Shown here in pieces: positions 1-64,000 of a stretch of DNA of 64,000 nt. The notes under the pieces were generated by a model that had not been told where the DNA came from, ran no database searches, and worked only from the letters and a program-made list of their open reading frames with translations. A program made the translations under genes and the position numbers. The stretch comes from Pseudomonadota bacterium (GTDB taxonomy: Bacteria; CALINM01), in the NCBI GenBank assembly GCA_026418415.1, contig JAOABK010000007.1, positions 1-64,000 of the forward strand. Reading direction: 5' to 3'. The stretch's first letter is position 1. Every line of letters starts with the position of its first letter.

Positions 1-140
1 CTCGTGGGATCTCCGAGGACCTTAAAGGTTTCGGCAAGCCTGCTTATAATATAATCAGATTTCATCTTTTCTCTTACCGAGAGGACCTTCTTTTCATCGA
101 TAAAATTAACTTCGCAAATTTCATCCTTAATATTTTTCAT
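1..140 (-). CDS. ArsR/SmtB-family transcriptional regulator (N-terminal part; gene continues beyond window start)
   Basis: The reverse-complement of 1-140 translates to MKNIKDEICEVNFIDEKKVLSVREKMKSDYIISRLAETFKVLGDPT. LAETFKVLGDPTR is the canonical start of an ArsR-family HTH. The ORF is not in the supplied track because it is truncated at the window edge. Confidence 0.5.
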   Translation of the reverse strand, partial: MKNIKDEICEVNFIDEKKVLSVREKMKSDYIISRLAETFKVLGDPT

Positions 141-305
141 ACCAAACCCTCTTTTAAACAATTGAACATATGCTCAACTGTTTTATATTATAAAACTATT
201 TCAAGATAAATGTAAAAGGAGTCTTTGTAATATGTTAAGTAACTAATTTTCTTAAAACCATGCTATTTCTTGTTTTTTTTGAATAACATTATTATTTTTT
301 ACAAT

Positions 306-343
306 CTAAAAAAATAAAAAAGCCCTGCTTAAAGGCAGGGCTC
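306..343 (-). terminator. Rho-independent terminator downstream of pstS
   Basis: Hairpin agccctgc-ttaaa-ggcagggct at 321-342. On the minus strand it is followed by a T-run (plus-strand A-run 306-320), immediately 3' of the pstS stop. Confidence 0.5.
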
Positions 344-371
344 TTTCTAAATCTCAGTTATTTATTACTCT

Positions 372-1376
372 TTATTTACCCTTTTCTTCTCTCTTTAAAA
401 GGTCTTCTATCTTGACTCCCACTTCTGCTGTTCCACCAAACATGCTACCCACGATTTTCTTTGCAAATCTGTCTTCTGCTAACTTATAAGCCTTGTCTGG
501 AAGGGGGATATACTTTACCTGTTTCACAAGTTTGCTCGCATTTTTCAAATAAAACTCTACAAACTCTTTTACTTCGGGCTTTTCAGCTGATTTTTTATTT
601 ACATAGATAAAAATTGGCCTTGAAAGGGGCTGATACTCACCATCCATAACAGTTTTCATAGATGGCAGAACTTCTTTTTTTGTTGTTGGATTTACTATGG
701 GAACGAGTTTTAATTTATCTTTGTTTTCCTCATAATAGGCAAGGCCAAAGTACCCGAGGGCGTTTCTATCTCCTGAAATTCCCTGAACCAAAACATTATC
801 GTCTTCACTTGAAGTATAATCACCTCTTGATGCTTTAGCTTTACCAACAATTGCCTCAGTGAAATAATCAAAGGTACCTGAATCAACACCTGGACCATAT
901 AATTTCAAAGGGGCATCAGGCCACTCAGGTCTTACCTGATTCCATTTTGTAATAGTACCCTGAGCTGATGGCTCCCAAATCTTTTTTAAGTCCTCTACAG
1001 TTAGGCTTTTTACCCAATTATTCTTGGGATTAACCATTACTGCAAGACCATCGTATGCTATAGGTAATTCAATAAACTCTATACCCCCTTCTTTACAAGC
1101 ATCGATTTCTTTCTTTAATATTGGTCTTGATGCATTTGAAATATCTGTTTCGCCTCTACAGAATTTTTTAAATCCTCCACCTGTTCCAGAAATACCAACA
1201 GTTACATTCACTGAACCTTTCTTTAGTTTCTGAAACTCTTCTGCTACCGCTTCAGTAATTGGGTAGACTGTACTTGAGCCATCAATTTTAATAACTTTCT
1301 CTACTGCATCAACATTTTTAACAACAAACAACAAAACTAAACAAATTGCACTAAGGGATAATAATTTTCTTAACAT
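372..1376 (-). CDS. pstS: Phosphate ABC transporter substrate-binding protein PstS (orphan; no pstCAB adjacent)
   Basis: Signal peptide followed by [16 protein letters not shown] and SGTGGGF motifs typical of the PstS family. Confidence 0.8.
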
Positions 1377-1422
1377 ACCCTAAACTCCTCCTCTTTTTTT
1401 TATATAGAAGTTTAAGGTTAAT

Positions 1423-1442
1423 TTGTTAAATTTTTGTTAAAA
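1423..1442 (-). promoter_or_regulatory. Direct repeat TTGTTAAA-N3-TTGTTAAAA (11-bp period) upstream of pstS; candidate Pho box
   Basis: Two 8-bp direct repeats at 1423-1430 and 1434-1442 spaced one helical turn apart, about 45-65 bp upstream of the pstS start codon. Winged-helix regulators of the OmpR/PhoB family bind such repeats. Confidence 0.3.
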
Positions 1443-1496
1443 GGGGGTTATTTTTTTATTAAATTATATTTGAACATTTAAAAATTAAACCTTATA

Positions 1497-2291
1497 GTGA
1501 TACTATATTTCAAAATGAGAGAAAAAAAAGACTATACAGATTCTCACATTCATTTTTATGAAGATGGTCAAGTAGTATCATTTGAGAGATTAGAAAAAAT
1601 TATAAACATGTATTTATCAGCTTCTATCAATACAATAAAGGACATGGGACATAAAAAGGGAATTGGTATATACTTGAAATTTCAATATAAAGATAAAATA
1701 AATATACAAACCTGTGGCTATGCCCTTTATAAAGAAGGTGGGTATGGATCCTTCATAGGTTTGCCAATAAAAGATAAAAAGGAAATAAAAACAATTATAC
1801 ATTCATTATACAAAAAAGGGGTTGATTTCATTAAAGTTATAAACTCTGGTATAGTTACAACAGATCCACGGAAACCAATTTCAAATGGTGGTTTCAGTAA
1901 AGAAGAATTGAAAATAATAATAGAAGAAGCAAATAACTTAGGATTGAAAGTTTATTGTCATGTAAATGGTGATAAGAAAATTCAAGAAGCAATTCTTTTA
2001 GGTGCAGATTCTATTGAACATGGTTTTTTTATTTCCCATGAATCTTTGATTATGATGAAAGAGCTTAATGTTGAGTGGACTCCAACTGTAAACGCTCTGT
2101 TAAGTATTACAAAATTCTTAAAGGAAGAAGAAAAGAATTACATAGAATCGATTGTAAAAGAACATCTTGATAAAATTTACTTTGCAAAAGGATTGGGTAT
2201 TAAGATTAACGTTGGCTCTGATGGTGGATCTAAAGGTATTAAACATATAGAGAGTTTTTTTAAAGAACTTGAAATTTTAAAGCCCAGTTGA
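1497..2291 (+). CDS. Metal-dependent amidohydrolase superfamily protein (compact, 264 aa)
   Basis: N-terminal HIH (HxH) motif, internal HVNGD and HGFF motifs, and C-terminal VGSDGG aspartate, as in the amidohydrolase fold. Confidence 0.5.
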   Translation: MILYFKMREKKDYTDSHIHFYEDGQVVSFERLEKIINMYLSASINTIKDMGHKKGIGIYLKFQYKDKINIQTCGYALYKEGGYGSFIGLPIKDKKEIKTIIHSLYKKGVDFIKVINSGIVTTDPRKPISNGGFSKEELKIIIEEANNLGLKVYCHVNGDKKIQEAILLGADSIEHGFFISHESLIMMKELNVEWTPTVNALLSITKFLKEEEKNYIESIVKEHLDKIYFAKGLGIKINVGSDGGSKGIKHIESFFKELEILKPS

Positions 2292-3950
2292 TTATAGTCT
2301 TTTACAAATGTTCTCCATTTCATCCGCAGTAATAACTTTATTTTTTCCTGTTCTTTTTGCACAATAAAGGGCTTCATCGGCTAATAAAATTAGATTTCTT
2401 ATAGTATCAGCATTAGAAGGACATGATGCACAACCAATACTAATAGTAACCTTAATATTATTGTTTCCTTTATCATAAATCATGCTTTCTACATTTTCTC
2501 TAATCCTTTCTGCAACCATTTTACCAGATTCAAGATCAGTCGCAGGTAATATCACTGCAAATTCTTCTCCCCCATACCTAAAAGCTAAATCGTTATCTCT
2601 TATAGAATTTAAGATTGTTTTTGCCACACCGAGTAAGACTGTATCACCAACAAGGTGTCCAAACGTATCATTTATCTTTTTAAAATTATCGATATCACAA
2701 ATAAGTAAGCTAAATTTTGCACCAAATTTTTCATAGTTTAAATATTCTCTCTCTATGCAAAATCTAAAGTGTCTTTGGGTATAAAGCTTTGTTAATTCAT
2801 CAGTAATCGCAATATAATAAAGTCTTGCGTTTTCAAAAGCTACAGATATGTGTTCCTTAACTACCTGACTTAGTGAAAATTGGGCATGAGTAAACATTTT
2901 TTGTTCATTTCTTAAAACTATTAAAGCCATCTTTATTTTATTTTTCTCTATTGGTATGTATATTTCTTTTCTATCATGGGAGATCACACATTCATTGAAA
3001 TTATTCTCGTACCACTGCCTGGTGATAATATAAAGAGAGCTATCCTCATCAATTTTTTTTCTATTAATTGTATTTTCTTTATTATTCCAGGTAAAACATC
3101 TATACCCTAACTCTTCTTTTTTTACTATTATATTTACTTCATCTGCATCGAAGGTATCTTTTATAATTTCAAAAACTGCTGTTTTTAATTCATCAAAATC
3201 TATAGTTTTGCTTAACTTTCCCATCATGTTATAGAGAATAGATAACTCTCTGTTTTTTAAAACAATTTCATTAATATACTTTTCTATTTTATTACCTATA
3301 GTTCCACCAACAGTGATGGACAATAGGGCAAAACAAAAAATCCCAATTCCCACTATAAAACTTTGAATTTTAAATATCTCTGACTCTATATGTTTCATAG
3401 ACTTATCAATAATTAGTTTTCCAGTAATCCTTTGCTCTTTAGGATGACACCCATAACATTCAGGTTCATTTGGCATCGTAGAAATGACTCTTAAAATTCT
3501 CTGATTATTCTTGTCAAATTCTATACTGCTTATAGAAGGAGCTTCTCCTATTTTTTTATGACATATTGAACAGGACCTATCCTGTAATTTATCATACCTC
3601 TTATTTATTAGATCTTTTTCAGATGAATAGATTATCTTACCACTTACATCAAGTATATGTATCCCAACAATATCATTTATATCAACTTCTTCAGTTTTTA
3701 TATTTTCAATGGTACTTTGAATAAAATCTGGATTCCTCATAATCATTAGACCTCGTATACTCATCTGTATTGTTTTGACAAGTTCAAAAGAGGCCCTCTC
3801 AGCATTCTTTAAAAAAGTCTTTTTAACATTAAAGCTTAGAAATAGGATAATTAAAAGAAAGGTAAAGAAAATAATTAATAGAACTGAATAAATAAGCTGT
3901 TTCTTTAATTTAAATAGCCATGTTAGGTTTTCTTTAATTGAAAGTTTCAT
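2292..3950 (-). CDS. Membrane diguanylate cyclase: TM, periplasmic domain with two CxxCH heme-c motifs, TM, GAF-like domain, GGDEF domain
   Basis: RYGGEEF active-site motif. Two hydrophobic helices flank a roughly 150-aa segment containing SCSICH and ECYGCH. Confidence 0.75.
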   Translation of the reverse strand: MKLSIKENLTWLFKLKKQLIYSVLLIIFFTFLLIILFLSFNVKKTFLKNAERASFELVKTIQMSIRGLMIMRNPDFIQSTIENIKTEEVDINDIVGIHILDVSGKIIYSSEKDLINKRYDKLQDRSCSICHKKIGEAPSISSIEFDKNNQRILRVISTMPNEPECYGCHPKEQRITGKLIIDKSMKHIESEIFKIQSFIVGIGIFCFALLSITVGGTIGNKIEKYINEIVLKNRELSILYNMMGKLSKTIDFDELKTAVFEIIKDTFDADEVNIIVKKEELGYRCFTWNNKENTINRKKIDEDSSLYIITRQWYENNFNECVISHDRKEIYIPIEKNKIKMALIVLRNEQKMFTHAQFSLSQVVKEHISVAFENARLYYIAITDELTKLYTQRHFRFCIEREYLNYEKFGAKFSLLICDIDNFKKINDTFGHLVGDTVLLGVAKTILNSIRDNDLAFRYGGEEFAVILPATDLESGKMVAERIRENVESMIYDKGNNNIKVTISIGCASCPSNADTIRNLILLADEALYCAKRTGKNKVITADEMENICKRL

Positions 3951-3976
3951 TATATTTATAATATTATATTTCTAAT

Positions 3977-4933
3977 ATGCTTTTCCAGTTTTTAATTTTT
4001 ATTTTGGGATTTGTCTTTTTGATTTATGGTGGTAGCTTTCTTGTTGATGGAGCATCATCCTTAGCAAAACATTTCAAAATAAGTGATTTAGTAATCGGAC
4101 TTACTATTGTATCCTTTGGCACATCTGCACCAGAGCTGATGGTCAACATAATGGCATCAATACAAAACAAAGGAGATATAACAATAGGAAATATCATAGG
4201 TAGCAATATCGCAAATATCTTATTAATTTTAGGAGTAGCATCTGTTATATCCCCAATATATGTACAAGCTTCAACTATCTGGAAAGAAATACCCTTTAGC
4301 ATGTTAGCAGTTATTGTATTTTTTATTCTTTCAAATGATTATTTACTTGATGGGAAACCATATAATTTTTTAGACCGATCTGATGGTTTGATACTTCTTT
4401 GTTTTTTCACAGTTTTTTTATCCTATATAGTTAGTTTATCCAAGCAAACAATAGAGGAACAAATCATTCCAGCAAAGTATGGAAAATTTACCTCTTTTAT
4501 TTTTTTTCTGATCGGGCTGTTCGGCTTAATATTAGGTGGAAGAATGGTTGTCGATTCTGGGTCAAATATCGCCCGTAACCTTGGTGTTTCAGAAGCATTC
4601 ATAGGATTCACGCTCATTGCCATAGGGACCAGTTTGCCAGAATTATTTGCCAGCGCTATTGCTGCTTATAAAAAAAATTCAGATATTGCAATAGGTAATA
4701 TTGTGGGATCTAATATTTTCAATATTTTCTGGATATTAGGGGTTTCTTCCTTAATAAGGCCAATCCCTTACTCAGCTATATATAACTTCGACATAATAAT
4801 CTTAGTTTTAGCCACTTCAGTTCTCTTCACCTTTATGTTTACAGGGAAAAGAAACACCCTTTTTCGAAAAGAAGGGGGATTACTTTTAGCGCTATATATC
4901 TTTTATCTGATTTATTTGATATTTAGAGGATAG
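3977..4933 (+). CDS. Ca2+/cation antiporter (CaCA family, YrbG-like)
   Basis: Two alpha-repeats, GNIIGSNIANILLILG and GNIVGSNIFNIFWILG, in a 10-TM architecture. Confidence 0.8.
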   Translation: MLFQFLIFILGFVFLIYGGSFLVDGASSLAKHFKISDLVIGLTIVSFGTSAPELMVNIMASIQNKGDITIGNIIGSNIANILLILGVASVISPIYVQASTIWKEIPFSMLAVIVFFILSNDYLLDGKPYNFLDRSDGLILLCFFTVFLSYIVSLSKQTIEEQIIPAKYGKFTSFIFFLIGLFGLILGGRMVVDSGSNIARNLGVSEAFIGFTLIAIGTSLPELFASAIAAYKKNSDIAIGNIVGSNIFNIFWILGVSSLIRPIPYSAIYNFDIIILVLATSVLFTFMFTGKRNTLFRKEGGLLLALYIFYLIYLIFRG

Positions 4934-4937
4934 CTCT

Positions 4938-5498
4938 TTAAATAAATGTTCTCAATATTATAACTGCACCAGTCAAAATCATTATTATACCAGCAATTTT
5001 TTTGAAAGGCACTTTAGGTAGCCATTTTTGAACCCTGCTTCCTAAAAATACACCAACAAAAGTAGCTAAAATTAGTGCCAAAAAGCATCCTGAAAAAACC
5101 ATTCCAAAGGACTTAAATTTTGCACCAAGCACCAATGAACATACCTGTGTCTTATCTCCTAACTCTCCCAAAAAAATTGTGGTGAAGGAAATTAAAAATC
5201 CGTTTTTCCCTGATTTTGTATTTTCTCCATCTTCTTTACTATTGACAAGAAACATATAAATACCATAAACCAAAAAAACTGCCCCTGAGGTTATCCCAAC
5301 TAAACTTTCCGACAGCACGTTTGAGACCATACTACCAATATACACACCTGGCCCATTAAGAATAGCAAAGGCAAGTGAAGCCCCTAAAAAAACTGGTAAA
5401 CCACCATACTTAAGGCTTAAAGAAAAGACGAGAAACTGTGTCTTATCGCCCATTTCTGCAGTAAAGACCATTAAAAATGAGGTAAGAAAGCTCTCCAT
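4938..5498 (-). CDS. UPF0016/GDT1-family (TMEM165-like) putative Ca2+/Mn2+ transporter
   Basis: Two E-x-G-D-K-T signature motifs, EMGDKTQ and GELGDKTQ. Confidence 0.75.
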   Translation of the reverse strand: MESFLTSFLMVFTAEMGDKTQFLVFSLSLKYGGLPVFLGASLAFAILNGPGVYIGSMVSNVLSESLVGITSGAVFLVYGIYMFLVNSKEDGENTKSGKNGFLISFTTIFLGELGDKTQVCSLVLGAKFKSFGMVFSGCFLALILATFVGVFLGSRVQKWLPKVPFKKIAGIIMILTGAVIILRTFI

Positions 5499-5499
5499 A

Positions 5500-6348
5500 T
5501 TAATCGATAATTATTCTATCATATCTCGTTATTATGTAACCTGAAAAAAGTATAAGAAAGCCACCGACTACTATTTTTATTGTCAGACTTTCGCTAAATA
5601 TAAACCATCCCCAAAACATTGTGCCCAATGGTTCAAAATAACCAATGATTGATGTTCTAACACCACCTAAACGATATAGACCATATAAGTAAAGATATGA
5701 TGCGATGCCAGAATAAAGCAGTGATAACATAAACATTTTAATAAAAAAATTGGGTTCAAACTCGAAACTTATTTTTGATGCAAAAATAAGAAGGATGATA
5801 CTGCTAAAAGTGTTCTGATAAAAGATTAATATTTCGCTATCAAGGGTTTTTAAAATTTTTCTTGCAGTTATAACACTTAATCCATAAAACACCCCGGATA
5901 ATAGCCCAAAAAAAGCCCCCCTATCAAAGGTAAAACTCATATCGGCTTTTACAAAAATTACTAAAAAACCAGTAAAGGCGATAGATAAGGCAAGGATGGT
6001 TGTTTTGGTAACTCGTTCTTTTAAAATAATAGGTGCTAATAAAGCTACAAATATAGGGGCGGTATAGTGTGTTAAAACCGCTATTGAAGAGGATGTTAGT
6101 TGTAAGGATAAAAGATAAGTTATAAGATTACCAACAAATAGTGAAGAGAGAATTATTAAAAAAAAGAATTCTTTACCATTTAACCCTAAATTTTTTCTTC
6201 TAATTAAATTATAACTACCCCAGATAATTGAGGAAAAAAAACAGAGGTAAAAACTTAATGTATAAGTATTTACCTCTAAAAATCTAACAGGAATAACCCA
6301 GGAACTCCATATTATAAAAGCACAACTTGTATAAAAATAACTCTTCAT
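5500..6348 (-). CDS. EamA-family (DMT superfamily) transporter
   Basis: Polytopic membrane protein of about 10 TM segments arranged as two EamA-like halves. Confidence 0.6.
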   Translation of the reverse strand: MKSYFYTSCAFIIWSSWVIPVRFLEVNTYTLSFYLCFFSSIIWGSYNLIRRKNLGLNGKEFFFLIILSSLFVGNLITYLLSLQLTSSSIAVLTHYTAPIFVALLAPIILKERVTKTTILALSIAFTGFLVIFVKADMSFTFDRGAFFGLLSGVFYGLSVITARKILKTLDSEILIFYQNTFSSIILLIFASKISFEFEPNFFIKMFMLSLLYSGIASYLYLYGLYRLGGVRTSIIGYFEPLGTMFWGWFIFSESLTIKIVVGGFLILFSGYIITRYDRIIID

Positions 6349-7115
6349 TAAGAGGGATTACTACTTTTCCTGTCGTCTCCAGACATAAATGCTCTAAACA
6401 GCTCAATGGGTATTGGAAAAACCACAGTTGAGCTATTTTCTGTAGAAATTTCAGCAAGGGTCTGTAAGTATCTCAATTGTAAAGTAATTGGATTTGAAGC
6501 CATAATTCTTGAAGCCTCTGACAAAGTATTGGCTGCTTGCAACTCACCTTCTGCATTAATAATCTTTGCCCTTCTTTCTCTTTCTGCTTCAGCTTGACGA
6601 GCCATAGCCCTTTGCATTTCCTGGGGCAAATCTATTTGTTTCAGTTCAACATTACTCACCTTTACACCCCAAGGTTCAGTGTGTTTGTCAAGAATTTCCT
6701 GAAGTTCTTCATTTATTTTTTCTCTTTCAGACAGCAACTTATCAAGTTCTGCCTGTCCACAAACACTTCTTAAAGTCGTTTGTGCTAACTGGGAAGTTGC
6801 ATAAAAAAAGTTTTCTACACTTATAATTGCCTTAGTTGGGTCAATTACTCTAAAATATACAACTGCATTAACTTTAACTGAAACATTATCTTTTGTTATA
6901 ACATCCTGAGCTGGTACATCAAGGGTGATAGTCCTAAGGCTTACTTTAACCATTTTGTCAATACCAAGGGGTAAAAGAAAAATAATACCCGGCCCCTTAC
7001 TTCCTATACATCTACCCAATCTAAATACAACGCCTCTTTCATACTCGGGGACAATGCGAATCATACTACCAATAACAATTATTCCTAAAAGAACCAAAAC
7101 AGCTATAAATATCAT
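6348..7115 (-). CDS. SPFH/band-7 (stomatin/prohibitin-like) membrane protein
   Basis: N-terminal TM followed by an SPFH core ([15 protein letters not shown]...) and a coiled-coil [14 protein letters not shown] segment. Confidence 0.75.
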
Positions 7116-7182
7116 AGCATCCCCCTTTTTTTAATTTTTTCTAATTATACTTTTTTATTAAGGGGTTGGGCAACAAAAAACA

Positions 7183-7890
7183 TTAAATTCCAAGATATGC
7201 CTGTTTAATTTTTGGATCATTTATTAAGTCTGAAGACTTTCCTGATATAGTTATTGTTCCGACTTCCATGACATAAGCTCTTTGAGACATTTCAAGCACC
7301 ATCTGGACATCCTGTTCAACTATAAGAATACTCACGCCACTTTTATTAATATCCTGAACAACTTTAACTAAACTTTCAACTACTGCTGGTGCAAGCCCTA
7401 AAGAAAATTCGTCTATTAGGAGAAGTTTTGGTTCATTCATAAGTGCCCTTCCAATCGCAACCATTTGCTGTTCACCACCTGATAAATCACCCGCAAGATG
7501 ATCTTTTCTTTCAAATAATCTTGGGAAGATCTGAAAAATCTTTTCTATCCTTTCATGTATATTTTTCCTATTAGCGAATGCTCCCATATATAAATTTTCT
7601 GTTACTGTCATACCAGCAAATAATCTCCTTCCTTCAGGAACTATGCTTATACCAGATTTAACAATCTTTTCAGAACTTGCATTTGTTAATTTAATACCAT
7701 TGAATATTACTTCACCACTCCATGCCCTATTCAAACCGACTAATGTCCTCATGAATGTTGATTTGCCAGCACCATTTGAGCCCAAAAGCGCTACAATCTC
7801 TCCTTCATTAACCTCCATGGTTATATTCCTTAATATTTGTAAATCCCCATATCCTGTATTTAAATTTTTAACCTCAAGAAGAACACTCAT
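7183..7890 (-). CDS. livF: Branched-chain amino acid ABC transporter ATP-binding protein LivF
   Basis: Walker A GSNGAGKST, ABC signature LSGGEQQ, and synteny with livGMHK. Confidence 0.8.
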   Translation of the reverse strand: MSVLLEVKNLNTGYGDLQILRNITMEVNEGEIVALLGSNGAGKSTFMRTLVGLNRAWSGEVIFNGIKLTNASSEKIVKSGISIVPEGRRLFAGMTVTENLYMGAFANRKNIHERIEKIFQIFPRLFERKDHLAGDLSGGEQQMVAIGRALMNEPKLLLIDEFSLGLAPAVVESLVKVVQDINKSGVSILIVEQDVQMVLEMSQRAYVMEVGTITISGKSSDLINDPKIKQAYLGI

Positions 7891-7893
7891 TAG

Positions 7894-8631
7894 TTACTCC
7901 TTTTTTGCATATTTACTGCCCAAATAGGCTTCTATAACATCTGGATTTTGAACTATTAATTCAGGTTTTCCTTCGGCAATTTTTTTGCCTAAATGGAGAA
8001 CAACAATCCTATCAGATATCCCCATAATTGCCTTCATAACGTGCTCAATAGCAATAATAGTAATACCCTTTTGCTTTAGCTTTATAATTTCAGCCATCAT
8101 ATCATCCAACTCTCTTGTACTTAGACCAGCCATAACTTCATCCAATAATAGTAAGTCTGGACCCATCGCAAGAGCTCTTGCTACCTCAAGTTTTTTCCTT
8201 TTTGCTAAAGGTAAAATTCTTGGATCTTTGTCCTTAACATCAACAAGGCCAACAATCTGAAGGGCTTCTTCTGCTATTGTGACTGCCTCACTTTTAGATT
8301 TTGCATTATTTTTACCATAGAAGGCACCAACCATCACATTTTCTAAAACGGTCAATCCACCAAAGGGCTTTACAACCTGAAAAGTTCTTGCAATACCCAT
8401 TTTTGCTATTTCATGTGGTTTCTTTTCATTTATAATCTCGCCTTTATAGGTAATAACACCACCTGTTATAGGAGTTAATCTTGAAATTAAGTTCATAAAC
8501 GTGGTTTTTCCGGCTCCATTTGGGCCTATTATGCCTACAATCTCTCCCTCATTAACTTCAAAATTTACATCTGTTAAAACCTTTAATCCACCATAGCTTT
8601 TTGCAACATTTTTAGCCTCTAATATAGCCAT
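7894..8631 (-). CDS. livG: Branched-chain amino acid ABC transporter ATP-binding protein LivG
   Basis: Walker A GPNGAGKTT and the LivG-type C-terminal extension. Confidence 0.8.
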   Translation of the reverse strand: MAILEAKNVAKSYGGLKVLTDVNFEVNEGEIVGIIGPNGAGKTTFMNLISRLTPITGGVITYKGEIINEKKPHEIAKMGIARTFQVVKPFGGLTVLENVMVGAFYGKNNAKSKSEAVTIAEEALQIVGLVDVKDKDPRILPLAKRKKLEVARALAMGPDLLLLDEVMAGLSTRELDDMMAEIIKLKQKGITIIAIEHVMKAIMGISDRIVVLHLGKKIAEGKPELIVQNPDVIEAYLGSKYAKKE

Positions 8632-8642
8632 TTTCCTTCCTC

Positions 8643-9602
8643 TTATAATCTATTTTCTCTTAAATTACTAAAAAGCTTTTTAAACGAAAAACCACCTTTA
8701 AAGGTTTCAAATATTCCCTTAGGCAAAAATAAAATGATGAAAATTATCAAAAGTCCAAGTACCATACCATGAATGGCTATAAATTTACTCCAAACGATTT
8801 CAGAAATTAGTTCTAATATAAAGGCTCCTAACATCGGACCTATTACAGTAGTACCGCCACCCAAAAGTATCATTGCAAACATTTTTACTGGATAGGTACC
8901 TCCAAATACTGTATGGGGGTCTATATAACTTAGCCAATAGGCATAAACTCCACCAGTAATTCCAACAAGTGCAGCAGATACAGCCCATGCAAAAGTTTTA
9001 TATAAGGGTGTATTGATACCCATTACACTGGCGGCATCTTCATCAACCCTGATTGCACGAAGTGCATAACCTTGTTTAATTTTTGATACTATAAACAAGA
9101 TTAGAAGAGAAAATAACATCACACCTAACATGACAAAATAGAAGAACTTATATATGTACTCTGGCTCTCCATGCATGATAGGTAGCGTAAGCCCAAGCCC
9201 ACCACCTGTCAATTCAGTCATATTATCAACGAGCTCTTTTATTGTCTCCATTACACCAACTGTAGCAATTGCAAAATAGTGTCCTTTTAATCTTAAAATC
9301 GGAATCCCTAAAAGGGAAGAAATTATTATTCCCGATAGTGCACAAAAAGGAAGAGTAGCAAAAAAAGGCATATTGTATTTTGTGGTTAAAACTCCAGTCA
9401 CATATGCTCCTACCCCAAAAAAAGCGATATTACCAAAAGCTGGATAACCAGTAAAACCAATGATAATATTACTTCCAGTTGCAATTGCTCCAAATAGGAA
9501 TGTCTGGGTTAAAACTCTTAACCAGTAGCCACTTATTACAAATGGTAGTAATATAAGAATAATTATGAATGCAAAAAACAAAATCAGCTTTTTGTTTATC
9601 AA
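8643..9602 (-). CDS. livM: Branched-chain amino acid ABC permease LivM
   Basis: Polytopic permease encoded next to livH and livG. Confidence 0.75.
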   Translation of the reverse strand: MINKKLILFFAFIIILILLPFVISGYWLRVLTQTFLFGAIATGSNIIIGFTGYPAFGNIAFFGVGAYVTGVLTTKYNMPFFATLPFCALSGIIISSLLGIPILRLKGHYFAIATVGVMETIKELVDNMTELTGGGLGLTLPIMHGEPEYIYKFFYFVMLGVMLFSLLILFIVSKIKQGYALRAIRVDEDAASVMGINTPLYKTFAWAVSAALVGITGGVYAYWLSYIDPHTVFGGTYPVKMFAMILLGGGTTVIGPMLGAFILELISEIVWSKFIAIHGMVLGLLIIFIILFLPKGIFETFKGGFSFKKLFSNLRENRL

Positions 9603-10474
9603 TGTTTTACCTCCGCATAGTATTTTCTTCCTAATAAACCTGAGGGCTTTACAATTAACATAAATACCATAAGACCAAAGGCAATAGCATTTTTATAACT
9701 TTCACCAATGTAAAAAGAACTAACTGTCTCTATAACACCAAGAAGTAGTCCTCCTAAAAAAGCACCTTCAACTCGTCCCAATCCTCCAAGTATAGCAACA
9801 ATGAAAGCCCTTAGTGTTAATCCTCCAGCTATATTCGGGGAAAAAGCTTGTGTAAGAGAAAGGAGACTTCCTGAAAGGCCTGCTAAAGCTGATCCTAAAG
9901 CAAAGGTTATTGAGTAAATCTTTCTTGGACTAATACCTGTCATCATTGCAGCCTCAAGATCCAGAGAAGTTGCTCTAATTGCTTTTCCAGTCCATGTCTT
10001 CTCGAGAAAAAATCCCATTATAGCTGTAACAATCATACATATTGCAAAAACAGCCAATCTAATATATGGAACAACAACACCTGCAATTTCAATGCTTTTT
10101 CCTGCATAATCAGGAGTTACAGATCTAAAATCAGCAGAAAAAAAAGTGGTCATAAAATTTACAAGAAAGATTTCCATGCCAAATGTTAATATGAGAAGCA
10201 TAAATATTTGAGCTTTGACTACCATATTCATGAGGTACCTTTGAACTAAATAGCCGAAAATATAAAGAACTATAAAACTTACAGGCAAAGTGATAAATGG
10301 GTCTATGTGAAGGTTTTGAAACATGTAATAGGTTATATATGAGCCAAGTAGTGCGATTGCTCCATGGGCCAAGTTAATAATATTTGTCACACCCCAAACC
10401 AACGAAAACCCTACACCAATTAGTGCATAGAAGCCACCTAATAAAATACCATTAACCAAAATCTGCAATATCAT
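9599..10474 (-). CDS. livH: Branched-chain amino acid ABC permease LivH
   Basis: Polytopic permease whose stop overlaps the livM start by 4 bp. Confidence 0.75.
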   Translation of the reverse strand: MILQILVNGILLGGFYALIGVGFSLVWGVTNIINLAHGAIALLGSYITYYMFQNLHIDPFITLPVSFIVLYIFGYLVQRYLMNMVVKAQIFMLLILTFGMEIFLVNFMTTFFSADFRSVTPDYAGKSIEIAGVVVPYIRLAVFAICMIVTAIMGFFLEKTWTGKAIRATSLDLEAAMMTGISPRKIYSITFALGSALAGLSGSLLSLTQAFSPNIAGGLTLRAFIVAILGGLGRVEGAFLGGLLLGVIETVSSFYIGESYKNAIAFGLMVFMLIVKPSGLLGRKYYAEVKH

Positions 10475-10531
10475 TATCTAACTCCTATGTTATTTAATAG
10501 GGGGTTGCCCCCCTATCTTAAATATTAAGAC

Positions 10532-11725
10532 TTATTTCCAAGCTGGTTTTGGATATACCATTTTTCCTTCTGCTACCGCTTCAGGATATACAGTAACTTG
10601 CGTTCCATTTAGTATCTGGATAACTGCCATACCTTTACCAACAACCTTACCAGTACTATCGAATTTAATTTTTCCAAAAAGTGTTTCTTCATTGAAATTT
10701 GACAATGCTTCTCTTATCTTCGCAATATCTGTAAATGTGCCAGCCTTTTCTATTGCCCTTTGAAATATTACTGCTGCTGCTGCACCACCTGCCGAATGGT
10801 AGTTAGGATCTTCTTTATATTTAGCTTTGAACATTTTTACAAACTCTGTATTGCTACCAAATACTGGATCTTTATACTTTAAACTTTTCGTCCACTGAGC
10901 AGAACCAAATACATTTTCAGAATCACCTTTAAGAGAATCAACAAAATCTGGTAAAGTAGGACCTACTGAAAAGGCAAGTGCCTTAGGATTAACCTTATAA
11001 TCTTTACACTGTTTTACTATGACAATAGTATCCTGAAAATGGCCACAACCAATAATAATATCGGGGTTCTTTCCTTTTATCTGAGCTATCACAGTAGAGA
11101 GGTCTTGAGTTCCCTTAGGGTAATCCTGAAAGAGCACTACATTATAACCATACTTCTGAGCTGCTGATTTCGCTCCTTGTGCAACTTGTGTAGAAAAAAG
11201 ATCATTGGAATATACTATTGCAACAGTACTTGGCTTCGGATTTTTATCTTTTAGCATTTCAAGTATGTCGTCCATATATTCTGTAGCAACTGTATATATA
11301 CCAAAAAGATTTTTAAAACCACGTGTATAAAGCTTATCTGCAGCTGCACCACCCTGAACCATTAAGGCACCGTATTTTTCAGTTATTGCTGAGGTAGCAA
11401 AAACTGACTCACTACCATAAGGTCCAAGAATTAATTTTATCTTGTCTTCAGTAATAAGTTTTTCTACAAGCTTTGCTCCCCTATTTGGATCACTTTCATC
11501 ATCATAATATTTAATATCTACTAAATATTTTTTACCGCCTACATTTATACCACCTTTCTTATTAACCACTTCTTTCCATAATTCATAACCATCTTTTACG
11601 AGATTTCCTTCCTTTGCCAATTTTCCAGTTAATGAAAGAGCTGCACCAAATACTATTTTATCATCAGCATAGGCACCCGAAATGATAGTCAACGCAAGGA
11701 AAATAGTTAACATTAATCTCTTCAT
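10532..11725 (-). CDS. livK: Leu/Ile/Val-binding periplasmic protein (LivK/LivJ family)
   Basis: Signal peptide plus a type-I periplasmic binding fold, and it is the first gene of the liv operon. Confidence 0.75.
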   Translation of the reverse strand: MKRLMLTIFLALTIISGAYADDKIVFGAALSLTGKLAKEGNLVKDGYELWKEVVNKKGGINVGGKKYLVDIKYYDDESDPNRGAKLVEKLITEDKIKLILGPYGSESVFATSAITEKYGALMVQGGAAADKLYTRGFKNLFGIYTVATEYMDDILEMLKDKNPKPSTVAIVYSNDLFSTQVAQGAKSAAQKYGYNVVLFQDYPKGTQDLSTVIAQIKGKNPDIIIGCGHFQDTIVIVKQCKDYKVNPKALAFSVGPTLPDFVDSLKGDSENVFGSAQWTKSLKYKDPVFGSNTEFVKMFKAKYKEDPNYHSAGGAAAAVIFQRAIEKAGTFTDIAKIREALSNFNEETLFGKIKFDSTGKVVGKGMAVIQILNGTQVTVYPEAVAEGKMVYPKPAWK

Positions 11726-11762
11726 ACCCTTACTCCTCCCTTTAAAATTTAGTTTTACTTAT

Positions 11763-11778
11763 ATGCAATAAATATGCC
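11763..11778 (-). promoter_or_regulatory. sigma54 (-24/-12) promoter upstream of livK
   Basis: The minus strand reads TGGCAT-ATTTA-TTGCA, with GG and GC spaced as in the TGGCAC-N5-TTGCW consensus. It lies about 40 bp upstream of the livK start and downstream of a sigma54 activator gene. Confidence 0.6.
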
Positions 11779-11921
11779 ATGTAAAAACTATAACCCATTT
11801 TCATTTTTTTTCAAGTACCTTAATTTATAAACTTTATGGTTCCAAAAAATTAAACTACATTTTACTCAGTCAAACATCTGAAAAATGGCCAAAATTAAGA
11901 ATGGGTGGCGATTTTTAGCCA

Positions 11922-13268
11922 TTATTTTATCTTGTATTTATCTATTTTATGTCTTAAAGTACCCCTCGGAATGTTTAAAAGTTTTGCAGCTCTAAGAATA
12001 TTACCACCTGTTTTATTTAGAGCATCGAGTATTATCTTTTTTTCAAATGCCGAAACTTCATCAGCGAGCGACCTTACTCCCTCAACTGATTCCAAATCAT
12101 CACATGATTCAATCAAATCTGAAGGAAGATGATTCACATCCAAAATTTCTCCATCATGCATAATGCAAATTCTTTCAATAACATTCCTCAATTCTCTAAC
12201 ATTGCCATACCACTTACATTTAAGAAAAATGGATTGAACATCTTCATCAATATCTTTAAACTTTCTATTAAAAAGTTTTGAAAATCTTTCTAAAAAATAT
12301 TTTGCCAAAGGTATTATATCTTCCTTTCTTTCTCTTAAGGGTTTTAAATGAATAGGAAATACATTCAACCTATAATAAAGATCCTCTCTGAATCTCTTTT
12401 CCTCAACAGCCTTCTTCAAATCCCTATTAGTTGCAGAGATTATCCGAACATCAATCGATATATTTTTTATACTTCCAATCTTTCTTATCTGTCTTGTCTC
12501 AATGACTCTCAAAATTTTTGACTGTAGCGATAGGGGCATCTCTCCTATTTCATCAAGAAAAATGGTCCCTCCTTCGGCTTCTTGTAATAAGCCATTTTTG
12601 CTTGTCTTCGCATCAGTAAAGGCGCCTTTTTCATAACCAAAAAGCTCACTTTCTAATAAATTCTCTGGTAAACTTGCACAATTAATATCAACGAAAGGAT
12701 ATAAATTTCTACTACTGTTTTCATGAATAAGTCTTGCAATAACTTCCTTCCCAGTTCCACTTTCTCCAGTTATTAAAACATTTGTATCCTTATATTTTGC
12801 TACTTCTAAAGCCTGTTTTAACGCTGATTTCATTGATTCACTTTCAGCAACAATAAATTCCTCTTTCCTACCAAGTTTTCTTAATACGTGTACCTCTCTT
12901 TTCAGAGATTGAGCTTCTAAAGCCAATTTTACAATTAATTTTATTGCATCTGCTTTAAAAGGCTTCTTTATATAATCATAGGCACCTAATTTCAATGCTT
13001 CTACTGCTGAATCAACTGTGGCATAACCTGTAATTATTATTACTAATACATCAGGAGCTATTGATTTAATTCTTTTTAGTACTTCAATGCCATTTATGTC
13101 TGGAAGATTTAAATCAAGAAGAACTATATCAATATTTTCTTTATTAATTATATCAATGCCTGTATTACCATCCTTTGCCGTAAAAACTATATAACTATCC
13201 TGTCTTAGGATTCTTTCTAAATTCTCCCTTATAAAATTTTCATCATCTATAATCAATATATGTTTCAT
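11922..13268 (-). CDS. sigma54-dependent response regulator (NtrC family: REC - AAA+ - Fis HTH)
   Basis: REC aspartate in LLDLNLPD, Walker A GESGTGKE, sigma54-contact motif GAFTDA, and a C-terminal HTH. Confidence 0.85.
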   Translation of the reverse strand: MKHILIIDDENFIRENLERILRQDSYIVFTAKDGNTGIDIINKENIDIVLLDLNLPDINGIEVLKRIKSIAPDVLVIIITGYATVDSAVEALKLGAYDYIKKPFKADAIKLIVKLALEAQSLKREVHVLRKLGRKEEFIVAESESMKSALKQALEVAKYKDTNVLITGESGTGKEVIARLIHENSSRNLYPFVDINCASLPENLLESELFGYEKGAFTDAKTSKNGLLQEAEGGTIFLDEIGEMPLSLQSKILRVIETRQIRKIGSIKNISIDVRIISATNRDLKKAVEEKRFREDLYYRLNVFPIHLKPLRERKEDIIPLAKYFLERFSKLFNRKFKDIDEDVQSIFLKCKWYGNVRELRNVIERICIMHDGEILDVNHLPSDLIESCDDLESVEGVRSLADEVSAFEKKIILDALNKTGGNILRAAKLLNIPRGTLRHKIDKYKIK

Positions 13269-15463
13269 AAAGAATCTTCCGGTATCCAGATCTCAAAACA
13301 TGCTCCCATATCTGTATTCTTCGCAAATATTGTTCCTGAATGTTCATTTATTATACTCTTACTTATGGCTAAGCCTAATCCTGTACCACCCTCTCTTAAA
13401 GAATAGAAGGGCTCAAAAATTTTATCAATATCTGTCTCTTTTATGCCCGGTCCTGTATCAAAAATGGAGATTATTATGAAACTTTTACCCTGCATTGTTT
13501 CTTTCCTTTCATCTATTATTAACTTGCCTCCTTCATTCATGTGTTGTATCGCATTTAATATAATATTCAGGAATGCCTGCTTTATTTTATCGCCATCACC
13601 GTTTATGTATGCTGGCAATAACAGCCTTTTTCTTTCAACGCTAATCTCTTTTTTATCACACATCTTTTTAAGAAAAACAAAAATATCGTCTATGATTATA
13701 TCTATATTTATCCTTTCTTTTGTCTTGCTTTTAGGTGTTGCATAATCAAGTAACATAGCAACAAGTCTTTCAAGCCTCTCAATCTCACTTAATGCCGAAA
13801 CTATAAGAGCTTTACTTTCATTATCTTTAATTCTATCATGTAAATCATCCAAAAGAAGTGTTATACCAGTAAGTGGATTTCTAATTTCATGGGCAATCCC
13901 AGAAGCTAATTGACCTATTGATGAGAATCTATCAATCTTCCTCAACTCTTCATCCTTTAATAAATCAATTTTTTGCTTTAGATATAAGTTATACTCTTCT
14001 AACTGTTTTTTTGCGTTTTCCAATTCCCTCATTGAATTGAGCAATTGGCTTTTCTGTTCATTAATCTTTTTGTTCATTTCATAAAATGCTTGAGCTAATT
14101 CTCCTATTTCATCCTTTCTTTCGATCTTCTCCCAGTTTTGAAAATCTGTGTCTCCCATAAAACGAATCTTTTCAACAAGCTTCGTTATCGGCTCTGTAAT
14201 ATGTCTGCTAAAAAAATAACCAATAAAAGTTACTGAAAAAAATATGAATAGAAAAATCAAACCTGTACGCCTTTCATAATCTTGTAGATTCTTAATCAAT
14301 GTGTTTTCAGCCTTTACTGCAGAACTATAAAAATCCTCAAATTTTGCTCCTATAGTAAATCCTCCAAAAATACCAAGTTTATCATAGGGCTTAGTGTCAT
14401 AAAAAATTGGGGCATAAGCCATAACCTTTTTTATACCACCTACGTTAGTAACTGTAACAATGCCTGATTTCTTATTTCTCACATCCCTTGCAGCCTTTGG
14501 ATACCCTTCAGACAAAAACCCTACATGATCTAAATTAAACCCCACTATCCCTTCCTCAATATCTCTTTTAGTACTGTTTTCTGTCATATATCTTTTTTCT
14601 TTACCATCCTTCCAAACTCCAGGAAAATCCCAATATTTTGGGTGAGTAATTATCCATCCACTATCATCAAATATAAAAGCATAATTACCACTATCATAAC
14701 TTGCAAAAACAACATTTTCCCCATACCTTGGGACGATATGAATTGTTAACTCTTGAAAATGTATATGATCAAGAGCAATTGTAAGAACACCATTAAACTC
14801 ATCATTTCTATATATAGGCATTGAAAACCTTATAACTCCATCATATCTATTACCTCCACCTATATCGTCGGGCCTTTTTGCATTGCCTATTTGATCTTTT
14901 TTAGTCATTGCAAAACCTTTTAACGAAGAAACATAAATTTCACCCTTTTTTAAACGAGAAGCTTTGAGAAAATAATCCTCATTTTTATATGTAGTGTTTG
15001 ATGGATCTTTTACATTTCTTAACCCTTTTTTATCAACAATCTTTCCGTTTTTAAGGAGCACCTTTTCTTTTCCCCATTTATCAATTATCGCTATTTCTTT
15101 ATATAATGGTAATGTTTCATAAGTATCGACTAACCTTCCATTAACAATTTTTGCATACCAGATTCTTCCTCTTTTTTGCGACCAAAATCTAATAATATTT
15201 TCCTCATCAAGAGGCGTATTTGATAATTCTCTAAGCTCTTTTTCTCTCTCCTTCAAAAACATAGTTACCCTATGGGCGTAATTTTCTGCTTCTCTAATTA
15301 ATCTTTTGCTTTCTTCCCCTTCAAGCTCAGTTATCATCTGGACTATTAAATTTTTTCCTGCTTCTCTTATAGTAGAGAAGCTAAAAAAGGCTAATAAAAG
15401 AATTGGAAAGAGTGATAGAGAAAGAAAGGCTATAACTACTTTATGCTTTAAATTGATTCTCAT
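13265..15463 (-). CDS. Sensor histidine kinase with periplasmic double-Cache-like domain, HAMP, HisKA and HATPase
   Basis: Two TM segments flank a periplasmic domain of about 330 aa. H-box GIAHEIRNPL and G-box GTGLGLAISK are present. Confidence 0.8.
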   Translation of the reverse strand: MRINLKHKVVIAFLSLSLFPILLLAFFSFSTIREAGKNLIVQMITELEGEESKRLIREAENYAHRVTMFLKEREKELRELSNTPLDEENIIRFWSQKRGRIWYAKIVNGRLVDTYETLPLYKEIAIIDKWGKEKVLLKNGKIVDKKGLRNVKDPSNTTYKNEDYFLKASRLKKGEIYVSSLKGFAMTKKDQIGNAKRPDDIGGGNRYDGVIRFSMPIYRNDEFNGVLTIALDHIHFQELTIHIVPRYGENVVFASYDSGNYAFIFDDSGWIITHPKYWDFPGVWKDGKEKRYMTENSTKRDIEEGIVGFNLDHVGFLSEGYPKAARDVRNKKSGIVTVTNVGGIKKVMAYAPIFYDTKPYDKLGIFGGFTIGAKFEDFYSSAVKAENTLIKNLQDYERRTGLIFLFIFFSVTFIGYFFSRHITEPITKLVEKIRFMGDTDFQNWEKIERKDEIGELAQAFYEMNKKINEQKSQLLNSMRELENAKKQLEEYNLYLKQKIDLLKDEELRKIDRFSSIGQLASGIAHEIRNPLTGITLLLDDLHDRIKDNESKALIVSALSEIERLERLVAMLLDYATPKSKTKERINIDIIIDDIFVFLKKMCDKKEISVERKRLLLPAYINGDGDKIKQAFLNIILNAIQHMNEGGKLIIDERKETMQGKSFIIISIFDTGPGIKETDIDKIFEPFYSLREGGTGLGLAISKSIINEHSGTIFAKNTDMGACFEIWIPEDSL

Positions 15464-16746
15464 TAAATTCCAGAAACAACTATACCTTCTACTAATATTG
15501 ATGGGCTTCCAGCTTGTCCATATATTTCTAAATCATTGCCAACTGCAACTATATTCTTATATAAATCCTTTAGATTGCCCGCTATTGAAACACCAGATAA
15601 TGCTTTTACATAATTCCCATCTTCCATTAAATAACCTTCGAATCCAACTGAGAAATCGCCTGTTATAGTATTTACCAGATGCATACCTATCAAGGAGATA
15701 ACTCTTATGACCCTTTTACCCTTTATAAACGTATTAATATCATCATCCCCTTTATCAATAATTACTGTTGAAAACCAGTTTCTTGGTGGAGAAGAGATTT
15801 TACTCCTTATTGAGTTTCCTGTTGATTTTTTTCCCATTTTTTTACCATAAAAACTATCATAAAGAATGGTATCAACTTTACCCCTATCTACCAATTTTTT
15901 ATTGCCTCCCTGAAAACCTTCTCCATCAAAAAAATAGCTAATACTTCCCTTTTGAACCATCGGGTTATCATAAATAGTTAACTTTTCAGAAAAATTAATA
16001 GAATCAGTTAAAAGCGAACGCTTTTTGTAAACATTCTCACCTATAAAACTTTGTGCAAAAACTTCTAAAAAATCACAAGATGCCCTTGGCTCAAAGAGTA
16101 TTGTATACTCACCAGTATATGTGGGAGAAGAATTCAATAAATTTACTGCTCTATTATAGGATTTATTTGCTATCACTTTAGGATCCATATTCTCCAAATC
16201 ATTGTCTATTTCAAAATCCCATTCAATTTTTTCATCTCCTTCTTTTTTTACAACAACAACTACACCTAAAGCATATTTCTGAATAATTTGCTCTTGTACC
16301 CCCCTTGATGAGTTAAATAAAGATATCTTCCTTTGTTCATAATTCCCCGATAACCTCTCTATACTTTTCAAATACTGCTTTTCTTTGAGGCATTCTTTCA
16401 TCTCAACCATTTTTTTATATAAAAGTTCTACATTTACATCCTTTTCTTTGCCAAAGCATGTGCCATCAATATAATCGGGATCAGGAAGTGTATTATATTC
16501 ATCTCTTTCAGAATATTTCAGAGATAATTCAACGTTTTCAATTAAGTCATCTATATTTTCTTCTCCACTTATATAACCAAAGCCTATTATTCCATCTTTA
16601 AAGACCCTAACTGCTACTTCCACCTTTGAATGGCTCTCTTTTCTAATACCATCATCATTTTCTTCAAGGCTAATCATATCTTTCTGCTCACGCCATATTT
16701 CAAAATTTTTATATCTTTTTCTTAATACATTGATTATCTTTTCCAT
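15463..16746 (-). CDS. pmbA: TldD/PmbA-family metalloprotease (single copy)
   Basis: At 427 aa with the expected pattern of conserved blocks, it fits the TldD/PmbA family. Confidence 0.55.
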   Translation of the reverse strand: MEKIINVLRKRYKNFEIWREQKDMISLEENDDGIRKESHSKVEVAVRVFKDGIIGFGYISGEENIDDLIENVELSLKYSERDEYNTLPDPDYIDGTCFGKEKDVNVELLYKKMVEMKECLKEKQYLKSIERLSGNYEQRKISLFNSSRGVQEQIIQKYALGVVVVVKKEGDEKIEWDFEIDNDLENMDPKVIANKSYNRAVNLLNSSPTYTGEYTILFEPRASCDFLEVFAQSFIGENVYKKRSLLTDSINFSEKLTIYDNPMVQKGSISYFFDGEGFQGGNKKLVDRGKVDTILYDSFYGKKMGKKSTGNSIRSKISSPPRNWFSTVIIDKGDDDINTFIKGKRVIRVISLIGMHLVNTITGDFSVGFEGYLMEDGNYVKALSGVSIAGNLKDLYKNIVAVGNDLEIYGQAGSPSILVEGIVVSGI

Positions 16747-16748
16747 AG

Positions 16749-17207
16749 TTAATCCTTAAACTCAATTATAACCGCTTCTTCATCACAATCAGGAAACTTC
16801 GAGCATTTTATACAATCAGACCAGATTTTATGAGGCAGTTCTCTTTTGTCGATTTCCCTAAATCCATGTTTCTTAAAAAAATTGACTTTATATGTTAAAG
16901 CGAAAATCCTCTTAATCCCCATTTTCTTAGCCTCTTCGAGGCAACTATTAAGTAATATACTTCCAAACCCCCTATCTCTCATGTCATTTCTAACCATTAG
17001 AGACCTAACTTCAGCTAAATCTTCCCAGCATATATGGAGTGCTGAGACCCCTACTAATTCACCATCTTCATATAAAACAAAAAAATCTCGTATGTTATCG
17101 TAAATTTCATTCAAAGACCTTGGCAATAATTCACCATTTTTTGAACCTTCTAATAATAACTGATGAATTGCTTTAGCATCTTTTACAATAGCCTTTCTTA
17201 ATTCCAT
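16749..17207 (-). CDS. GNAT N-acetyltransferase, short ArgA-like (amino-acid N-acetyltransferase) with C-terminal Cys-rich tail
   Basis: GNAT motif A (RGFG) and a C-terminal KIWSDCIKCSKFPDCDEEA tail resembling the short-form N-acetylglutamate synthase family. Confidence 0.5.
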   Translation of the reverse strand: MELRKAIVKDAKAIHQLLLEGSKNGELLPRSLNEIYDNIRDFFVLYEDGELVGVSALHICWEDLAEVRSLMVRNDMRDRGFGSILLNSCLEEAKKMGIKRIFALTYKVNFFKKHGFREIDKRELPHKIWSDCIKCSKFPDCDEEAVIIEFKD

Positions 17208-18874
17208 TATTTTACCTCTCTCGCTTTGCTTATCATCTCTCTTGAATATTCTAAACCCTTTTCTGATAAATTACCACCAAGCATTCTTGCAATTTCAGAA
17301 ACCCTTGCCTCTTCATCTAACTCAGATACAAATACTTTAACCCTTTGTCCAGATTCATCTTTAGAAATTTTTATATGTTTATCAGCCCACACCGCAACCT
17401 GAGGTAAATGGGTTATACATATTACTTGGTGATGCTTTGCAATCTCTCTCAATTTTTTACCCAACATCTCACCGGTCTTACCTCCAACCCCACTGTCCAC
17501 TTCATCGAAGATAACAGTCATCTCCCTCTCTTTTGGTATAACATTTTTTATGGCTAACATTATTCTGGATAGTTCACCACCAGATGCTACATTGCTTAAT
17601 GGCTTTACTGGCTCTCCAATATGAGAGGCAAAATAAAATTCCACAGATTCTTTTCCATATAAAGGCATATCTTCAGCGTTCTCTAAATTAACTTCTTTAA
17701 AAAGCACTTTAAACTCACTCTTGCTCATTCCAAGGTCTTTTAATTGTTCTTTTATTTCTTTTTCAAAATTTTTTGCATTTTTCTGCCTTCTGTCAGAAAT
17801 GTCTATTGATATTTTTTTTATATTCTCCCTAATATTTTTAAGTTTTTCCAATAACTCTCTCTTTTCAATATCTAAATTTTCAAGCTCTTGGAGTCTTTCT
17901 TTAGAATCCTTCAAATAATTAATAATTTTCTCAAGTGAACCACCATACTTCTTTTTAAGCTTCGTTAAAAGATCAAGTCTTGTTTCCACAGTATCTATAT
18001 CATCATTATCAAATTCAAGCTTGTTAATATAATCGCTTAAATTTCTTGATACGTTCTTCACTATATCAATAATAGAACCTAATTCCTTTTCAGATTCCTC
18101 AATTACTTTTTCCTTTTCAGGCATATTTGAAAGTATTCTAAGCCCTTTGGATAGAATATCATAAGCTGAGTTTTCTGATTCATATAATAAATTAGATACT
18201 TCTACTATCCCTTTAATTATTTTTTCTCTATTTTGGAGAATATTTTTTCTATGCTCTAACTGGATGTCTTCATCGAGGTTCGTAATATTTGCTTTTTCAA
18301 TCTCCTCTATTTGAAATTTTAAGAAATCAATTTCTTGAAGCCTTTTCTGCTCTTGCTCTTCAATAGCAAGTAACTCCCTTTTAACTTCACGCCCCTCCAG
18401 AATAATTTTTTTTAAATTTTCTTTTAACTCAGTATTATTACAATATATGTCATAAAGTTCAGTGTGATAACTTGTTTCATATAATTCCTTTGCTTCACTT
18501 TGACCATAAACATGGATCAATTTTTGCATAATTTCTTTAACCTTTGATTGAGTAACAAAATTGTCATTTATATACTGTTTTGATTTACCACTCGAGCTAA
18601 TAACCTTTCTTATAATCAAAAACTCTTCATCTTTAATAGATTCTTCTAAGCCTTGCCTAATACTGTCAAAAGAAAAGACTGCCTCTATTTCTGCTTTCTC
18701 ACACCCAGCTCTTACGAAATCAACACCACCTCTACCCATTAGAGTGAGAATAGCGTCTATAATGAGTGATTTCCCCGCCCCTGTCTCCCCAGTTAGCACA
18801 TTGAATGACTTACTAAAGTTTAATCTTACATTTTCAATGATAGCAAAATTTTTAACCATCAACTCGAGGAGCAT
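17207..18874 (-). CDS. recN: DNA repair protein RecN
   Basis: N-terminal SMC-like Walker A GETGAGKS, a long coiled coil and a C-terminal signature. It also shows the classical nadK-recN synteny. Confidence 0.85.
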   Translation of the reverse strand: MLLELMVKNFAIIENVRLNFSKSFNVLTGETGAGKSLIIDAILTLMGRGGVDFVRAGCEKAEIEAVFSFDSIRQGLEESIKDEEFLIIRKVISSSGKSKQYINDNFVTQSKVKEIMQKLIHVYGQSEAKELYETSYHTELYDIYCNNTELKENLKKIILEGREVKRELLAIEEQEQKRLQEIDFLKFQIEEIEKANITNLDEDIQLEHRKNILQNREKIIKGIVEVSNLLYESENSAYDILSKGLRILSNMPEKEKVIEESEKELGSIIDIVKNVSRNLSDYINKLEFDNDDIDTVETRLDLLTKLKKKYGGSLEKIINYLKDSKERLQELENLDIEKRELLEKLKNIRENIKKISIDISDRRQKNAKNFEKEIKEQLKDLGMSKSEFKVLFKEVNLENAEDMPLYGKESVEFYFASHIGEPVKPLSNVASGGELSRIMLAIKNVIPKEREMTVIFDEVDSGVGGKTGEMLGKKLREIAKHHQVICITHLPQVAVWADKHIKISKDESGQRVKVFVSELDEEARVSEIARMLGGNLSEKGLEYSREMISKAREVK

Positions 18875-19683
18875 TATCTTTCTCCCCAGTGAAGCTTATT
18901 AGTAAGAATTTCAAAATAATTTTTATAAGGAGAATTGACTATATATGTTTTTTTATTTGACTTAGATATAACAATCTTATCGTTTTTTAATAATGGGCTT
19001 CCCTCTTGGCCATCAAGTGTCAAGTATACATCAGTTTCAGACTTTATAATAACTTCAATTTTTGAATTTGAGGATATTACAATTGGTCTATGAGTTAATG
19101 TATGAGGGCATATTGGGCATATTATCACACAATCTACATCAGGAGTAATTATTGGTCCACCTGCAGAAAGAACGTAAGCAGTAGAACCTGTGGGTGTTGA
19201 AACTATCAAACCATCTGCACGATATTTACTTAAAAAATTATCATTTACATAAGTCTCAAGCTCTATCATCCTTGCAAGGTTACCCTTTGTAATCACAGCA
19301 TCATTAAGTACACATGCTGACTTAATTAATTTTCCCCTCCTAACAAGCTTTACATCACACATCATTCTTTCACTAATGCTACACCTATTGCTTAAAAAGC
19401 ATTCTATCGAATCAAAGGCTTCATCTGGAGCTATTTCAGTAAGAAAACCAAGTCCCCCCATATTGATTCCTATAATGGGTTTTTTGGCTCCCTTGAGCAG
19501 TCTTGATGCATATAGTAAAGTGCCATCCCCTCCTATAACAACTATGACATCCAGATCTCTAAGGTCTTCAGATTCAGGAACTATAACCTTAGAATTAATC
19601 CTCTTTTTGTTTAACCAATTTATTAGTTTTTCAGAAAATACCTTTGCTTTTCTGCTTTTTTTAACTAATAGTCCGAATTTCAT
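18874..19683 (-). CDS. nadK: NAD+ kinase
   Basis: GGDGTLL motif and the NADK fold. Confidence 0.85.
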   Translation of the reverse strand: MKFGLLVKKSRKAKVFSEKLINWLNKKRINSKVIVPESEDLRDLDVIVVIGGDGTLLYASRLLKGAKKPIIGINMGGLGFLTEIAPDEAFDSIECFLSNRCSISERMMCDVKLVRRGKLIKSACVLNDAVITKGNLARMIELETYVNDNFLSKYRADGLIVSTPTGSTAYVLSAGGPIITPDVDCVIICPICPHTLTHRPIVISSNSKIEVIIKSETDVYLTLDGQEGSPLLKNDKIVISKSNKKTYIVNSPYKNYFEILTNKLHWGER

Positions 19684-19918
19684 ATCATTTTTTTAACATA
19701 ATTAGACCTCTTATTCCATAAAAAAATTATTTTAGTTTTACATACTGTTAGTAATTCTAAGAGTTAGTTATTAGCGGTTGAAAATAATCTTAGATATGCC
19801 TTCCTCAAAAATCCACTTAATTCATGATCGCCAAAAATTAGTAAAAAAAATAAAAATTTTTCTTGACTATTTATGTTAAAATATTTTTTAATTCTCTTAT
19901 GCTTTAGGGGGTGTTAAA

Positions 19919-20377
19919 ATGAGAATCTCTACTAAAACAAGATATGGAGTTAGAGCAATTTTTGATTTAGCATATCATTGTAGTGGTACTTCAGCGCAGG
20001 TGAAGGATATTTCAAAAAGGCAAAACATATCTCAACGTTATCTGGAGCAGATATTTCATAGACTTAAAAAAGCTGGTATTGTTAAAAGTGAAAGAGGACC
20101 TAAAGGTGGTTATATACTTACGAAACAACCAAAAAATATTACCCTGGGAGACATATACAGGGCAGTTGAAAAAAGCTTCGACTTAGTTCCTTGCAAGACC
20201 AGAAAGGGTAATAAATGCGAACAATACGATGAATGTGTAACTATGCCAATTTGGCATAAAATTTCAAAGGATATAGAAAAAATTTTTGACAGCATAACTA
20301 TAGAAGATCTATGTAACATAGCATCATCAAAAAACATTCCAAGGGACATTGAAAATAAATATATGTACTTTATTTAA
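19919..20377 (+). CDS. Rrf2-family transcriptional regulator (three-Cys, probably Fe-S containing)
   Basis: N-terminal MRISTKTRYGVRAIFDLA Rrf2 HTH, and CX8CX5C cysteines at the IscR/NsrR cluster-ligand position. Confidence 0.8.
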   Translation: MRISTKTRYGVRAIFDLAYHCSGTSAQVKDISKRQNISQRYLEQIFHRLKKAGIVKSERGPKGGYILTKQPKNITLGDIYRAVEKSFDLVPCKTRKGNKCEQYDECVTMPIWHKISKDIEKIFDSITIEDLCNIASSKNIPRDIENKYMYFI

Positions 20378-20559
20378 TGTCTTGTGAATCACCTGCCGGT
20401 GATCCCTCCTCCTTCTGTCAACAACCAGGTTCACCCAAATGACCACAACAATTTTTTAATGTAAAAATTTTGATTAGGTTATTTTTAAAAAGTTTAAAAA
20501 TTTTCTCCTTCAGAGGCATTGGTGTTTTTAAATTTGTTAAAAACCACTTTACATTAGGC

Positions 20560-21417
20560 CTATTTGACATCTTTATAAACTCTCTCTGGAATTTTTTTAT
20601 TTAATAGATAATTAGTAAACTCCACAACTATGTTTTTATTTTCTTCTGAAATATCCTTACCTTCTAACGTTCTAACCTGCTTTATTGGTAGAAAATATCC
20701 ATTTATCTTACCAAATTCCGTTACAAACTTTCCAACAACTGAACTGTCACTGGTTTTTAAATTTAATACCTTCAATAAATTATGCCCCTCTTTATTTTCA
20801 TACTCCGCTATAACTTCATATTTAATCTCTTTTTCTCCCCCTGAAACAACGGTCATTCTTTTAACTAATCCCCTATCTTTATCAATGTTAAAAGATAAGG
20901 CTTTTACATCATCTGTTGGTAAGGGAAGACCTGTCTTAAAAAATAGACCATCTATAAAAATTGGCTTAATAAAACTTATTGATAAAACTACTTCATCCCC
21001 CTTAAATTCTATTATTTTCTTGCTATTAGCTAAAAGAGCATCCCTTTCTTTCTTTTTGTTTACTGGAAGGAAAAAACCATGTAATTCAAGAGCATATTGA
21101 GAAATCATCTTTTTAGAAAATTCCTGCATATAGGGAAATACATTTTTCCCTTCTAAAACAATAACCATGCCTTTTTTATGATGCCAATATTTCTTAAGCT
21201 CTGGCTTTTCAGGTCTTGGCATATCTTTGGGCATAGAAGCTGTCATCTTGTTCATCATAATCTCAAACTGAGATGTTTTAACGTCACATTTGTAGCTTTT
21301 CAATTTAGGATAAAATTCATTTGCCACTTTCTCAGCTTTCAAATAGTAATTATTAAAATCATCAGCATAAACATAATTTGAAAAGATTAACAAAATAAGG
21401 ATAAAAATTTTTTTCAT
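20560..21417 (-). CDS. Hypothetical secreted protein
   Basis: Signal peptide, no recognisable motif. Confidence 0.4.
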   Translation of the reverse strand: MKKIFILILLIFSNYVYADDFNNYYLKAEKVANEFYPKLKSYKCDVKTSQFEIMMNKMTASMPKDMPRPEKPELKKYWHHKKGMVIVLEGKNVFPYMQEFSKKMISQYALELHGFFLPVNKKKERDALLANSKKIIEFKGDEVVLSISFIKPIFIDGLFFKTGLPLPTDDVKALSFNIDKDRGLVKRMTVVSGGEKEIKYEVIAEYENKEGHNLLKVLNLKTSDSSVVGKFVTEFGKINGYFLPIKQVRTLEGKDISEENKNIVVEFTNYLLNKKIPERVYKDVK

Positions 21418-21480
21418 AGAAGCCTCCTTTAACTCGTTATAAAATATACCATAAGTAAGAAATTTGTAAAGGAGACTAAA

Positions 21481-22056
21481 ATGGATTATATAAACTTTAA
21501 TGAGATTAAAAGCTTCACAAAAGAAGATTGGAAAAATCTCATTTATTTTCTTGGTCTTGAATTCAATGCTGCAAAAAGATACGAAATATTCATTTCTCTG
21601 ATTAAAGATCCCAATATTAATCGTACATTAGAGGGAATAAAAAGGAATGAAGAAGAGCACATTGAAAGTGCAATTTCATTGATAAAAAAATTTGCTGACC
21701 AAAATGCTCCCGCTGGTTTTAGAACTTTATTAGCTCTTATGAAGATCAACCTTGACTTCGAAGAAAGAGCAATAAAAGTATATCAAGGATTTGCATCTGC
21801 ATCGAGTGATCCAATCCTTAAAGAACACTATAACTCTCTCATAAAGGCAGAAAATGGACATTTAAATATCTTTCGCAAATATATTGAAGAGATTGAGAAA
21901 CAGCTTTTGGATGTTATATTCTATTGCCCTGTTTGTGGTTGGGATATTAATTTTGGCAAAACTCCAAAAGAAGGCGATAGAAGCTGTTGTCAGAGATGTG
22001 GAACTCATGTTGAAGTTTATATTGAAAATGGCGATTATGAAATAAGAAGAGTTTAA
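21481..22056 (+). CDS. Ferritin-like diiron domain protein with C-terminal zinc-ribbon (rubrerythrin-like)
   Basis: Two E...ExxH-type motifs (NEEEH, ENGH), then CPVCG...CQRCG. Confidence 0.5.
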   Translation: MDYINFNEIKSFTKEDWKNLIYFLGLEFNAAKRYEIFISLIKDPNINRTLEGIKRNEEEHIESAISLIKKFADQNAPAGFRTLLALMKINLDFEERAIKVYQGFASASSDPILKEHYNSLIKAENGHLNIFRKYIEEIEKQLLDVIFYCPVCGWDINFGKTPKEGDRSCCQRCGTHVEVYIENGDYEIRRV

Positions 22057-22121
22057 TAAAATTCTTAGTAAAAGTATATATATAAAATTTTTAAAAAATG
22101 TTATTTTTAATTACCTAAATT

Positions 22122-22943
22122 ATGGCTAACAAGTTCACTGTTACAATTTTATTAATTTTAATTCTTACAACTCCAATTTTTTCAGCACAAAATAAAACAA
22201 TCATATTAGCAACAACAACGAGTGTTCAGGATTCGGGACTTCTTGAAGTAATAATTCCTCTGTTTGAAAAAAAAACTGGATATTTTGTAAAAACAATAGC
22301 AGTCGGATCTGGACAGGCAATGGCCTTAGGAAAAAGGGGTGAGGCTGATCTTTTATTGGTTCATTCACCCGAAGAGGAAATAAAATTTATAAAGGAAGGC
22401 TACGGTATAAATAGGAAAAGCTTTATTTATAATGACTATTTACTTTTGGGACCAAAATCAAATCCAGCAAAGATAATCTATAATGAAAACATAGTAGAGG
22501 CATTTAAAAAAATTTCAAAAACAAAATCCCTATTTATCTCGCGAGGAGACAACTCAGGGACCCATATAAAAGAATTATATATATGGTCAAAAGCGGGTAT
22601 TAATCCTAATGGTGAAAGGTGGTATCAGGAAACTGGTAATGGTATGGGACAAACTTTAATAATAGCAGATGAAAAAGATGGATATATACTTTCTGACAGA
22701 GGAACATATTTAACTTTAAAAAGGAGGTTAAAGAATTTAGCAATTATTATAGATAAAGAAGAATCTCTGAAAAATGTATACTCCCTTATAGAAGTAAATC
22801 CCGATAAATTTAAGAATCTGAATAATAGGGGGGCAAAATTATTTATCGAATTCATGACAACATCAAAGGAAGTTAAAGATATTATAAAATCTTTTGGCAA
22901 AAAAGAATTTGGAGAACCAATATTTTACTTATTTTCTCAATAG
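22122..22943 (+). CDS. tupA: Tungstate ABC transporter substrate-binding protein TupA
   Basis: Signal peptide and the TupA signature ATTTSVQDSGLL. Confidence 0.7.
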   Translation: MANKFTVTILLILILTTPIFSAQNKTIILATTTSVQDSGLLEVIIPLFEKKTGYFVKTIAVGSGQAMALGKRGEADLLLVHSPEEEIKFIKEGYGINRKSFIYNDYLLLGPKSNPAKIIYNENIVEAFKKISKTKSLFISRGDNSGTHIKELYIWSKAGINPNGERWYQETGNGMGQTLIIADEKDGYILSDRGTYLTLKRRLKNLAIIIDKEESLKNVYSLIEVNPDKFKNLNNRGAKLFIEFMTTSKEVKDIIKSFGKKEFGEPIFYLFSQ

Positions 22944-22958
22944 CAAAGGAAATCTTTT

Positions 22959-23663
22959 ATGGATGTAATAATAGAATCATTATCTAAGGCTTTAAAACTA
23001 CTTTTAACTTTTGATAAAGAGACCTATGATGTCATAATACTATCTTTTAAAGTTTCTATATTATCATCATTAATTAGCGGTATAATAGGAATATCTCTCG
23101 CGTTTTTTTTATCAATTAAAGATTTCCCAGGAAAGAAAATCCTTTTATCCTTCATAAACACTGGTATGGCAATGCCCCCAGTAATAGCAGGTTTGTTAAT
23201 AACAATTCTGCTCTGGCGTAATGGAATTTTAGGCTCCTTTGAACTACTCTATACTCCCTATGCAATGATTATCGCACAGACTCTCCTTGCTACACCTATA
23301 ATTTTAGGAATCAGTGTCTCTGCCTTTCAGAGTTTTCCTGATAAATTTATACTACAATTATTGGGATTAGGCGCAAATAAAGTGCACCTTTTTTTAATTA
23401 TGTTAAAAGAATGTAAACTTTCAATTTTATCTGCAATTATGGCTGGCTTTGGAACTGTTATATCTGAAGTAGGGGCATCTTTAATGGTGGGTGGCAATAT
23501 TAAAGGATATACAAGAGTTCTAACCACTGCTACTATAACTGAAACATCTAAAGGCAATTTCGACCTTGCAATAGCATATGGCATTATTCTACTATTTATC
23601 ACTTTGACAATAAACCTAATTTTAACAAAAATTCAACAAACTTCGGTAAAAAGACATGGATAG
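22959..23663 (+). CDS. tupB: Tungstate ABC transporter permease TupB
   Basis: Permease with an EAA-like loop, encoded between tupA and tupC. Confidence 0.65.
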   Translation: MDVIIESLSKALKLLLTFDKETYDVIILSFKVSILSSLISGIIGISLAFFLSIKDFPGKKILLSFINTGMAMPPVIAGLLITILLWRNGILGSFELLYTPYAMIIAQTLLATPIILGISVSAFQSFPDKFILQLLGLGANKVHLFLIMLKECKLSILSAIMAGFGTVISEVGASLMVGGNIKGYTRVLTTATITETSKGNFDLAIAYGIILLFITLTINLILTKIQQTSVKRHG

Positions 23664-24741
23664 TATACTCAGAGTCCAAAACTTATATGTTAAAAAGTCC
23701 TCTAAAATAATAATAGACATACCTGATCTTTCTTTATCTGAAGGTACAATTACATCAATTATAGGTGAAAATGGTGCAGGAAAAACAACATTGATACTAA
23801 CCCTTGCGGGTCTTCTACGACCAACTAATGGAGAGATCTATTTTTATCAAAAGAAAATAGGAACAGAACTATCTTTAAAAAAATACAGACAGAATATCGC
23901 GATTGTATTTCAGGAAAATATGCTAATTAATGACACTGTATATGAAAATATAGCATTAGGACTTAAATTTCGTAAAATGAATAAACTTATAATCAAAGAA
24001 AAAGTTAAAAAGATGCTCGAAATATTTAAAATCTCCCATCTTAGAGATAGAAAGGCCCATACACTATCTGGCGGAGAAGCCAAAAGGGTTAGTATTGCAA
24101 GGGCTTTAGTATTAGAACCAGATATACTTTTTCTTGATGAGCCGTTCACCTCTTTAGATTCTATATCAAAAGAAGAAATAATATCTGACATGATAGAAAT
24201 TCTTAGAAAAAAAAAGGTTACCACTATACTCAGTACTCATGATAAGTTTGAGGCTTTTAGATTGTCTGATTTAATTATCGTAATGGAAAGCGGTAAAATA
24301 ATTCAAAAGGGCAATAAAGAGGATATAATAAAACATCCTGCAAATAGTTTTGTTGCCTCTTTTATAGGTGCAGAAAATATTTTAGAAGGAATAGTAATAG
24401 CAAAAAAAGACGGTGGTTTTATAGCAAAAGTCCATGATAAGCTTTTAGAATGTGTTGGTAGTTATGAGATAGGTGATAAAGTTTTACTTTGTATAAGACC
24501 TGAAAATATTTTCATATCAAAACATACCCTTGCAGAAGAAATAAGTACAAGAAACCTTTTTGAAGGGAAGATAAAAGAAATTATAAACTTTGGACATTTC
24601 TATAGAATAACAATAGATACTGGTTTCAACCTAATTGCCTATATTACAAAAACATCAATTGATAAATTATCTTTGAAGATTGGAGACGATGTAATCACTG
24701 GTTTCAAAGCAACATCTATACACACAATTTCTAAGGTTTAG
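23656..24741 (+). CDS. tupC: Tungstate/molybdate ABC transporter ATP-binding protein with C-terminal TOBE domain
   Basis: Walker A GENGAGKTT, signature LSGGEAKR, and a C-terminal extension of about 120 aa. Confidence 0.7.
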   Translation: MDSILRVQNLYVKKSSKIIIDIPDLSLSEGTITSIIGENGAGKTTLILTLAGLLRPTNGEIYFYQKKIGTELSLKKYRQNIAIVFQENMLINDTVYENIALGLKFRKMNKLIIKEKVKKMLEIFKISHLRDRKAHTLSGGEAKRVSIARALVLEPDILFLDEPFTSLDSISKEEIISDMIEILRKKKVTTILSTHDKFEAFRLSDLIIVMESGKIIQKGNKEDIIKHPANSFVASFIGAENILEGIVIAKKDGGFIAKVHDKLLECVGSYEIGDKVLLCIRPENIFISKHTLAEEISTRNLFEGKIKEIINFGHFYRITIDTGFNLIAYITKTSIDKLSLKIGDDVITGFKATSIHTISKV

Positions 24742-24745
24742 GTTT

Positions 24746-26164
24746 CTATTTCAAAAATCCAAACTTTTTCATTCTATATCTCATTGCATCAACCCCAATA
24801 TTTAACAATCTCGCTGCCTTTGATTGATTGCCTTTAGCTATTGTTAAGGCTTGTCTTATTAGTTCCTTTTCTACCTCTTCAATATCAATGCCCTCTTGGG
24901 GAATCCTTATTTCGAAACTTCCTGAAGCCATAGATCTATTTGAAGAAGCTATTATTTCAGCTGGTAATCTTTCTACCATTATCATTTCTTCATCTTCAAA
25001 AATCATGGCCCTCTCAATAACATTTCTAAGTTCCCTAATATTTCCAGGCCAATCATATTGCATTATCATTTTCATCGCTATTGGAGAGAATCCTTTAACA
25101 TTCTTTTTAAATTCACTATTGAAATACTTGATGAAATAATTAGCAAGTTCTACTATATCTTCTCTTCTCTCCCTTAAGGGTGGAATATAAATTGGCACAA
25201 CTTTTATTCTATAATAAAGATCTTCTCTAAATTTACCTTCTTGAACCAACTTCTTCAGTATCTTATTAGTTGCAGCAATTATCTGTACATCTACTGGGAT
25301 ATCGGTTAACCCACCAACCCTACGAACTTTTCTTTCTTCTAAAAATCTCAACATTTTCGCCTGTATGGTCATGGGCATGTCACCAATTTCATCTAAGAAT
25401 AAAGATCCACCATCAGCAAGCTCAATCAAGCCTTGTTTAGTCGATTTAGCATCAGTAAAAGCACCTTTTTCATACCCAAATAATTCACTTTCTAAGAGTG
25501 TCTCAGGAACAGATGCACAATTTATTGCAATAAATGGTCCTTCAGCTCTTTTGCCAGAGCCATGAATTGCTTTTGCAATTAGCTCTTTTCCAACACCACT
25601 TTCACCCTCAATTAACACAACCTTTACGTCTGCTTCTGCTACTCTTGTAATTAATTCTTTAATTTCTTTAATTGCTTTACTTGAACCTACTATTGCATCT
25701 AAGCTATACTTCTTTTCCCTTTCTTTTTTATAATAGTTAATTTCTTTGAGCTTTCTCGAATATTCTTCCGCCTTTTTAATGACCACTAACATCTCATCCA
25801 TTGAAAAGGGCTTATTAATATAATCAAAAGCGCCTAATTTCATTGCTTTAACAGCACTTTCTGCACTTCCATAAGCAGTTATTATTATTACTACTGTATC
25901 TGGAGACTTTTCTTTTATAAGTGCTAATAGATCGAGTCCTGTAATCTTTGGCAACATTAGATCCAAGAGAACAATATCAAATTGGGTATATTCGATAGCT
26001 TTTATAGCATCTTTTGAATTATTAACAACCGTAACATCATAATTATTTTTCTCAAGTTCTGTTTTTAGCATATCGCAAATCAGTTTTTCATCATCAACGA
26101 TCAAGACCTTATTCATTTTTTTGCTCCTTGCTGTGTTTGTCCCGGTGTAAAAATAAACTCCCAA
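24746..26164 (-). CDS. sigma54-dependent response regulator, PilR-like, orphan (no cognate kinase adjacent)
   Basis: REC domain, AAA+ domain with GESGVGKE and GAFTDA, and a C-terminal Fis-type HTH. It is the last gene of the pseudopilin/T2SS operon. Confidence 0.8.
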   Translation of the reverse strand: MGVYFYTGTNTARSKKMNKVLIVDDEKLICDMLKTELEKNNYDVTVVNNSKDAIKAIEYTQFDIVLLDLMLPKITGLDLLALIKEKSPDTVVIIITAYGSAESAVKAMKLGAFDYINKPFSMDEMLVVIKKAEEYSRKLKEINYYKKEREKKYSLDAIVGSSKAIKEIKELITRVAEADVKVVLIEGESGVGKELIAKAIHGSGKRAEGPFIAINCASVPETLLESELFGYEKGAFTDAKSTKQGLIELADGGSLFLDEIGDMPMTIQAKMLRFLEERKVRRVGGLTDIPVDVQIIAATNKILKKLVQEGKFREDLYYRIKVVPIYIPPLRERREDIVELANYFIKYFNSEFKKNVKGFSPIAMKMIMQYDWPGNIRELRNVIERAMIFEDEEMIMVERLPAEIIASSNRSMASGSFEIRIPQEGIDIEEVEKELIRQALTIAKGNQSKAARLLNIGVDAMRYRMKKFGFLK

Positions 26165-26730
26165 TCCCTATATCTCATTTTTCCTTCAAAATTTTTGTAA
26201 ATTTCTGGAAATCCTTTCTTTTTTAACGGTTCTTTTTCGCTTTTGCTTCTAACACCTTTAATTCTCATGCCTGTACCTGGCTGAAGTGAAGAAGAAGGTA
26301 CACCTTTGACATCACCTTCGGGGGTGACGGGAATCAGTTCCCACTCACCATCTAAAGTCATAGGGTCTTTATATAATTTTCTTAAATGCCTTTGAACAGA
26401 AAGACACCTTTTATCTTTTAAAAGATCTTCTAAGCTTGAAGGATACATATTTGGATGTCTGCAGTTTTTAGAATCATTGTAATAACTTTCTATTGCTTTT
26501 CTAATCTGGTCACCCCTGAAAAGAAGTTCCTCTTCTTTCTCTCTTTGTATAGCCTTACTCCAAATTTTACCCACAGCTGCCATACCTGCTCCAATGAATA
26601 ATAATGTTATCACAACAAAAGCAAGAGTAAAACCTTTTTCATTAACCTTCATAAATCTAACATTACCAATCACTATAGGGAGTTCCAGATAAACTAATTT
26701 CATTACTTCCACTCTTAACATCATAAACAC
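26113..26730 (-). CDS. Pseudopilin-like protein lacking Glu+5 (prepilin-type N-terminus KG/FTLAFVV)
   Basis: Prepilin-like hydrophobic N-terminus and a C-terminal region paralogous to the two upstream pseudopilins (R-K-A-I-x-x-Y-Y...SLEDL). Confidence 0.55.
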   Translation of the reverse strand: MFMMLRVEVMKLVYLELPIVIGNVRFMKVNEKGFTLAFVVITLLFIGAGMAAVGKIWSKAIQREKEEELLFRGDQIRKAIESYYNDSKNCRHPNMYPSSLEDLLKDKRCLSVQRHLRKLYKDPMTLDGEWELIPVTPEGDVKGVPSSSLQPGTGMRIKGVRSKSEKEPLKKKGFPEIYKNFEGKMRYRDWEFIFTPGQTQQGAKK

Positions 26731-27052
26731 CTGTTTCCTCTGGATTAGGTGGCGGAACTATAATCCAAGTGGTATTTGAATTAGTTATTGGATCTCTTGG
26801 TATAGACCTTAGATAACCCTTCTGAACTAAATCTTCTAAACTACCAGGATATGTACCGTTATCTGCATAGTATTGATCTATTGCACTTCTCATAGCAAAT
26901 AGATTCTCTTTCAAAACGGTCTCTCTTGCTCTTTTAACAGAATTCTTGTAGGTTGGCTGTGCGATAGTTAAAAGAATACCTATAATAGTTATTACTATTA
27001 ACAACTCTATTAAAGTAAATCCTCTATTACCATTCTTTGTAATAAGTTCCAT
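26663..27052 (-). CDS. GspG-like type II secretion major pseudopilin / type IV pilin-like protein
   Basis: Classical prepilin peptidase site G/FTLIELLIVITIIGIL, and a GspG-like C-terminal YL..IPRDP motif. Confidence 0.8.
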   Translation of the reverse strand: MELITKNGNRGFTLIELLIVITIIGILLTIAQPTYKNSVKRARETVLKENLFAMRSAIDQYYADNGTYPGSLEDLVQKGYLRSIPRDPITNSNTTWIIVPPPNPEETGVYDVKSGSNEISLSGTPYSDW

Positions 27053-27539
27053 CTAAGGCTTTCTCCTCACTTAAAGAGTACACATCATATACATCCTCGC
27101 CTTCTTGAGGACTGTCTGGATCGCTTGCATAGCTTCTTTTGCCCCATGTATCTTCGGGTTTTAAATTTGGGTCATTATTAAAAGGATCCCTTGGAATTCT
27201 CCTAAGGAAATATATTTTTTTACCAGTACCCTTTAGATCATCTACTCCCTCAACTAAAACATTTAAATTTGGTGGATACCCACTATCTGTTGCAGTACCA
27301 GGCTTAACTGGAAGGGTTTTTGCAATTTTGCCATATTGCTCGTAATAATCATCAATCGCTTTTCTAATCATTCGTAAATTATATCTCAATTCCATCTCCT
27401 TAACTCTTTTAACAGACATCCTTGCAACTGGAAATACTGCTGTTGCCAAAACTGCTAAAATTGCAACTGCAACAACAAGTTCTACTAAAGTAACTCCCCT
27501 TTTACTTATCATAAGACTACTGCACTTCCATAAAACCAT
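27027..27539 (-). CDS. Pseudopilin / type IV pilin-like protein (start probably at internal MISKRG/VTLVEL)
   Basis: Prepilin motif G/VTLVELVVAVAIL with Glu+5, and a C-terminal RRIPRDPFNNDP motif shared with its neighbours. Confidence 0.75.
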   Translation of the reverse strand: MVLWKCSSLMISKRGVTLVELVVAVAILAVLATAVFPVARMSVKRVKEMELRYNLRMIRKAIDDYYEQYGKIAKTLPVKPGTATDSGYPPNLNVLVEGVDDLKGTGKKIYFLRRIPRDPFNNDPNLKPEDTWGKRSYASDPDSPQEGEDVYDVYSLSEEKALDGTYYKEW

Positions 27540-29883
27540 TAACCGTTCTTACAGTATATTGTTTTCCATCCTTAGTTTTTACTCTACAGTTCTTAAGCAA
27601 AATCATTTCCATCCCTGGTGCTTTTCTTTTGCCTTTTATGTCCACAATGCCAATTGTGAAGGTTCCTGAAACTTCTTCGCTTAATTTAGCGTAAATACTA
27701 AAGCTTCCAGATTTTTCATCAAAGCTCCACTGATATACATCTCCCTCTTTCATGGGAGGTCTTGCTTCTCTAAATTTTATTGGTTCAAGAAATAGAGGAT
27801 TTATCTGACCAGAAACCTCAAACTCAACAATAGGTGGAATTTCTGAAAATGCAATTTCCACTTCTATCTCCTCTCCAACTCCTAATATTTCAGGTACAAT
27901 TGGAGCAACAAACACAATCTCATCCCTAAACAGATCTTCTGGTTTGATACCAACTAATTGTTCTTCTTTAACCTCCTGAACAGCTTTAATTTCTCGCTGG
28001 GGTACTATGCTCTGTTCCTTTTTTTCTTCCACCGGTTTTGGTCTTTCAATAACACCTTTACCCCTACCCTCAGCTGATGGTTCTGTTACAGACCTTAACA
28101 TGGGTTTTGAAGTCATTCTATCTTCAGTGCCAGACCAAATATTTGTTGCGGTCAATGGTGGTTGAACAACTCCTTTGGTAATATGTGGTGTGATAGAAAT
28201 AAAGATGTCTGACTGGTCGACCTTGTCTTCATAACTGCTAAAAAGTCTTCCAATAATTGGTATCTCACTAAGAAATATAATTCCAGATTTTGTTCTAGAG
28301 GTCCTATTCTGAATTAAACCACCAAGAACTGTAGTTTCTCCATCCTTTAATCTCAATATAGTTTTTGCATTTCTTGTTCCTATACGATATACAGTTGTTC
28401 CATTTGGGGTTCTATTTTCTGCAACAATATTGCTTACTTCAGCATCTATCTTAATCTCTACCTCATCATTTGAAAGAATCTTTGGCTCAGCATTGAACTT
28501 AACACCCACATCCACATATTGTACATTTTCTGAACGATTATCCACACCACTAACAGTAACTGTAATTACTGGTACTCTATCACCCACATGGACCTGTGAC
28601 TTTGCCCCATCGAGAGCTCTTAATTGTGGATTTGCTAATGTCTTAGTTACACCTGTCTGTTTTAGAAAATTTAGTGTAACTGTTGGCAGTGTAAACAATA
28701 CATTTCTCTCAAACATTGATTTTTCTAAATCCCTAATATTAACAAGGGTTGCATTAGTTCCTGTCAGAGAAGAGCTACTTGTAACAGACGTTGGAGGATT
28801 CCCTTTTGCAAACCCAGCCTGAATATTTAGAGGACTAAAATCTATACCCAGCTTCTCTAAATCATTTCTATTTACTTCAAGAAATTCTAAGTTTAAAACT
28901 ACTTCTGGTTTAGGTAAGTCATTTGCTTCAATAACCCTTTCTGCTATTTCTAAAGAATCAGCATCAGCTCTAATAACTATTGCATTTTGATCTTCATTAA
29001 CGAATATCTGTCTTGCCTCTATAAGGCTTCTTATTGTATTTATCATTTTTTTCGCATCAGAGTATTTGAGAAAAAAGGTTCTTATATAATACTCATCATA
29101 TTCTTTTCTTTTCTGTTTATTATCTGGATAAACTATAACATTTTTCGGATTGACAATCTTTACAGCTAACTTGTTTGAAAAAAGCAAAAGCTCAAGAGCT
29201 TGAACAAAAGTTGCATCTTCTATAAATATTGTAACCTTAGTATCTCTTATTGCTTCATCAAAAACAAAATTAATACCCGATAACTTAGAAAGAACTTCGA
29301 AAACATCCTTAATGCTTGCATCTTTAAACTTTAACGTTACTGGCTTTGAAGAATCAAAGGATAGTTCATACTCGAAACGTGATTTTTGATCCTGAGCAGA
29401 AAGCAAATCAAGCAATTCTTTTGCCTCTTTTGAATTTGGATCCAATCCATATGCTCTTTTTGCAGATTCATAGGCTTCTTTAAACTTGTTTAGAGCATAA
29501 AACTCTCTTGCTTTAGTAAGACTTTCCAAAGAGTCCTTTTTTCTCTTTACCTCTTGTAAAAAATTTAAAGCATTTTTGTAATTTGGATCTAAGACAAGGG
29601 TCATTTGAAACTCTTTTTCTGCCTCAGCAAAGTTATTCTCCTCCATAAATTTTATGCCCTTTTTAAAATGTTCTTTCGCAGAGGCCTCTTTTGCCCTAAG
29701 AAGCTTAATTCTATACTCAAAATTCTTTGGGGATTCATTCAGGGCTCTTTGATAATAAGCAATGGCTTCATCGTATTTGCCTTCTTCCATCAACTTTTCA
29801 GCCACATTGTAAGATTTACTAGCGCAGGCAGATATTAAAAATATCAAAAATAAAAGAAAAATTATTTTATCTTTTTTTTGCAT
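27517..29883 (-). CDS. Secretin (GspD/PilQ family) with N-terminal lipoprotein TPR domain and C-terminal extension
   Basis: Lipobox LISAC, TPR repeats from about residue 25 to 150, N0/secretin_N-like modules, a secretin core (LRLKDGETTVLGGL...IPIIGRLF), then about 230 extra residues. Confidence 0.8.
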   Translation of the reverse strand: MQKKDKIIFLLFLIFLISACASKSYNVAEKLMEEGKYDEAIAYYQRALNESPKNFEYRIKLLRAKEASAKEHFKKGIKFMEENNFAEAEKEFQMTLVLDPNYKNALNFLQEVKRKKDSLESLTKAREFYALNKFKEAYESAKRAYGLDPNSKEAKELLDLLSAQDQKSRFEYELSFDSSKPVTLKFKDASIKDVFEVLSKLSGINFVFDEAIRDTKVTIFIEDATFVQALELLLFSNKLAVKIVNPKNVIVYPDNKQKRKEYDEYYIRTFFLKYSDAKKMINTIRSLIEARQIFVNEDQNAIVIRADADSLEIAERVIEANDLPKPEVVLNLEFLEVNRNDLEKLGIDFSPLNIQAGFAKGNPPTSVTSSSSLTGTNATLVNIRDLEKSMFERNVLFTLPTVTLNFLKQTGVTKTLANPQLRALDGAKSQVHVGDRVPVITVTVSGVDNRSENVQYVDVGVKFNAEPKILSNDEVEIKIDAEVSNIVAENRTPNGTTVYRIGTRNAKTILRLKDGETTVLGGLIQNRTSRTKSGIIFLSEIPIIGRLFSSYEDKVDQSDIFISITPHITKGVVQPPLTATNIWSGTEDRMTSKPMLRSVTEPSAEGRGKGVIERPKPVEEKKEQSIVPQREIKAVQEVKEEQLVGIKPEDLFRDEIVFVAPIVPEILGVGEEIEVEIAFSEIPPIVEFEVSGQINPLFLEPIKFREARPPMKEGDVYQWSFDEKSGSFSIYAKLSEEVSGTFTIGIVDIKGKRKAPGMEMILLKNCRVKTKDGKQYTVRTVNGFMEVQ
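27597..27611 (-). promoter_or_regulatory. Candidate sigma54 -24/-12 element upstream of the pseudopilin genes (inside the 3' end of the secretin gene)
   Basis: The minus strand reads TGGAAA-TGATT-TTGCT, with GG and GC at the correct spacing. It lies about 60 bp upstream of the first pseudopilin start. Confidence 0.3.
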
Positions 29884-30448
29884 CTTTCACCTCTTTTTCT
29901 ACCGTTAAAATTCTTTTTGTACCCTTATCATCAACTAAAATTACATCATTTTGTTCAATGCTTGTAACTATATAGTTTGTATTAAATATTTTATCGCCTC
30001 TCTTAAAGGATCTAATATCCCTATCTTTCTTAAAAAAGGCAAATTCTTTGTTTTCTTTTTTTAGAATTCCCATTAGTGAAATATCTTTTAATTCATCAAT
30101 TACTGGCTCTTTTTCTATTACTTTAGGTTTTGGATCTACTGGTAGAGGCGGTAATGGTGGTGCTTGTATTGTTACAACTTTTTTTCTCTCTTCTTCAAGT
30201 TTTTTTTGCTCTAAATCTGGCCTCACCAATTCACCAAACAAATCCTTATTTGTTATTTTTAGAGAGTTTTCTGGATACCTAACATTCCTAATATCAACAC
30301 CCTTTTCCTTAGCAGTAAAATTGATAGGTTTTTCTTTAGTTAAACTACTTTGATTTCCCCTCATAATATTTCCATTATATTTAATAATGATAAAAATTAG
30401 TATCCAGAGACCAACAAGGGACAATAAAATTTTCTTCTTTTTGTCCAT
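29867..30448 (-). CDS. PilP/GspC-like periplasmic component with N-terminal membrane anchor
   Basis: N-terminal TM, a Pro-rich linker and a C-terminal beta-rich domain, in the operon position of a PilP or GspC component. Confidence 0.4.
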   Translation of the reverse strand: MDKKKKILLSLVGLWILIFIIIKYNGNIMRGNQSSLTKEKPINFTAKEKGVDIRNVRYPENSLKITNKDLFGELVRPDLEQKKLEEERKKVVTIQAPPLPPLPVDPKPKVIEKEPVIDELKDISLMGILKKENKEFAFFKKDRDIRSFKRGDKIFNTNYIVTSIEQNDVILVDDKGTKRILTVEKEVKDAKKR

Positions 30449-30948
30449 TAATTCTCTTCCTTCAAATATGTATGTATAAGTAGATTCGCAGAAACAAGGG
30501 GTGGTTTCTTTGTTAATTTAATACCATTAATCTCCACAAAATGTGAGCCTCTTTCAAGAGTATGTATATATTTTCTTATCCCTTCATATGTACCATCTAC
30601 AGTTATATTTAACATTACCTTTTGTAGTTTAACATCTTTTTTTTCTTCAAATGAGTAAGTAATGTTCATCAAATCAATTTTCGCAAAATATGTCTGTTCA
30701 AACAAATAGGATATTAATTTAGGAAAATCTTTCGATGTTCTTAGTCTTTTTTCAAATTCCCCAACTTCCTCTTTCATCCTATAAATGTATTCAAAACCTG
30801 ATAAACCTTCATTTTTTATCTTGTTTCTTAAAGCGCTATATTCACTAATTAGCCTGTCAAGTTGATTTTGTTTAGAGGGAAGAAAAACAAACCAAAAGAG
30901 AAGGTTTATCAAAAAAAATAGTATAAAAATAATGCCTTTTCTTTTCAA
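30448..30948 (-). CDS. PilO/GspM-like inner-membrane component
   Basis: Single N-terminal TM, coiled coil and periplasmic domain, about 165 aa, between PilN-like and PilP-like genes. Confidence 0.45.
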   Translation of the reverse strand: MKRKGIIFILFFLINLLFWFVFLPSKQNQLDRLISEYSALRNKIKNEGLSGFEYIYRMKEEVGEFEKRLRTSKDFPKLISYLFEQTYFAKIDLMNITYSFEEKKDVKLQKVMLNITVDGTYEGIRKYIHTLERGSHFVEINGIKLTKKPPLVSANLLIHTYLKEEN

Positions 30949-31499
30949 ATCAACTCCCCTTTAATTTCAAAATTCCCAATAATTAACTTTTTATCAGTCC
31001 CTTTCTGCATAGTCTGCCTTGTTAGAGTCACTTTCTTAAAAATTTCAACACTTTGAAGTTGACTCAAATAATTAACGACCGCTTCAGGATGAAGCGTTTC
31101 ACCAGTTATTATGAAGGATTTTCTGGAAATATCAAAATCCAAGCTTATTAGTTTTATATTATTCGGTGTCTTTTCTTCAATAATATTTAAAAAAGCTGTT
31201 TGGGTTAACTTAGCTCCTTTAAATTCATTATAGAACTTTATTTTATTCCTCAATACTACTTCTTCTCCTTCAGATATGATTCTTTTTCTCTCTTCTTTAG
31301 CCTTCTCTAACTTTATATTTATTTCTGATATCTCTTTCCTGACCTTATCAATTTCTAAATTAATACCATAAAACCTTATTACTCCATAAACAAACAAACA
31401 AGCAAGCATAATAATAACAATCCAATAAGCTCTACCAAATAGACTCTTCTGTATTTCCTTTTTTCTGTCATAATTAGAAAAGTTTATTCTATATCTCAA
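30945..31499 (-). CDS. PilN/GspL-periplasmic-like inner-membrane component
   Basis: Short cytoplasmic N-terminus, TM, coiled coil and periplasmic domain, with an overlapping start and stop. Confidence 0.45.
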   Translation of the reverse strand: MRYRINFSNYDRKKEIQKSLFGRAYWIVIIMLACLFVYGVIRFYGINLEIDKVRKEISEINIKLEKAKEERKRIISEGEEVVLRNKIKFYNEFKGAKLTQTAFLNIIEEKTPNNIKLISLDFDISRKSFIITGETLHPEAVVNYLSQLQSVEIFKKVTLTRQTMQKGTDKKLIIGNFEIKGELI

Positions 31500-32356
31500 C
31501 TTATCACTCCTGCGGCAATAACAAATCTTCTTAATAGATTTTCTTGTATGTTTGTCTGTATTTTCAAATCCGACAACAAAATTGGATTACTTTTTTCTGG
31601 TAAATACTTTCCAATATCTTCTCTGCCAACCTCATCAAAATACAATATTCTTTCTGGTGCTATCAAATCTTCATTTCTTCTTATTGTGGATAAAAAACTA
31701 TAAAGCTCAGCCTCTATCCTCTCTATTGGAAGTGTTTGATCTAACTCACGAATATATCTTGGTGTAGCATCAGCAAAAACCATCATAGAAAAACCTTTTT
31801 CCTTTAACCACAAAATTAAGCAATTTTCAGTAAGTAATGGTTCGATAGTGTTTAGAATTGCAATAGATGGAGGTACTATTAAAGGTGATACGAAACCACT
31901 TTCTCTTAAACATCTTTCTAGTTCGATTATAAAGGTTTTAAAAGTTATAGCAATCAGCAAAACTGTCTGTTCCTTCATTTTTGAAATTATATCAATTCTC
32001 ATCTCTATCTGTTCTTTGGGAATTGGAATGATTTTACCTATCTTCCACATAACAAAATCATAAAGTTCATCTCTATTTTTTGGAATATCTTCTACATTAA
32101 GTGTGTAGTACCAGGTTATAGAATAGGGTAGTATTATGTTTAATTCCCTTCTTTTCTCCGATGTCTTTTTGCTTAACAAATTAAGAAGTTTAGTGATATA
32201 CTCACATTCAATTGATAATTCTGTACCCTTCCTTTGAAATAACTGAATCCCTTCGTAACCAAACCTTTCAAATCCCGAGAGCGTTATAATTCCCTGTTTT
32301 TTTTCAATATTTACATATGAAAACCCTTCCTTTTCAAGAAGCAATACACTATTCAT
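31496..32356 (-). CDS. PilM/GspL-cytoplasmic-like (actin-fold-like) component
   Basis: Soluble 286-aa protein encoded immediately downstream of the GspE-like gene. The assignment is by position. Confidence 0.4.
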   Translation of the reverse strand: MNSVLLLEKEGFSYVNIEKKQGIITLSGFERFGYEGIQLFQRKGTELSIECEYITKLLNLLSKKTSEKRRELNIILPYSITWYYTLNVEDIPKNRDELYDFVMWKIGKIIPIPKEQIEMRIDIISKMKEQTVLLIAITFKTFIIELERCLRESGFVSPLIVPPSIAILNTIEPLLTENCLILWLKEKGFSMMVFADATPRYIRELDQTLPIERIEAELYSFLSTIRRNEDLIAPERILYFDEVGREDIGKYLPEKSNPILLSDLKIQTNIQENLLRRFVIAAGVIS

Positions 32357-34068
32357 CAGACCTCTGCAAATGTAACTCTATTTATTTCTTTAATTGTTGT
32401 AATACCTTCTAAAACCTTCTTTTCTGCAACCTCTCTCAGAAATATAGTACCCAACTCTTTTGCTTTTTTCTTTAAAATATGAATTGGGGCTTTATCAATA
32501 ATTAGTTCTTTCATATCATCATTTAGGTTCAAAACTTCTCCTATTGCAATTCTCCCTTTATACCCTGTTCCAGAACATTCGCTACAGCCAGCACCCTCAT
32601 GGAAATCAAAATTTTCATATTTTTCAGCATCAAATCCCATCACGGTGAGATAATCTTTGCTATATTTTACTTTTTTCTTGCAGTTATTACAAATTACTCT
32701 TATTAACCTTTGTGCTAATACACAATTTAGAGAAGAAACAAAGTTATATGGGCTTATGCCCATGTTTAAGAATCGTGCAATAACATCAAATATATTATTA
32801 GCATGAACTGTTGTTAACACTAAATGACCAGTTAGGGCTGATTGAATAGCTATCTGGGCTGTTTCAGGATCTCTAATTTCTCCAACCATTATCTTATCGG
32901 GATCATGTCTTAAAATAGAACGCAATCCCCGTGCAAAAGTAAGTCCCTTTTTCTCATTTACTGGAATCTGGACAACACCTTTTAATTGATATTCAACAGG
33001 ATCCTCAATTGTGATTATTTTATCCTCTCCACTATTAATTTCTGATAATGCTGCATATAACGTCGTTGTTTTACCTGAACCAGTAGGACCAGTTACAAGT
33101 ATCATACCATAGGGTTCTCTGATTTTCTTTTTCATTACACCAATCACATTCTCATCAAATCCCAAGGATTCTAATTTTAAATTTTTCAAATCTATAATTA
33201 TACTCTCTTTATCAAGTATTCTTATAACAGCATCTTCACCAAATATAGTAGGTAAAATGGAAACACGAAAGTCAATCGATCTACCCTTTATTCTTAACTT
33301 GAACCTTCCATCTTGTGGGATTCTTTGCTCAGCAATATCAAGGTCTGACATAACCTTTATTCTTGAAATTATATGATTTTGATATTTTAAATCTATTGGT
33401 CCAACCGCCTTTTGAAGTATACCATCAATTCTAAATCGTATATAAACCCCATCTTGAGAAGATTCAATATGAATATCACTTGCTCTTTTTTGCAAGGCAT
33501 CATATATGGCGGTATCAACGAGCTTCACTATGGGACTTGTTTCTTCATCTGATAATTTTTCAAGTGTAAGAACTTCCTCTCCCTCTTCAGTTTCTTTAAC
33601 CAATAGAACTCTTATATCTTCTGTTACTTCTTCAAGAACCCGTGAAGTGCTTTCTAATTTCTTTAATATTTTTTCAATTCTTGAAGGGGGAGCACATATA
33701 ACTTCAATTTCTTTACCTGTAAGTAGATACAACTCATCCCTCGCAAACAAATTAGTTGGATCTAAAAAGGCAAATTCAAGTTTATCAGACTTTTCATCCA
33801 CAAAAACGCACTTATTTCTTTGCATAATCTCCAAAGTTATATTTTCTGGAATTTTTTCTGGAATTACGTAATCGGCAAGGCTCATATATTGCATTTTAAG
33901 CTGATCTGCTAAAGTCTGATAGAAATCTTCTTCTGTAACATATCCCTTTCTTATTAAAACAGTTCCAATCCTTTCTTTAGAGTTTAATGCTTCATTTAAG
34001 GCCAACTTTAACTGGTCCTCAGTAACCAGTTTTTTTTCTAATAATAATTCACCTATATATTTTCTCAT
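32356..34068 (-). CDS. gspE: Type II secretion / type IV pilus assembly ATPase (GspE/PilB family)
   Basis: N-terminal T2SSE_N domain, Walker A GPTGSGKTT, Asp and His boxes, and a C-terminal CxxC...CxxC zinc motif. Confidence 0.85.
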   Translation of the reverse strand: MRKYIGELLLEKKLVTEDQLKLALNEALNSKERIGTVLIRKGYVTEEDFYQTLADQLKMQYMSLADYVIPEKIPENITLEIMQRNKCVFVDEKSDKLEFAFLDPTNLFARDELYLLTGKEIEVICAPPSRIEKILKKLESTSRVLEEVTEDIRVLLVKETEEGEEVLTLEKLSDEETSPIVKLVDTAIYDALQKRASDIHIESSQDGVYIRFRIDGILQKAVGPIDLKYQNHIISRIKVMSDLDIAEQRIPQDGRFKLRIKGRSIDFRVSILPTIFGEDAVIRILDKESIIIDLKNLKLESLGFDENVIGVMKKKIREPYGMILVTGPTGSGKTTTLYAALSEINSGEDKIITIEDPVEYQLKGVVQIPVNEKKGLTFARGLRSILRHDPDKIMVGEIRDPETAQIAIQSALTGHLVLTTVHANNIFDVIARFLNMGISPYNFVSSLNCVLAQRLIRVICNNCKKKVKYSKDYLTVMGFDAEKYENFDFHEGAGCSECSGTGYKGRIAIGEVLNLNDDMKELIIDKAPIHILKKKAKELGTIFLREVAEKKVLEGITTIKEINRVTFAEV

Positions 34069-35264
34069 CCTGCAACCGTCCCTGCTAAATTAAATATCGG
34101 TAAATACATTGCTATAACAATTATAGCAACAATAACTCCCATAACAATCATCAAGGCTGGCTCTATAATATTTGAAACAATAGTTAGAGTATCAACTACA
34201 AGGTTATCATAATATTCTGCAACCTCATCAAGCATCTCCCATAAAGCCCCTGTACCTTCACCAGCTTTAATTAATCTAAGGCTAATAGGCGGAAAAAGAC
34301 CTGTATTTTCTAAAGATGAAGACAATGAATTTCCTTCTTCTACCATCTTAATTACTTTTTTTAATTCCTCTGCAAAAAACTCATTGGTTGTAACTCCCGC
34401 AACAGTTTTTAAGGCAACTACAAGGGGAATACCACCTTTTAAAATAGCAGAAAGGGTTCTTGCAAAGTTTGATATTAAATAATTTTTATATATCTGTGAG
34501 ACATAAGGTATATTAAGTTTAATTTTGTCAATGTTAAATCTACCTTTGTATGTTTTTGAATAACTTCTAAAAGCAAAAATACCACCAATTATAGCAAGAA
34601 CAATAAATACAGCCATTTTCTGAAATACTTCTGTTAAAAACAATAGAGCCCTTGTGATTAAGGGCAACTGCACATGTGAATCAAGGTAAATCTTACTAAA
34701 ATTAGGAATCACATATGTAAACATAAAGACCACCGCTAAGACTATTACACAGAGAATTATTGCTGGATAAACAGAAGAGCTAACCATCTTCCTTCTTAAT
34801 TGGTCAACCTTTTTCATATAAACTTGATAATCTCTCAATCTTTCAGCTAAATTACCACCCCTTTCTCCTGCTTTTATATTCGCAATATAAAGCATAGGAA
34901 AAACATCTGGAAATTTCTCCAGTGCTTCTGAAAGAGACAATCCCTGTTCTACATCATTTTTTATCTGACTTAAAACTTTTGGGAATCCTTTTTTTATTGT
35001 CATTTTTTCGAGAATTATTTCAAGCGCTCTTACCACTGGCTGTCCTGATTTGATAAGAACATAAAGCTCTTGATTGAAAGTAAGAAATTCTCTAATATTC
35101 AGTTTCTTCCTTCTACCTGATGCAGTGAATACTTCTTCGATAGAAAGTAGGAGATATCCATCTCGTTCAGCTAAAGCTCTCGTCTCTTCTATTGATTCTG
35201 CAAAGTATTTAATAAATGTTACTTTACCTGATTTATCTACTACTTTGCAGTTAAAATAGGGCAT
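34065..35264 (-). CDS. gspF: Platform protein GspF/PilC
   Basis: Duplicated T2SSF domains with three TM segments, about 400 aa. Confidence 0.8.
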   Translation of the reverse strand: MPYFNCKVVDKSGKVTFIKYFAESIEETRALAERDGYLLLSIEEVFTASGRRKKLNIREFLTFNQELYVLIKSGQPVVRALEIILEKMTIKKGFPKVLSQIKNDVEQGLSLSEALEKFPDVFPMLYIANIKAGERGGNLAERLRDYQVYMKKVDQLRRKMVSSSVYPAIILCVIVLAVVFMFTYVIPNFSKIYLDSHVQLPLITRALLFLTEVFQKMAVFIVLAIIGGIFAFRSYSKTYKGRFNIDKIKLNIPYVSQIYKNYLISNFARTLSAILKGGIPLVVALKTVAGVTTNEFFAEELKKVIKMVEEGNSLSSSLENTGLFPPISLRLIKAGEGTGALWEMLDEVAEYYDNLVVDTLTIVSNIIEPALMIVMGVIVAIIVIAMYLPIFNLAGTVAG

Positions 35265-35314
35265 ATTCTTTCTTTAGATTAAAAAATTTATTTGAAGCAA
35301 ATGTCTTCATAAAA

Positions 35315-36409
35315 TTATTTACTACTACCATACCTTTTCGGGCTGTGATCAACATTGTGACATTTTAAATAACAACTACCAGAAAATACACCATCCGATG
35401 TAAATTCAAGCTTATTTGTAACTGAATCTCTTTGTACATAATCGGGATTAAAATCAATTAAAAATTTATACTTTATAGAGCCGTGAGAATTATGACAGGT
35501 ACTACAACTTGTTCCTTTCCAATTCCTTGCTTTTACCCCCTCTATATGTTCCCTATGATATTTAAAACTCTGATTTCCTAAAATACTCTCTTTCCTGTGA
35601 CATTTATAACACAAATCATACTTTGGAATCATCACTTCTTCTTTTTTCGTATAGGGCAAAAGGAGTAAAAAATCGTTTTCTGAACCATGAACCCCAGATG
35701 CTCTATTTGGATTTCTCTCATCTGAGCCATGGCAATCGGAACACTTGATTTTAGACTCATAATTTAAGTTTTTCTCTAAACTGGGCAAGTAATTGTTCTT
35801 ACCTACTTCCACAACTGGATGGAAGGAAGGATTTTTTGGATCAAATTCTTTTAGCTTATCCTTTTGGTAGGGTGGTTTATTGTTAGCAGGTCCGTGACAT
35901 TTGAAACAAACTTCATATTCTTCTTCTGCAAACTGTTTATACTTACCATCAATTCCAATACCAGAAGCCCCTAAAAAAGGCATTTCAGGTATAGAATAGT
36001 GGGGATGATGACAGTCTATACACTCTGCATGCCTTGGAGTTTTTGGATCTATTATAGGGTACTTTTCCAATAAATTTAGCACCCCCTGCTTTTCTACTGG
36101 ATGTCTATAGGGTTTAGAAAAATCCTCTTCCACACTTTTTGCTTCCGTAGTTCTGATTTTTAACTTCTTTTGATTTATAATTATCCTATTATTTTTGCTG
36201 TGGCAAAGATAACATTGTTTCTCTTCATCACCGCCAACGTAGCCAGTGGAAGCATGGCAGGTTTTGCAACCATTGGGGTTATATTTTGTCTGATAATGAG
36301 TTGGAACTCTTGAAGATACAAGAATTATTTTTTCTTCTCTTGTTAATGCAAAAAGGTTCTTTATAATTAACATGGATATTATCAAAAATAAAATATTAAA
36401 TTTTCTCAT
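35315..36409 (-). CDS. Octaheme c-type cytochrome (7 CxxCH + 1 CxxxCH)
   Basis: Signal peptide. Motifs CKTCH, CYLCH, CIDCH, CFKCH, CSDCH, CYKCH, CSTCH and CYLKCH, several followed by HxxH distal-His patterns. Confidence 0.85.
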   Translation of the reverse strand: MRKFNILFLIISMLIIKNLFALTREEKIILVSSRVPTHYQTKYNPNGCKTCHASTGYVGGDEEKQCYLCHSKNNRIIINQKKLKIRTTEAKSVEEDFSKPYRHPVEKQGVLNLLEKYPIIDPKTPRHAECIDCHHPHYSIPEMPFLGASGIGIDGKYKQFAEEEYEVCFKCHGPANNKPPYQKDKLKEFDPKNPSFHPVVEVGKNNYLPSLEKNLNYESKIKCSDCHGSDERNPNRASGVHGSENDFLLLLPYTKKEEVMIPKYDLCYKCHRKESILGNQSFKYHREHIEGVKARNWKGTSCSTCHNSHGSIKYKFLIDFNPDYVQRDSVTNKLEFTSDGVFSGSCYLKCHNVDHSPKRYGSSK

Positions 36410-36418
36410 AACTAACCC

Positions 36419-37240
36419 TTATTTTATAACAGGTGGTTGTGGTTGATGACAATGATAACACAAGCCCCCCTTCATTGGTCCTGCATGACTACAAGAATAA
36501 TTATTAAAATTAACGGGTTCCCTTACAAAATATCCATGGGTATTATCATGGGCATCATGACAGGTTGTACACTGCATGCCTGTCCTGTTAGGATTTCTCG
36601 TACCATCTTTATGGGCATATATAGTTGGTCTTAAGGGATAATATACTTCTGATGAATTTGGGCCATATTGATCGATCTCATATTTACCAGAAACTGTCCT
36701 TGAAGGTCTTAGCTTCCAAGAATTAACCTGCGTAGCAGCAATTAAAGAGTCAGTAACAGCGATTGATATGGGATGCTTTAAATGGGTATTGGCACCGGGA
36801 GTTTTTAAGTCAGTGCCTAAATTAAGTACACTCGTTGCAACCAACCTGCCCTGAGGATCAACATCCGTACCCGTAACAGCAATATTTCCCTTCAAAGTAC
36901 CACCAATTGCAACCGTCCCATCATGACATGAAAGACATTGCTTCGAACCTCCATCAGGTTGATTTCTTGGACTTTTTAGAGTTGCTGAACTATATATTCT
37001 ATATGTGGCGGAAGAAAAGCGATGACCCCACAATGGCTCTACAGAGGCACTATGAGCCAGATGACAGAACTTACAAATCTCTGATTCATTAACTGCTCTT
37101 ACTCTAACGTTATTTCTAACACTTGGTGCCCAACTTGCTAAGTTATGAGGACTCCTTACTATGGGTGAATTTATATCAATAGCCATTAAAATAACTGGCA
37201 TTGTGATTAATACTATTATAATAACCAGAGCCTTTTTCAA
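36419..37240 (-). CDS. Tetraheme c-type cytochrome
   Basis: Signal peptide and motifs CKFCH, CLSCH, CTTCH and CYHCH. Confidence 0.85.
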   Translation of the reverse strand: MKKALVIIIVLITMPVILMAIDINSPIVRSPHNLASWAPSVRNNVRVRAVNESEICKFCHLAHSASVEPLWGHRFSSATYRIYSSATLKSPRNQPDGGSKQCLSCHDGTVAIGGTLKGNIAVTGTDVDPQGRLVATSVLNLGTDLKTPGANTHLKHPISIAVTDSLIAATQVNSWKLRPSRTVSGKYEIDQYGPNSSEVYYPLRPTIYAHKDGTRNPNRTGMQCTTCHDAHDNTHGYFVREPVNFNNYSCSHAGPMKGGLCYHCHQPQPPVIK

Positions 37241-38289
37241 TTTAAGCTCCCAATATATCTTAATATTTGGACTCTTTTGTTCAATGTATCAGCCACATAT
37301 ATATAATTTCTTTCATCACAAAAAATCCCAGAAGCTAAGTTAAACTGCCCTGGCAAATTGCCATCTACCCCAAATGCCATTAAAAATCTATCATTTTTAT
37401 CATAAATTTGTATACTACCCTGAAGACTATCTACAACATATATATGACCAAAAGTATCTACACAAACACCCTTAGGTCTTTCTAAATAGCCATCTCCTTT
37501 GCCCATTTTGCCAATTTTACCTAAAAACTTACCATCTTCACTAAAAAATTGTACCCTAAAATTCATACTATCTGTTACATAAAAATTGCCATCCCTGTCA
37601 ACAAAAATGTGAGTTGGATAGTTAAACTCACCATTTTCCTCACCTAATCTACCAATAGTTTTAAGTAAAATAAAATTTTTATCAAAAATTTTCACCCTAT
37701 GGTTGATTGAATCTACAACATAAAACCTTTTATTCTTTTTATTGAAAGCAATCCCACAGGGCCTCCACGGTGAGTACTCTAATCCATAAATTTTGTTTGG
37801 CTTACCATTAGGATTATAGACAACTATCCTCTCCTTTTCAGGATCACACACATAAATATTGCCCTCATCGTCTGCAGTTACTGAAGTTGGATAATACAAA
37901 ATATCTCCCGCTGGTGTTAACTGCAAAAAACTTGTCTTTCCCTTCTCAATATCCATAACAACTACAGAAAAGAGCCCTTGTTCTACAACAAAAATCTTTC
38001 CTCCATTTTTATAAACACTATAGGGCCTAAAAAATGAATTAATTTCCTGTACTTCTTCCCCTAAAAGCCATTTTACAATCTTAGATACCTTTGTTTCCTC
38101 AACTACCTTACTTGTATCAAAAGGAGAAGTTATAACTTTCACTAATTCTATTCTTGGCTTATTAGGTGGAGCTGGCCATACAAGGCTATAATCTTTTTCA
38201 TAAAATTTTTCTGGATTAACTATTCCATTTGCAGAACAAGAAAAAAAGAGAGTATTAAAAAGAAGTATTAAATAGATCTTTTTTTGCAT
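37237..38289 (-). CDS. NHL-repeat six-bladed beta-propeller lipoprotein
   Basis: Lipobox LFFSCSA, then repeated YV.D..N.R.. blocks (FYVVDSINHRVKIFD, FYVTDSMNFRVQFF, IYVVDSLQGSIQIYD, IYVADTLNKRVQIL) typical of NHL repeats. Confidence 0.8.
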   Translation of the reverse strand: MQKKIYLILLFNTLFFSCSANGIVNPEKFYEKDYSLVWPAPPNKPRIELVKVITSPFDTSKVVEETKVSKIVKWLLGEEVQEINSFFRPYSVYKNGGKIFVVEQGLFSVVVMDIEKGKTSFLQLTPAGDILYYPTSVTADDEGNIYVCDPEKERIVVYNPNGKPNKIYGLEYSPWRPCGIAFNKKNKRFYVVDSINHRVKIFDKNFILLKTIGRLGEENGEFNYPTHIFVDRDGNFYVTDSMNFRVQFFSEDGKFLGKIGKMGKGDGYLERPKGVCVDTFGHIYVVDSLQGSIQIYDKNDRFLMAFGVDGNLPGQFNLASGIFCDERNYIYVADTLNKRVQILRYIGSLN

Positions 38290-38487
38290 AAAATTAGTTT
38301 TATTTTAACATTCTTTTCACCATGAAACAATAAATTTATTAAACAGAAAAAGTAAAAATTGTTAACCTATTCTTATTAAAAAGTTTCATCTATTTTTCGT
38401 CTCTTATACTTTTAAAATTTTTCACAAAAAGTTGTTAATGTTAATAAAAAATGATACCATTTATAAATCATAAATTAGGAGTAATCG

Positions 38488-39747
38488 ATGGATAAGTTTA
38501 TTATAAAAGGTGGCTATAGATTAACAGGTGAAGTAACCATAAGTGGTGCAAAAAATTCAGCCCTCCCCTTAATGTCTGCTTGTTTGCTAACCGAGGAAGA
38601 ATGCATACTTGAGGGTATACCAGAACTTAGAGATATTGAGACAATGGAAAAACTACTTAAATCTTTAGGCTGTGAAGTAGAAAGGGATAATAAGGGTTTT
38701 TTACATATATGTGCAAGAAAACTAAAAAACTATGAAGCTCCATATGAGTTAGTTAAGACCATGAGAGCCTCTGTTCTTGTATTAGGTCCCCTTGTTGCTA
38801 GACTTAGAAAAGCAAGAATTTCCATGCCAGGAGGATGTGCAATAGGTGACAGACCTATAAATTTGCACCTAAGTGCATTACAAAAAATGGGTGCTTCAAT
38901 CACTCAATCCCATGGATATGTAGAGGTCTCTGCTAAAAAGCTGAAGGGTGCTAAGATTTATTGTGATATTCCTACGGTTACTGGAACTGAAAATATGATA
39001 ATGGCTGCAGTATGTGCAGAAGGAGAAACAATCATTGAAAACGCTGCCAAAGAACCTGAAATTGTTGATCTTGTCAATTTCTTGAGAAAAATGGGAGCAA
39101 AAATAGAAGGAGAAGGTACTTCAGTTATAAGAATAGAAGGCGTTAAAGCGCTTAAGGGTGCCAAACATAAAGTAATTCCTGACAGGATCGAGGCTGGAAC
39201 TTTTGTAATTGCTACTGCTGCGACATGTGGTAATGTATTGATAAAAAATTGTGTCCCCGAGCATTTTGAAGCCTTGGAACTAAAATTGAAAGAGGCTGGT
39301 GTTGATATTCAAAAGGGGGAAAACTTTGTAAGAGTAATAGGAAAAAGGGACATAAGAAGTGTAGACATTACAACAATGCCCTATCCAGGTTTTCCTACAG
39401 ATCTGCAGGCCCAGTTTATGGCTCTTATGACAACAGCAAAGGGTCTGTCCGTAATTCGAGAGACTATATTTGAAAATCGCTTCATACATGTAAGTGAATT
39501 AAAAAGGATGGGAGCTGATATCACAATTAAAGATAGAAATGCTATTGTTAAAGGGGTGGAGTATTTGACAGGCGCTCCAGTTATGGTCTCAGATCTGAGA
39601 GCCGGCGCTGCATTGGTTATCGCCGGACTAATGGCTGAGGGAGAAACGGAGGTGCAAAGAATATATCATTTGGACCGAGGTTATGAAAAGATGGAAAAAA
39701 AATTAGCAACTTTAGGTGCTAAAATAAAAAGAGTAAAAGATAAGTAA
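38488..39747 (+). CDS. murA: UDP-N-acetylglucosamine 1-carboxyvinyltransferase
   Basis: EPT-family length and motifs, including the Cys115-equivalent in MPGGCAIG. Confidence 0.9.
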   Translation: MDKFIIKGGYRLTGEVTISGAKNSALPLMSACLLTEEECILEGIPELRDIETMEKLLKSLGCEVERDNKGFLHICARKLKNYEAPYELVKTMRASVLVLGPLVARLRKARISMPGGCAIGDRPINLHLSALQKMGASITQSHGYVEVSAKKLKGAKIYCDIPTVTGTENMIMAAVCAEGETIIENAAKEPEIVDLVNFLRKMGAKIEGEGTSVIRIEGVKALKGAKHKVIPDRIEAGTFVIATAATCGNVLIKNCVPEHFEALELKLKEAGVDIQKGENFVRVIGKRDIRSVDITTMPYPGFPTDLQAQFMALMTTAKGLSVIRETIFENRFIHVSELKRMGADITIKDRNAIVKGVEYLTGAPVMVSDLRAGAALVIAGLMAEGETEVQRIYHLDRGYEKMEKKLATLGAKIKRVKDK

Positions 39748-39749
39748 TA

Positions 39750-40370
39750 ATGATAAAAGTTGCCCTTCCCAAAGGACGAATTCTAAAAGAAGTACTGCCC
39801 CTATTCGAAAAAGCGGGATATGATTTCTCAGAAGTTTTGAAAGATGATAGAAAACTCAAGTTCGAGATGCCTGACAAGGGATTCGTTCTAATTCTGCTTA
39901 AGCCCTTTGATGTGCCTGTTTATGTCGAGAGGGGTAATGCTGACATTGGCGTAGTGGGATTGGATGTGTTAATGGAGCGTAATACTGATATTCTAAATAT
40001 TCTTGATCTCAAACTTGGATTATGTAGAATTTCAGTAGCAAAACCTAAAAATAGGTTTTTCGAATTAAAGATGGGTTTAAAAGTGGGTACAAAATTTATT
40101 AAAATAGCTAAGGACTATTTTGAAAAGAAGGGACTAAATATAGACGTTATTAAACTTGAAGGCTCTGTAGAGCTTGCACCACTTATGGGTCTTAGTGACT
40201 TGATTGTAGACATAGTATCAAGTGGTGAAACCCTTAGAAAAAATGGACTCGAAGAAGTTGAAAAAATATGTGATATATCAAGCTATTTAATCATGAATAG
40301 AACATTTTTTAAGACAAGATATAAAGAAGCAACTAAATTTATTAATAAAATAAAGAAAGTGGTCGAATGA
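39750..40370 (+). CDS. hisG: ATP phosphoribosyltransferase, short form
   Basis: 206 aa, beginning MIKVALPKGRI. The short form normally needs HisZ, which is not in this window. Confidence 0.85.
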   Translation: MIKVALPKGRILKEVLPLFEKAGYDFSEVLKDDRKLKFEMPDKGFVLILLKPFDVPVYVERGNADIGVVGLDVLMERNTDILNILDLKLGLCRISVAKPKNRFFELKMGLKVGTKFIKIAKDYFEKKGLNIDVIKLEGSVELAPLMGLSDLIVDIVSSGETLRKNGLEEVEKICDISSYLIMNRTFFKTRYKEATKFINKIKKVVE

Positions 40371-40371
40371 T

Positions 40372-41661
40372 ATGAAGATTCTTAAAATTAAAAAAAGAGA
40401 CATTGAAAAGTATGTGAAAGACAAAGCTTTTAGAATTGGTTTCGGTTCAGAATTTGATCTCACAGTAAAGAAAATTATTAAAAAAGTAATGAAAGAAGGC
40501 GATACAGCGATATCCCATTTTACAAAAAAGTTTGATGGTATCGATTTAAAACCAGATAAATTTGAGCTAAATGAAAAAGAATGGGAGCTTGGGATCAAAT
40601 CCTTAGATAAAAAAATAAAAGAAGTTATAGATCTAACTATTGAAAGGCTTGAAAATTTTTATAAAAAGACCATATATAATTCATGGTTTCATTATGATGA
40701 ATTTGGAAACCTTTTGGGTGTTAAAATTTCTCCTTTGAAAAAAATCCTTGTATACGCACCAGGAGGAAAGGCTATTTACCCCTCTTCCGTTTTAATGGGC
40801 GCTATTCCTGCCAAAATTGCTGGTGTTGAAGAAATTATACTAACATCACCATCAAAAGATGGGAAAATATCTCCTGCTGTTTTGTATTCAGCAAGAAAAG
40901 CAGGTGTTAAAAAGGTATATAGGCTTGGTGGTGCCCAAGCTATTGCTGGCTTTGCTTTCGGCACGAAGAATCTTCCAAAGGTAGACAAAATTGTGGGACC
41001 TGGAAATATTTATGTTGCAACAGCAAAGAAACTTCTTTTTGGTATAGTTGACATAGATATGGTTGCGGGACCAAGTGAGGTTTTCATTATTTTTGATGAA
41101 ACTACAAATTTAAAACATATAGCCCTTGATATGCTATCTCAATTAGAACATGATGAACAGGCTTTAGCAATAGCAGTAACCAACTCAAAAAAGAGTGGGG
41201 AAAGGCTCCAAGATATTCTTATAGAAGAAGCAAAAAAATCAGAAAGATATAATATTATTGAAAAATCATTAAAAAATTCAGCTATTCTTGTAGTTGACAA
41301 TTTATTAGAAGCTGTTTCTATCGCCAATGAAATAGCCCCAGAACATTTAGAAATTTGCACTAATGATCCTTATTCATTATTACCCTACATTATAAATGCT
41401 GGCGCTATTTTTCTTGGAAATAATACTCCCGAAGCTGTTGGAGATTATATGGCTGGACCAAATCACATTCTTCCTACTGGTGGAACGGCAAGATTTTTTT
41501 CACCCCTCGGGGTGGAAGATTTCATTAAAAGAACAAGTATAATTTCATTCACAGAAAAGGGGCTTAATACTTTAGGAAAAAAGGTTGCTTCATTTGCAAG
41601 ATATGAAGGGTTGTTTGCCCATGCAAAGTCTGTTGAAGAGAGGCTTAAAGGAAAAAAATGA
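40372..41661 (+). CDS. hisD: Histidinol dehydrogenase
   Basis: 429 aa with HisD family motifs. Confidence 0.9.
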   Translation: MKILKIKKRDIEKYVKDKAFRIGFGSEFDLTVKKIIKKVMKEGDTAISHFTKKFDGIDLKPDKFELNEKEWELGIKSLDKKIKEVIDLTIERLENFYKKTIYNSWFHYDEFGNLLGVKISPLKKILVYAPGGKAIYPSSVLMGAIPAKIAGVEEIILTSPSKDGKISPAVLYSARKAGVKKVYRLGGAQAIAGFAFGTKNLPKVDKIVGPGNIYVATAKKLLFGIVDIDMVAGPSEVFIIFDETTNLKHIALDMLSQLEHDEQALAIAVTNSKKSGERLQDILIEEAKKSERYNIIEKSLKNSAILVVDNLLEAVSIANEIAPEHLEICTNDPYSLLPYIINAGAIFLGNNTPEAVGDYMAGPNHILPTGGTARFFSPLGVEDFIKRTSIISFTEKGLNTLGKKVASFARYEGLFAHAKSVEERLKGKK

Positions 41662-42698
41662 AAATTAAAAAAATATTAGACTCTTTCAAACCCTATTATG
41701 TAGAAAACAAAGAAGTACCAATCAGACTTGACGCAAACGAAAGCCCCTACGATTTTCCTGAAGAACTAAAAAAAGAATTATCTAATATTTTATCCAATAT
41801 TGAAATAAATCGATATCCCGACTCAAACATAAGTGAGTTAAGAAAAATAATATCAGAGAAAGAAAACATCCCAGAGATCTGTATGATCTTTGGAAATGGT
41901 TCGGATGAGTTCATCTATATGCTTTATATGTGTTTAGAACGAGGCTCGAAAGTTTCCTACCCAGAGCCTGGATTCTCTATGTACAGAATTGTAGGGAATA
42001 TATTTGAAATGAATTTACAACCCTATCAACTGAGTTCAGAAGATTATACAGTTGATAAAGAAAACTTAAAGAGAATATTAAAAAGTGGAATTGACTTAAT
42101 CTTTCTTGGAAATCCAAATAACCCTACAGGCAATGTTTTTCCCCAAGATTTTGTCGAGATGGTTTTGTCAAATAAAAATACAATCGTAGTTTCCGACGAA
42201 GCATATTTTAATTATTCTCAAAATTCGTTTCGTAAATTCTTAGATCAAAACAATAACTTATTGATTATGAGAAGTTTTTCAAAGGTTGGACTTGCCAGTA
42301 TTAGACTGGGATATATGATTGGAGATGAGCATCTAATTAATAAAATAAGCATGGTACGTTCGCCTTATAACATAAATAGTTTTACTCAAAAAATAGCCCT
42401 TTTCTATTTTAAACATGAATCTTTTTTTAAAAAAATAATTGAAGATACAATATTAGAGAGGGAGAGGTTATACAAATTCTTTTTAGACCAAAAAATTTTT
42501 GCTATTCCCTCTCAAGCAAACTTTATAACCTTTAGAATAGAAAAACCAAACTTTTATGACTTTCTTCTCCAAAAGGGTATAAGAATTAAGGATTTAAGTC
42601 ACTCATTTAACATGAAAAATTTCTTCAGAGTAACTGTTGGTAAAAAGAGTGAAAATAATATATTTATGTCAGCGGTTAAAGAATTTCTTTTACATTAA
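41658..42698 (+). CDS. hisC: Histidinol-phosphate aminotransferase
   Basis: Class II aminotransferase with the PLP lysine in SFSKVGLA. Confidence 0.85.
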   Translation: MKIKKILDSFKPYYVENKEVPIRLDANESPYDFPEELKKELSNILSNIEINRYPDSNISELRKIISEKENIPEICMIFGNGSDEFIYMLYMCLERGSKVSYPEPGFSMYRIVGNIFEMNLQPYQLSSEDYTVDKENLKRILKSGIDLIFLGNPNNPTGNVFPQDFVEMVLSNKNTIVVSDEAYFNYSQNSFRKFLDQNNNLLIMRSFSKVGLASIRLGYMIGDEHLINKISMVRSPYNINSFTQKIALFYFKHESFFKKIIEDTILERERLYKFFLDQKIFAIPSQANFITFRIEKPNFYDFLLQKGIRIKDLSHSFNMKNFFRVTVGKKSENNIFMSAVKEFLLH

Positions 42699-42751
42699 TT
42701 ATGAAAGAACTTTTTATGCCCTAATAAAAAAATAACAAATTAATAAAAGTA

Positions 42752-42760
42752 TGATATAAT
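42752..42760 (+). promoter_or_regulatory. Extended -10 promoter candidate (TGATATAAT) in the hisC-hisB gap
   Basis: The TGnTATAAT sequence lies about 25 bp upstream of an AGGAG RBS and the hisB ATG. Confidence 0.3.
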
Positions 42761-42783
42761 TATTTTTTTAAACAGGAGTGATT

Positions 42784-43365
42784 ATGGATACGGTTGAGAT
42801 AAAAAGGACAACAAAAGAAACAGAAGTTTTGATTAAAATTAATATTTATGGCACTGGAAAATCATTAATATCCTCTGGTATCCCCTTTTTTGATCATATG
42901 CTAACACTTTTTTCAAGGCATGGATTTTTTGATATGGAATTAAAAGCAGTTGGAGATGTTGAAGTAGATTTTCACCATACTGTAGAGGACATAGGAATCG
43001 TCCTTGGAGAGGCTTTTAAAAAATCTTTGGGAGATCTAAAATCTATAAGAAGGTTTGGTTTTTTTAAACTCCCCATGGATGAAGCATTAGCAGAAGTGGT
43101 GTGTGATATTTCTGGAAGACCAACCCTAATTTATAATGTCTCTCTCCCCCACGGGAAGGTCGGTGATTTCGATATTGAATTGATCGAATCCTTCTTTAAA
43201 GGTTTTGTAGACCATTGCGGTATAACCCTTCATATTAATCTGATATACGGCAAAAACACACATCATTGTATTGAAGCAATTTTCAAAGCCTTTGCTAAGT
43301 CTCTTTCTATGGCGATAGAAAAAGAGCCAAGGTATGATATACCATCAACCAAGGGAGTTTTATGA
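42784..43365 (+). CDS. hisB: Imidazoleglycerol-phosphate dehydratase (monofunctional)
   Basis: IGPD motifs (DHHTVED, HHxxE). The start was moved to the ATG that has an RBS, and the track ORF begins 6 nt earlier. Confidence 0.85.
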   Translation: MDTVEIKRTTKETEVLIKINIYGTGKSLISSGIPFFDHMLTLFSRHGFFDMELKAVGDVEVDFHHTVEDIGIVLGEAFKKSLGDLKSIRRFGFFKLPMDEALAEVVCDISGRPTLIYNVSLPHGKVGDFDIELIESFFKGFVDHCGITLHINLIYGKNTHHCIEAIFKAFAKSLSMAIEKEPRYDIPSTKGVL

Positions 43366-44000
43366 TATCCATAATAGATTATGGCATGGGCAATTTACAC
43401 AGTGTTTACAATGCTTTAAAGACTATGGGATTTGATGCAGTTGTCACATCTGAGAAAGAAGATATTTATAAATCAAAAGGTGTAATACTGCCTGGCGTAG
43501 GTGCTTTCCCCGATTGCATGAATAATTTGAAGAAGCTTGGATTAACAAATGTTATAAAAGAAATTATATTTAAAAAACCTTTTTTAGGCATCTGTTTAGG
43601 ACTCCAGTTACTTTTTAAAGAAAGCGAAGAGTTTGGTCCTGCTGAAGGATTGGGTATATTCCAAGGAAGGGTAAGGAAATTCCCTGAGAACATGAAAATT
43701 AATAATGAAAAGCTTAAAATACCACATATGGGATGGAACAAAATTTCAAAGAAATCAGACACTCCCTTTTTAAAAGGTATTCCAGATAATACCTATTTTT
43801 ATTTTGTCCATTCCTTCTATGTCGAATGCGATGATAACCTTATTGCAACAACAACATACTATGGTATAAATTTTGTATCTTCTATATATTGGCAAGATAC
43901 ACTTTTTGCTTGTCAGTTTCACCCAGAAAAAAGTCAGAAATATGGGTTAAAAATCCTTGAAAATTTTGCAAATATTGCCTATGGAAGGAATATTAAATGA
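43362..44000 (+). CDS. hisH: Imidazole glycerol phosphate synthase glutaminase subunit
   Basis: Class I GATase triad (GICLG, His-Glu near the C-terminus). Confidence 0.85.
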   Translation: MISIIDYGMGNLHSVYNALKTMGFDAVVTSEKEDIYKSKGVILPGVGAFPDCMNNLKKLGLTNVIKEIIFKKPFLGICLGLQLLFKESEEFGPAEGLGIFQGRVRKFPENMKINNEKLKIPHMGWNKISKKSDTPFLKGIPDNTYFYFVHSFYVECDDNLIATTTYYGINFVSSIYWQDTLFACQFHPEKSQKYGLKILENFANIAYGRNIK

Positions 44001-44647
44001 AAAAGATTACCTTTGTTCTTTTAATACTATTGCTCTTCTCCTGTAGAAGCATGCAAAGCTATACAATTGAAGAAAAACAGCTTTGTCCAGTTGTTCCTGT
44101 TATAAAACGGGTTGTTGTTCTTCCCTTTGATGTGCCTTCAAATGCACCTTTTGGACTCTATAAGGAAGGAAAGATAGAAGAAGGTAGCCTTGAAAAATTA
44201 TCAACCTTTACAGAAGAGAGGCTAAAATCCTTTGGATGTTTTGAGGTAATTACATGGGAACAAGTTATTGAAAGGCTACAGTATGAAGACTTAGGAAAGG
44301 TCCTCATTGATGCAAAAAGGGGATATAAGGATGATATAATTAAACTTGCCAAGATATTTAGAGCTGATGCTGTTCTTATGGGATATGTAACAAAATATTC
44401 TGAGAGAGAAGGTAAAGAATATGGTTCAATGAAGCCAGCATCTGTTTCTTTTTCATTATTTCTCTATTCCGGTATAGATGGATCTCTAATATGGAATGGT
44501 AGTTATAAAGAAACCCAGCAGGCACTATTTGAAAATTTATTCAATATAGGGTTATATTTTAAGAGAGGTTTTAAGTGGCTTTCAGCTGATGAATTGGCTC
44601 AGTGGGGGCTTAAAGAAGTTTTAAAAAACTTTCCGGGGAAAAAGTAG
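43997..44647 (+). CDS. Lipoprotein of unknown function inserted between hisH and hisA
   Basis: Lipobox LLFSCRS. The start overlaps the hisH stop by 4 bp and its stop abuts the hisA ATG. The RVVVLPFD motif is reminiscent of LpoB or DUF799-like lipoproteins, but this is uncertain. Confidence 0.6.
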   Translation: MKKITFVLLILLLFSCRSMQSYTIEEKQLCPVVPVIKRVVVLPFDVPSNAPFGLYKEGKIEEGSLEKLSTFTEERLKSFGCFEVITWEQVIERLQYEDLGKVLIDAKRGYKDDIIKLAKIFRADAVLMGYVTKYSEREGKEYGSMKPASVSFSLFLYSGIDGSLIWNGSYKETQQALFENLFNIGLYFKRGFKWLSADELAQWGLKEVLKNFPGKK

Positions 44648-45385
44648 ATGCTTGTTATACCTGCTATAGATCTGTTTGATGGTATGTGTGTTAGATTAAA
44701 ACAGGGGCGTTTTGAGGATGTAACTGTTTATTCAAAATACCCTGAAGAAATTGCCATGAGTTTTGAACAGGATGGAGCTGAGTTAATTCATATTGTCGAT
44801 TTAAATGGTGCTCTTAAAGGAGAACCTACAAACTTTAAAAAAATAGAAAAGATTGTCAAAAGTATTAACATTCCAGTTGAAGTTGGTGGTGGTATACGGG
44901 ATATCGATAAAGCAAAAACTTATATTAATTTAGGAGTTAAGAGAATAATCATTGGTACAAAGGGATGTGAATCTCCAGAATACTTTGAAGAAATTTGTAA
45001 AAGTGTAAAAGCAGAAGTGATCGCTGGGATTGACGCAAAAGACGGCAAAGTAGCGGTGAAGGGGTGGATTGATTTAACAAACTGGGATGCTTTAGACCTC
45101 GCTTTAGAACTTGAAAGAAGGGGGGCAAAAGAAGTTATATATACTGATATAACCAAAGATGGTATGAGAACTGGTCCAAATATTGATGCTACTCTAAAAA
45201 TAGCTAAAAAACTATCTATACCTGTTATAGTATCTGGTGGTATCTCATCAGAAGAGGATATTATTTCAATTCTTCCATATAACAAATTTGGGATAAAGGG
45301 TGTTATAGTTGGCAGAGCAATTTATGAAGGTAATGTTAATCTAAAAAAATTAATAAAAAAATTAACGGAGCTTTCTCTGTGTTAG
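44648..45385 (+). CDS. hisA: ProFAR isomerase
   Basis: Begins MLVIPAIDL, with a (beta-alpha)8 barrel and HisA motifs. Confidence 0.9.
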
Positions 45386-46146
45386 CAAAGAGAATTATTC
45401 CCTGTTTAGACGTAAAAGAGGGAAGGGTAGTTAAAGGGGTTAATTTTGTAGAACTCAAAGATGCAGGCGACCCAGTAGAGGCTGCAAAAGCCTATGATGA
45501 GGCTGGAGCGGATGAACTTGTTTTTCTTGATATAACTGCTTCTTATGAGAACAGAGATATAATCATCGATGTTGTTAAAAAAACAGCTGCTTGTGTTTTC
45601 ATGCCGCTAACAGTCGGTGGTGGTATTAAAACTATAGAAGATATAAGACGGCTTTTGAAAGCTGGTGCTGACAAGGTCTCGATTAATACTTGGGCAGTTC
45701 AAAACCCAGAGTTTGTTAAAGAGGCATCAAAAAAATTTGGAAGCCAATGTATAGTTGTTGCGATTGATGCAAAAAGAACACTTACAGATGATGGCTTTTA
45801 TTTTCAAGTATATACTCATGGTGGTAGAACTCCAACGGGAATAGATGCTGTTGAATGGGCAAAGAAAGTAGAAGATCTGGGTGCAGGTGAGATACTTCTA
45901 ACAAGCATGGATAGAGATGGTACAAAAGAAGGATATGACATTGAGTTGACCAGAAGCATATCAGACAGCGTATCAATCCCAGTAATAGCTTCAGGGGGAG
46001 CAGGTAAATTAGAGCATTTTTATGAGGGTATTGTATTAGGTAAGGCTGATGCAGTACTTGCAGCATCTCTATTTCATTATGGTATACTAACAATTGGAGA
46101 AACAAAGCGTTATTTAGCTGAAAGAGGAGTTATTGTAAGAACATGA
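45379..46146 (+). CDS. hisF: Imidazole glycerol phosphate synthase cyclase subunit
   Basis: HisF motifs ([14 protein letters not shown]). Confidence 0.9.
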
Positions 46147-46466
46147 TTTTAGAAGACCTTTATAATGTTATTACCGAAAGAATAAAATCTGGTGACCCAG
46201 AAAAATCTTATGTTGCAAAATTACACACTTTAGGTGAAGAAAGGGTACTTAAAAAAATATCTGAAGAGAGTTTTGAACTAATAATAGCTTGCAAAAATAA
46301 AAATAGAGATTCAGTTATATATGAAACAGCAGACTTATTTTTTCATATACTCATTTTACTCGCAGAAAGGGATATAAAAATAGATGAAGTATTCAAAGAG
46401 CTCGAAAGGCGCTTTGGTATTTCTGGACTTGAAGAAAAAAAACAAAGAAAAGGAGAAAACGAATGA
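46143..46466 (+). CDS. hisE: Phosphoribosyl-ATP pyrophosphatase
   Basis: 107 aa in the MazG-like HisE family. There is no hisI in the window. Confidence 0.8.
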
Positions 46467-46960
46467 AAGTAGCAGAAAGAACAGTAGTAACAATGGATTA
46501 TGAGCTAAGATATCCAGACGGAGAGCTTATAGAATCCAGTATTGAGAGTGGTCAGACCCTTCAATTTGTATATGGGAGAGGAGAAATCTTAGAAGCCCTT
46601 GAAAGAGCAATTCTCGACAAGGAACCTGGTGACAAGATAACTGTAACCCTATCACCTGAAGAAGCCTACGGTCCATGGGAAGAAGAGGGGCAGTGTGTAA
46701 TTCCAAGGCAACAATTCCCCCAAGACATGGAGTTAGAAGAGGGAATGATGTTTACAATGGATTCAGAAGACGGAAGGCAGGTACCATTTACAATAGTAAA
46801 CGTCTCAGGTAATGACGTAGTTGTTGATTTTAATCACCCCTTAGCGGGAGAAACTCTTGTTTTTGACCTCTATATTAGGGATGTCCGTTTAGCTACTCTT
46901 GAAGAGTTAGCAAACAAGCCATCTTGTAGCAGTGGAAGTTGCGATAAAGGTTGTTGTTAA
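46463..46960 (+). CDS. slyD: FKBP-type peptidyl-prolyl isomerase SlyD-like with Cys-rich C-terminal metal-binding tail
   Basis: FKBP domain with an inserted IF-flap, and a C-terminal SCSSGSCDKGCC. Confidence 0.75.
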   Translation: MKVAERTVVTMDYELRYPDGELIESSIESGQTLQFVYGRGEILEALERAILDKEPGDKITVTLSPEEAYGPWEEEGQCVIPRQQFPQDMELEEGMMFTMDSEDGRQVPFTIVNVSGNDVVVDFNHPLAGETLVFDLYIRDVRLATLEELANKPSCSSGSCDKGCC

Positions 46961-47373
46961 GAGCTATGAGAAAGGTTCTGATTGCTAAATACATGTCTCG
47001 ATGTATGGGATGCATGTCCTGCATGTTTGCCTGTGCAAGACGTGTAAGAAAGAGCATATCTGTTGCTAAATCTGCAATCAGAATAAAAACGAAGGGTGGA
47101 TATTCAAGTGGGAACATGGTAGCGGATCACTGTCTTGGGTGTGAAGAACCACCCTGTATCCCCTTTTGTCCTACTGGTGCTTTAGTCAAAAGAAAAAACG
47201 GTGGAATTATATTGAAAGCTGATTTATGCAATGGATGTAAAAAATGTATAGAAGGGTGTCCAGTAAAGGCAATTTTCTGGGATGAAGAAAAAAAATTACC
47301 CATCTTTTGTATTCACTGTGGTAACTGTGTCAGTTTTTGCCCACACAACTGTTTAGAGATAGGGGAGTTATAA
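46951..47373 (+). CDS. Poly-[4Fe-4S] ferredoxin-like electron-transfer subunit (AorA-like)
   Basis: Four Cys clusters of the CxxCxxCxxxC(P) type. Confidence 0.75.
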   Translation: MLLRAMRKVLIAKYMSRCMGCMSCMFACARRVRKSISVAKSAIRIKTKGGYSSGNMVADHCLGCEEPPCIPFCPTGALVKRKNGGIILKADLCNGCKKCIEGCPVKAIFWDEEKKLPIFCIHCGNCVSFCPHNCLEIGEL

Positions 47374-47374
47374 T

Positions 47375-49129
47375 ATGAAAATCCCTAAGATCCTCTATAT
47401 AAACTTGTCAGATAAAACATATTTTTTAAAAGAAAGAGAGGACCTAAAGGAATCTTTAGGTGGTACTGGACTTGCAACCGATCTTTTCATAGAAAATGTG
47501 GACCTAAATTACCCACCCCTTGATTCAAGGCAACCAATAGTTTTATCATCAGGTTATCTAACTCCCTATTTTCCTGTTGCAACAAAAAGTATTGCCCTTT
47601 TCTATTCGCCCCTAACCAACTCCCTTGGTGAGAGTCATGGAGGAGGAAGATTAGGTCTTGCTATGAAATTAGCAGGAATTGATGCAATCGTTATTACTGG
47701 TAAAAGTGAAAAACCCTGTTATATATCCATATATGACTCAAATGTAAATATTAAACCTGCAGATCCCATATGGGGTCTTAAAGCTACAGAGTCAGCAACA
47801 TATATAAGAGATAAAGAAGGCATGGCAGGGATGAGAAGCATTTTGAGAATCGGTACAGCTGGCGAGAAAAAGGTTGGCTTCTCTATGGTCATTGTTGATA
47901 CTTACAGACATTTTGGAAGATTAGGATTAGGCGCTTTATTTGGCTCTAAAAACATTAAAGCCCTTGTTGTTTCTGGAACTGGAATCGGCTTAGATAGGGA
48001 TGTAGATTTCGAAGAATACAAAAAAGTTTTTGAAGAATTGCATAAAAAGGTTATTTCTGGATCGATGAGAAAATACCATGAGTATGGCACTGCATTAAAC
48101 ATACTTCCTTTGAACGAAATGAATGCTCTACCAACAAGAAATTTAAAATCTGGATGCTTTGAAAAAGCTGAAGATATCTCAGGAGAAGCCTTTGCTGAAA
48201 ATAACATGACAAGGAAATTTGCATGTGCAGGCTGTCCCCTTGGGTGTATACACATAGCAATGAGAAGAAATAAATTTGCTAATGAAGAAGAATGGGAGAG
48301 AAATGAAGTCTCCTACGATTACGAACTTATATATGCATTAGGAAGTCTGATCGGGATTGACGATAGGCAAAAAATCTTAAAAATGATTGAATGTACAGAA
48401 GAATTAGGACTTGATGCAATTTACACGGGTGTTTTTCTTTCATGGATTACTGAAGCCTTTGAAAAAGGTCTCTTAACTTCTACTGACATAGAGCTTGATA
48501 AAATTCAGTTTGGAGATACTGAAGGTTACATGAAGATCCTTCAAAACCTTATCTATTCAAATAATAAATTTTATTCAATCGCAAGATCAGGACTTTCAGA
48601 GTTAGTTAAGATTTATGGTGGCTATGATTTCGCCCTTCTTGTAAACAATAATGCAGTGGCAGGTTATCATACAGGATATGCTAACCTAATTGGGCAATCA
48701 ATAGTTGGGATTAGAAATGCCCATACTGACAATGCGGGATATTCTCTTGATCAGGAAGGCAAAGAATTCGACCCGAAAACAATGATTGACTTACTAATAA
48801 AGGAAGAAATATTTAGAGCCTTTTTCAATTGCACTGGCATATGCCTATTTGCAAGAAAAGTTTATGATATGGGTCTGCTTGTCAAGGTATCTGAAATATT
48901 AGGTTATAAAATCAAAGAAGATCACATAAATCATATAGGCTCAAAAATATATCTCAAAAAATTTATTTTTAAGGAAAAAACTGGCTTTGACATTAACAAC
49001 TACAAATTTCCAGAAAGGTTCTTCGAAACACCAGCGGGCAAAAAAAGATTATCAAAAGATTTCGTTCAAGAAGCAGTCAATGAGTTTAAAATTAGAATTG
49101 AAAGATTAAAGAGGGAGTACAATTTTTAA
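47375..49129 (+). CDS. aor: Tungsten-containing aldehyde:ferredoxin oxidoreductase (AOR family)
   Basis: 584 aa with an AOR N-terminus (KILYINLSDKTYF...GGTGLAT) and Cys ligands consistent with the AOR family. It is genomically linked to tupABC. Confidence 0.8.
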   Translation: MKIPKILYINLSDKTYFLKEREDLKESLGGTGLATDLFIENVDLNYPPLDSRQPIVLSSGYLTPYFPVATKSIALFYSPLTNSLGESHGGGRLGLAMKLAGIDAIVITGKSEKPCYISIYDSNVNIKPADPIWGLKATESATYIRDKEGMAGMRSILRIGTAGEKKVGFSMVIVDTYRHFGRLGLGALFGSKNIKALVVSGTGIGLDRDVDFEEYKKVFEELHKKVISGSMRKYHEYGTALNILPLNEMNALPTRNLKSGCFEKAEDISGEAFAENNMTRKFACAGCPLGCIHIAMRRNKFANEEEWERNEVSYDYELIYALGSLIGIDDRQKILKMIECTEELGLDAIYTGVFLSWITEAFEKGLLTSTDIELDKIQFGDTEGYMKILQNLIYSNNKFYSIARSGLSELVKIYGGYDFALLVNNNAVAGYHTGYANLIGQSIVGIRNAHTDNAGYSLDQEGKEFDPKTMIDLLIKEEIFRAFFNCTGICLFARKVYDMGLLVKVSEILGYKIKEDHINHIGSKIYLKKFIFKEKTGFDINNYKFPERFFETPAGKKRLSKDFVQEAVNEFKIRIERLKREYNF

Positions 49130-49860
49130 TGAGAATGCTTGTTATAATACCCACCTATAATGAGCTTGAAAATATAACAAAACTCATACCAATTATATTA
49201 GGACTTAAAGAAGAGATGGAAGTTCTCGTAGTTGATGATAATTCACCAGATGGCACTGGTAACTATGTAGAACATTTGAGTTCGGAAAATAATAGGATTC
49301 ATATTTTAAAAAGAGCAGGAAAAATGGGGCTTGGCAGTGCATATATAGAGGGTTTTAAATGGGCTTTAAAACAAGAGCCAAAATTTGATTATATATTTCA
49401 AATGGATGCAGATTTTTCACATGAACCAGAAAAACTAATTGAATTTATAGAGAAGTTAAAAAAATATGATGTAGTTATAGGTTCAAGATACTTAAATGGC
49501 GTATCTGTTGTAAATTGGCCTATCAAAAGGCTAATTTTAAGCTATTTTGCTAATTGGTACGCAAGAACATTTGCAGGCATAAAAATAAGAGATTGTACAG
49601 GTGGATTTAAGGGATTTAGAAGAATAGTGCTTGAAAAAATTCCCTTTGAGTACATAACATCTGATGGCTACGCCTTTCAAATAGAGATGAACTATTTTGC
49701 TCAAAAATTGGGGTTTAAAATGTTTGAAGTTCCAATTATATTTGTGGACAGACATTCTGGAACTTCTAAATTATCAAGAAGAATTGTATATGAGGCTATA
49801 TTCAAAGTTATTTTCTTGTTTTTTGATCGAATTTTCAATATAAAGAAGGTTAAGAGGTAA
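49129..49860 (+). CDS. GT2 polyprenol-phosphate mannosyl/glucosyl transferase (Dpm1-like)
   Basis: Begins IIPTYNE, has a VVDDNSPDGT DXD-region, and is about 240 aa. Confidence 0.75.
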   Translation: MRMLVIIPTYNELENITKLIPIILGLKEEMEVLVVDDNSPDGTGNYVEHLSSENNRIHILKRAGKMGLGSAYIEGFKWALKQEPKFDYIFQMDADFSHEPEKLIEFIEKLKKYDVVIGSRYLNGVSVVNWPIKRLILSYFANWYARTFAGIKIRDCTGGFKGFRRIVLEKIPFEYITSDGYAFQIEMNYFAQKLGFKMFEVPIIFVDRHSGTSKLSRRIVYEAIFKVIFLFFDRIFNIKKVKR

Positions 49861-49863
49861 TTC

Positions 49864-50049
49864 ATGATAAATGAGGGTTTTGCTTTACTAACGGTATTAA
49901 GCTTCTTGGGTTGGGTATTTGCAACTATATATTTTATATTTAAAGCATTTAATGAAAGAGGAGAGTTTTTTGCAAAAAAAGCCATAAAGATTGGCATTAT
50001 TATAATAATATTTTATTCTTTATGGATAATCGGAATGCTCAACGCTTAA
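49864..50049 (+). CDS. Small two-TM membrane protein
   Basis: 61 aa with two hydrophobic helices, immediately after a GT2 gene. Confidence 0.4.
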   Translation: MINEGFALLTVLSFLGWVFATIYFIFKAFNERGEFFAKKAIKIGIIIIIFYSLWIIGMLNA

Positions 50050-50410
50050 TATTTTTTCCCACACAACAAAATCATTGATTTAGTAGAAACTCCTGTTAAA
50101 TTATCACATTAACCTTATGACATATACCAAAAAAAATTTTTTTTTAAATTGTTAAAAACATGTGTATTTAATATTAAAAAATAGAAAATTTTTTTTAAAA
50201 AAAATAAAAAATCATCTTGACAAAAATTTGCATAAAAAAAGTTCAAACAGAATATCTTTCTGAAAAAACTAAAAAATTTTTCTAATTTCATATTGTATTT
50301 TTACAAAGATTTAACATCTTTTTTTAGAGTTTTGGTTAATAAGTTTAAAAATGAAAATTTAGTAAATACACTTTGCATATCCTTTAGTCCAAATTGACTA
50401 ATAAAAATAC

Positions 50411-51505
50411 TTGATTGCATTAATTAATAAATATAAAATATTTTTAATGATTTCCTCAGAATTTCAAACATTACAATTAGAAGAAACTATAAAAGAAGTT
50501 TTACCTACTGAAGAGAAAATAAAGAAGCTAACCAAAATTTTATTACAGCTCCATACAAACTACGAAATACTCAAACATTTTAACAAAACAACTGACTTTG
50601 AAGACTTCATGATGGATGCTTTAATTAAAACAAATAAGCTTTTAGGAATAGATCAGCTTTTTCTATTTCTATATGAAGATGAAGTGCTAAAACTAATATC
50701 TATGGTAACAAATAAACATCAAAATCCCAATATTCAAATAGACAAAAATAACAATTTGAGTATTTGGAATGTGATTTTTTCTGGAAAGGTCTTTATTTTA
50801 AACGATTATGATGAAATAACAAAAAAATTTTATGGTTCCTATATAAAAGTGGATAAACAAATAAAAAGTATGTTAGCAATGCCTCTATTTAATAAATCAA
50901 AAAAGGCAATAGGACTTCTTACAGCCCATAGCAAAAAAGAGAATATTTTTAACGAACACAGCCTGCCCTTTTATTTAGAATTAGCATTAGAAACATCAAA
51001 AACTTTAGAAAGATCAAGACAGTTTTCAATACTTAAAGAACTTTCATTTCTTGATGAACTTACTGGCTTATATAATAGACGCTTTGTAAATACCATACTT
51101 GAAAATGAGATTAAAAAATGTAAGAGATATGGTGGAACATTTACCTTGATTATTGCAGATATGAATAATTTTAAAAAAATTAATGATAAATATGGTCACC
51201 TAAAAGGAGATGAAGCCTTAAAAAAAGTAGCTGAAATTATTAGAACAAGGATAAGGGGTAGTGATTTAGCGGGAAGATTTGGTGGCGATGAATTTGCAAT
51301 TATTTTTTTTAATACAAGTAAAGAAAATGTAAAAAAGGTAATGGAAGACATAAACAAAAAGATAAAAGAATTGGACTTGGGGATAGAAATCCAAATTTCT
51401 TTGTCCTATGGAATTTCAAGTTTTCCAGAATCAGCAGATACACCAAAACAACTTATTGAAATAGCTGACAAAGAATTATATCAAAACAAAAAATCTTATC
51501 AATAG
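50411..51505 (+). CDS. GAF-GGDEF diguanylate cyclase (cytoplasmic)
   Basis: RFGGDEF active site with an upstream GAF-like domain. Confidence 0.8.
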   Translation: MIALINKYKIFLMISSEFQTLQLEETIKEVLPTEEKIKKLTKILLQLHTNYEILKHFNKTTDFEDFMMDALIKTNKLLGIDQLFLFLYEDEVLKLISMVTNKHQNPNIQIDKNNNLSIWNVIFSGKVFILNDYDEITKKFYGSYIKVDKQIKSMLAMPLFNKSKKAIGLLTAHSKKENIFNEHSLPFYLELALETSKTLERSRQFSILKELSFLDELTGLYNRRFVNTILENEIKKCKRYGGTFTLIIADMNNFKKINDKYGHLKGDEALKKVAEIIRTRIRGSDLAGRFGGDEFAIIFFNTSKENVKKVMEDINKKIKELDLGIEIQISLSYGISSFPESADTPKQLIEIADKELYQNKKSYQ

Positions 51506-51565
51506 TTTTGACAAATCAACATTTCTGATGTCTAATTTTATTACGAAAAAAATAGGAGGTCGACT

Positions 51566-51862
51566 ATGATTGATATTATCAAAAAAGTACTGTATGCAGG
51601 GATTGGAATCTTTGCCTTATCCGAAGAAAAGGCTAAAGAAATTATCAACGAATTAGTTAAACAAGGTGAAATCACAAGTGCAGATGCTGAAAAATTACTA
51701 AACGATATGAAATCAAAGCTTGCAGAAGCAGGGAAAACAACTGAAGATAAGATATTGAGCAAGCTAAAAGAATATTTAAATATAACAGATTTAGAAAAGA
51801 GAATTACTAAACTGGAAAAAGAAATAGAGATGTTAAAAACAGAAGATTATAAAAATTATTGA
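51566..51862 (+). CDS. Phasin-family / PHA-granule-associated-like small coiled-coil protein
   Basis: Begins LYAGIGIFALSEEKAKEIINELVKQGE, resembling the conserved head of PHA granule-associated proteins. It has a strong AGGAGG RBS. Confidence 0.4.
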   Translation: MIDIIKKVLYAGIGIFALSEEKAKEIINELVKQGEITSADAEKLLNDMKSKLAEAGKTTEDKILSKLKEYLNITDLEKRITKLEKEIEMLKTEDYKNY

Positions 51863-51887
51863 CAAATAATTATTATTAATTTAGAAT
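51859..51887 (+). promoter_or_regulatory. sigma70-type promoter (TTGACA-17-TAGAAT) with embedded palindrome ATAATTATTAT (candidate PerR/Fur-type operator)
   Basis: The -35 element is at 51859-51864 and the -10 at 51882-51887. A perfect 5-1-5 AT palindrome at 51866-51876 in the spacer resembles the PerR box TTATAATNATTATAA. Confidence 0.45.
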
Positions 51888-51899
51888 AATTTTAAATTT

Positions 51900-52307
51900 A
51901 TGAAGGATTCATTAAATAAAAAGGGTCTGAAAGCAACACCACAGAGAATGGAAATTATTAAATACCTCAATTCTACAAAATCACATCCTTCTGCAGAAGA
52001 GGTATATGTTTATATAAAAGATAAATTTCCAACGGTCTCTTTTGCTACGGTTTACAATACACTTCAGACACTTAAAAATACTGGTGATTTAAAAGAATTA
52101 TCCATAGATCCCGATAGAAAAAGATTTGATAGGGATTTAACTCCCCATAACCATTTCTTTTGTAAAATTTGTAAAAAAATCTATGATATACCTAATATTA
52201 ATGAAAAAGTTAATATTGACGCTCTAAATGATCATTTAGTTGAGGATTACTCAATTTACTATACAGGAATCTGTAAAGATTGCAAAAAAATGAACAAGGA
52301 GGAGTAA
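51900..52307 (+). CDS. perR: Fur-family peroxide regulator (PerR-like)
   Basis: Fur fold with two CxxC pairs (CKICKK, CKDCKK), heading an rbr-dfx-prx operon. Confidence 0.75.
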   Translation: MKDSLNKKGLKATPQRMEIIKYLNSTKSHPSAEEVYVYIKDKFPTVSFATVYNTLQTLKNTGDLKELSIDPDRKRFDRDLTPHNHFFCKICKKIYDIPNINEKVNIDALNDHLVEDYSIYYTGICKDCKKMNKEE

Positions 52308-52308
52308 A

Positions 52309-52803
52309 ATGGGAAACACAGAAAAAAATTTAAAAGATGCCTTTGCTGGTGAGTCACAGGCAAACAGGAAATATCTTGCTTTCGCAAAGAAGGCTGAAGA
52401 AGAGGGTTATATCTCAATAGCTAAGCTTTTCAAAGCAGCAGCTGAAGCAGAGACAATTCATGCCCACAACCATCTAAAAGAACTCGGTGGAATAAAATCC
52501 ACAAGGGAAAATTTGCTTGAAGCAATAAACGGAGAAACCTTTGAGTTTCAGAATATGTATCCAAAAATGATTGAAGAGGCCAAAGCAGAAAACATGAGTG
52601 GAGCTATGAGGAGTTTTAACTATGCAAACGAAGTAGAAAAGGTTCATGCTCAACTTTTTAAAAAGGCTCTCGAAAACATAGATAAGAAAGAAAATATTGA
52701 TTACTATGTCTGTCCTGTATGCGGGAATACCTTTGAAAATGAAGTCCCAGATAAATGTCCTATTTGCAATGCTTTAAAAAAGTTTTTTATAAAAATAGAA
52801 TAA
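52309..52803 (+). CDS. rbr: Rubrerythrin (diiron domain + C-terminal rubredoxin-like CxxC...CxxC)
   Basis: ExxH diiron motifs plus CPVCG...CPICN. Confidence 0.85.
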   Translation: MGNTEKNLKDAFAGESQANRKYLAFAKKAEEEGYISIAKLFKAAAEAETIHAHNHLKELGGIKSTRENLLEAINGETFEFQNMYPKMIEEAKAENMSGAMRSFNYANEVEKVHAQLFKKALENIDKKENIDYYVCPVCGNTFENEVPDKCPICNALKKFFIKIE

Positions 52804-52815
52804 AGGAGGAATAAA

Positions 52816-53196
52816 ATGGCTGAAAAATTTGAAATTTACAAATGTGAAATCTGTGGAAACATCGTAGAGGTATTACATGGAGGTGCAGGTTCGCTTGTTT
52901 GTTGTGGACAACCAATGAAATTAATGACTGAGAACACTGTCGATGCCTCTAAGGAAAAACATGTACCTGTTTACGAAAAAAATGGAAATACAGTAACGGT
53001 AAAAGTTGGATCCGTCCCACACCCAATGGAAGAAAAACATTATATTGAATGGGTTCAAGTAATTACAGAAAATGGCAAATCCTATAGACAATTCTTATGC
53101 CCTGGTATGGCACCTGAAGCAACATTTGAAATACCAGAAAACATAGCAAAAGTAAGAGAATATTGTAATATTCATTTGCTTTGGTCAACAAAATAG
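52816..53196 (+). CDS. dfx: Desulfoferrodoxin (2Fe superoxide reductase)
   Basis: N-terminal desulforedoxin CEICGN...CCG and a C-terminal SOR domain with the H...H...C...H pattern. Confidence 0.85.
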
Positions 53197-53199
53197 GAG

Positions 53200-53820
53200 G
53201 TGATAATTATGTGCGGGATTGGTCAGGCATGTATAAGTGTTGGTCAGCAGGTTCCAAATTTTGAAATTGAAACCTATGATCCACAAAAAAAGGATTTTTC
53301 TAAAATCTCCCTTGATGATATTAAGGCAAAAAGGCAATGGCTAATATTATTTTTTTATCCAGCAGATTTTACCTTTGTCTGCCCCACTGAACTTGATGAT
53401 TTGGCAAAAGTTTACGATGAATTAAAGGCTATGGGATGTGAAGTAGTATCAATTAGCACAGACACAAAATTCAGTCATTTAGCCTGGCATAGAGATGAAC
53501 TTTTACTAAAAGATGTAAGATATCCTATGGGTGCTGACCCAACAGGAAAGGTATCCCGTCTCTTTGGTGTATATGATGAAAATACAGGCCTTGCTTTAAG
53601 AGGTACTTTTATAATTAATCCAGATGGAAAATTAGTTGCTTCTGAAGTTAATTTTTATAATGTTGGAAGAAATGCTGAAGAATTACTTAGAAAGATGAAA
53701 GCAAATATCTACCTCTCTACACATCCAGACGAAGCATGTCCAGCAAGATGGAACACTGGACAAAAAACACTTAAACCTTCCGCAGAGATTGTTGGCAAGG
53801 TATACGAAGCATTAAAATAA
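53200..53820 (+). CDS. 2-Cys peroxiredoxin (AhpC/Prx1 family)
   Basis: Peroxidatic Cys in FTFVCPTE and resolving Cys near the C-terminus. Confidence 0.85.
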   Translation: MIIMCGIGQACISVGQQVPNFEIETYDPQKKDFSKISLDDIKAKRQWLILFFYPADFTFVCPTELDDLAKVYDELKAMGCEVVSISTDTKFSHLAWHRDELLLKDVRYPMGADPTGKVSRLFGVYDENTGLALRGTFIINPDGKLVASEVNFYNVGRNAEELLRKMKANIYLSTHPDEACPARWNTGQKTLKPSAEIVGKVYEALK

Positions 53821-53823
53821 TTC

Positions 53824-53856
53824 AAATAGGGTGCCAGCTTCACTGGCATCCTATTT
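53824..53856. terminator. Bidirectional stem-loop between convergent prx and VWA genes
   Basis: aaatagggtgccag-cttca-ctggcatcctattt forms a 14-bp stem with one G:U pair, flanked by A/T runs on both sides. Confidence 0.45.
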
Positions 53857-54660
53857 GTAAATTAATTTCCTTATATCGCCTTTTAAAACATCGGAGAGCT
53901 TGTAGTATTCAGCCTCCATTTCTTTTGCTAAATCTTTAGCATAGGGATAAGATATCCAGGTGGGATCGGTGTCTATAACAATTTTTTTTATGTCTTTGTT
54001 TCTTAATTCTTTAGCAAACAATAGAGCTTCTTCAAAGGGATCTCCACTTCCCATTGAAATATTTGCTCTTCCATCTGTAAAAAAGATTACTACTTTTTGA
54101 TTATCCTTAAATTTTATACTTTCTTTTTTAATAACATCAATTGATCTTTTAATAGAGAATGATAGAGGGGTCTTACCACCAGTCTTTATATCCACCAGTT
54201 TCTTCCTTGCTAAATTCATACTTTTAGTAAAGGGCAACACTATATCAGCATTAAGACCCCTAAAAGTAATCATCCCTACCCTTTCTCTATTTAAATAGGC
54301 ATCTTTTAAAAGATTGAACACTATCCCCTTAGTTTGACTCATTAATTCTTCAACACCCATAGAACCAGAAGCATCAACAATAAATAAAATTGAAGTACCC
54401 TGTTTACCAACAAATCTCTTTGCTCGAAGGATATCTTTATTAATTGTCTCTTTTTTTTGATTTTCTATTATTTTGTTTTTTATAGTAGCAAAAAAATCAA
54501 TACTATCGTGTATACCAGTAAATTTCCTGCTACCTCTATGACGCCCTTTATCTTTTTCCTGCTTCTTTCTTTTAATAATGAAATTTGCTCTTAAATATTT
54601 AATTTCAGAATCTTTACCACCTTTTACTTCTTCTAATTCCGATGACCTTCTATTAAATTT
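53851..54660 (-). CDS. VWA (MIDAS) domain protein, ChlD-C-terminal-like; ORF has no start codon upstream of the track's ATG and is open to 54696
   Basis: Extending the track ORF upstream in frame gives ...[17 protein letters not shown] (the DxSxS MIDAS motif), which lies before the annotated ATG. There is no ATG, GTG or TTG in frame between 54360 and the stop at 54697. The frame overlaps the 3' end of the ChlI-like gene. Confidence 0.6.
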
Positions 54661-55745
54661 TTTTTTTCTATTATATAAGTTAGATCCCGTTCTTCTTTAT
54701 CCTCAAAATCCTTAATAATTTTATGAAGGTTTTCCTCAAGCTCCCTGATAGATTTCTCTTCATCAAGTGGATTCTTGACAAGTCTATGTAAAAAAACAAA
54801 ATAAGAAACTTCAAGAAAATCCTTTGGCAATACATAATCCCTACCATTCCATGATGCAAAAGCTTTACCAGCTTTTAAAATAATAGTATCAGCTCTATGG
54901 CCTGCAACATCTGCTAAAATACACATTTTGCTAATAAGTTCATAGTACCATTCTTTTTCATCTACTTTCTTTAATAACCTTCTTGCCTTCAAAATCTGCT
55001 TACCTATTCTTCTATCTAAGACTCCCCATTTTTTAATAAATGCCTTTGGATTCCTTTCAAAACTTATCCTTCTTTTTATTATCTCCTTTCTTATCTCAAT
55101 GTCCTTGACGGTTTCAACCTCAACACATAAGCCAAACCTATCAAGCAATTGAGGTCTTAATTCGCCTTCCTCGGGATTCATCGTACCAATTAGTACGAAC
55201 CTGCTGGGATGGGAAAAAGATATGCCCTCTCTTTCAACTATATTTATTCCCATAGCAGAGACATCAAGAAGTTCATCAACAATATGGTCTTCAAGTAGAT
55301 TAACCTCATCAATATATAAGATCCCTCTATTCGCCTGTGCAAGAAGCCCCGGTTCAAAATGCTTTTTGCCATCCTTCAAAATTTTTTCAATATTTATTGT
55401 TCCAAGCAATCTATCTTCTGTTATACCTAACGGTACATTAACAATTTTTATTTGTGTCCTTTCTGAATTTAACTGACCAGAAATTTCATATCTTTCCCTA
55501 CAGTTATCACACATTTCAAATACATTTTTGGGATTACAATTAAAGGGACATCCAGAGACTACTTCAATAGGTGGAAGTAGTGATGCTAACGCTCTTACAG
55601 CTGTTGATTTTGCTGTACCCTTTTCCCCTTTTATTAGGACACCACCAATTGTTGGGTCAATAACATTTAAGAGAATGGCAAGCTTCATTCTCTCCTGACC
55701 CACAATTGCTGAAAAAGGAAAATTTAGATTAGATTTAATGCTCAT
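54633..55745 (-). CDS. ChlI/BchI-like AAA+ ATPase (Mg-chelatase-like) with Cys4 insertion
   Basis: Walker [10 protein letters not shown], Walker [10 protein letters not shown], and an inserted CPFNC...CDNC segment. Confidence 0.8.
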
Positions 55746-55755
55746 ACAAAGGAAA

Positions 55756-55838
55756 TGCCGAAGGCGGGACTCGAACCCGCACGGTTCATCACCACTACCC
55801 CCTCAAGATAGCGTGTCTGCCAATTCCACCACTTCGGC
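55756..55838 (-). tRNA. tRNA-Leu (anticodon GAG), class II with long variable arm; CCA not encoded
   Basis: The minus strand reads GCCGAAGTGGTGGAATTGGCAGACACGCTATCTTGAGGGGGTAGTG...GGGTTCGAGTCCCGCCTTCGGCA. Acceptor and T-arm pairing hold, the anticodon loop is TTGAGGG, and the transcript is 83 nt. Confidence 0.8.
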
Positions 55839-55845
55839 TTTTTAA

Positions 55846-56223
55846 TTATTTAAATTCCGCCTTAAAAAGCGGTAATTTATATACTATATTATTATGTTCC
55901 TTCTCTAAAGTCAATTGAGGAACATTCAAGGCTAATTTCCCATCCCTGTATTCAGCAAAACTTTTAGTTTCATGAAGCCCATAAGCAACTCCTAAAAGGG
56001 TACCAACAAGAACCCCTCCACCAATCTTTGAGCCTGCATCGTCACTATCAATCGCTACTAAAGCAGCACCAACCAATGCTCCAATAGCAGCACCATAAAT
56101 AGCATCAGTAAAAATTACTTCTCCACTTGTACCCCTTCTTGTTAACTCCCTACTAAAAGCAACATTGTTCATACTAAAGAAAAAGAAAAACATAAGAAAG
56201 AGACAAATAATTTTTTTATTCAT
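55846..56223 (-). CDS. Glycine-zipper (YMGG/17-kDa-antigen-like) small secreted protein
   Basis: Signal peptide and a GAAIGALVGAALVAI...GGGVLVGTLLGVAYG Gly-zipper core. Confidence 0.5.
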   Translation of the reverse strand: MNKKIICLFLMFFFFFSMNNVAFSRELTRRGTSGEVIFTDAIYGAAIGALVGAALVAIDSDDAGSKIGGGVLVGTLLGVAYGLHETKSFAEYRDGKLALNVPQLTLEKEHNNIVYKLPLFKAEFK

Positions 56224-56307
56224 AACTCAATACTTTAATCAATCATTACCGTCTATGTCAAGCCAAAATTAAATTATGCCATTATAATCAAAGCTTAAAG
56301 ATAGAAT

Positions 56308-56730
56308 TTATTCTACTAAAACTTCAAAGCTAACCTTATCTTTCAAGTTATCCTTTTTTAAATTTACTATCACTTCCCACTTACCCCTCATTTCAAAATC
56401 TAATTTCGTCACTTCATAAATGCCTGTTTCTCTTTCTTTTATCACCGGCGAAGAAGAGCTATAATGACCGTGTTCATTCATCCATAAAAGAATTTCTACT
56501 TTAGCTGATTTTACAGGATTTCTGTCTTTATCATAAATTTCTAAAATAGCATTATTATTCCCAGTGGTAATCCTTGAATCTAAAAAAATAAACTTAACAT
56601 AAAAACTACCCCTATTTGTTTTTAAATCAAAAACTTTATTCTTCTCCTTTTCTTTAGAGTTTGCATAGGAATTGAAAATAAAAAAAATGATTAAAAAATA
56701 AATGGAATACCTACTCATTTTGTCCCCCAT
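56308..56730 (-). CDS. Hypothetical periplasmic beta-sandwich-like protein (YtkA/FixH-like?), last gene of the ABC transporter operon
   Basis: Signal peptide and a WMNEHGH motif. It overlaps the permease gene by 16 bp. Confidence 0.35.
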   Translation of the reverse strand: MGDKMSRYSIYFLIIFFIFNSYANSKEKEKNKVFDLKTNRGSFYVKFIFLDSRITTGNNNAILEIYDKDRNPVKSAKVEILLWMNEHGHYSSSSPVIKERETGIYEVTKLDFEMRGKWEVIVNLKKDNLKDKVSFEVLVE

Positions 56731-57542
56731 CTTACCGCAATAAAATGTTCTAAATATCCAAAAATAAGCTTATCAAAAAATAATCCTATGCCAATTATTA
56801 TCAGCATAGCAGATATGACCATTGCCATGTCATGCAATTCCCTCCCCATAGTTAGAATAGACCCCAATCCAGCACTTACATAAAGGAGTTCAGCTGCCAT
56901 TAATGACCTCCAAGCAAAGGTCCATCCAAGCCTTGCACCAGTTAAAATATATGGGAGAGAAGCAGGGACAAGAACGTGGGTATAAAGTTTAATCTTACTT
57001 GCTCCTAATACCTGAGCTGCCTTAAGTAGTATGGGTGAAATTGAAATCACCCCATCTCTCACCGTTAGTGTGATTGAAAGAATAGATCCCATAATTATTA
57101 CAAATTGAATAGCTATTTCATTTAATCCAAACCATAAAATAGCAAGAGGAAGCCAACATATACTTGGTAATGCCTGCAAACCTAAAGAAAGTGAGCCTAT
57201 GGTCTCATCCATCCATTTTATTCTTCCTAAACAAAGCCCCAAGGGTAATCCTATAATTAATGATATTAAATAACCAATTAATAGCCTTTTCATACTTGCG
57301 TAAATTGCGTAGACAAAACTTTTGTCACTTATTCCATTCCATAAGGTTACCAATACTTCTAAAGGCGTAGGAAAAAGAAAATGTTTTAGTGTTTCCAAAT
57401 TTGCAAAAAGATGCCAAATCAGAACAAGAAAACCATAAAAAAGTAGTTTTAAAGCAACTGATTTAAACCTTTGGGTTCTTAAGTCGTTCTCTCTTTCTTT
57501 CTCTACTTTGCTAACAACCCTGCTTGGTTCAAGGTTACTCAA
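56715..57542 (-). CDS. ABC transporter permease (NitT/TauT family)
   Basis: Polytopic permease with an EAA-like motif. Confidence 0.7.
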   Translation of the reverse strand: MSNLEPSRVVSKVEKERENDLRTQRFKSVALKLLFYGFLVLIWHLFANLETLKHFLFPTPLEVLVTLWNGISDKSFVYAIYASMKRLLIGYLISLIIGLPLGLCLGRIKWMDETIGSLSLGLQALPSICWLPLAILWFGLNEIAIQFVIIMGSILSITLTVRDGVISISPILLKAAQVLGASKIKLYTHVLVPASLPYILTGARLGWTFAWRSLMAAELLYVSAGLGSILTMGRELHDMAMVISAMLIIIGIGLFFDKLIFGYLEHFIAVRWGTK

Positions 57543-57545
57543 TTC

Positions 57546-58319
57546 TTATATTACCTCCTCAGAAACTTTAAGAACCTCCTCCTTTAAATCATCTCTTATT
57601 ATCCTTGCAATATCAATAAGTTCATTATCTTCTATATGTCTTGGTCTTGGCAAATCGATCTTATACTCCCTTTTTATTTTACCGTCCCTTGCTGTCATTA
57701 AGATAACCCTACTTCCAAGTCTTACAGCTTCTCTAACATTATGGGTTACAAAAATTATCGTTTTGCCCGTTTCAAGCCATAGTATTTCAAGTTCTTCATG
57801 TAACATATCCCTTGTTTGAGCATCAAGTGCTGCAAAAGGTTCATCCATTAACAAAACATTCGGATCAAGAGCCAAAGCTCTTGCAAGCGCTACTCTTTGT
57901 TTCATGCCACCTGAAAGTTCGTGTATCCAAGACTTTTCAAATTTAGAAAGTTTAACAATTCTAAGTAAGGCTCTTGCCCTCTCATAACTCTCTTCCTTTA
58001 AAAGTCCTGCCATTCTCAATCCAAATGCAACATTTTGAATAACATTCAACCAGGGAAACAGGGCAGGCTCCTGAAATATTAAAACTCGATCAGTTCCAGG
58101 CCCCTTTATTGGCATATCATCGATTAGAACTTCCCCATCGTCAACATTTGTCAAGCCAGCAACTACATTTAAAAAAGTAGATTTTCCACATCCAGAAGGC
58201 CCAACAATGCATAAAAACTCTCCATCTTCAATTGTTAGATTAACATTATTTAAAGCGTGCACAACACCGGTTTTGCCTAAAAATATTTTATTAACATTTA
58301 TTAAGTCAATCTTAGGCAT
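57546..58319 (-). CDS. ABC transporter ATP-binding protein (NitT/TauT family)
   Basis: Walker A GPSGCGKST and signature LSGGMKQR. Confidence 0.8.
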   Translation of the reverse strand: MPKIDLINVNKIFLGKTGVVHALNNVNLTIEDGEFLCIVGPSGCGKSTFLNVVAGLTNVDDGEVLIDDMPIKGPGTDRVLIFQEPALFPWLNVIQNVAFGLRMAGLLKEESYERARALLRIVKLSKFEKSWIHELSGGMKQRVALARALALDPNVLLMDEPFAALDAQTRDMLHEELEILWLETGKTIIFVTHNVREAVRLGSRVILMTARDGKIKREYKIDLPRPRHIEDNELIDIARIIRDDLKEEVLKVSEEVI

Positions 58320-58320
58320 T

Positions 58321-59316
58321 TTAGTTTATCTGCTTTTTCCCCATATTCTTTAAAACTTTATTTAAAATAGAAAGGTCTAATATTTCATTTAAATTTGTTT
58401 TATCATTTTTTGGTAAATAACCCAAATCTTTTGCCCTTTCAGCGGATTTAAAAATTGAATATGGAGCTGGATCGTATGTAAAAGTAACTTTTGTGAATGC
58501 TTCATCTAAAACTTTATCTGGTATTGGCTTGTAAATAACTTTAGCAATTGACTGATTTATTAATTTCTTTGCCATTGAGTGATTCTTATTAATCCAATCT
58601 GTAATGTTAACATGAGCCTTTAAAAAATTCTCAACTAATTTATAATTCTTATCCAAAAACTCCTTTCTTACAACTAACACAGCTGTTGCAAAGTTACCAT
58701 TTGGCCACAAACTCCTCTCATCTAAAAATATCTTTCCATTAGCTTCCTGTATTAACCTTGTTGCCCATGGCTCTGGCACCCATGCACCATCTATTGATTC
58801 CTTTTTGAATAATAACAATATATCTGGATTTTTTACATTATTAACTTTTACATCTTTATTTATTACAAGCCCTTTTGATTTTAGCCAGTATTTCAATGCA
58901 ACATCTTGAGTATTACCCAGCTCAGGAGATGCAAGGTTTTTACCTATTAAATCTTTTTCATTTTTTATATTTAAATCTCCTCTAATCACAAAACTCGCGC
59001 CTCCATTTGCCACACCCGATATTATTTTTAAAGCAGTACCTTTGCTTCTTAAAAAAGCATTAACAGCGGGGTTGGTACCTACAAAGGAAATATCAATCTC
59101 ACCAGAAAGAAGTGCCTCCATAGCTGAAGGCCCAGCATTAAAGGCTTTCCACTCAATTTTTGTACCTGTAAACCTTTCATATTCCCCATTTTCCATGCCA
59201 ATTAAAGCCTGTGCATGTGTAAAATTGGGGAAAAAGGCAACCCTTATTTTTTCTTCAGCGAAGACATTTCCAATCATGTTAAAAACTAACAATAGAAAAA
59301 AAATTATCCCTTTCAT
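58321..59316 (-). CDS. ABC transporter substrate-binding protein (NMT1/THI5-SsuA-like)
   Basis: Signal peptide and a type-II periplasmic binding fold of about 310 aa. Confidence 0.65.
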   Translation of the reverse strand: MKGIIFFLLLVFNMIGNVFAEEKIRVAFFPNFTHAQALIGMENGEYERFTGTKIEWKAFNAGPSAMEALLSGEIDISFVGTNPAVNAFLRSKGTALKIISGVANGGASFVIRGDLNIKNEKDLIGKNLASPELGNTQDVALKYWLKSKGLVINKDVKVNNVKNPDILLLFKKESIDGAWVPEPWATRLIQEANGKIFLDERSLWPNGNFATAVLVVRKEFLDKNYKLVENFLKAHVNITDWINKNHSMAKKLINQSIAKVIYKPIPDKVLDEAFTKVTFTYDPAPYSIFKSAERAKDLGYLPKNDKTNLNEILDLSILNKVLKNMGKKQIN

Positions 59317-59355
59317 TTCAAGCCCCCAAAATTAAGTTAATTATAACAAAAAAAA

Positions 59356-60444
59356 TCAACATCTAATATTAAAAGTCTTTGCTAAATTATCATTTGTTAT
59401 TTTACCATTATATATATTCAAAGCACTTAAAAGTACTTTGTCTTTAATAGCCTTATCTATACCTAACTTTGCAATTAACTTAACATAGGGAAGTGTTGCA
59501 TTTGTCAGTGCTATTGTTGATGTTCTTGGATATGCCCCCGGCATATTAGCAACCATATAATGGATTACTCCTTCAACAATATAAATAGGCCTGTCATGTG
59601 TCGTTGGTTTAGCGGTTTCAACACAACCCCCTTGATCAATAGAAACGTCCACAATAACAGCCCCTCTTTTCATCTTCTTAAGCATTTTTCTGTTTATTAG
59701 AATTGGTGTTCTACCACCGGGGACTAAAATGGCACCAATTATAATATCAGAACTGTATAGTTCTTCTTCAAGATTATAGTTATCAAGAATTTTGGTTTTT
59801 ACCCTCCCATTAAAATATTCATCTATTTTTTGCAACCTTTCAATACCTCTGTTTAAAACAACTGTCTCAAGTCCTAAATTATAACTAACTCTTGCACTAT
59901 TAAAACCTACATTACCAGCTCCTATTATTAAAACCTTAGCAGAACCAATACCAGTTACCCCCATAGGTAAAAGCCCAGCCCCTTTATACCTTTTTTGTAA
60001 GTAAAAACTACCGACTAAAGGAGCCATTTTACCCGCTATCTCACTCATTGGCGACAACAAAGGTAAAGTGTTATTTACTTCAAGAGTTTCATATGCAAAG
60101 GAGGTAATTCTTTTCTTGCAAAGAAACTCAACTAAATCAAAATTGCTCGCCAAATGTAGAAATGTAAATAATGCAGTATTTTCTCTAAAATAACCGTATT
60201 CCTCAGGCAAGGGCTCTTTCACCTTTATTATTAATTCTGCTTCTTGAAAGAGTTTTTCCTTGTCCATAATTACTGCTCCAGCATTTTCATAGTCACTATC
60301 TTTAAATCCACTTCCAAGCCCTGCTCCTTTTTCAACAAAAACTTTATTACCCTCTGAAACAAGGCTATAAACACCACTTGGGGTTATTGATACTCTGTAT
60401 TCCTGTTTTTTTATTTCCCTTGGAACTCCTATAACCATATTCAT
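59356..60444 (-). CDS. ald: Alanine dehydrogenase
   Basis: Begins MVIGVPREIK and has a Rossmann GAGNVG motif in the AlaDH/PNT family, about 360 aa. Confidence 0.75.
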   Translation of the reverse strand: MNMVIGVPREIKKQEYRVSITPSGVYSLVSEGNKVFVEKGAGLGSGFKDSDYENAGAVIMDKEKLFQEAELIIKVKEPLPEEYGYFRENTALFTFLHLASNFDLVEFLCKKRITSFAYETLEVNNTLPLLSPMSEIAGKMAPLVGSFYLQKRYKGAGLLPMGVTGIGSAKVLIIGAGNVGFNSARVSYNLGLETVVLNRGIERLQKIDEYFNGRVKTKILDNYNLEEELYSSDIIIGAILVPGGRTPILINRKMLKKMKRGAVIVDVSIDQGGCVETAKPTTHDRPIYIVEGVIHYMVANMPGAYPRTSTIALTNATLPYVKLIAKLGIDKAIKDKVLLSALNIYNGKITNDNLAKTFNIRC

Positions 60445-62012
60445 TCTCCTTTGAAGGAGTTATTTAATTTCAGAATATTTTCGATAAATTTATCATCTCC
60501 GCCCATTCCTCTGTATCTTAAAAAATATTCCCAATCAAGCTTTTCTATCTTATTTGCCTCCTGAAAAACTCCATTCACATTCCAAATAATTTTAGGAAGC
60601 TCATCATTATTGAATATATTTGTAAAAACTCTTTTTCCCAAAATCTCTTTCTGGTAAAGAACTACGCTTTTAATAATTTTTTTATTATCAGATTCATTAT
60701 CATCAAAAGGTTTATAAGCCACACCATGTTTTAGGCTATCCTTTAAATTCCAAATCTTTCCCAGAAAATTTAATTGAATTATATTAATATCTTCTCTGAA
60801 CTTACAAATCTTCTGCTGATATATAATCGGAAAGTCCTTTTCTCCTCCCAGAACAATTAAAGTGCTAACATTCCTCGGTAACATAGCCAAACTCATCCTA
60901 CCGTAATCATGAGGGAATACCATTTTTTTATAGGTTAATTCTTTGGCTATATTTGTGAAAAAATTATAACTTACACCAATAAGGGATAACAAAACAATTA
61001 ATTTTTTAGTTTTATAATTTAGTCCTGCAACAAGGATATTAAATAAAAAGACTAACATTACATATGCAGGAAGATAAAAAACCCCGTAAGTTTTCATTCT
61101 TTCCTCAAAACTAAGTGGATCATTACCAGCAATAATTACAAAACCTATGTAAAAAATTAAAATAAATATAGAATATTTAATAAAGTTTTTTCTGTAATAA
61201 TATAAACCAACTATAAAACCCATCAAAATAATTAGGCCATTTATTACTCCAAATTCATAAAGGGGGTTGAAAGTTATTAATTGTTGAAAAAGGGTATTCC
61301 AATCTCTAATAATACCTGAGGTCTGAAAATCATGTCTAAAAATACTATTTAGAAATAGCATTAAACTTTTTGGGTTCCCCCAATTCCAAAGGGGCTCTTT
61401 AATTGCTCTAAGAGGTAAATATAAATAAACTGATAAACCTAATATAAAAAAGAAAAAACATGTCAAAATATTAACGATTGTAATCTCCCTTTTTTCTAAA
61501 AGATATTTAATAAAAATATAGATGCCTGCGAAAATTACAGTCTGGTGAACACCAAAAGCAACACCAAAAAGAAAGGAGTTTAAATATAAAAATCTAATAT
61601 CTTGCTTATCTGAGAAAAAAATCATTAGAAAAATTAACAATAAATTCAATATATAAAGTTCTCCATTTATAGAATTTTCAAAAAATGTAGTGCTAAAGAG
61701 TATAATAAATATACTCGCAAATTTTTCTAAAAATTCGCCCTTTAAATTTTTATAAAAAATTAATAAAAAAAGGAAAGCAGTTATACCAGTAAAAAGATTA
61801 ACCCTAAATGCCAAATTACTAAAGGGAAGGTATTTTGTTAAATGAACGATTTGAGTAAAAGCAGGATAGGAAGGAGGATGGGGAAGCCCCAAAAAGAAGC
61901 CACCCATTAAAAAATCTGTACCATCAGAAAAGGGTTCTAAAGGATAAACAAAAAAAATGAGCAATAAAGATATGAATAAAAAGAATACAATCTCAACTTT
62001 TTTTAAGCCCAT
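60441..62012 (-). CDS. DUF2723/TMEM260-like polytopic membrane glycosyltransferase-like protein
   Basis: About 11 TM segments with an N-terminal FSDGTDF...LGLPHPPSYP motif resembling the DxD...HPPGYP signature of the DUF2723 family. Confidence 0.5.
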   Translation of the reverse strand: MGLKKVEIVFFLFISLLLIFFVYPLEPFSDGTDFLMGGFFLGLPHPPSYPAFTQIVHLTKYLPFSNLAFRVNLFTGITAFLFLLIFYKNLKGEFLEKFASIFIILFSTTFFENSINGELYILNLLLIFLMIFFSDKQDIRFLYLNSFLFGVAFGVHQTVIFAGIYIFIKYLLEKREITIVNILTCFFFFILGLSVYLYLPLRAIKEPLWNWGNPKSLMLFLNSIFRHDFQTSGIIRDWNTLFQQLITFNPLYEFGVINGLIILMGFIVGLYYYRKNFIKYSIFILIFYIGFVIIAGNDPLSFEERMKTYGVFYLPAYVMLVFLFNILVAGLNYKTKKLIVLLSLIGVSYNFFTNIAKELTYKKMVFPHDYGRMSLAMLPRNVSTLIVLGGEKDFPIIYQQKICKFREDINIIQLNFLGKIWNLKDSLKHGVAYKPFDDNESDNKKIIKSVVLYQKEILGKRVFTNIFNNDELPKIIWNVNGVFQEANKIEKLDWEYFLRYRGMGGDDKFIENILKLNNSFKGE

Positions 62013-62052
62013 AGGTAAAGAGATTTTAACACAAAGACATGAAAAGGGTTAA

Positions 62053-63996
62053 TTAAAAACGCTTTGTTAGATTGATATAAAATTTATCTTCGTCTCTATT
62101 ACCATCAATTCTGATCTTCTTATGTTGATAGTAGCTACTTATTGATAGAAGAGGAAATGTTAGATCTGCTCGTAGAGTATAAGTTAAATTGTCTTTATAA
62201 TCATCTTCTTCTTTAAACTTTTCCTCTTTAATCCTACCACCAATTGTTAAAAATCTTAGAGGATATACATTAACTGCGCCCTCTAAAGTAACCAAGGTTT
62301 TTTCTTTAGAGGGGTTTGACCCCACAAACTTATCTGAAACAAACCCAGTTAGATTCATATATTTTTCATATTTTGCAAAGGCTCTCATATCAAAAATCTT
62401 TCTACTATAATAGTCATTTGTATAAATAGCGTACGTAATCTCTTCAGATATACCTTTGTTTTCAGTAAATGTATCAACCCCATTTTCTCTATCGGAACGG
62501 TTTATAAAAGCTGTTGTCTTTGATGAAAAATTATAACGAGGTGTATACAAAACCTGAAGATTGGCAAAATAGTTTGCTTCATCATCATTGTTTACTCTCT
62601 GTAAAACACTCCTACCAGCCTCGGCGGTTATGAAAGTTGTTCTATCAAAGGAATAGTATGAAGCCATACCTTTAATTGTCCTTCTACTTTCATGAGTACC
62701 ATTATCATAGAAAACATCGTCTACTGTACCAGAAGCTGTTAAATTCATAGATGTAATAGGTATATAGGAAAGACTTGCAGATGTTATATTTCTTATCGCT
62801 GTATTATAGGGCTCTAATTGAATATCATATACTCTATTTTGGGCAATATAATTCTCATTTGTAACTGGTATACTTCCCTCGTCATAATAGCTCAATTGTT
62901 CTGACAATGAAAAACCAAGTTTGGGATTAATGGGACCTGAGATCTTATATCTTGCGGTATGAATTTGCTTAATTTTTTTATCAATGCTATTCGTCAAATA
63001 ATCATGAACTGTGAGTGTATATCCTCCTTCATGGGCGTAGGGTGAAATTAAGCTCGGATTTTTTATAAAACTAAAATCGTAGTTAAAAGTTAAATAATCA
63101 TAGTTAAAAGCACCAGTTGAATTGTTTGTGTTATCGGTAAAGTAAATTAAATCATGTCTTGAGGTGTAACTCCAATCACCTTTTCTAAAGGTTATTGAAA
63201 AGTTATTTATAGCTTTGCTTGTTTGGGTATCTTCTGCCCTTTCTCTCATAATCTTGTCAAACTCATAAGAAAGAGTACCGCTATACGAGTTAGTAAGAGA
63301 AGTGCTTCCATAAAAGTAATAGGGCAGTTTCACATTGATTTCTTCTTCAAGTGGTCTTTTTTCGTACAGAAACTTTGCTAAAAGATCTGATCTCCAGTCC
63401 TTTCTTATAGTCTTGAATATAAAATTACCCTCATAGCTTTCTCTTGATACTTTATTATCATCTTTATCAAGTTGATATACAAAGAAGCTCGAGGAAGCAA
63501 TCCAGTTATTTACCAATGTCCAAAGAAGCCTGCCATCATATCTTCTTTGACCAATCTCAACAGTTTCTCTGACCTTTTTAACTCCATCATCAGTTTCATA
63601 ATAACTTGCGTTAATCCAGAATTTTAGAAATCCAAGGTTTAATGTATACCTGTTTGTAGTAGTTTTTTCAATATTATCACCATCTGTTATGAAATTTTCC
63701 CATTCAAAAAGATAGGCATAGGGAGTCAAAGGTCCAACTCTTCTATTAAATACTCCACCACCATTACCATTGCCACCATTACCGTTTCCCAAGAAAAAAC
63801 CATTTCCAGATCCACCATTGCCAAGCAATCCACCATTACCACTTCCCAAAAAAAACATACCATTGCCATTCCCACTAAAAAGCAATCCATTACCATTACC
63901 AGAGAAAAAGTTACCATTGCCATTACCATTACCACGGGGATCAAAAAAATTGAAATATCTTGGCATAACATATTTAAAGGTAACTTTATTATGCAT
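62053..63996 (-). CDS. Outer-membrane beta-barrel protein with Gly-Asn-Phe tandem-repeat N-terminal region (5' end probably beyond window)
   Basis: C-terminal ...YINLTKRF with a terminal Phe, alternating amphipathic beta-strands, and an N-terminal FFSGNGNG x5 repeat. Confidence 0.55.
   Translation of the reverse strand: MHNKVTFKYVMPRYFNFFDPRGNGNGNGNFFSGNGNGLLFSGNGNGMFFLGSGNGGLLGNGGSGNGFFLGNGNGGNGNGGGVFNRRVGPLTPYAYLFEWENFITDGDNIEKTTTNRYTLNLGFLKFWINASYYETDDGVKKVRETVEIGQRRYDGRLLWTLVNNWIASSSFFVYQLDKDDNKVSRESYEGNFIFKTIRKDWRSDLLAKFLYEKRPLEEEINVKLPYYFYGSTSLTNSYSGTLSYEFDKIMRERAEDTQTSKAINNFSITFRKGDWSYTSRHDLIYFTDNTNNSTGAFNYDYLTFNYDFSFIKNPSLISPYAHEGGYTLTVHDYLTNSIDKKIKQIHTARYKISGPINPKLGFSLSEQLSYYDEGSIPVTNENYIAQNRVYDIQLEPYNTAIRNITSASLSYIPITSMNLTASGTVDDVFYDNGTHESRRTIKGMASYYSFDRTTFITAEAGRSVLQRVNNDDEANYFANLQVLYTPRYNFSSKTTAFINRSDRENGVDTFTENKGISEEITYAIYTNDYYSRKIFDMRAFAKYEKYMNLTGFVSDKFVGSNPSKEKTLVTLEGAVNVYPLRFLTIGGRIKEEKFKEEDDYKDNLTYTLRADLTFPLLSISSYYQHKKIRIDGNRDEDKFYINLTKRF
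63726..63971 (-). repeat. Imperfect tandem hexa/nona-nucleotide repeats (ccattaccattgcc...) encoding the (G-N)n-FF repeat
   Basis: Visible DNA periodicity within the coding sequence. The alternate-frame track ORF at 63726-63971 is an artefact of this repeat. Confidence 0.6.
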
Positions 63997-64000
63997 CTGC

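Follow-up and report, generated by a model that had tools for sequence, protein, structure and literature searches.

The 64-kb window (the whole stretch of DNA analysed) comes from an uncultured, low-GC (32% GC) anaerobe, and 14 tightly packed ORFs, all on the minus strand, occupy positions 24746-38289 (Table 1). Adjoining ORFs overlap by 1-52 nt, the sole gaps being 9 nt between the tetraheme (cyt4) and octaheme (cyt8) cytochrome genes and 50 nt between the octaheme gene and gspF, and no convincing internal terminator was found within the operon, the terminator count being no higher than in shuffled sequences. The longest ORFs overshoot the likely starts, as read directly from the sequence, of pseudopilin 1 (about 27512, MISKRG/VTLVE), pseudopilin 3 (about 26652, MKVNEKG/FTLAF) and the regulator (about 26116, MNKVLIVDDE). 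ORF coordinates and Pfam domains agree with the gene content, order and operon-like packing described in an initial annotation of this DNA. The region is one operon joining two widespread modules, a cytochrome triad and a Pul-type secretion machine.

Table 1. Genes of the triad-Pul operon, in order of transcription
Product	Position	Strand	Features and evidence
NHL-repeat six-bladed beta-propeller, probable lipoprotein (triad gene 1)	37237..38289	-	Pfam NHL E 6e-24; DUF5128 6-bladed propeller
OmcE-family tetraheme cytochrome c, 273 aa	36419..37240	-	Signal peptide; 4 CXXCH; phmmer vs PDB and family profile
Octaheme cytochrome c, 364 aa, MtrA-like heme wire	35315..36409	-	7 CXXCH + CX3CH
GspF/PulF platform protein	34065..35264	-	Pfam T2SSF E 1e-54
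GspE/PulE assembly ATPase with N-terminal MshEN c-di-GMP-binding domain	32356..34068	-	T2SSE E 2e-130; MshEN E 6e-15
PilM/PulM-like cytoplasmic assembly protein, 286 aa	31496..32356	-	Positional orthologue of PilM_2-matching genes in L085, L086, L088, L089
PilN/PulN-like	30945..31499	-	Pfam PilN E 1e-5
PilO/GspM/PulO-like	30448..30948	-	Pfam PilO E 5.5e-5; T2SSM_b E 7e-4
PilP/PulP-like	29867..30448	-	Weak Pfam PilP, E 0.028
PulQ secretin lipoprotein, 788 aa	27517..29883	-	Pfam Secretin E 3e-39; TPR_1/2, STN, Secretin_N; lipobox LISAC
Pseudopilin 1, GspG-like	27027..27539	-	N_methyl E 1e-6
Pseudopilin 2, GspG-like	26663..27052	-	N_methyl E 4e-10; T2SSG E 7.5e-4; canonical G/FTLIE
Pseudopilin 3	26113..26730	-	Related to pseudopilins 1 and 2 by tblastn
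Response regulator, sigma54 activator, Fis-type HTH (last gene of the operon)	24746..26164	-	Response_reg; Sigma54_activat E 1.5e-69; HTH_8

The cytochrome triad

The propeller protein has a lipobox-like N-terminus (...LFFSC), and in about 75 of the 80 related loci a homologue directly precedes the OmcE-like gene. A phmmer search of the PDB with the tetraheme as a single sequence retrieved the OmcE filament 7TFS (E 2.3e-14), and the family profile matched it over residues 9-231 of 232 (E 1.5e-43); a further match, 9YUQ (E 1.7e-5), is presumably the OmcE from D. soudanensis described in the Petersen preprint. Its four CXXCH motifs and H32, H63, H156 and H231 are invariant or nearly so in 114 homologues, in keeping with the pattern of four CXXCH and four further histidines described for OmcE homologues (bioRxiv 10.1101/2025.10.22.684050). 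By sequence, the tetraheme is established as a true homologue of the OmcE nanowire subunit, and the earlier guess of OmcE likeness, as well as the heme counts of 4 and 8, held up; the eighth site of the octaheme is CYLKCH, invariant in 117 homologues. A monomer model (pLDDT 70) gave no informative Foldseek match, filament formation being beyond the reach of such a model.

The octaheme has an MtrA-like fold and scores under the DmsE/MtrA family cut-off, and it differs from Shewanella MtrA in carrying 8 rather than 10 hemes. Its profile also partly matches NrfH (E 3e-5), as would be expected if both cytochromes were periplasmic NrfB/NrfH/NapC-type respiratory enzyme subunits lying beside a secretion system by chance. 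We consider this very improbable: the NrfH match is confined to two short heme-motif stretches and is motif-level only, whereas the OmcE match of the tetraheme is a full-length one, neither NrfA nor another catalytic partner is encoded nearby, and the synteny is kept across lineages.

The Pul-type machine

PulF, 40% identical to its Pelotalea chapellei orthologue, reaches 291 bits against the GspF model TIGR02120 (cut-off 424), while PulE, 57% identical to P. chapellei PulE, exceeds the cut-off of the c-di-GMP motif model NF053729 (58.3 versus 38 bits) and falls under both the PilB and GspE equivalog cut-offs. The PilM/PulM-like protein has no Pfam match, and its similarity to the L085 counterpart is 23% (tblastn, E 6e-4); the C-terminal part of the PilP/PulP-like protein is 34% identical to the L085 orthologue, and its position corresponds to that of GSU1779 pulP. 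PulQ consists of a TPR N-domain, STN/N0, Secretin_N, the secretin domain, a linker and a C-terminal cohesin-like domain; residues 18-633 are 38% identical to P. chapellei PulQ, and the last ~130 aa are homologous to the C-terminal region annotated as Cohesin in Geobacter-type PulQ (hhalign probability 86%, E 5e-6). Pseudopilin 1 shares 49-70% identity with its orthologues, including a conserved C-terminal DVYDVYS..E..A.DG..YK[DE]W. Pseudopilin 3 has no Pfam match and carries Phe at position 5, lacking Glu5; in many Pul-type loci its homologue likewise follows pseudopilin 2.

That PilT and a prepilin peptidase are missing, as reported in the initial annotation, was confirmed within the following limits: tblastn found no GspE/PilT paralogue outside the cluster in the 64 kb, and no peptidase was seen in the cluster or in 41 other window ORFs scanned with Pfam, about a dozen, mainly in ABC-transporter and histidine-biosynthesis operons, lying outside that scan. 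These observations bear on whether the pseudopilins form a true extracellular type IV-like fibre serving adhesion or biofilm formation, with the cytochromes merely decorating it or feeding electrons. Alignment proteins of the PilM/N/O/P type, an ATPase whose top score is as PilB (576.8 bits) and the c-di-GMP-binding MshEN domain, typical of MSHA-type pilus ATPases, are consistent with such a fibre, but we regard it as unlikely, given that all three pseudopilins are small and GspG-like (T2SSG match, ...IPxDP... motif), that PilT is absent, that none of the equivalog cut-offs for PilB, PilQ and PilC is reached, and that the Geobacter orthologue acts as a secretion system.

Correspondence to the Geobacter pul/oxpG cluster

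The synteny is conserved, as had been anticipated: the same architecture, with different flanking genes, occurs in relatives L001, L003 and L005, at 45-55% cyt4 identity, and in the Desulfuromonadia-type loci L085-L089. The latter are the five long-contig octaheme homologues with retrieved contigs, all of which carry the architecture; a sixth had no record. The operon is collinear, gene for gene, with the locus of Pelotalea (Geobacter) chapellei, L085 carrying proteins identical to entries of that species, and with other Desulfuromonadia loci, the similarity ranging from 23% to 57% over 11 of the 14 genes. The shared order comprises NHL, OmcE-like tetraheme, octaheme, PulF, MshEN-PulE, PulM/N/O/P, a TPR-STN-secretin with cohesin-like C-terminus, and GspG-like pseudopilins, and neither the window cluster nor the Geobacter/P. 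chapellei one includes PilT or a peptidase. Gene order in L086 fits eight of nine G. sulfurreducens literature anchors without offset (GSU1774 ftsX, 1778 pulQ, 1779 pulP, 1783 PulE, 1784 pulF and the cytochromes 1785/1786/1787), a correspondence of locus-tag order taken from papers rather than of sequences; GSU1777 pulG, the remaining anchor, coincides with a 171-aa gene that has no Pfam match and, from its position, is presumably a pseudopilin. Judged by gene order and similarity, the 14-gene cluster is the orthologue of Geobacter pul/oxpG together with the neighbouring cytochrome genes (GSU1776/7-1787).

The ompB mutant of Geobacter is said to copy the phenotype of the oxpG mutant. Mehta 2006, as cited in PMC3543383 and PMC10599522, reported that G. 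sulfurreducens requires the Pul system, an “atypical T2SS”, both to secrete OmpB and to reduce Fe(III)/Mn(IV) oxides. The multicopper protein OmpB is the sole substrate of the Geobacter system to have been identified by experiment. Electrode biofilms contain more PulQ and PulE (PMC6013743), and a survey of Desulfuromonadia cytochromes places GSU1786 among the periplasmic ones. The initial claim that this type of cluster had never been characterised therefore does not stand: the same architecture is that of Geobacter pul/oxpG with GSU1785-1787, a system with a published mutant phenotype and a non-cytochrome substrate.

Several differences from related loci were seen. The window cluster ends in the sigma54 response regulator, which is no part of Geobacter-type loci; these have ftsEX after the pseudopilins. 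In L001, L003, L086 and L089 a small tetraheme of 119-146 aa lies between the octaheme and pulF; the window cluster has no such gene, nor does it have the upstream GT2 of Geobacter-type loci, although a GT2 with 59% identity is located 11 kb from the cluster. The SurA-like PPIase sometimes found upstream in those loci is likewise missing; it is also present in two scanned triad loci without T2SS.

Two separable modules

Among the 80 loci of a genome scan, linkage of the triad to a T2SS was confined to a small minority (L005 and, partly, L050). In most of the rest, the NHL gene is preceded by an unannotated gene for a protein of about 390-630 aa, presumably an outer-membrane barrel. With a T2SS in few loci and a barrel-like gene in most, the triad therefore needs no secretin. 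Conversely, Pul-type machines often have no cytochrome upstream of pulF, even some inside the Geobacter-type PulE clade, and the PulE tree does not separate triad-bearing from triad-less loci. In the octaheme NJ tree, the Pul-linked loci are grouped by one split (bootstrap 32/50); no Pul-linked clade was recovered in the cyt4 and NHL trees, where distances are saturated. Comparison of these loci thus identifies the triad and the Pul machine as separable modules, and with Pul widespread without cytochromes and the triad mostly found without a T2SS, the earlier description of the machine as private to the cytochromes is unproven.

Such separability is what one would expect if the modules were co-located and co-regulated with the cytochromes not being cargo, Pul exporting other proteins (an OmpB-like multicopper oxidase, adhesins) and the triad serving as an independent periplasmic/outer-membrane electron-transfer module. 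We hold this to be quite possible, in view of Pul machines without cytochromes and triads without Pul, the mixed PulE tree, OmpB as the known Geobacter substrate and the periplasmic classification of GSU1786. It is opposed, however, by a linkage kept in two distant lineages, with overlapping frames and different flanks, and no multicopper oxidase was found among the Pfam-scanned window ORFs. Furthermore, the barrel-like gene seen beside the triad in other loci is missing from Pul-linked ones, and three triad-associated barrel-like proteins have no homologue in the 64-kb window, so that the triad's only obvious outer-membrane partner would be the secretin.

A putative export route for redox proteins

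The components, their homologies and the conservation of their linkage were observed directly. We infer that the in-operon cytochromes are cargo of the machine, and assign a probability of about 0.5 to the reading of the operon as an OmcE-type triad plus a Pul-type T2SS/type IV filament machine with redox proteins as export cargo. The NHL lipoprotein and both cytochromes would be exported by Sec, with heme attached to the cytochromes in the periplasm. PulE, possibly gated by c-di-GMP, would power assembly of a short pseudopilus on PulF/MNOP, and the pseudopilus would push folded redox proteins through the secretin, a self-piloting TPR-lipoprotein with a C-terminal cohesin-like domain. The OmcE-like tetraheme would be a cargo that ends on the cell surface, where it may polymerise head-to-tail via one of its four conserved distal histidines, while the MtrA-like octaheme, as an electron feeder, and the propeller lipoprotein, as an anchor or chaperone, would stay at the envelope.

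In Shewanella, the multiheme cytochromes MtrC and OmcA depend on a T2SS for their display at the cell surface. The window resembles that system in combining multiheme cytochromes with a T2SS, but the Shewanella gsp genes share no operon with the cytochromes, and the window lacks an MtrB-like porin and an MtrC-like decaheme. The canonical Desulfuromonadia OmcE cluster comprises two multiheme cytochromes, two beta-propeller lipoproteins, OmcE and a large outer-membrane beta-barrel (Petersen et al. 2025 preprint). It has in common with the operon described here an OmcE-family tetraheme whose heme ligands are complete, an adjoining propeller lipoprotein and an adjoining multiheme cytochrome; as far as the genes tell, the operon differs in having one propeller gene, no barrel-like gene and a secretin-based machine instead. 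An OmcE relative, an MtrA-like octaheme and a propeller lipoprotein as its first three products make the debated exit route of cytochrome nanowires from the cell testable. As in the model for export of OmcS and OmcZ by PilA-N/PilA-C in Geobacter (Gu et al. 2021), a type IV filament that does not retract would push nanowire cytochromes out like a piston, although here the machine is Pul rather than Pil T4aP, the pilins are GspG-like rather than PilA-N/C, and the genes for cytochromes and machine lie together.

Gene content and organization of the cluster

The proposed block of 14 consecutive minus-strand genes at 24746-38289 is real: it was recovered by ORF listing and translation, and Pfam and NCBIfam agree on the gene list (Table). 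Neighboring genes overlap by 1-52 nt, with only two gaps, of 9 nt and 50 nt, and GC content is about 32% throughout. The cluster is bordered by unrelated plus-strand genes, those of a molybdate/tungstate-type ABC transporter at one end and a murA-like gene plus a histidine operon at the other. Motif scans yielded terminator-like and promoter-like motifs in numbers close to those in shuffled controls, so it is gene packing and conserved gene order that support reading the cluster as a single operon. The 198 bp preceding the NHL gene contained no sigma54 -24/-12 site, and no sigma54 promoter was found for the cluster regulator; a candidate site at the end of pulQ (27611-27597) was rejected, as it is not conserved in the close relatives L001 or L003. 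The sigma54 regulator closing the cluster has no adjacent kinase, and a second sigma54 response regulator in the window, which is paired with a histidine kinase, is 44% identical to it.

Table. Genes of the cluster, other features of the window, and small tetraheme cytochromes of homologous loci (coordinates refer to the window unless a locus is named; L085 is the Pelotalea (Geobacter) chapellei-type locus)
Feature	Coordinates	Strand	Basis	Identity to L085
NHL six-bladed propeller, lipoprotein-like N-terminus	37237-38289	-	Pfam/NCBIfam	31%
Tetraheme cytochrome, 273 aa, four CXXCH	36419-37240	-	Pfam/NCBIfam and sequence	30%
Octaheme cytochrome, 364 aa, seven CXXCH and one CX3CH	35315-36409	-	Pfam/NCBIfam and sequence	39%
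GspF (PulF)	34065-35264	-	Pfam/NCBIfam	40%
GspE/PilB-type ATPase (PulE); N-terminus above NCBIfam cut-off for MshE-type c-di-GMP-binding domain	32356-34068	-		57%
286-aa protein, PilM-like by position, no Pfam match	31496-32356	-		23%
PilN	30945-31499	-	Pfam	
PilO/GspM	30448-30948	-	Pfam	
PilP, weak match	29867-30448	-	Pfam	34%
Secretin: 788-aa lipoprotein with TPR repeats, STN/N0, Secretin_N and secretin domain	27517-29883	-	Pfam	38% (residues 18-633)
Secretin C-terminal region	27517-27950	-		
N-methyl pseudopilins 1 and 2	27027-27539 and 26663-27052	-	Pfam	53% and 45%
Third pseudopilin, related to the other two; Phe, not Glu, at position 5	26113-26730	-		
Receiver-sigma54-Fis regulator	24746-26164	-	Pfam	
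Second sigma54 response regulator, paired with dCache/HAMP histidine kinase	11922-15463	-		
Two diguanylate cyclases, one GGDEF with two CXXCH, the other GAF-GGDEF	2292-3950 and 50411-51505	- and +		
GT2	49129-49860	+		
TMEM260-like protein O-mannosyltransferase	60441-62012	-		
Aldehyde:ferredoxin oxidoreductase and 4Fe-4S partner; tungstate/molybdate-type ABC transporter; rubrerythrin-family protein; desulfoferrodoxin-like ORF (by eye only)	46951-49129, 21481-24741, 51900-53820	+		
tRNA-Leu(GAG)	55756-55838			
647-aa ORF	62053-63996	-		
Small tetraheme cytochrome, 119-146 aa, three CXXCH and one CX3CH	L001 11996-12355; L003 11971-12354; L086 11123-11563; L089 11089-11529			

The two cytochromes

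The initial annotation had likened the two cytochromes, by their heme counts, to OmcE-like and OmcZ-like nanowire subunits; the first half of this guess stood, while the second did not. On sequence comparison, the tetraheme cytochrome is homologous over its full length to the OmcE family: the 273-aa protein alone matches 7TFS, the G. sulfurreducens OmcE filament (E = 2.3e-14), and 9YUQ, presumably the D. soudanensis OmcE of the Petersen et al. preprint (E = 1.7e-5), and a profile of 114 homologues matches 7TFS over residues 9-231 of 232 (E = 1.5e-43) and 9YUQ with E = 1.7e-29. Its homologues divide into a close clade, 45-88% identical to it, and a very numerous, more distant group at 41% identity or less. 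Three CXXCH motifs are invariant across the 114 sequences, the fourth (C261, C264, H265) is kept in at least 90%, and exactly four additional histidines (H32, H63, H156 and H231) are invariant, aligning with KHDL, CHTPH, DHP and CHKVH of OmcE. Four CXXCH motifs plus four extra histidines form the signature of OmcE homologues across phyla (Petersen et al. 2025, bioRxiv 10.1101/2025.10.22.684050), and in our alignment the window protein carries it. According to the accessible text of a 2025 review of Geobacter cytochromes, one distal histidine in OmcE and OmcS filaments is supplied by the neighboring subunit; the ligand set needed for such inter-subunit ligation is, as judged from the alignment, present here. 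Foldseek with a heme-free monomer model (pLDDT 70.3) returned no significant match.

The octaheme cytochrome is MtrA-like rather than OmcZ-like, and the latter assignment was rejected: apart from the same number of hemes (eight), the protein shows no sequence match to OmcZ. None of its eight heme sites varies among 117 homologues, the unusual C-x3-CH included. In comparison with the MtrA/DmsE decaheme family, neither ten CXXCH motifs nor a TIGR03508 score above the cut-off was found. Against solved multiheme proteins, it yielded only short heme-motif matches to NrfH, and, since this resemblance stays at the level of motifs, a periplasmic cytochrome of the NrfH/NrfB type is unlikely.

Type of secretion machine

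Pfam matches to Secretin, T2SSE and T2SSF are strong, and every NCBIfam equivalog score lies under its cut-off. The GspD secretin, GspE ATPase and GspF platform of a classical T2SS (Gsp) are all present; the classical system, however, has GspC, GspL/M and five pseudopilins (GspG-K), whereas the cluster has three pseudopilins and alignment proteins of the PilM/N/O/P type, with no Pfam or NCBIfam match to GspC or GspL. The type IVa pilus equivalogs PilB, PilC and PilQ were missed as well, with PilB at 576.8 bits (cut-off 675.65) and PilQ at 134 (cut-off 284), and the pilins are GspG-like, unlike the PilA major pilin, so that the assembly of a true pilus fibre appears unlikely. No second GspE/PilT-type ATPase was found in the 64-kb window, and no prepilin peptidase (GspO/PilD) in the cluster or among 41 Pfam-scanned ORFs outside it, a set that leaves out about a dozen, mainly from the ABC-transporter and histidine-biosynthesis operons. 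The reported absence of PilT and of the peptidase was upheld within this scope; the peptidase gene presumably lies in another part of the genome.

The C-terminal region of the secretin, about 130 aa long, is beta-rich, has no Pfam match and follows a long Pro/Glu/Lys-rich linker. By hhalign it is a homologue (probability 86%) of the C-terminus annotated as Cohesin in Geobacter-type PulQ. Secretins do not usually bear a cohesin-like module, which could serve as a tether for a partner.

Conservation of gene order and the Geobacter Pul/OxpG system

The expected conservation of gene order is borne out by comparison with other genomes. Three loci of the close clade (L001, L003 and L005) display the same order from NHL to the pseudopilins within differing flanks (gltB in one contig, the pst operon in another), and a search with the octaheme brought up named matches in Desulfuromonadia. 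The same architecture is seen in L085, which carries exact P. chapellei proteins: NHL, tetraheme, octaheme, T2SSF, MshEN-T2SSE, PilM_2, PilN, PilO, a PilP-sized protein, a TPR/STN/Secretin/Cohesin protein and pseudopilins, with all protein matches to the window collinear. It recurs in four further contigs, L086-L089, picked solely for being long; GT2 precedes the cluster in 4/4 of these, ftsE/ftsX follow it in three (L086-L088), and a SurA-like PPIase is also found in two.

The Geobacter Pul/OxpG system, with its TPR-secretin-cohesin PulQ, MshEN-PulE, PulM/N/O/P and GspG-like pseudopilins, has the gene order of the window cluster, which is collinear with L085-L089. In the accessible published assignments for G. 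sulfurreducens, GSU1774 is ftsX, GSU1777 pulG, GSU1778 pulQ, GSU1779 pulP, GSU1783 PulE and GSU1784 pulF, and GSU1785, GSU1786 and GSU1787 are c-type cytochromes. Eight of these nine anchors fit, with zero offset and with G. sulfurreducens known here by its locus tags, the L086 order of ftsX, ftsE, pseudopilin, a 171-aa gene, secretin, PulP, O, N, M, PulE, PulF, small tetraheme, octaheme and OmcE-like tetraheme. The ninth, pulG, coincides with the 171-aa gene; this lacks a Pfam match and is taken, from its position, to be a pseudopilin. No G. sulfurreducens entry was among the best 120 homologue matches, and we infer the correspondence between the window and this species from locus-tag order in papers.

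There are also differences from the Geobacter type. In L001, L003, L086 and L089, the octaheme and pulF are separated by a small tetraheme cytochrome, presumably the GSU1785 equivalent by position, while the window lacks it and has the 50-nt gap there. Geobacter-type loci have an upstream GT2 (and in some cases the PPIase), neither of which is upstream of the window cluster, and they end in ftsEX, whereas the latter ends in the sigma54 regulator. The window nevertheless contains a known Geobacter cluster type in a new lineage, and, given this long-annotated locus, a T2SS-like machine beside multiheme cytochromes is not unprecedented. The earlier claim that such coupling was uncharacterised can thus be kept only in part: the cluster type has been annotated for a long time, but in the searched literature we found neither recognition that a GSU1785-1787 cytochrome belongs to the OmcE nanowire family, nor a test of these cytochromes as Pul cargo.

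As far as described in reports citing Mehta et al. 2006 (PMC3543383, PMC10599522), the Pul pseudopilins are PulG, OxpG and TklG, and this “atypical type II secretion system” is needed by G. sulfurreducens both to secrete the multicopper protein OmpB and to reduce insoluble Fe(III)/Mn(IV) oxides; enrichment of PulQ and PulE in electrode biofilms is stated in the accessible part of PMC6013743. Export of OmpB speaks for the main rival explanation, in which the Pul machine exports other proteins and the triad of NHL, OmcE-like tetraheme and octaheme is merely co-regulated. The scanned ORFs of the window included no OmpB-like gene. We consider this rival explanation possible, if on the improbable side.

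The triad and the Pul genes as separable modules

In a scan of the genome collection, the triad genes were found in the same order in 75/80 loci, spanning Planctomycetota, Verrucomicrobiota, Nitrospirota, Bacteroidota, Gammaproteobacteria and others, with T2SS genes within 10 kb in L005 only and, partly, in L050. Most of the 80 loci encode, ahead of NHL, a protein of 386-631 aa that falls in no Pfam family and is presumed to represent the “large beta-barrel” of the canonical OmcE cluster (Petersen et al. 2025); L008 and L050, both Pfam-scanned, also have a PPIase, a second propeller and a larger multiheme cytochrome. The canonical cluster resembles that in the window in having a propeller lipoprotein beside OmcE (here NHL is directly upstream, with a 4-nt overlap), but differs in possessing a large outer-membrane beta-barrel gene; upstream of the window cluster lies a divergent murA-like gene. 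A tblastn search with three barrel-like proteins from related loci found no homologue in the 64-kb window, and the Pul-linked L001, L003 and L085-L089 likewise have no barrel-like gene, i.e. the triad-Pul combination coincides with its absence.

In L050 (7-16538), from an uncultured Thermoanaerobaculia MAG, a barrel-type OmcE-like cluster consists of a cytochrome with nine doubled-CXXCH domains, NHL, SurA-like PPIase, a 575-aa barrel-like protein, NHL, the OmcE-like protein and the octaheme. About 2-8 kb further on, it is followed by an ECF sigma/anti-sigma pair, a Secretin_N protein, GspF, GspE and a PilM-like gene, where the contig ends. This triad may lie beside both kinds of outer-membrane partner.

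A metagenome scan with pseudopilin 1, a well-conserved protein, yielded 80 Pul-type loci; among the 11 examined, which had usable upstream sequence, none had the triad or a multiheme cytochrome upstream of pulF, and in 2/11 GT2 abuts pulF directly. In a rough PulE tree, triad and non-triad loci are intermixed within the Geobacter-type clade, and the window clade forms a separate branch, all of it triad-bearing. The octahemes of Pul-linked loci group together in a single, moderately supported split (32/50); tetraheme and NHL trees were uninformative due to saturated distances. Overall, the scans and trees indicate that the combination is lineage-restricted, but old or recurrent.

Possible mechanism and significance

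From the observed parts, their homologies and their conserved linkage, a route can be pictured in which the cytochromes would be exported by Sec and acquire heme in the periplasm, and PulE, possibly gated by c-di-GMP, would build a short GspG-like pseudopilus on PulF and PulM/N/O/P. Exit through the outer membrane would be provided by the putatively self-piloting TPR-lipoprotein secretin; the OmcE-like tetraheme would be the cargo, and may polymerise outside the cell, with the MtrA-like octaheme and the propeller lipoprotein acting as feeder and anchor or chaperone. We assign this cargo reading as a whole a probability of about 0.5. If the cytochromes are not cargo, the finding is that of a new lineage with a known Geobacter-type cluster.

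A more far-reaching proposal, which we regard as rather doubtful, is that the operon constitutes a complete, barrel-independent OmcE-type nanowire route: a c-di-GMP-gated pseudopilus would push the tetraheme through the self-piloting secretin, the cohesin-like tail and the propeller would anchor the filament, and the octaheme would wire it to the periplasm. Were this true, Geobacter Pul/OxpG would be a dedicated nanowire secretion machine, and GSU1787-type proteins would represent a fourth, overlooked nanowire family, extending from Desulfuromonadia to this low-GC lineage.

The exit of nanowires from the cell is contested, with a pilus/T2SS-like piston set against a porin-mounted pathway in the accessible parts of a 2025 review and a 2025 preprint; the secretion models in the accessible text of the 2025 Geobacter cytochrome review are only pilin- and porin-based, and it allows that further uncharacterised nanowires may exist. 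Here, in at least two distant lineages, a secretin/pseudopilus machine is firmly linked to an OmcE-family subunit, its propeller lipoprotein and an MtrA-like wire, and elsewhere the same triad is linked to the presumed barrel protein instead, a natural swap which makes the question of nanowire secretion testable in G. sulfurreducens. The cluster may also re-interpret the 2006 oxpG phenotype.

Other genes of the window

Two diguanylate cyclases are encoded in the window, and the two CXXCH heme motifs of one are located in its predicted periplasmic sensor region. Taken with the MshEN domain of PulE, both cyclases suggest, by their domain content, possible redox-sensed c-di-GMP control of the machine. 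The GT2 of the window is 59% identical to the GT2 located directly upstream of NHL in Geobacter-type Pul loci, and may form a protein-glycosylation pair with the TMEM260-like protein; G. sulfurreducens OmcE has been reported to be glycosylated. The aldehyde:ferredoxin oxidoreductase, tungstate/molybdate-type transporter, rubrerythrin-family and desulfoferrodoxin-like genes point to a strictly anaerobic, probably tungsten-using host. A single tRNA gene is present, and the 647-aa ORF, which belongs to no Pfam family, has an N-terminal run of GNGNGN repeats.
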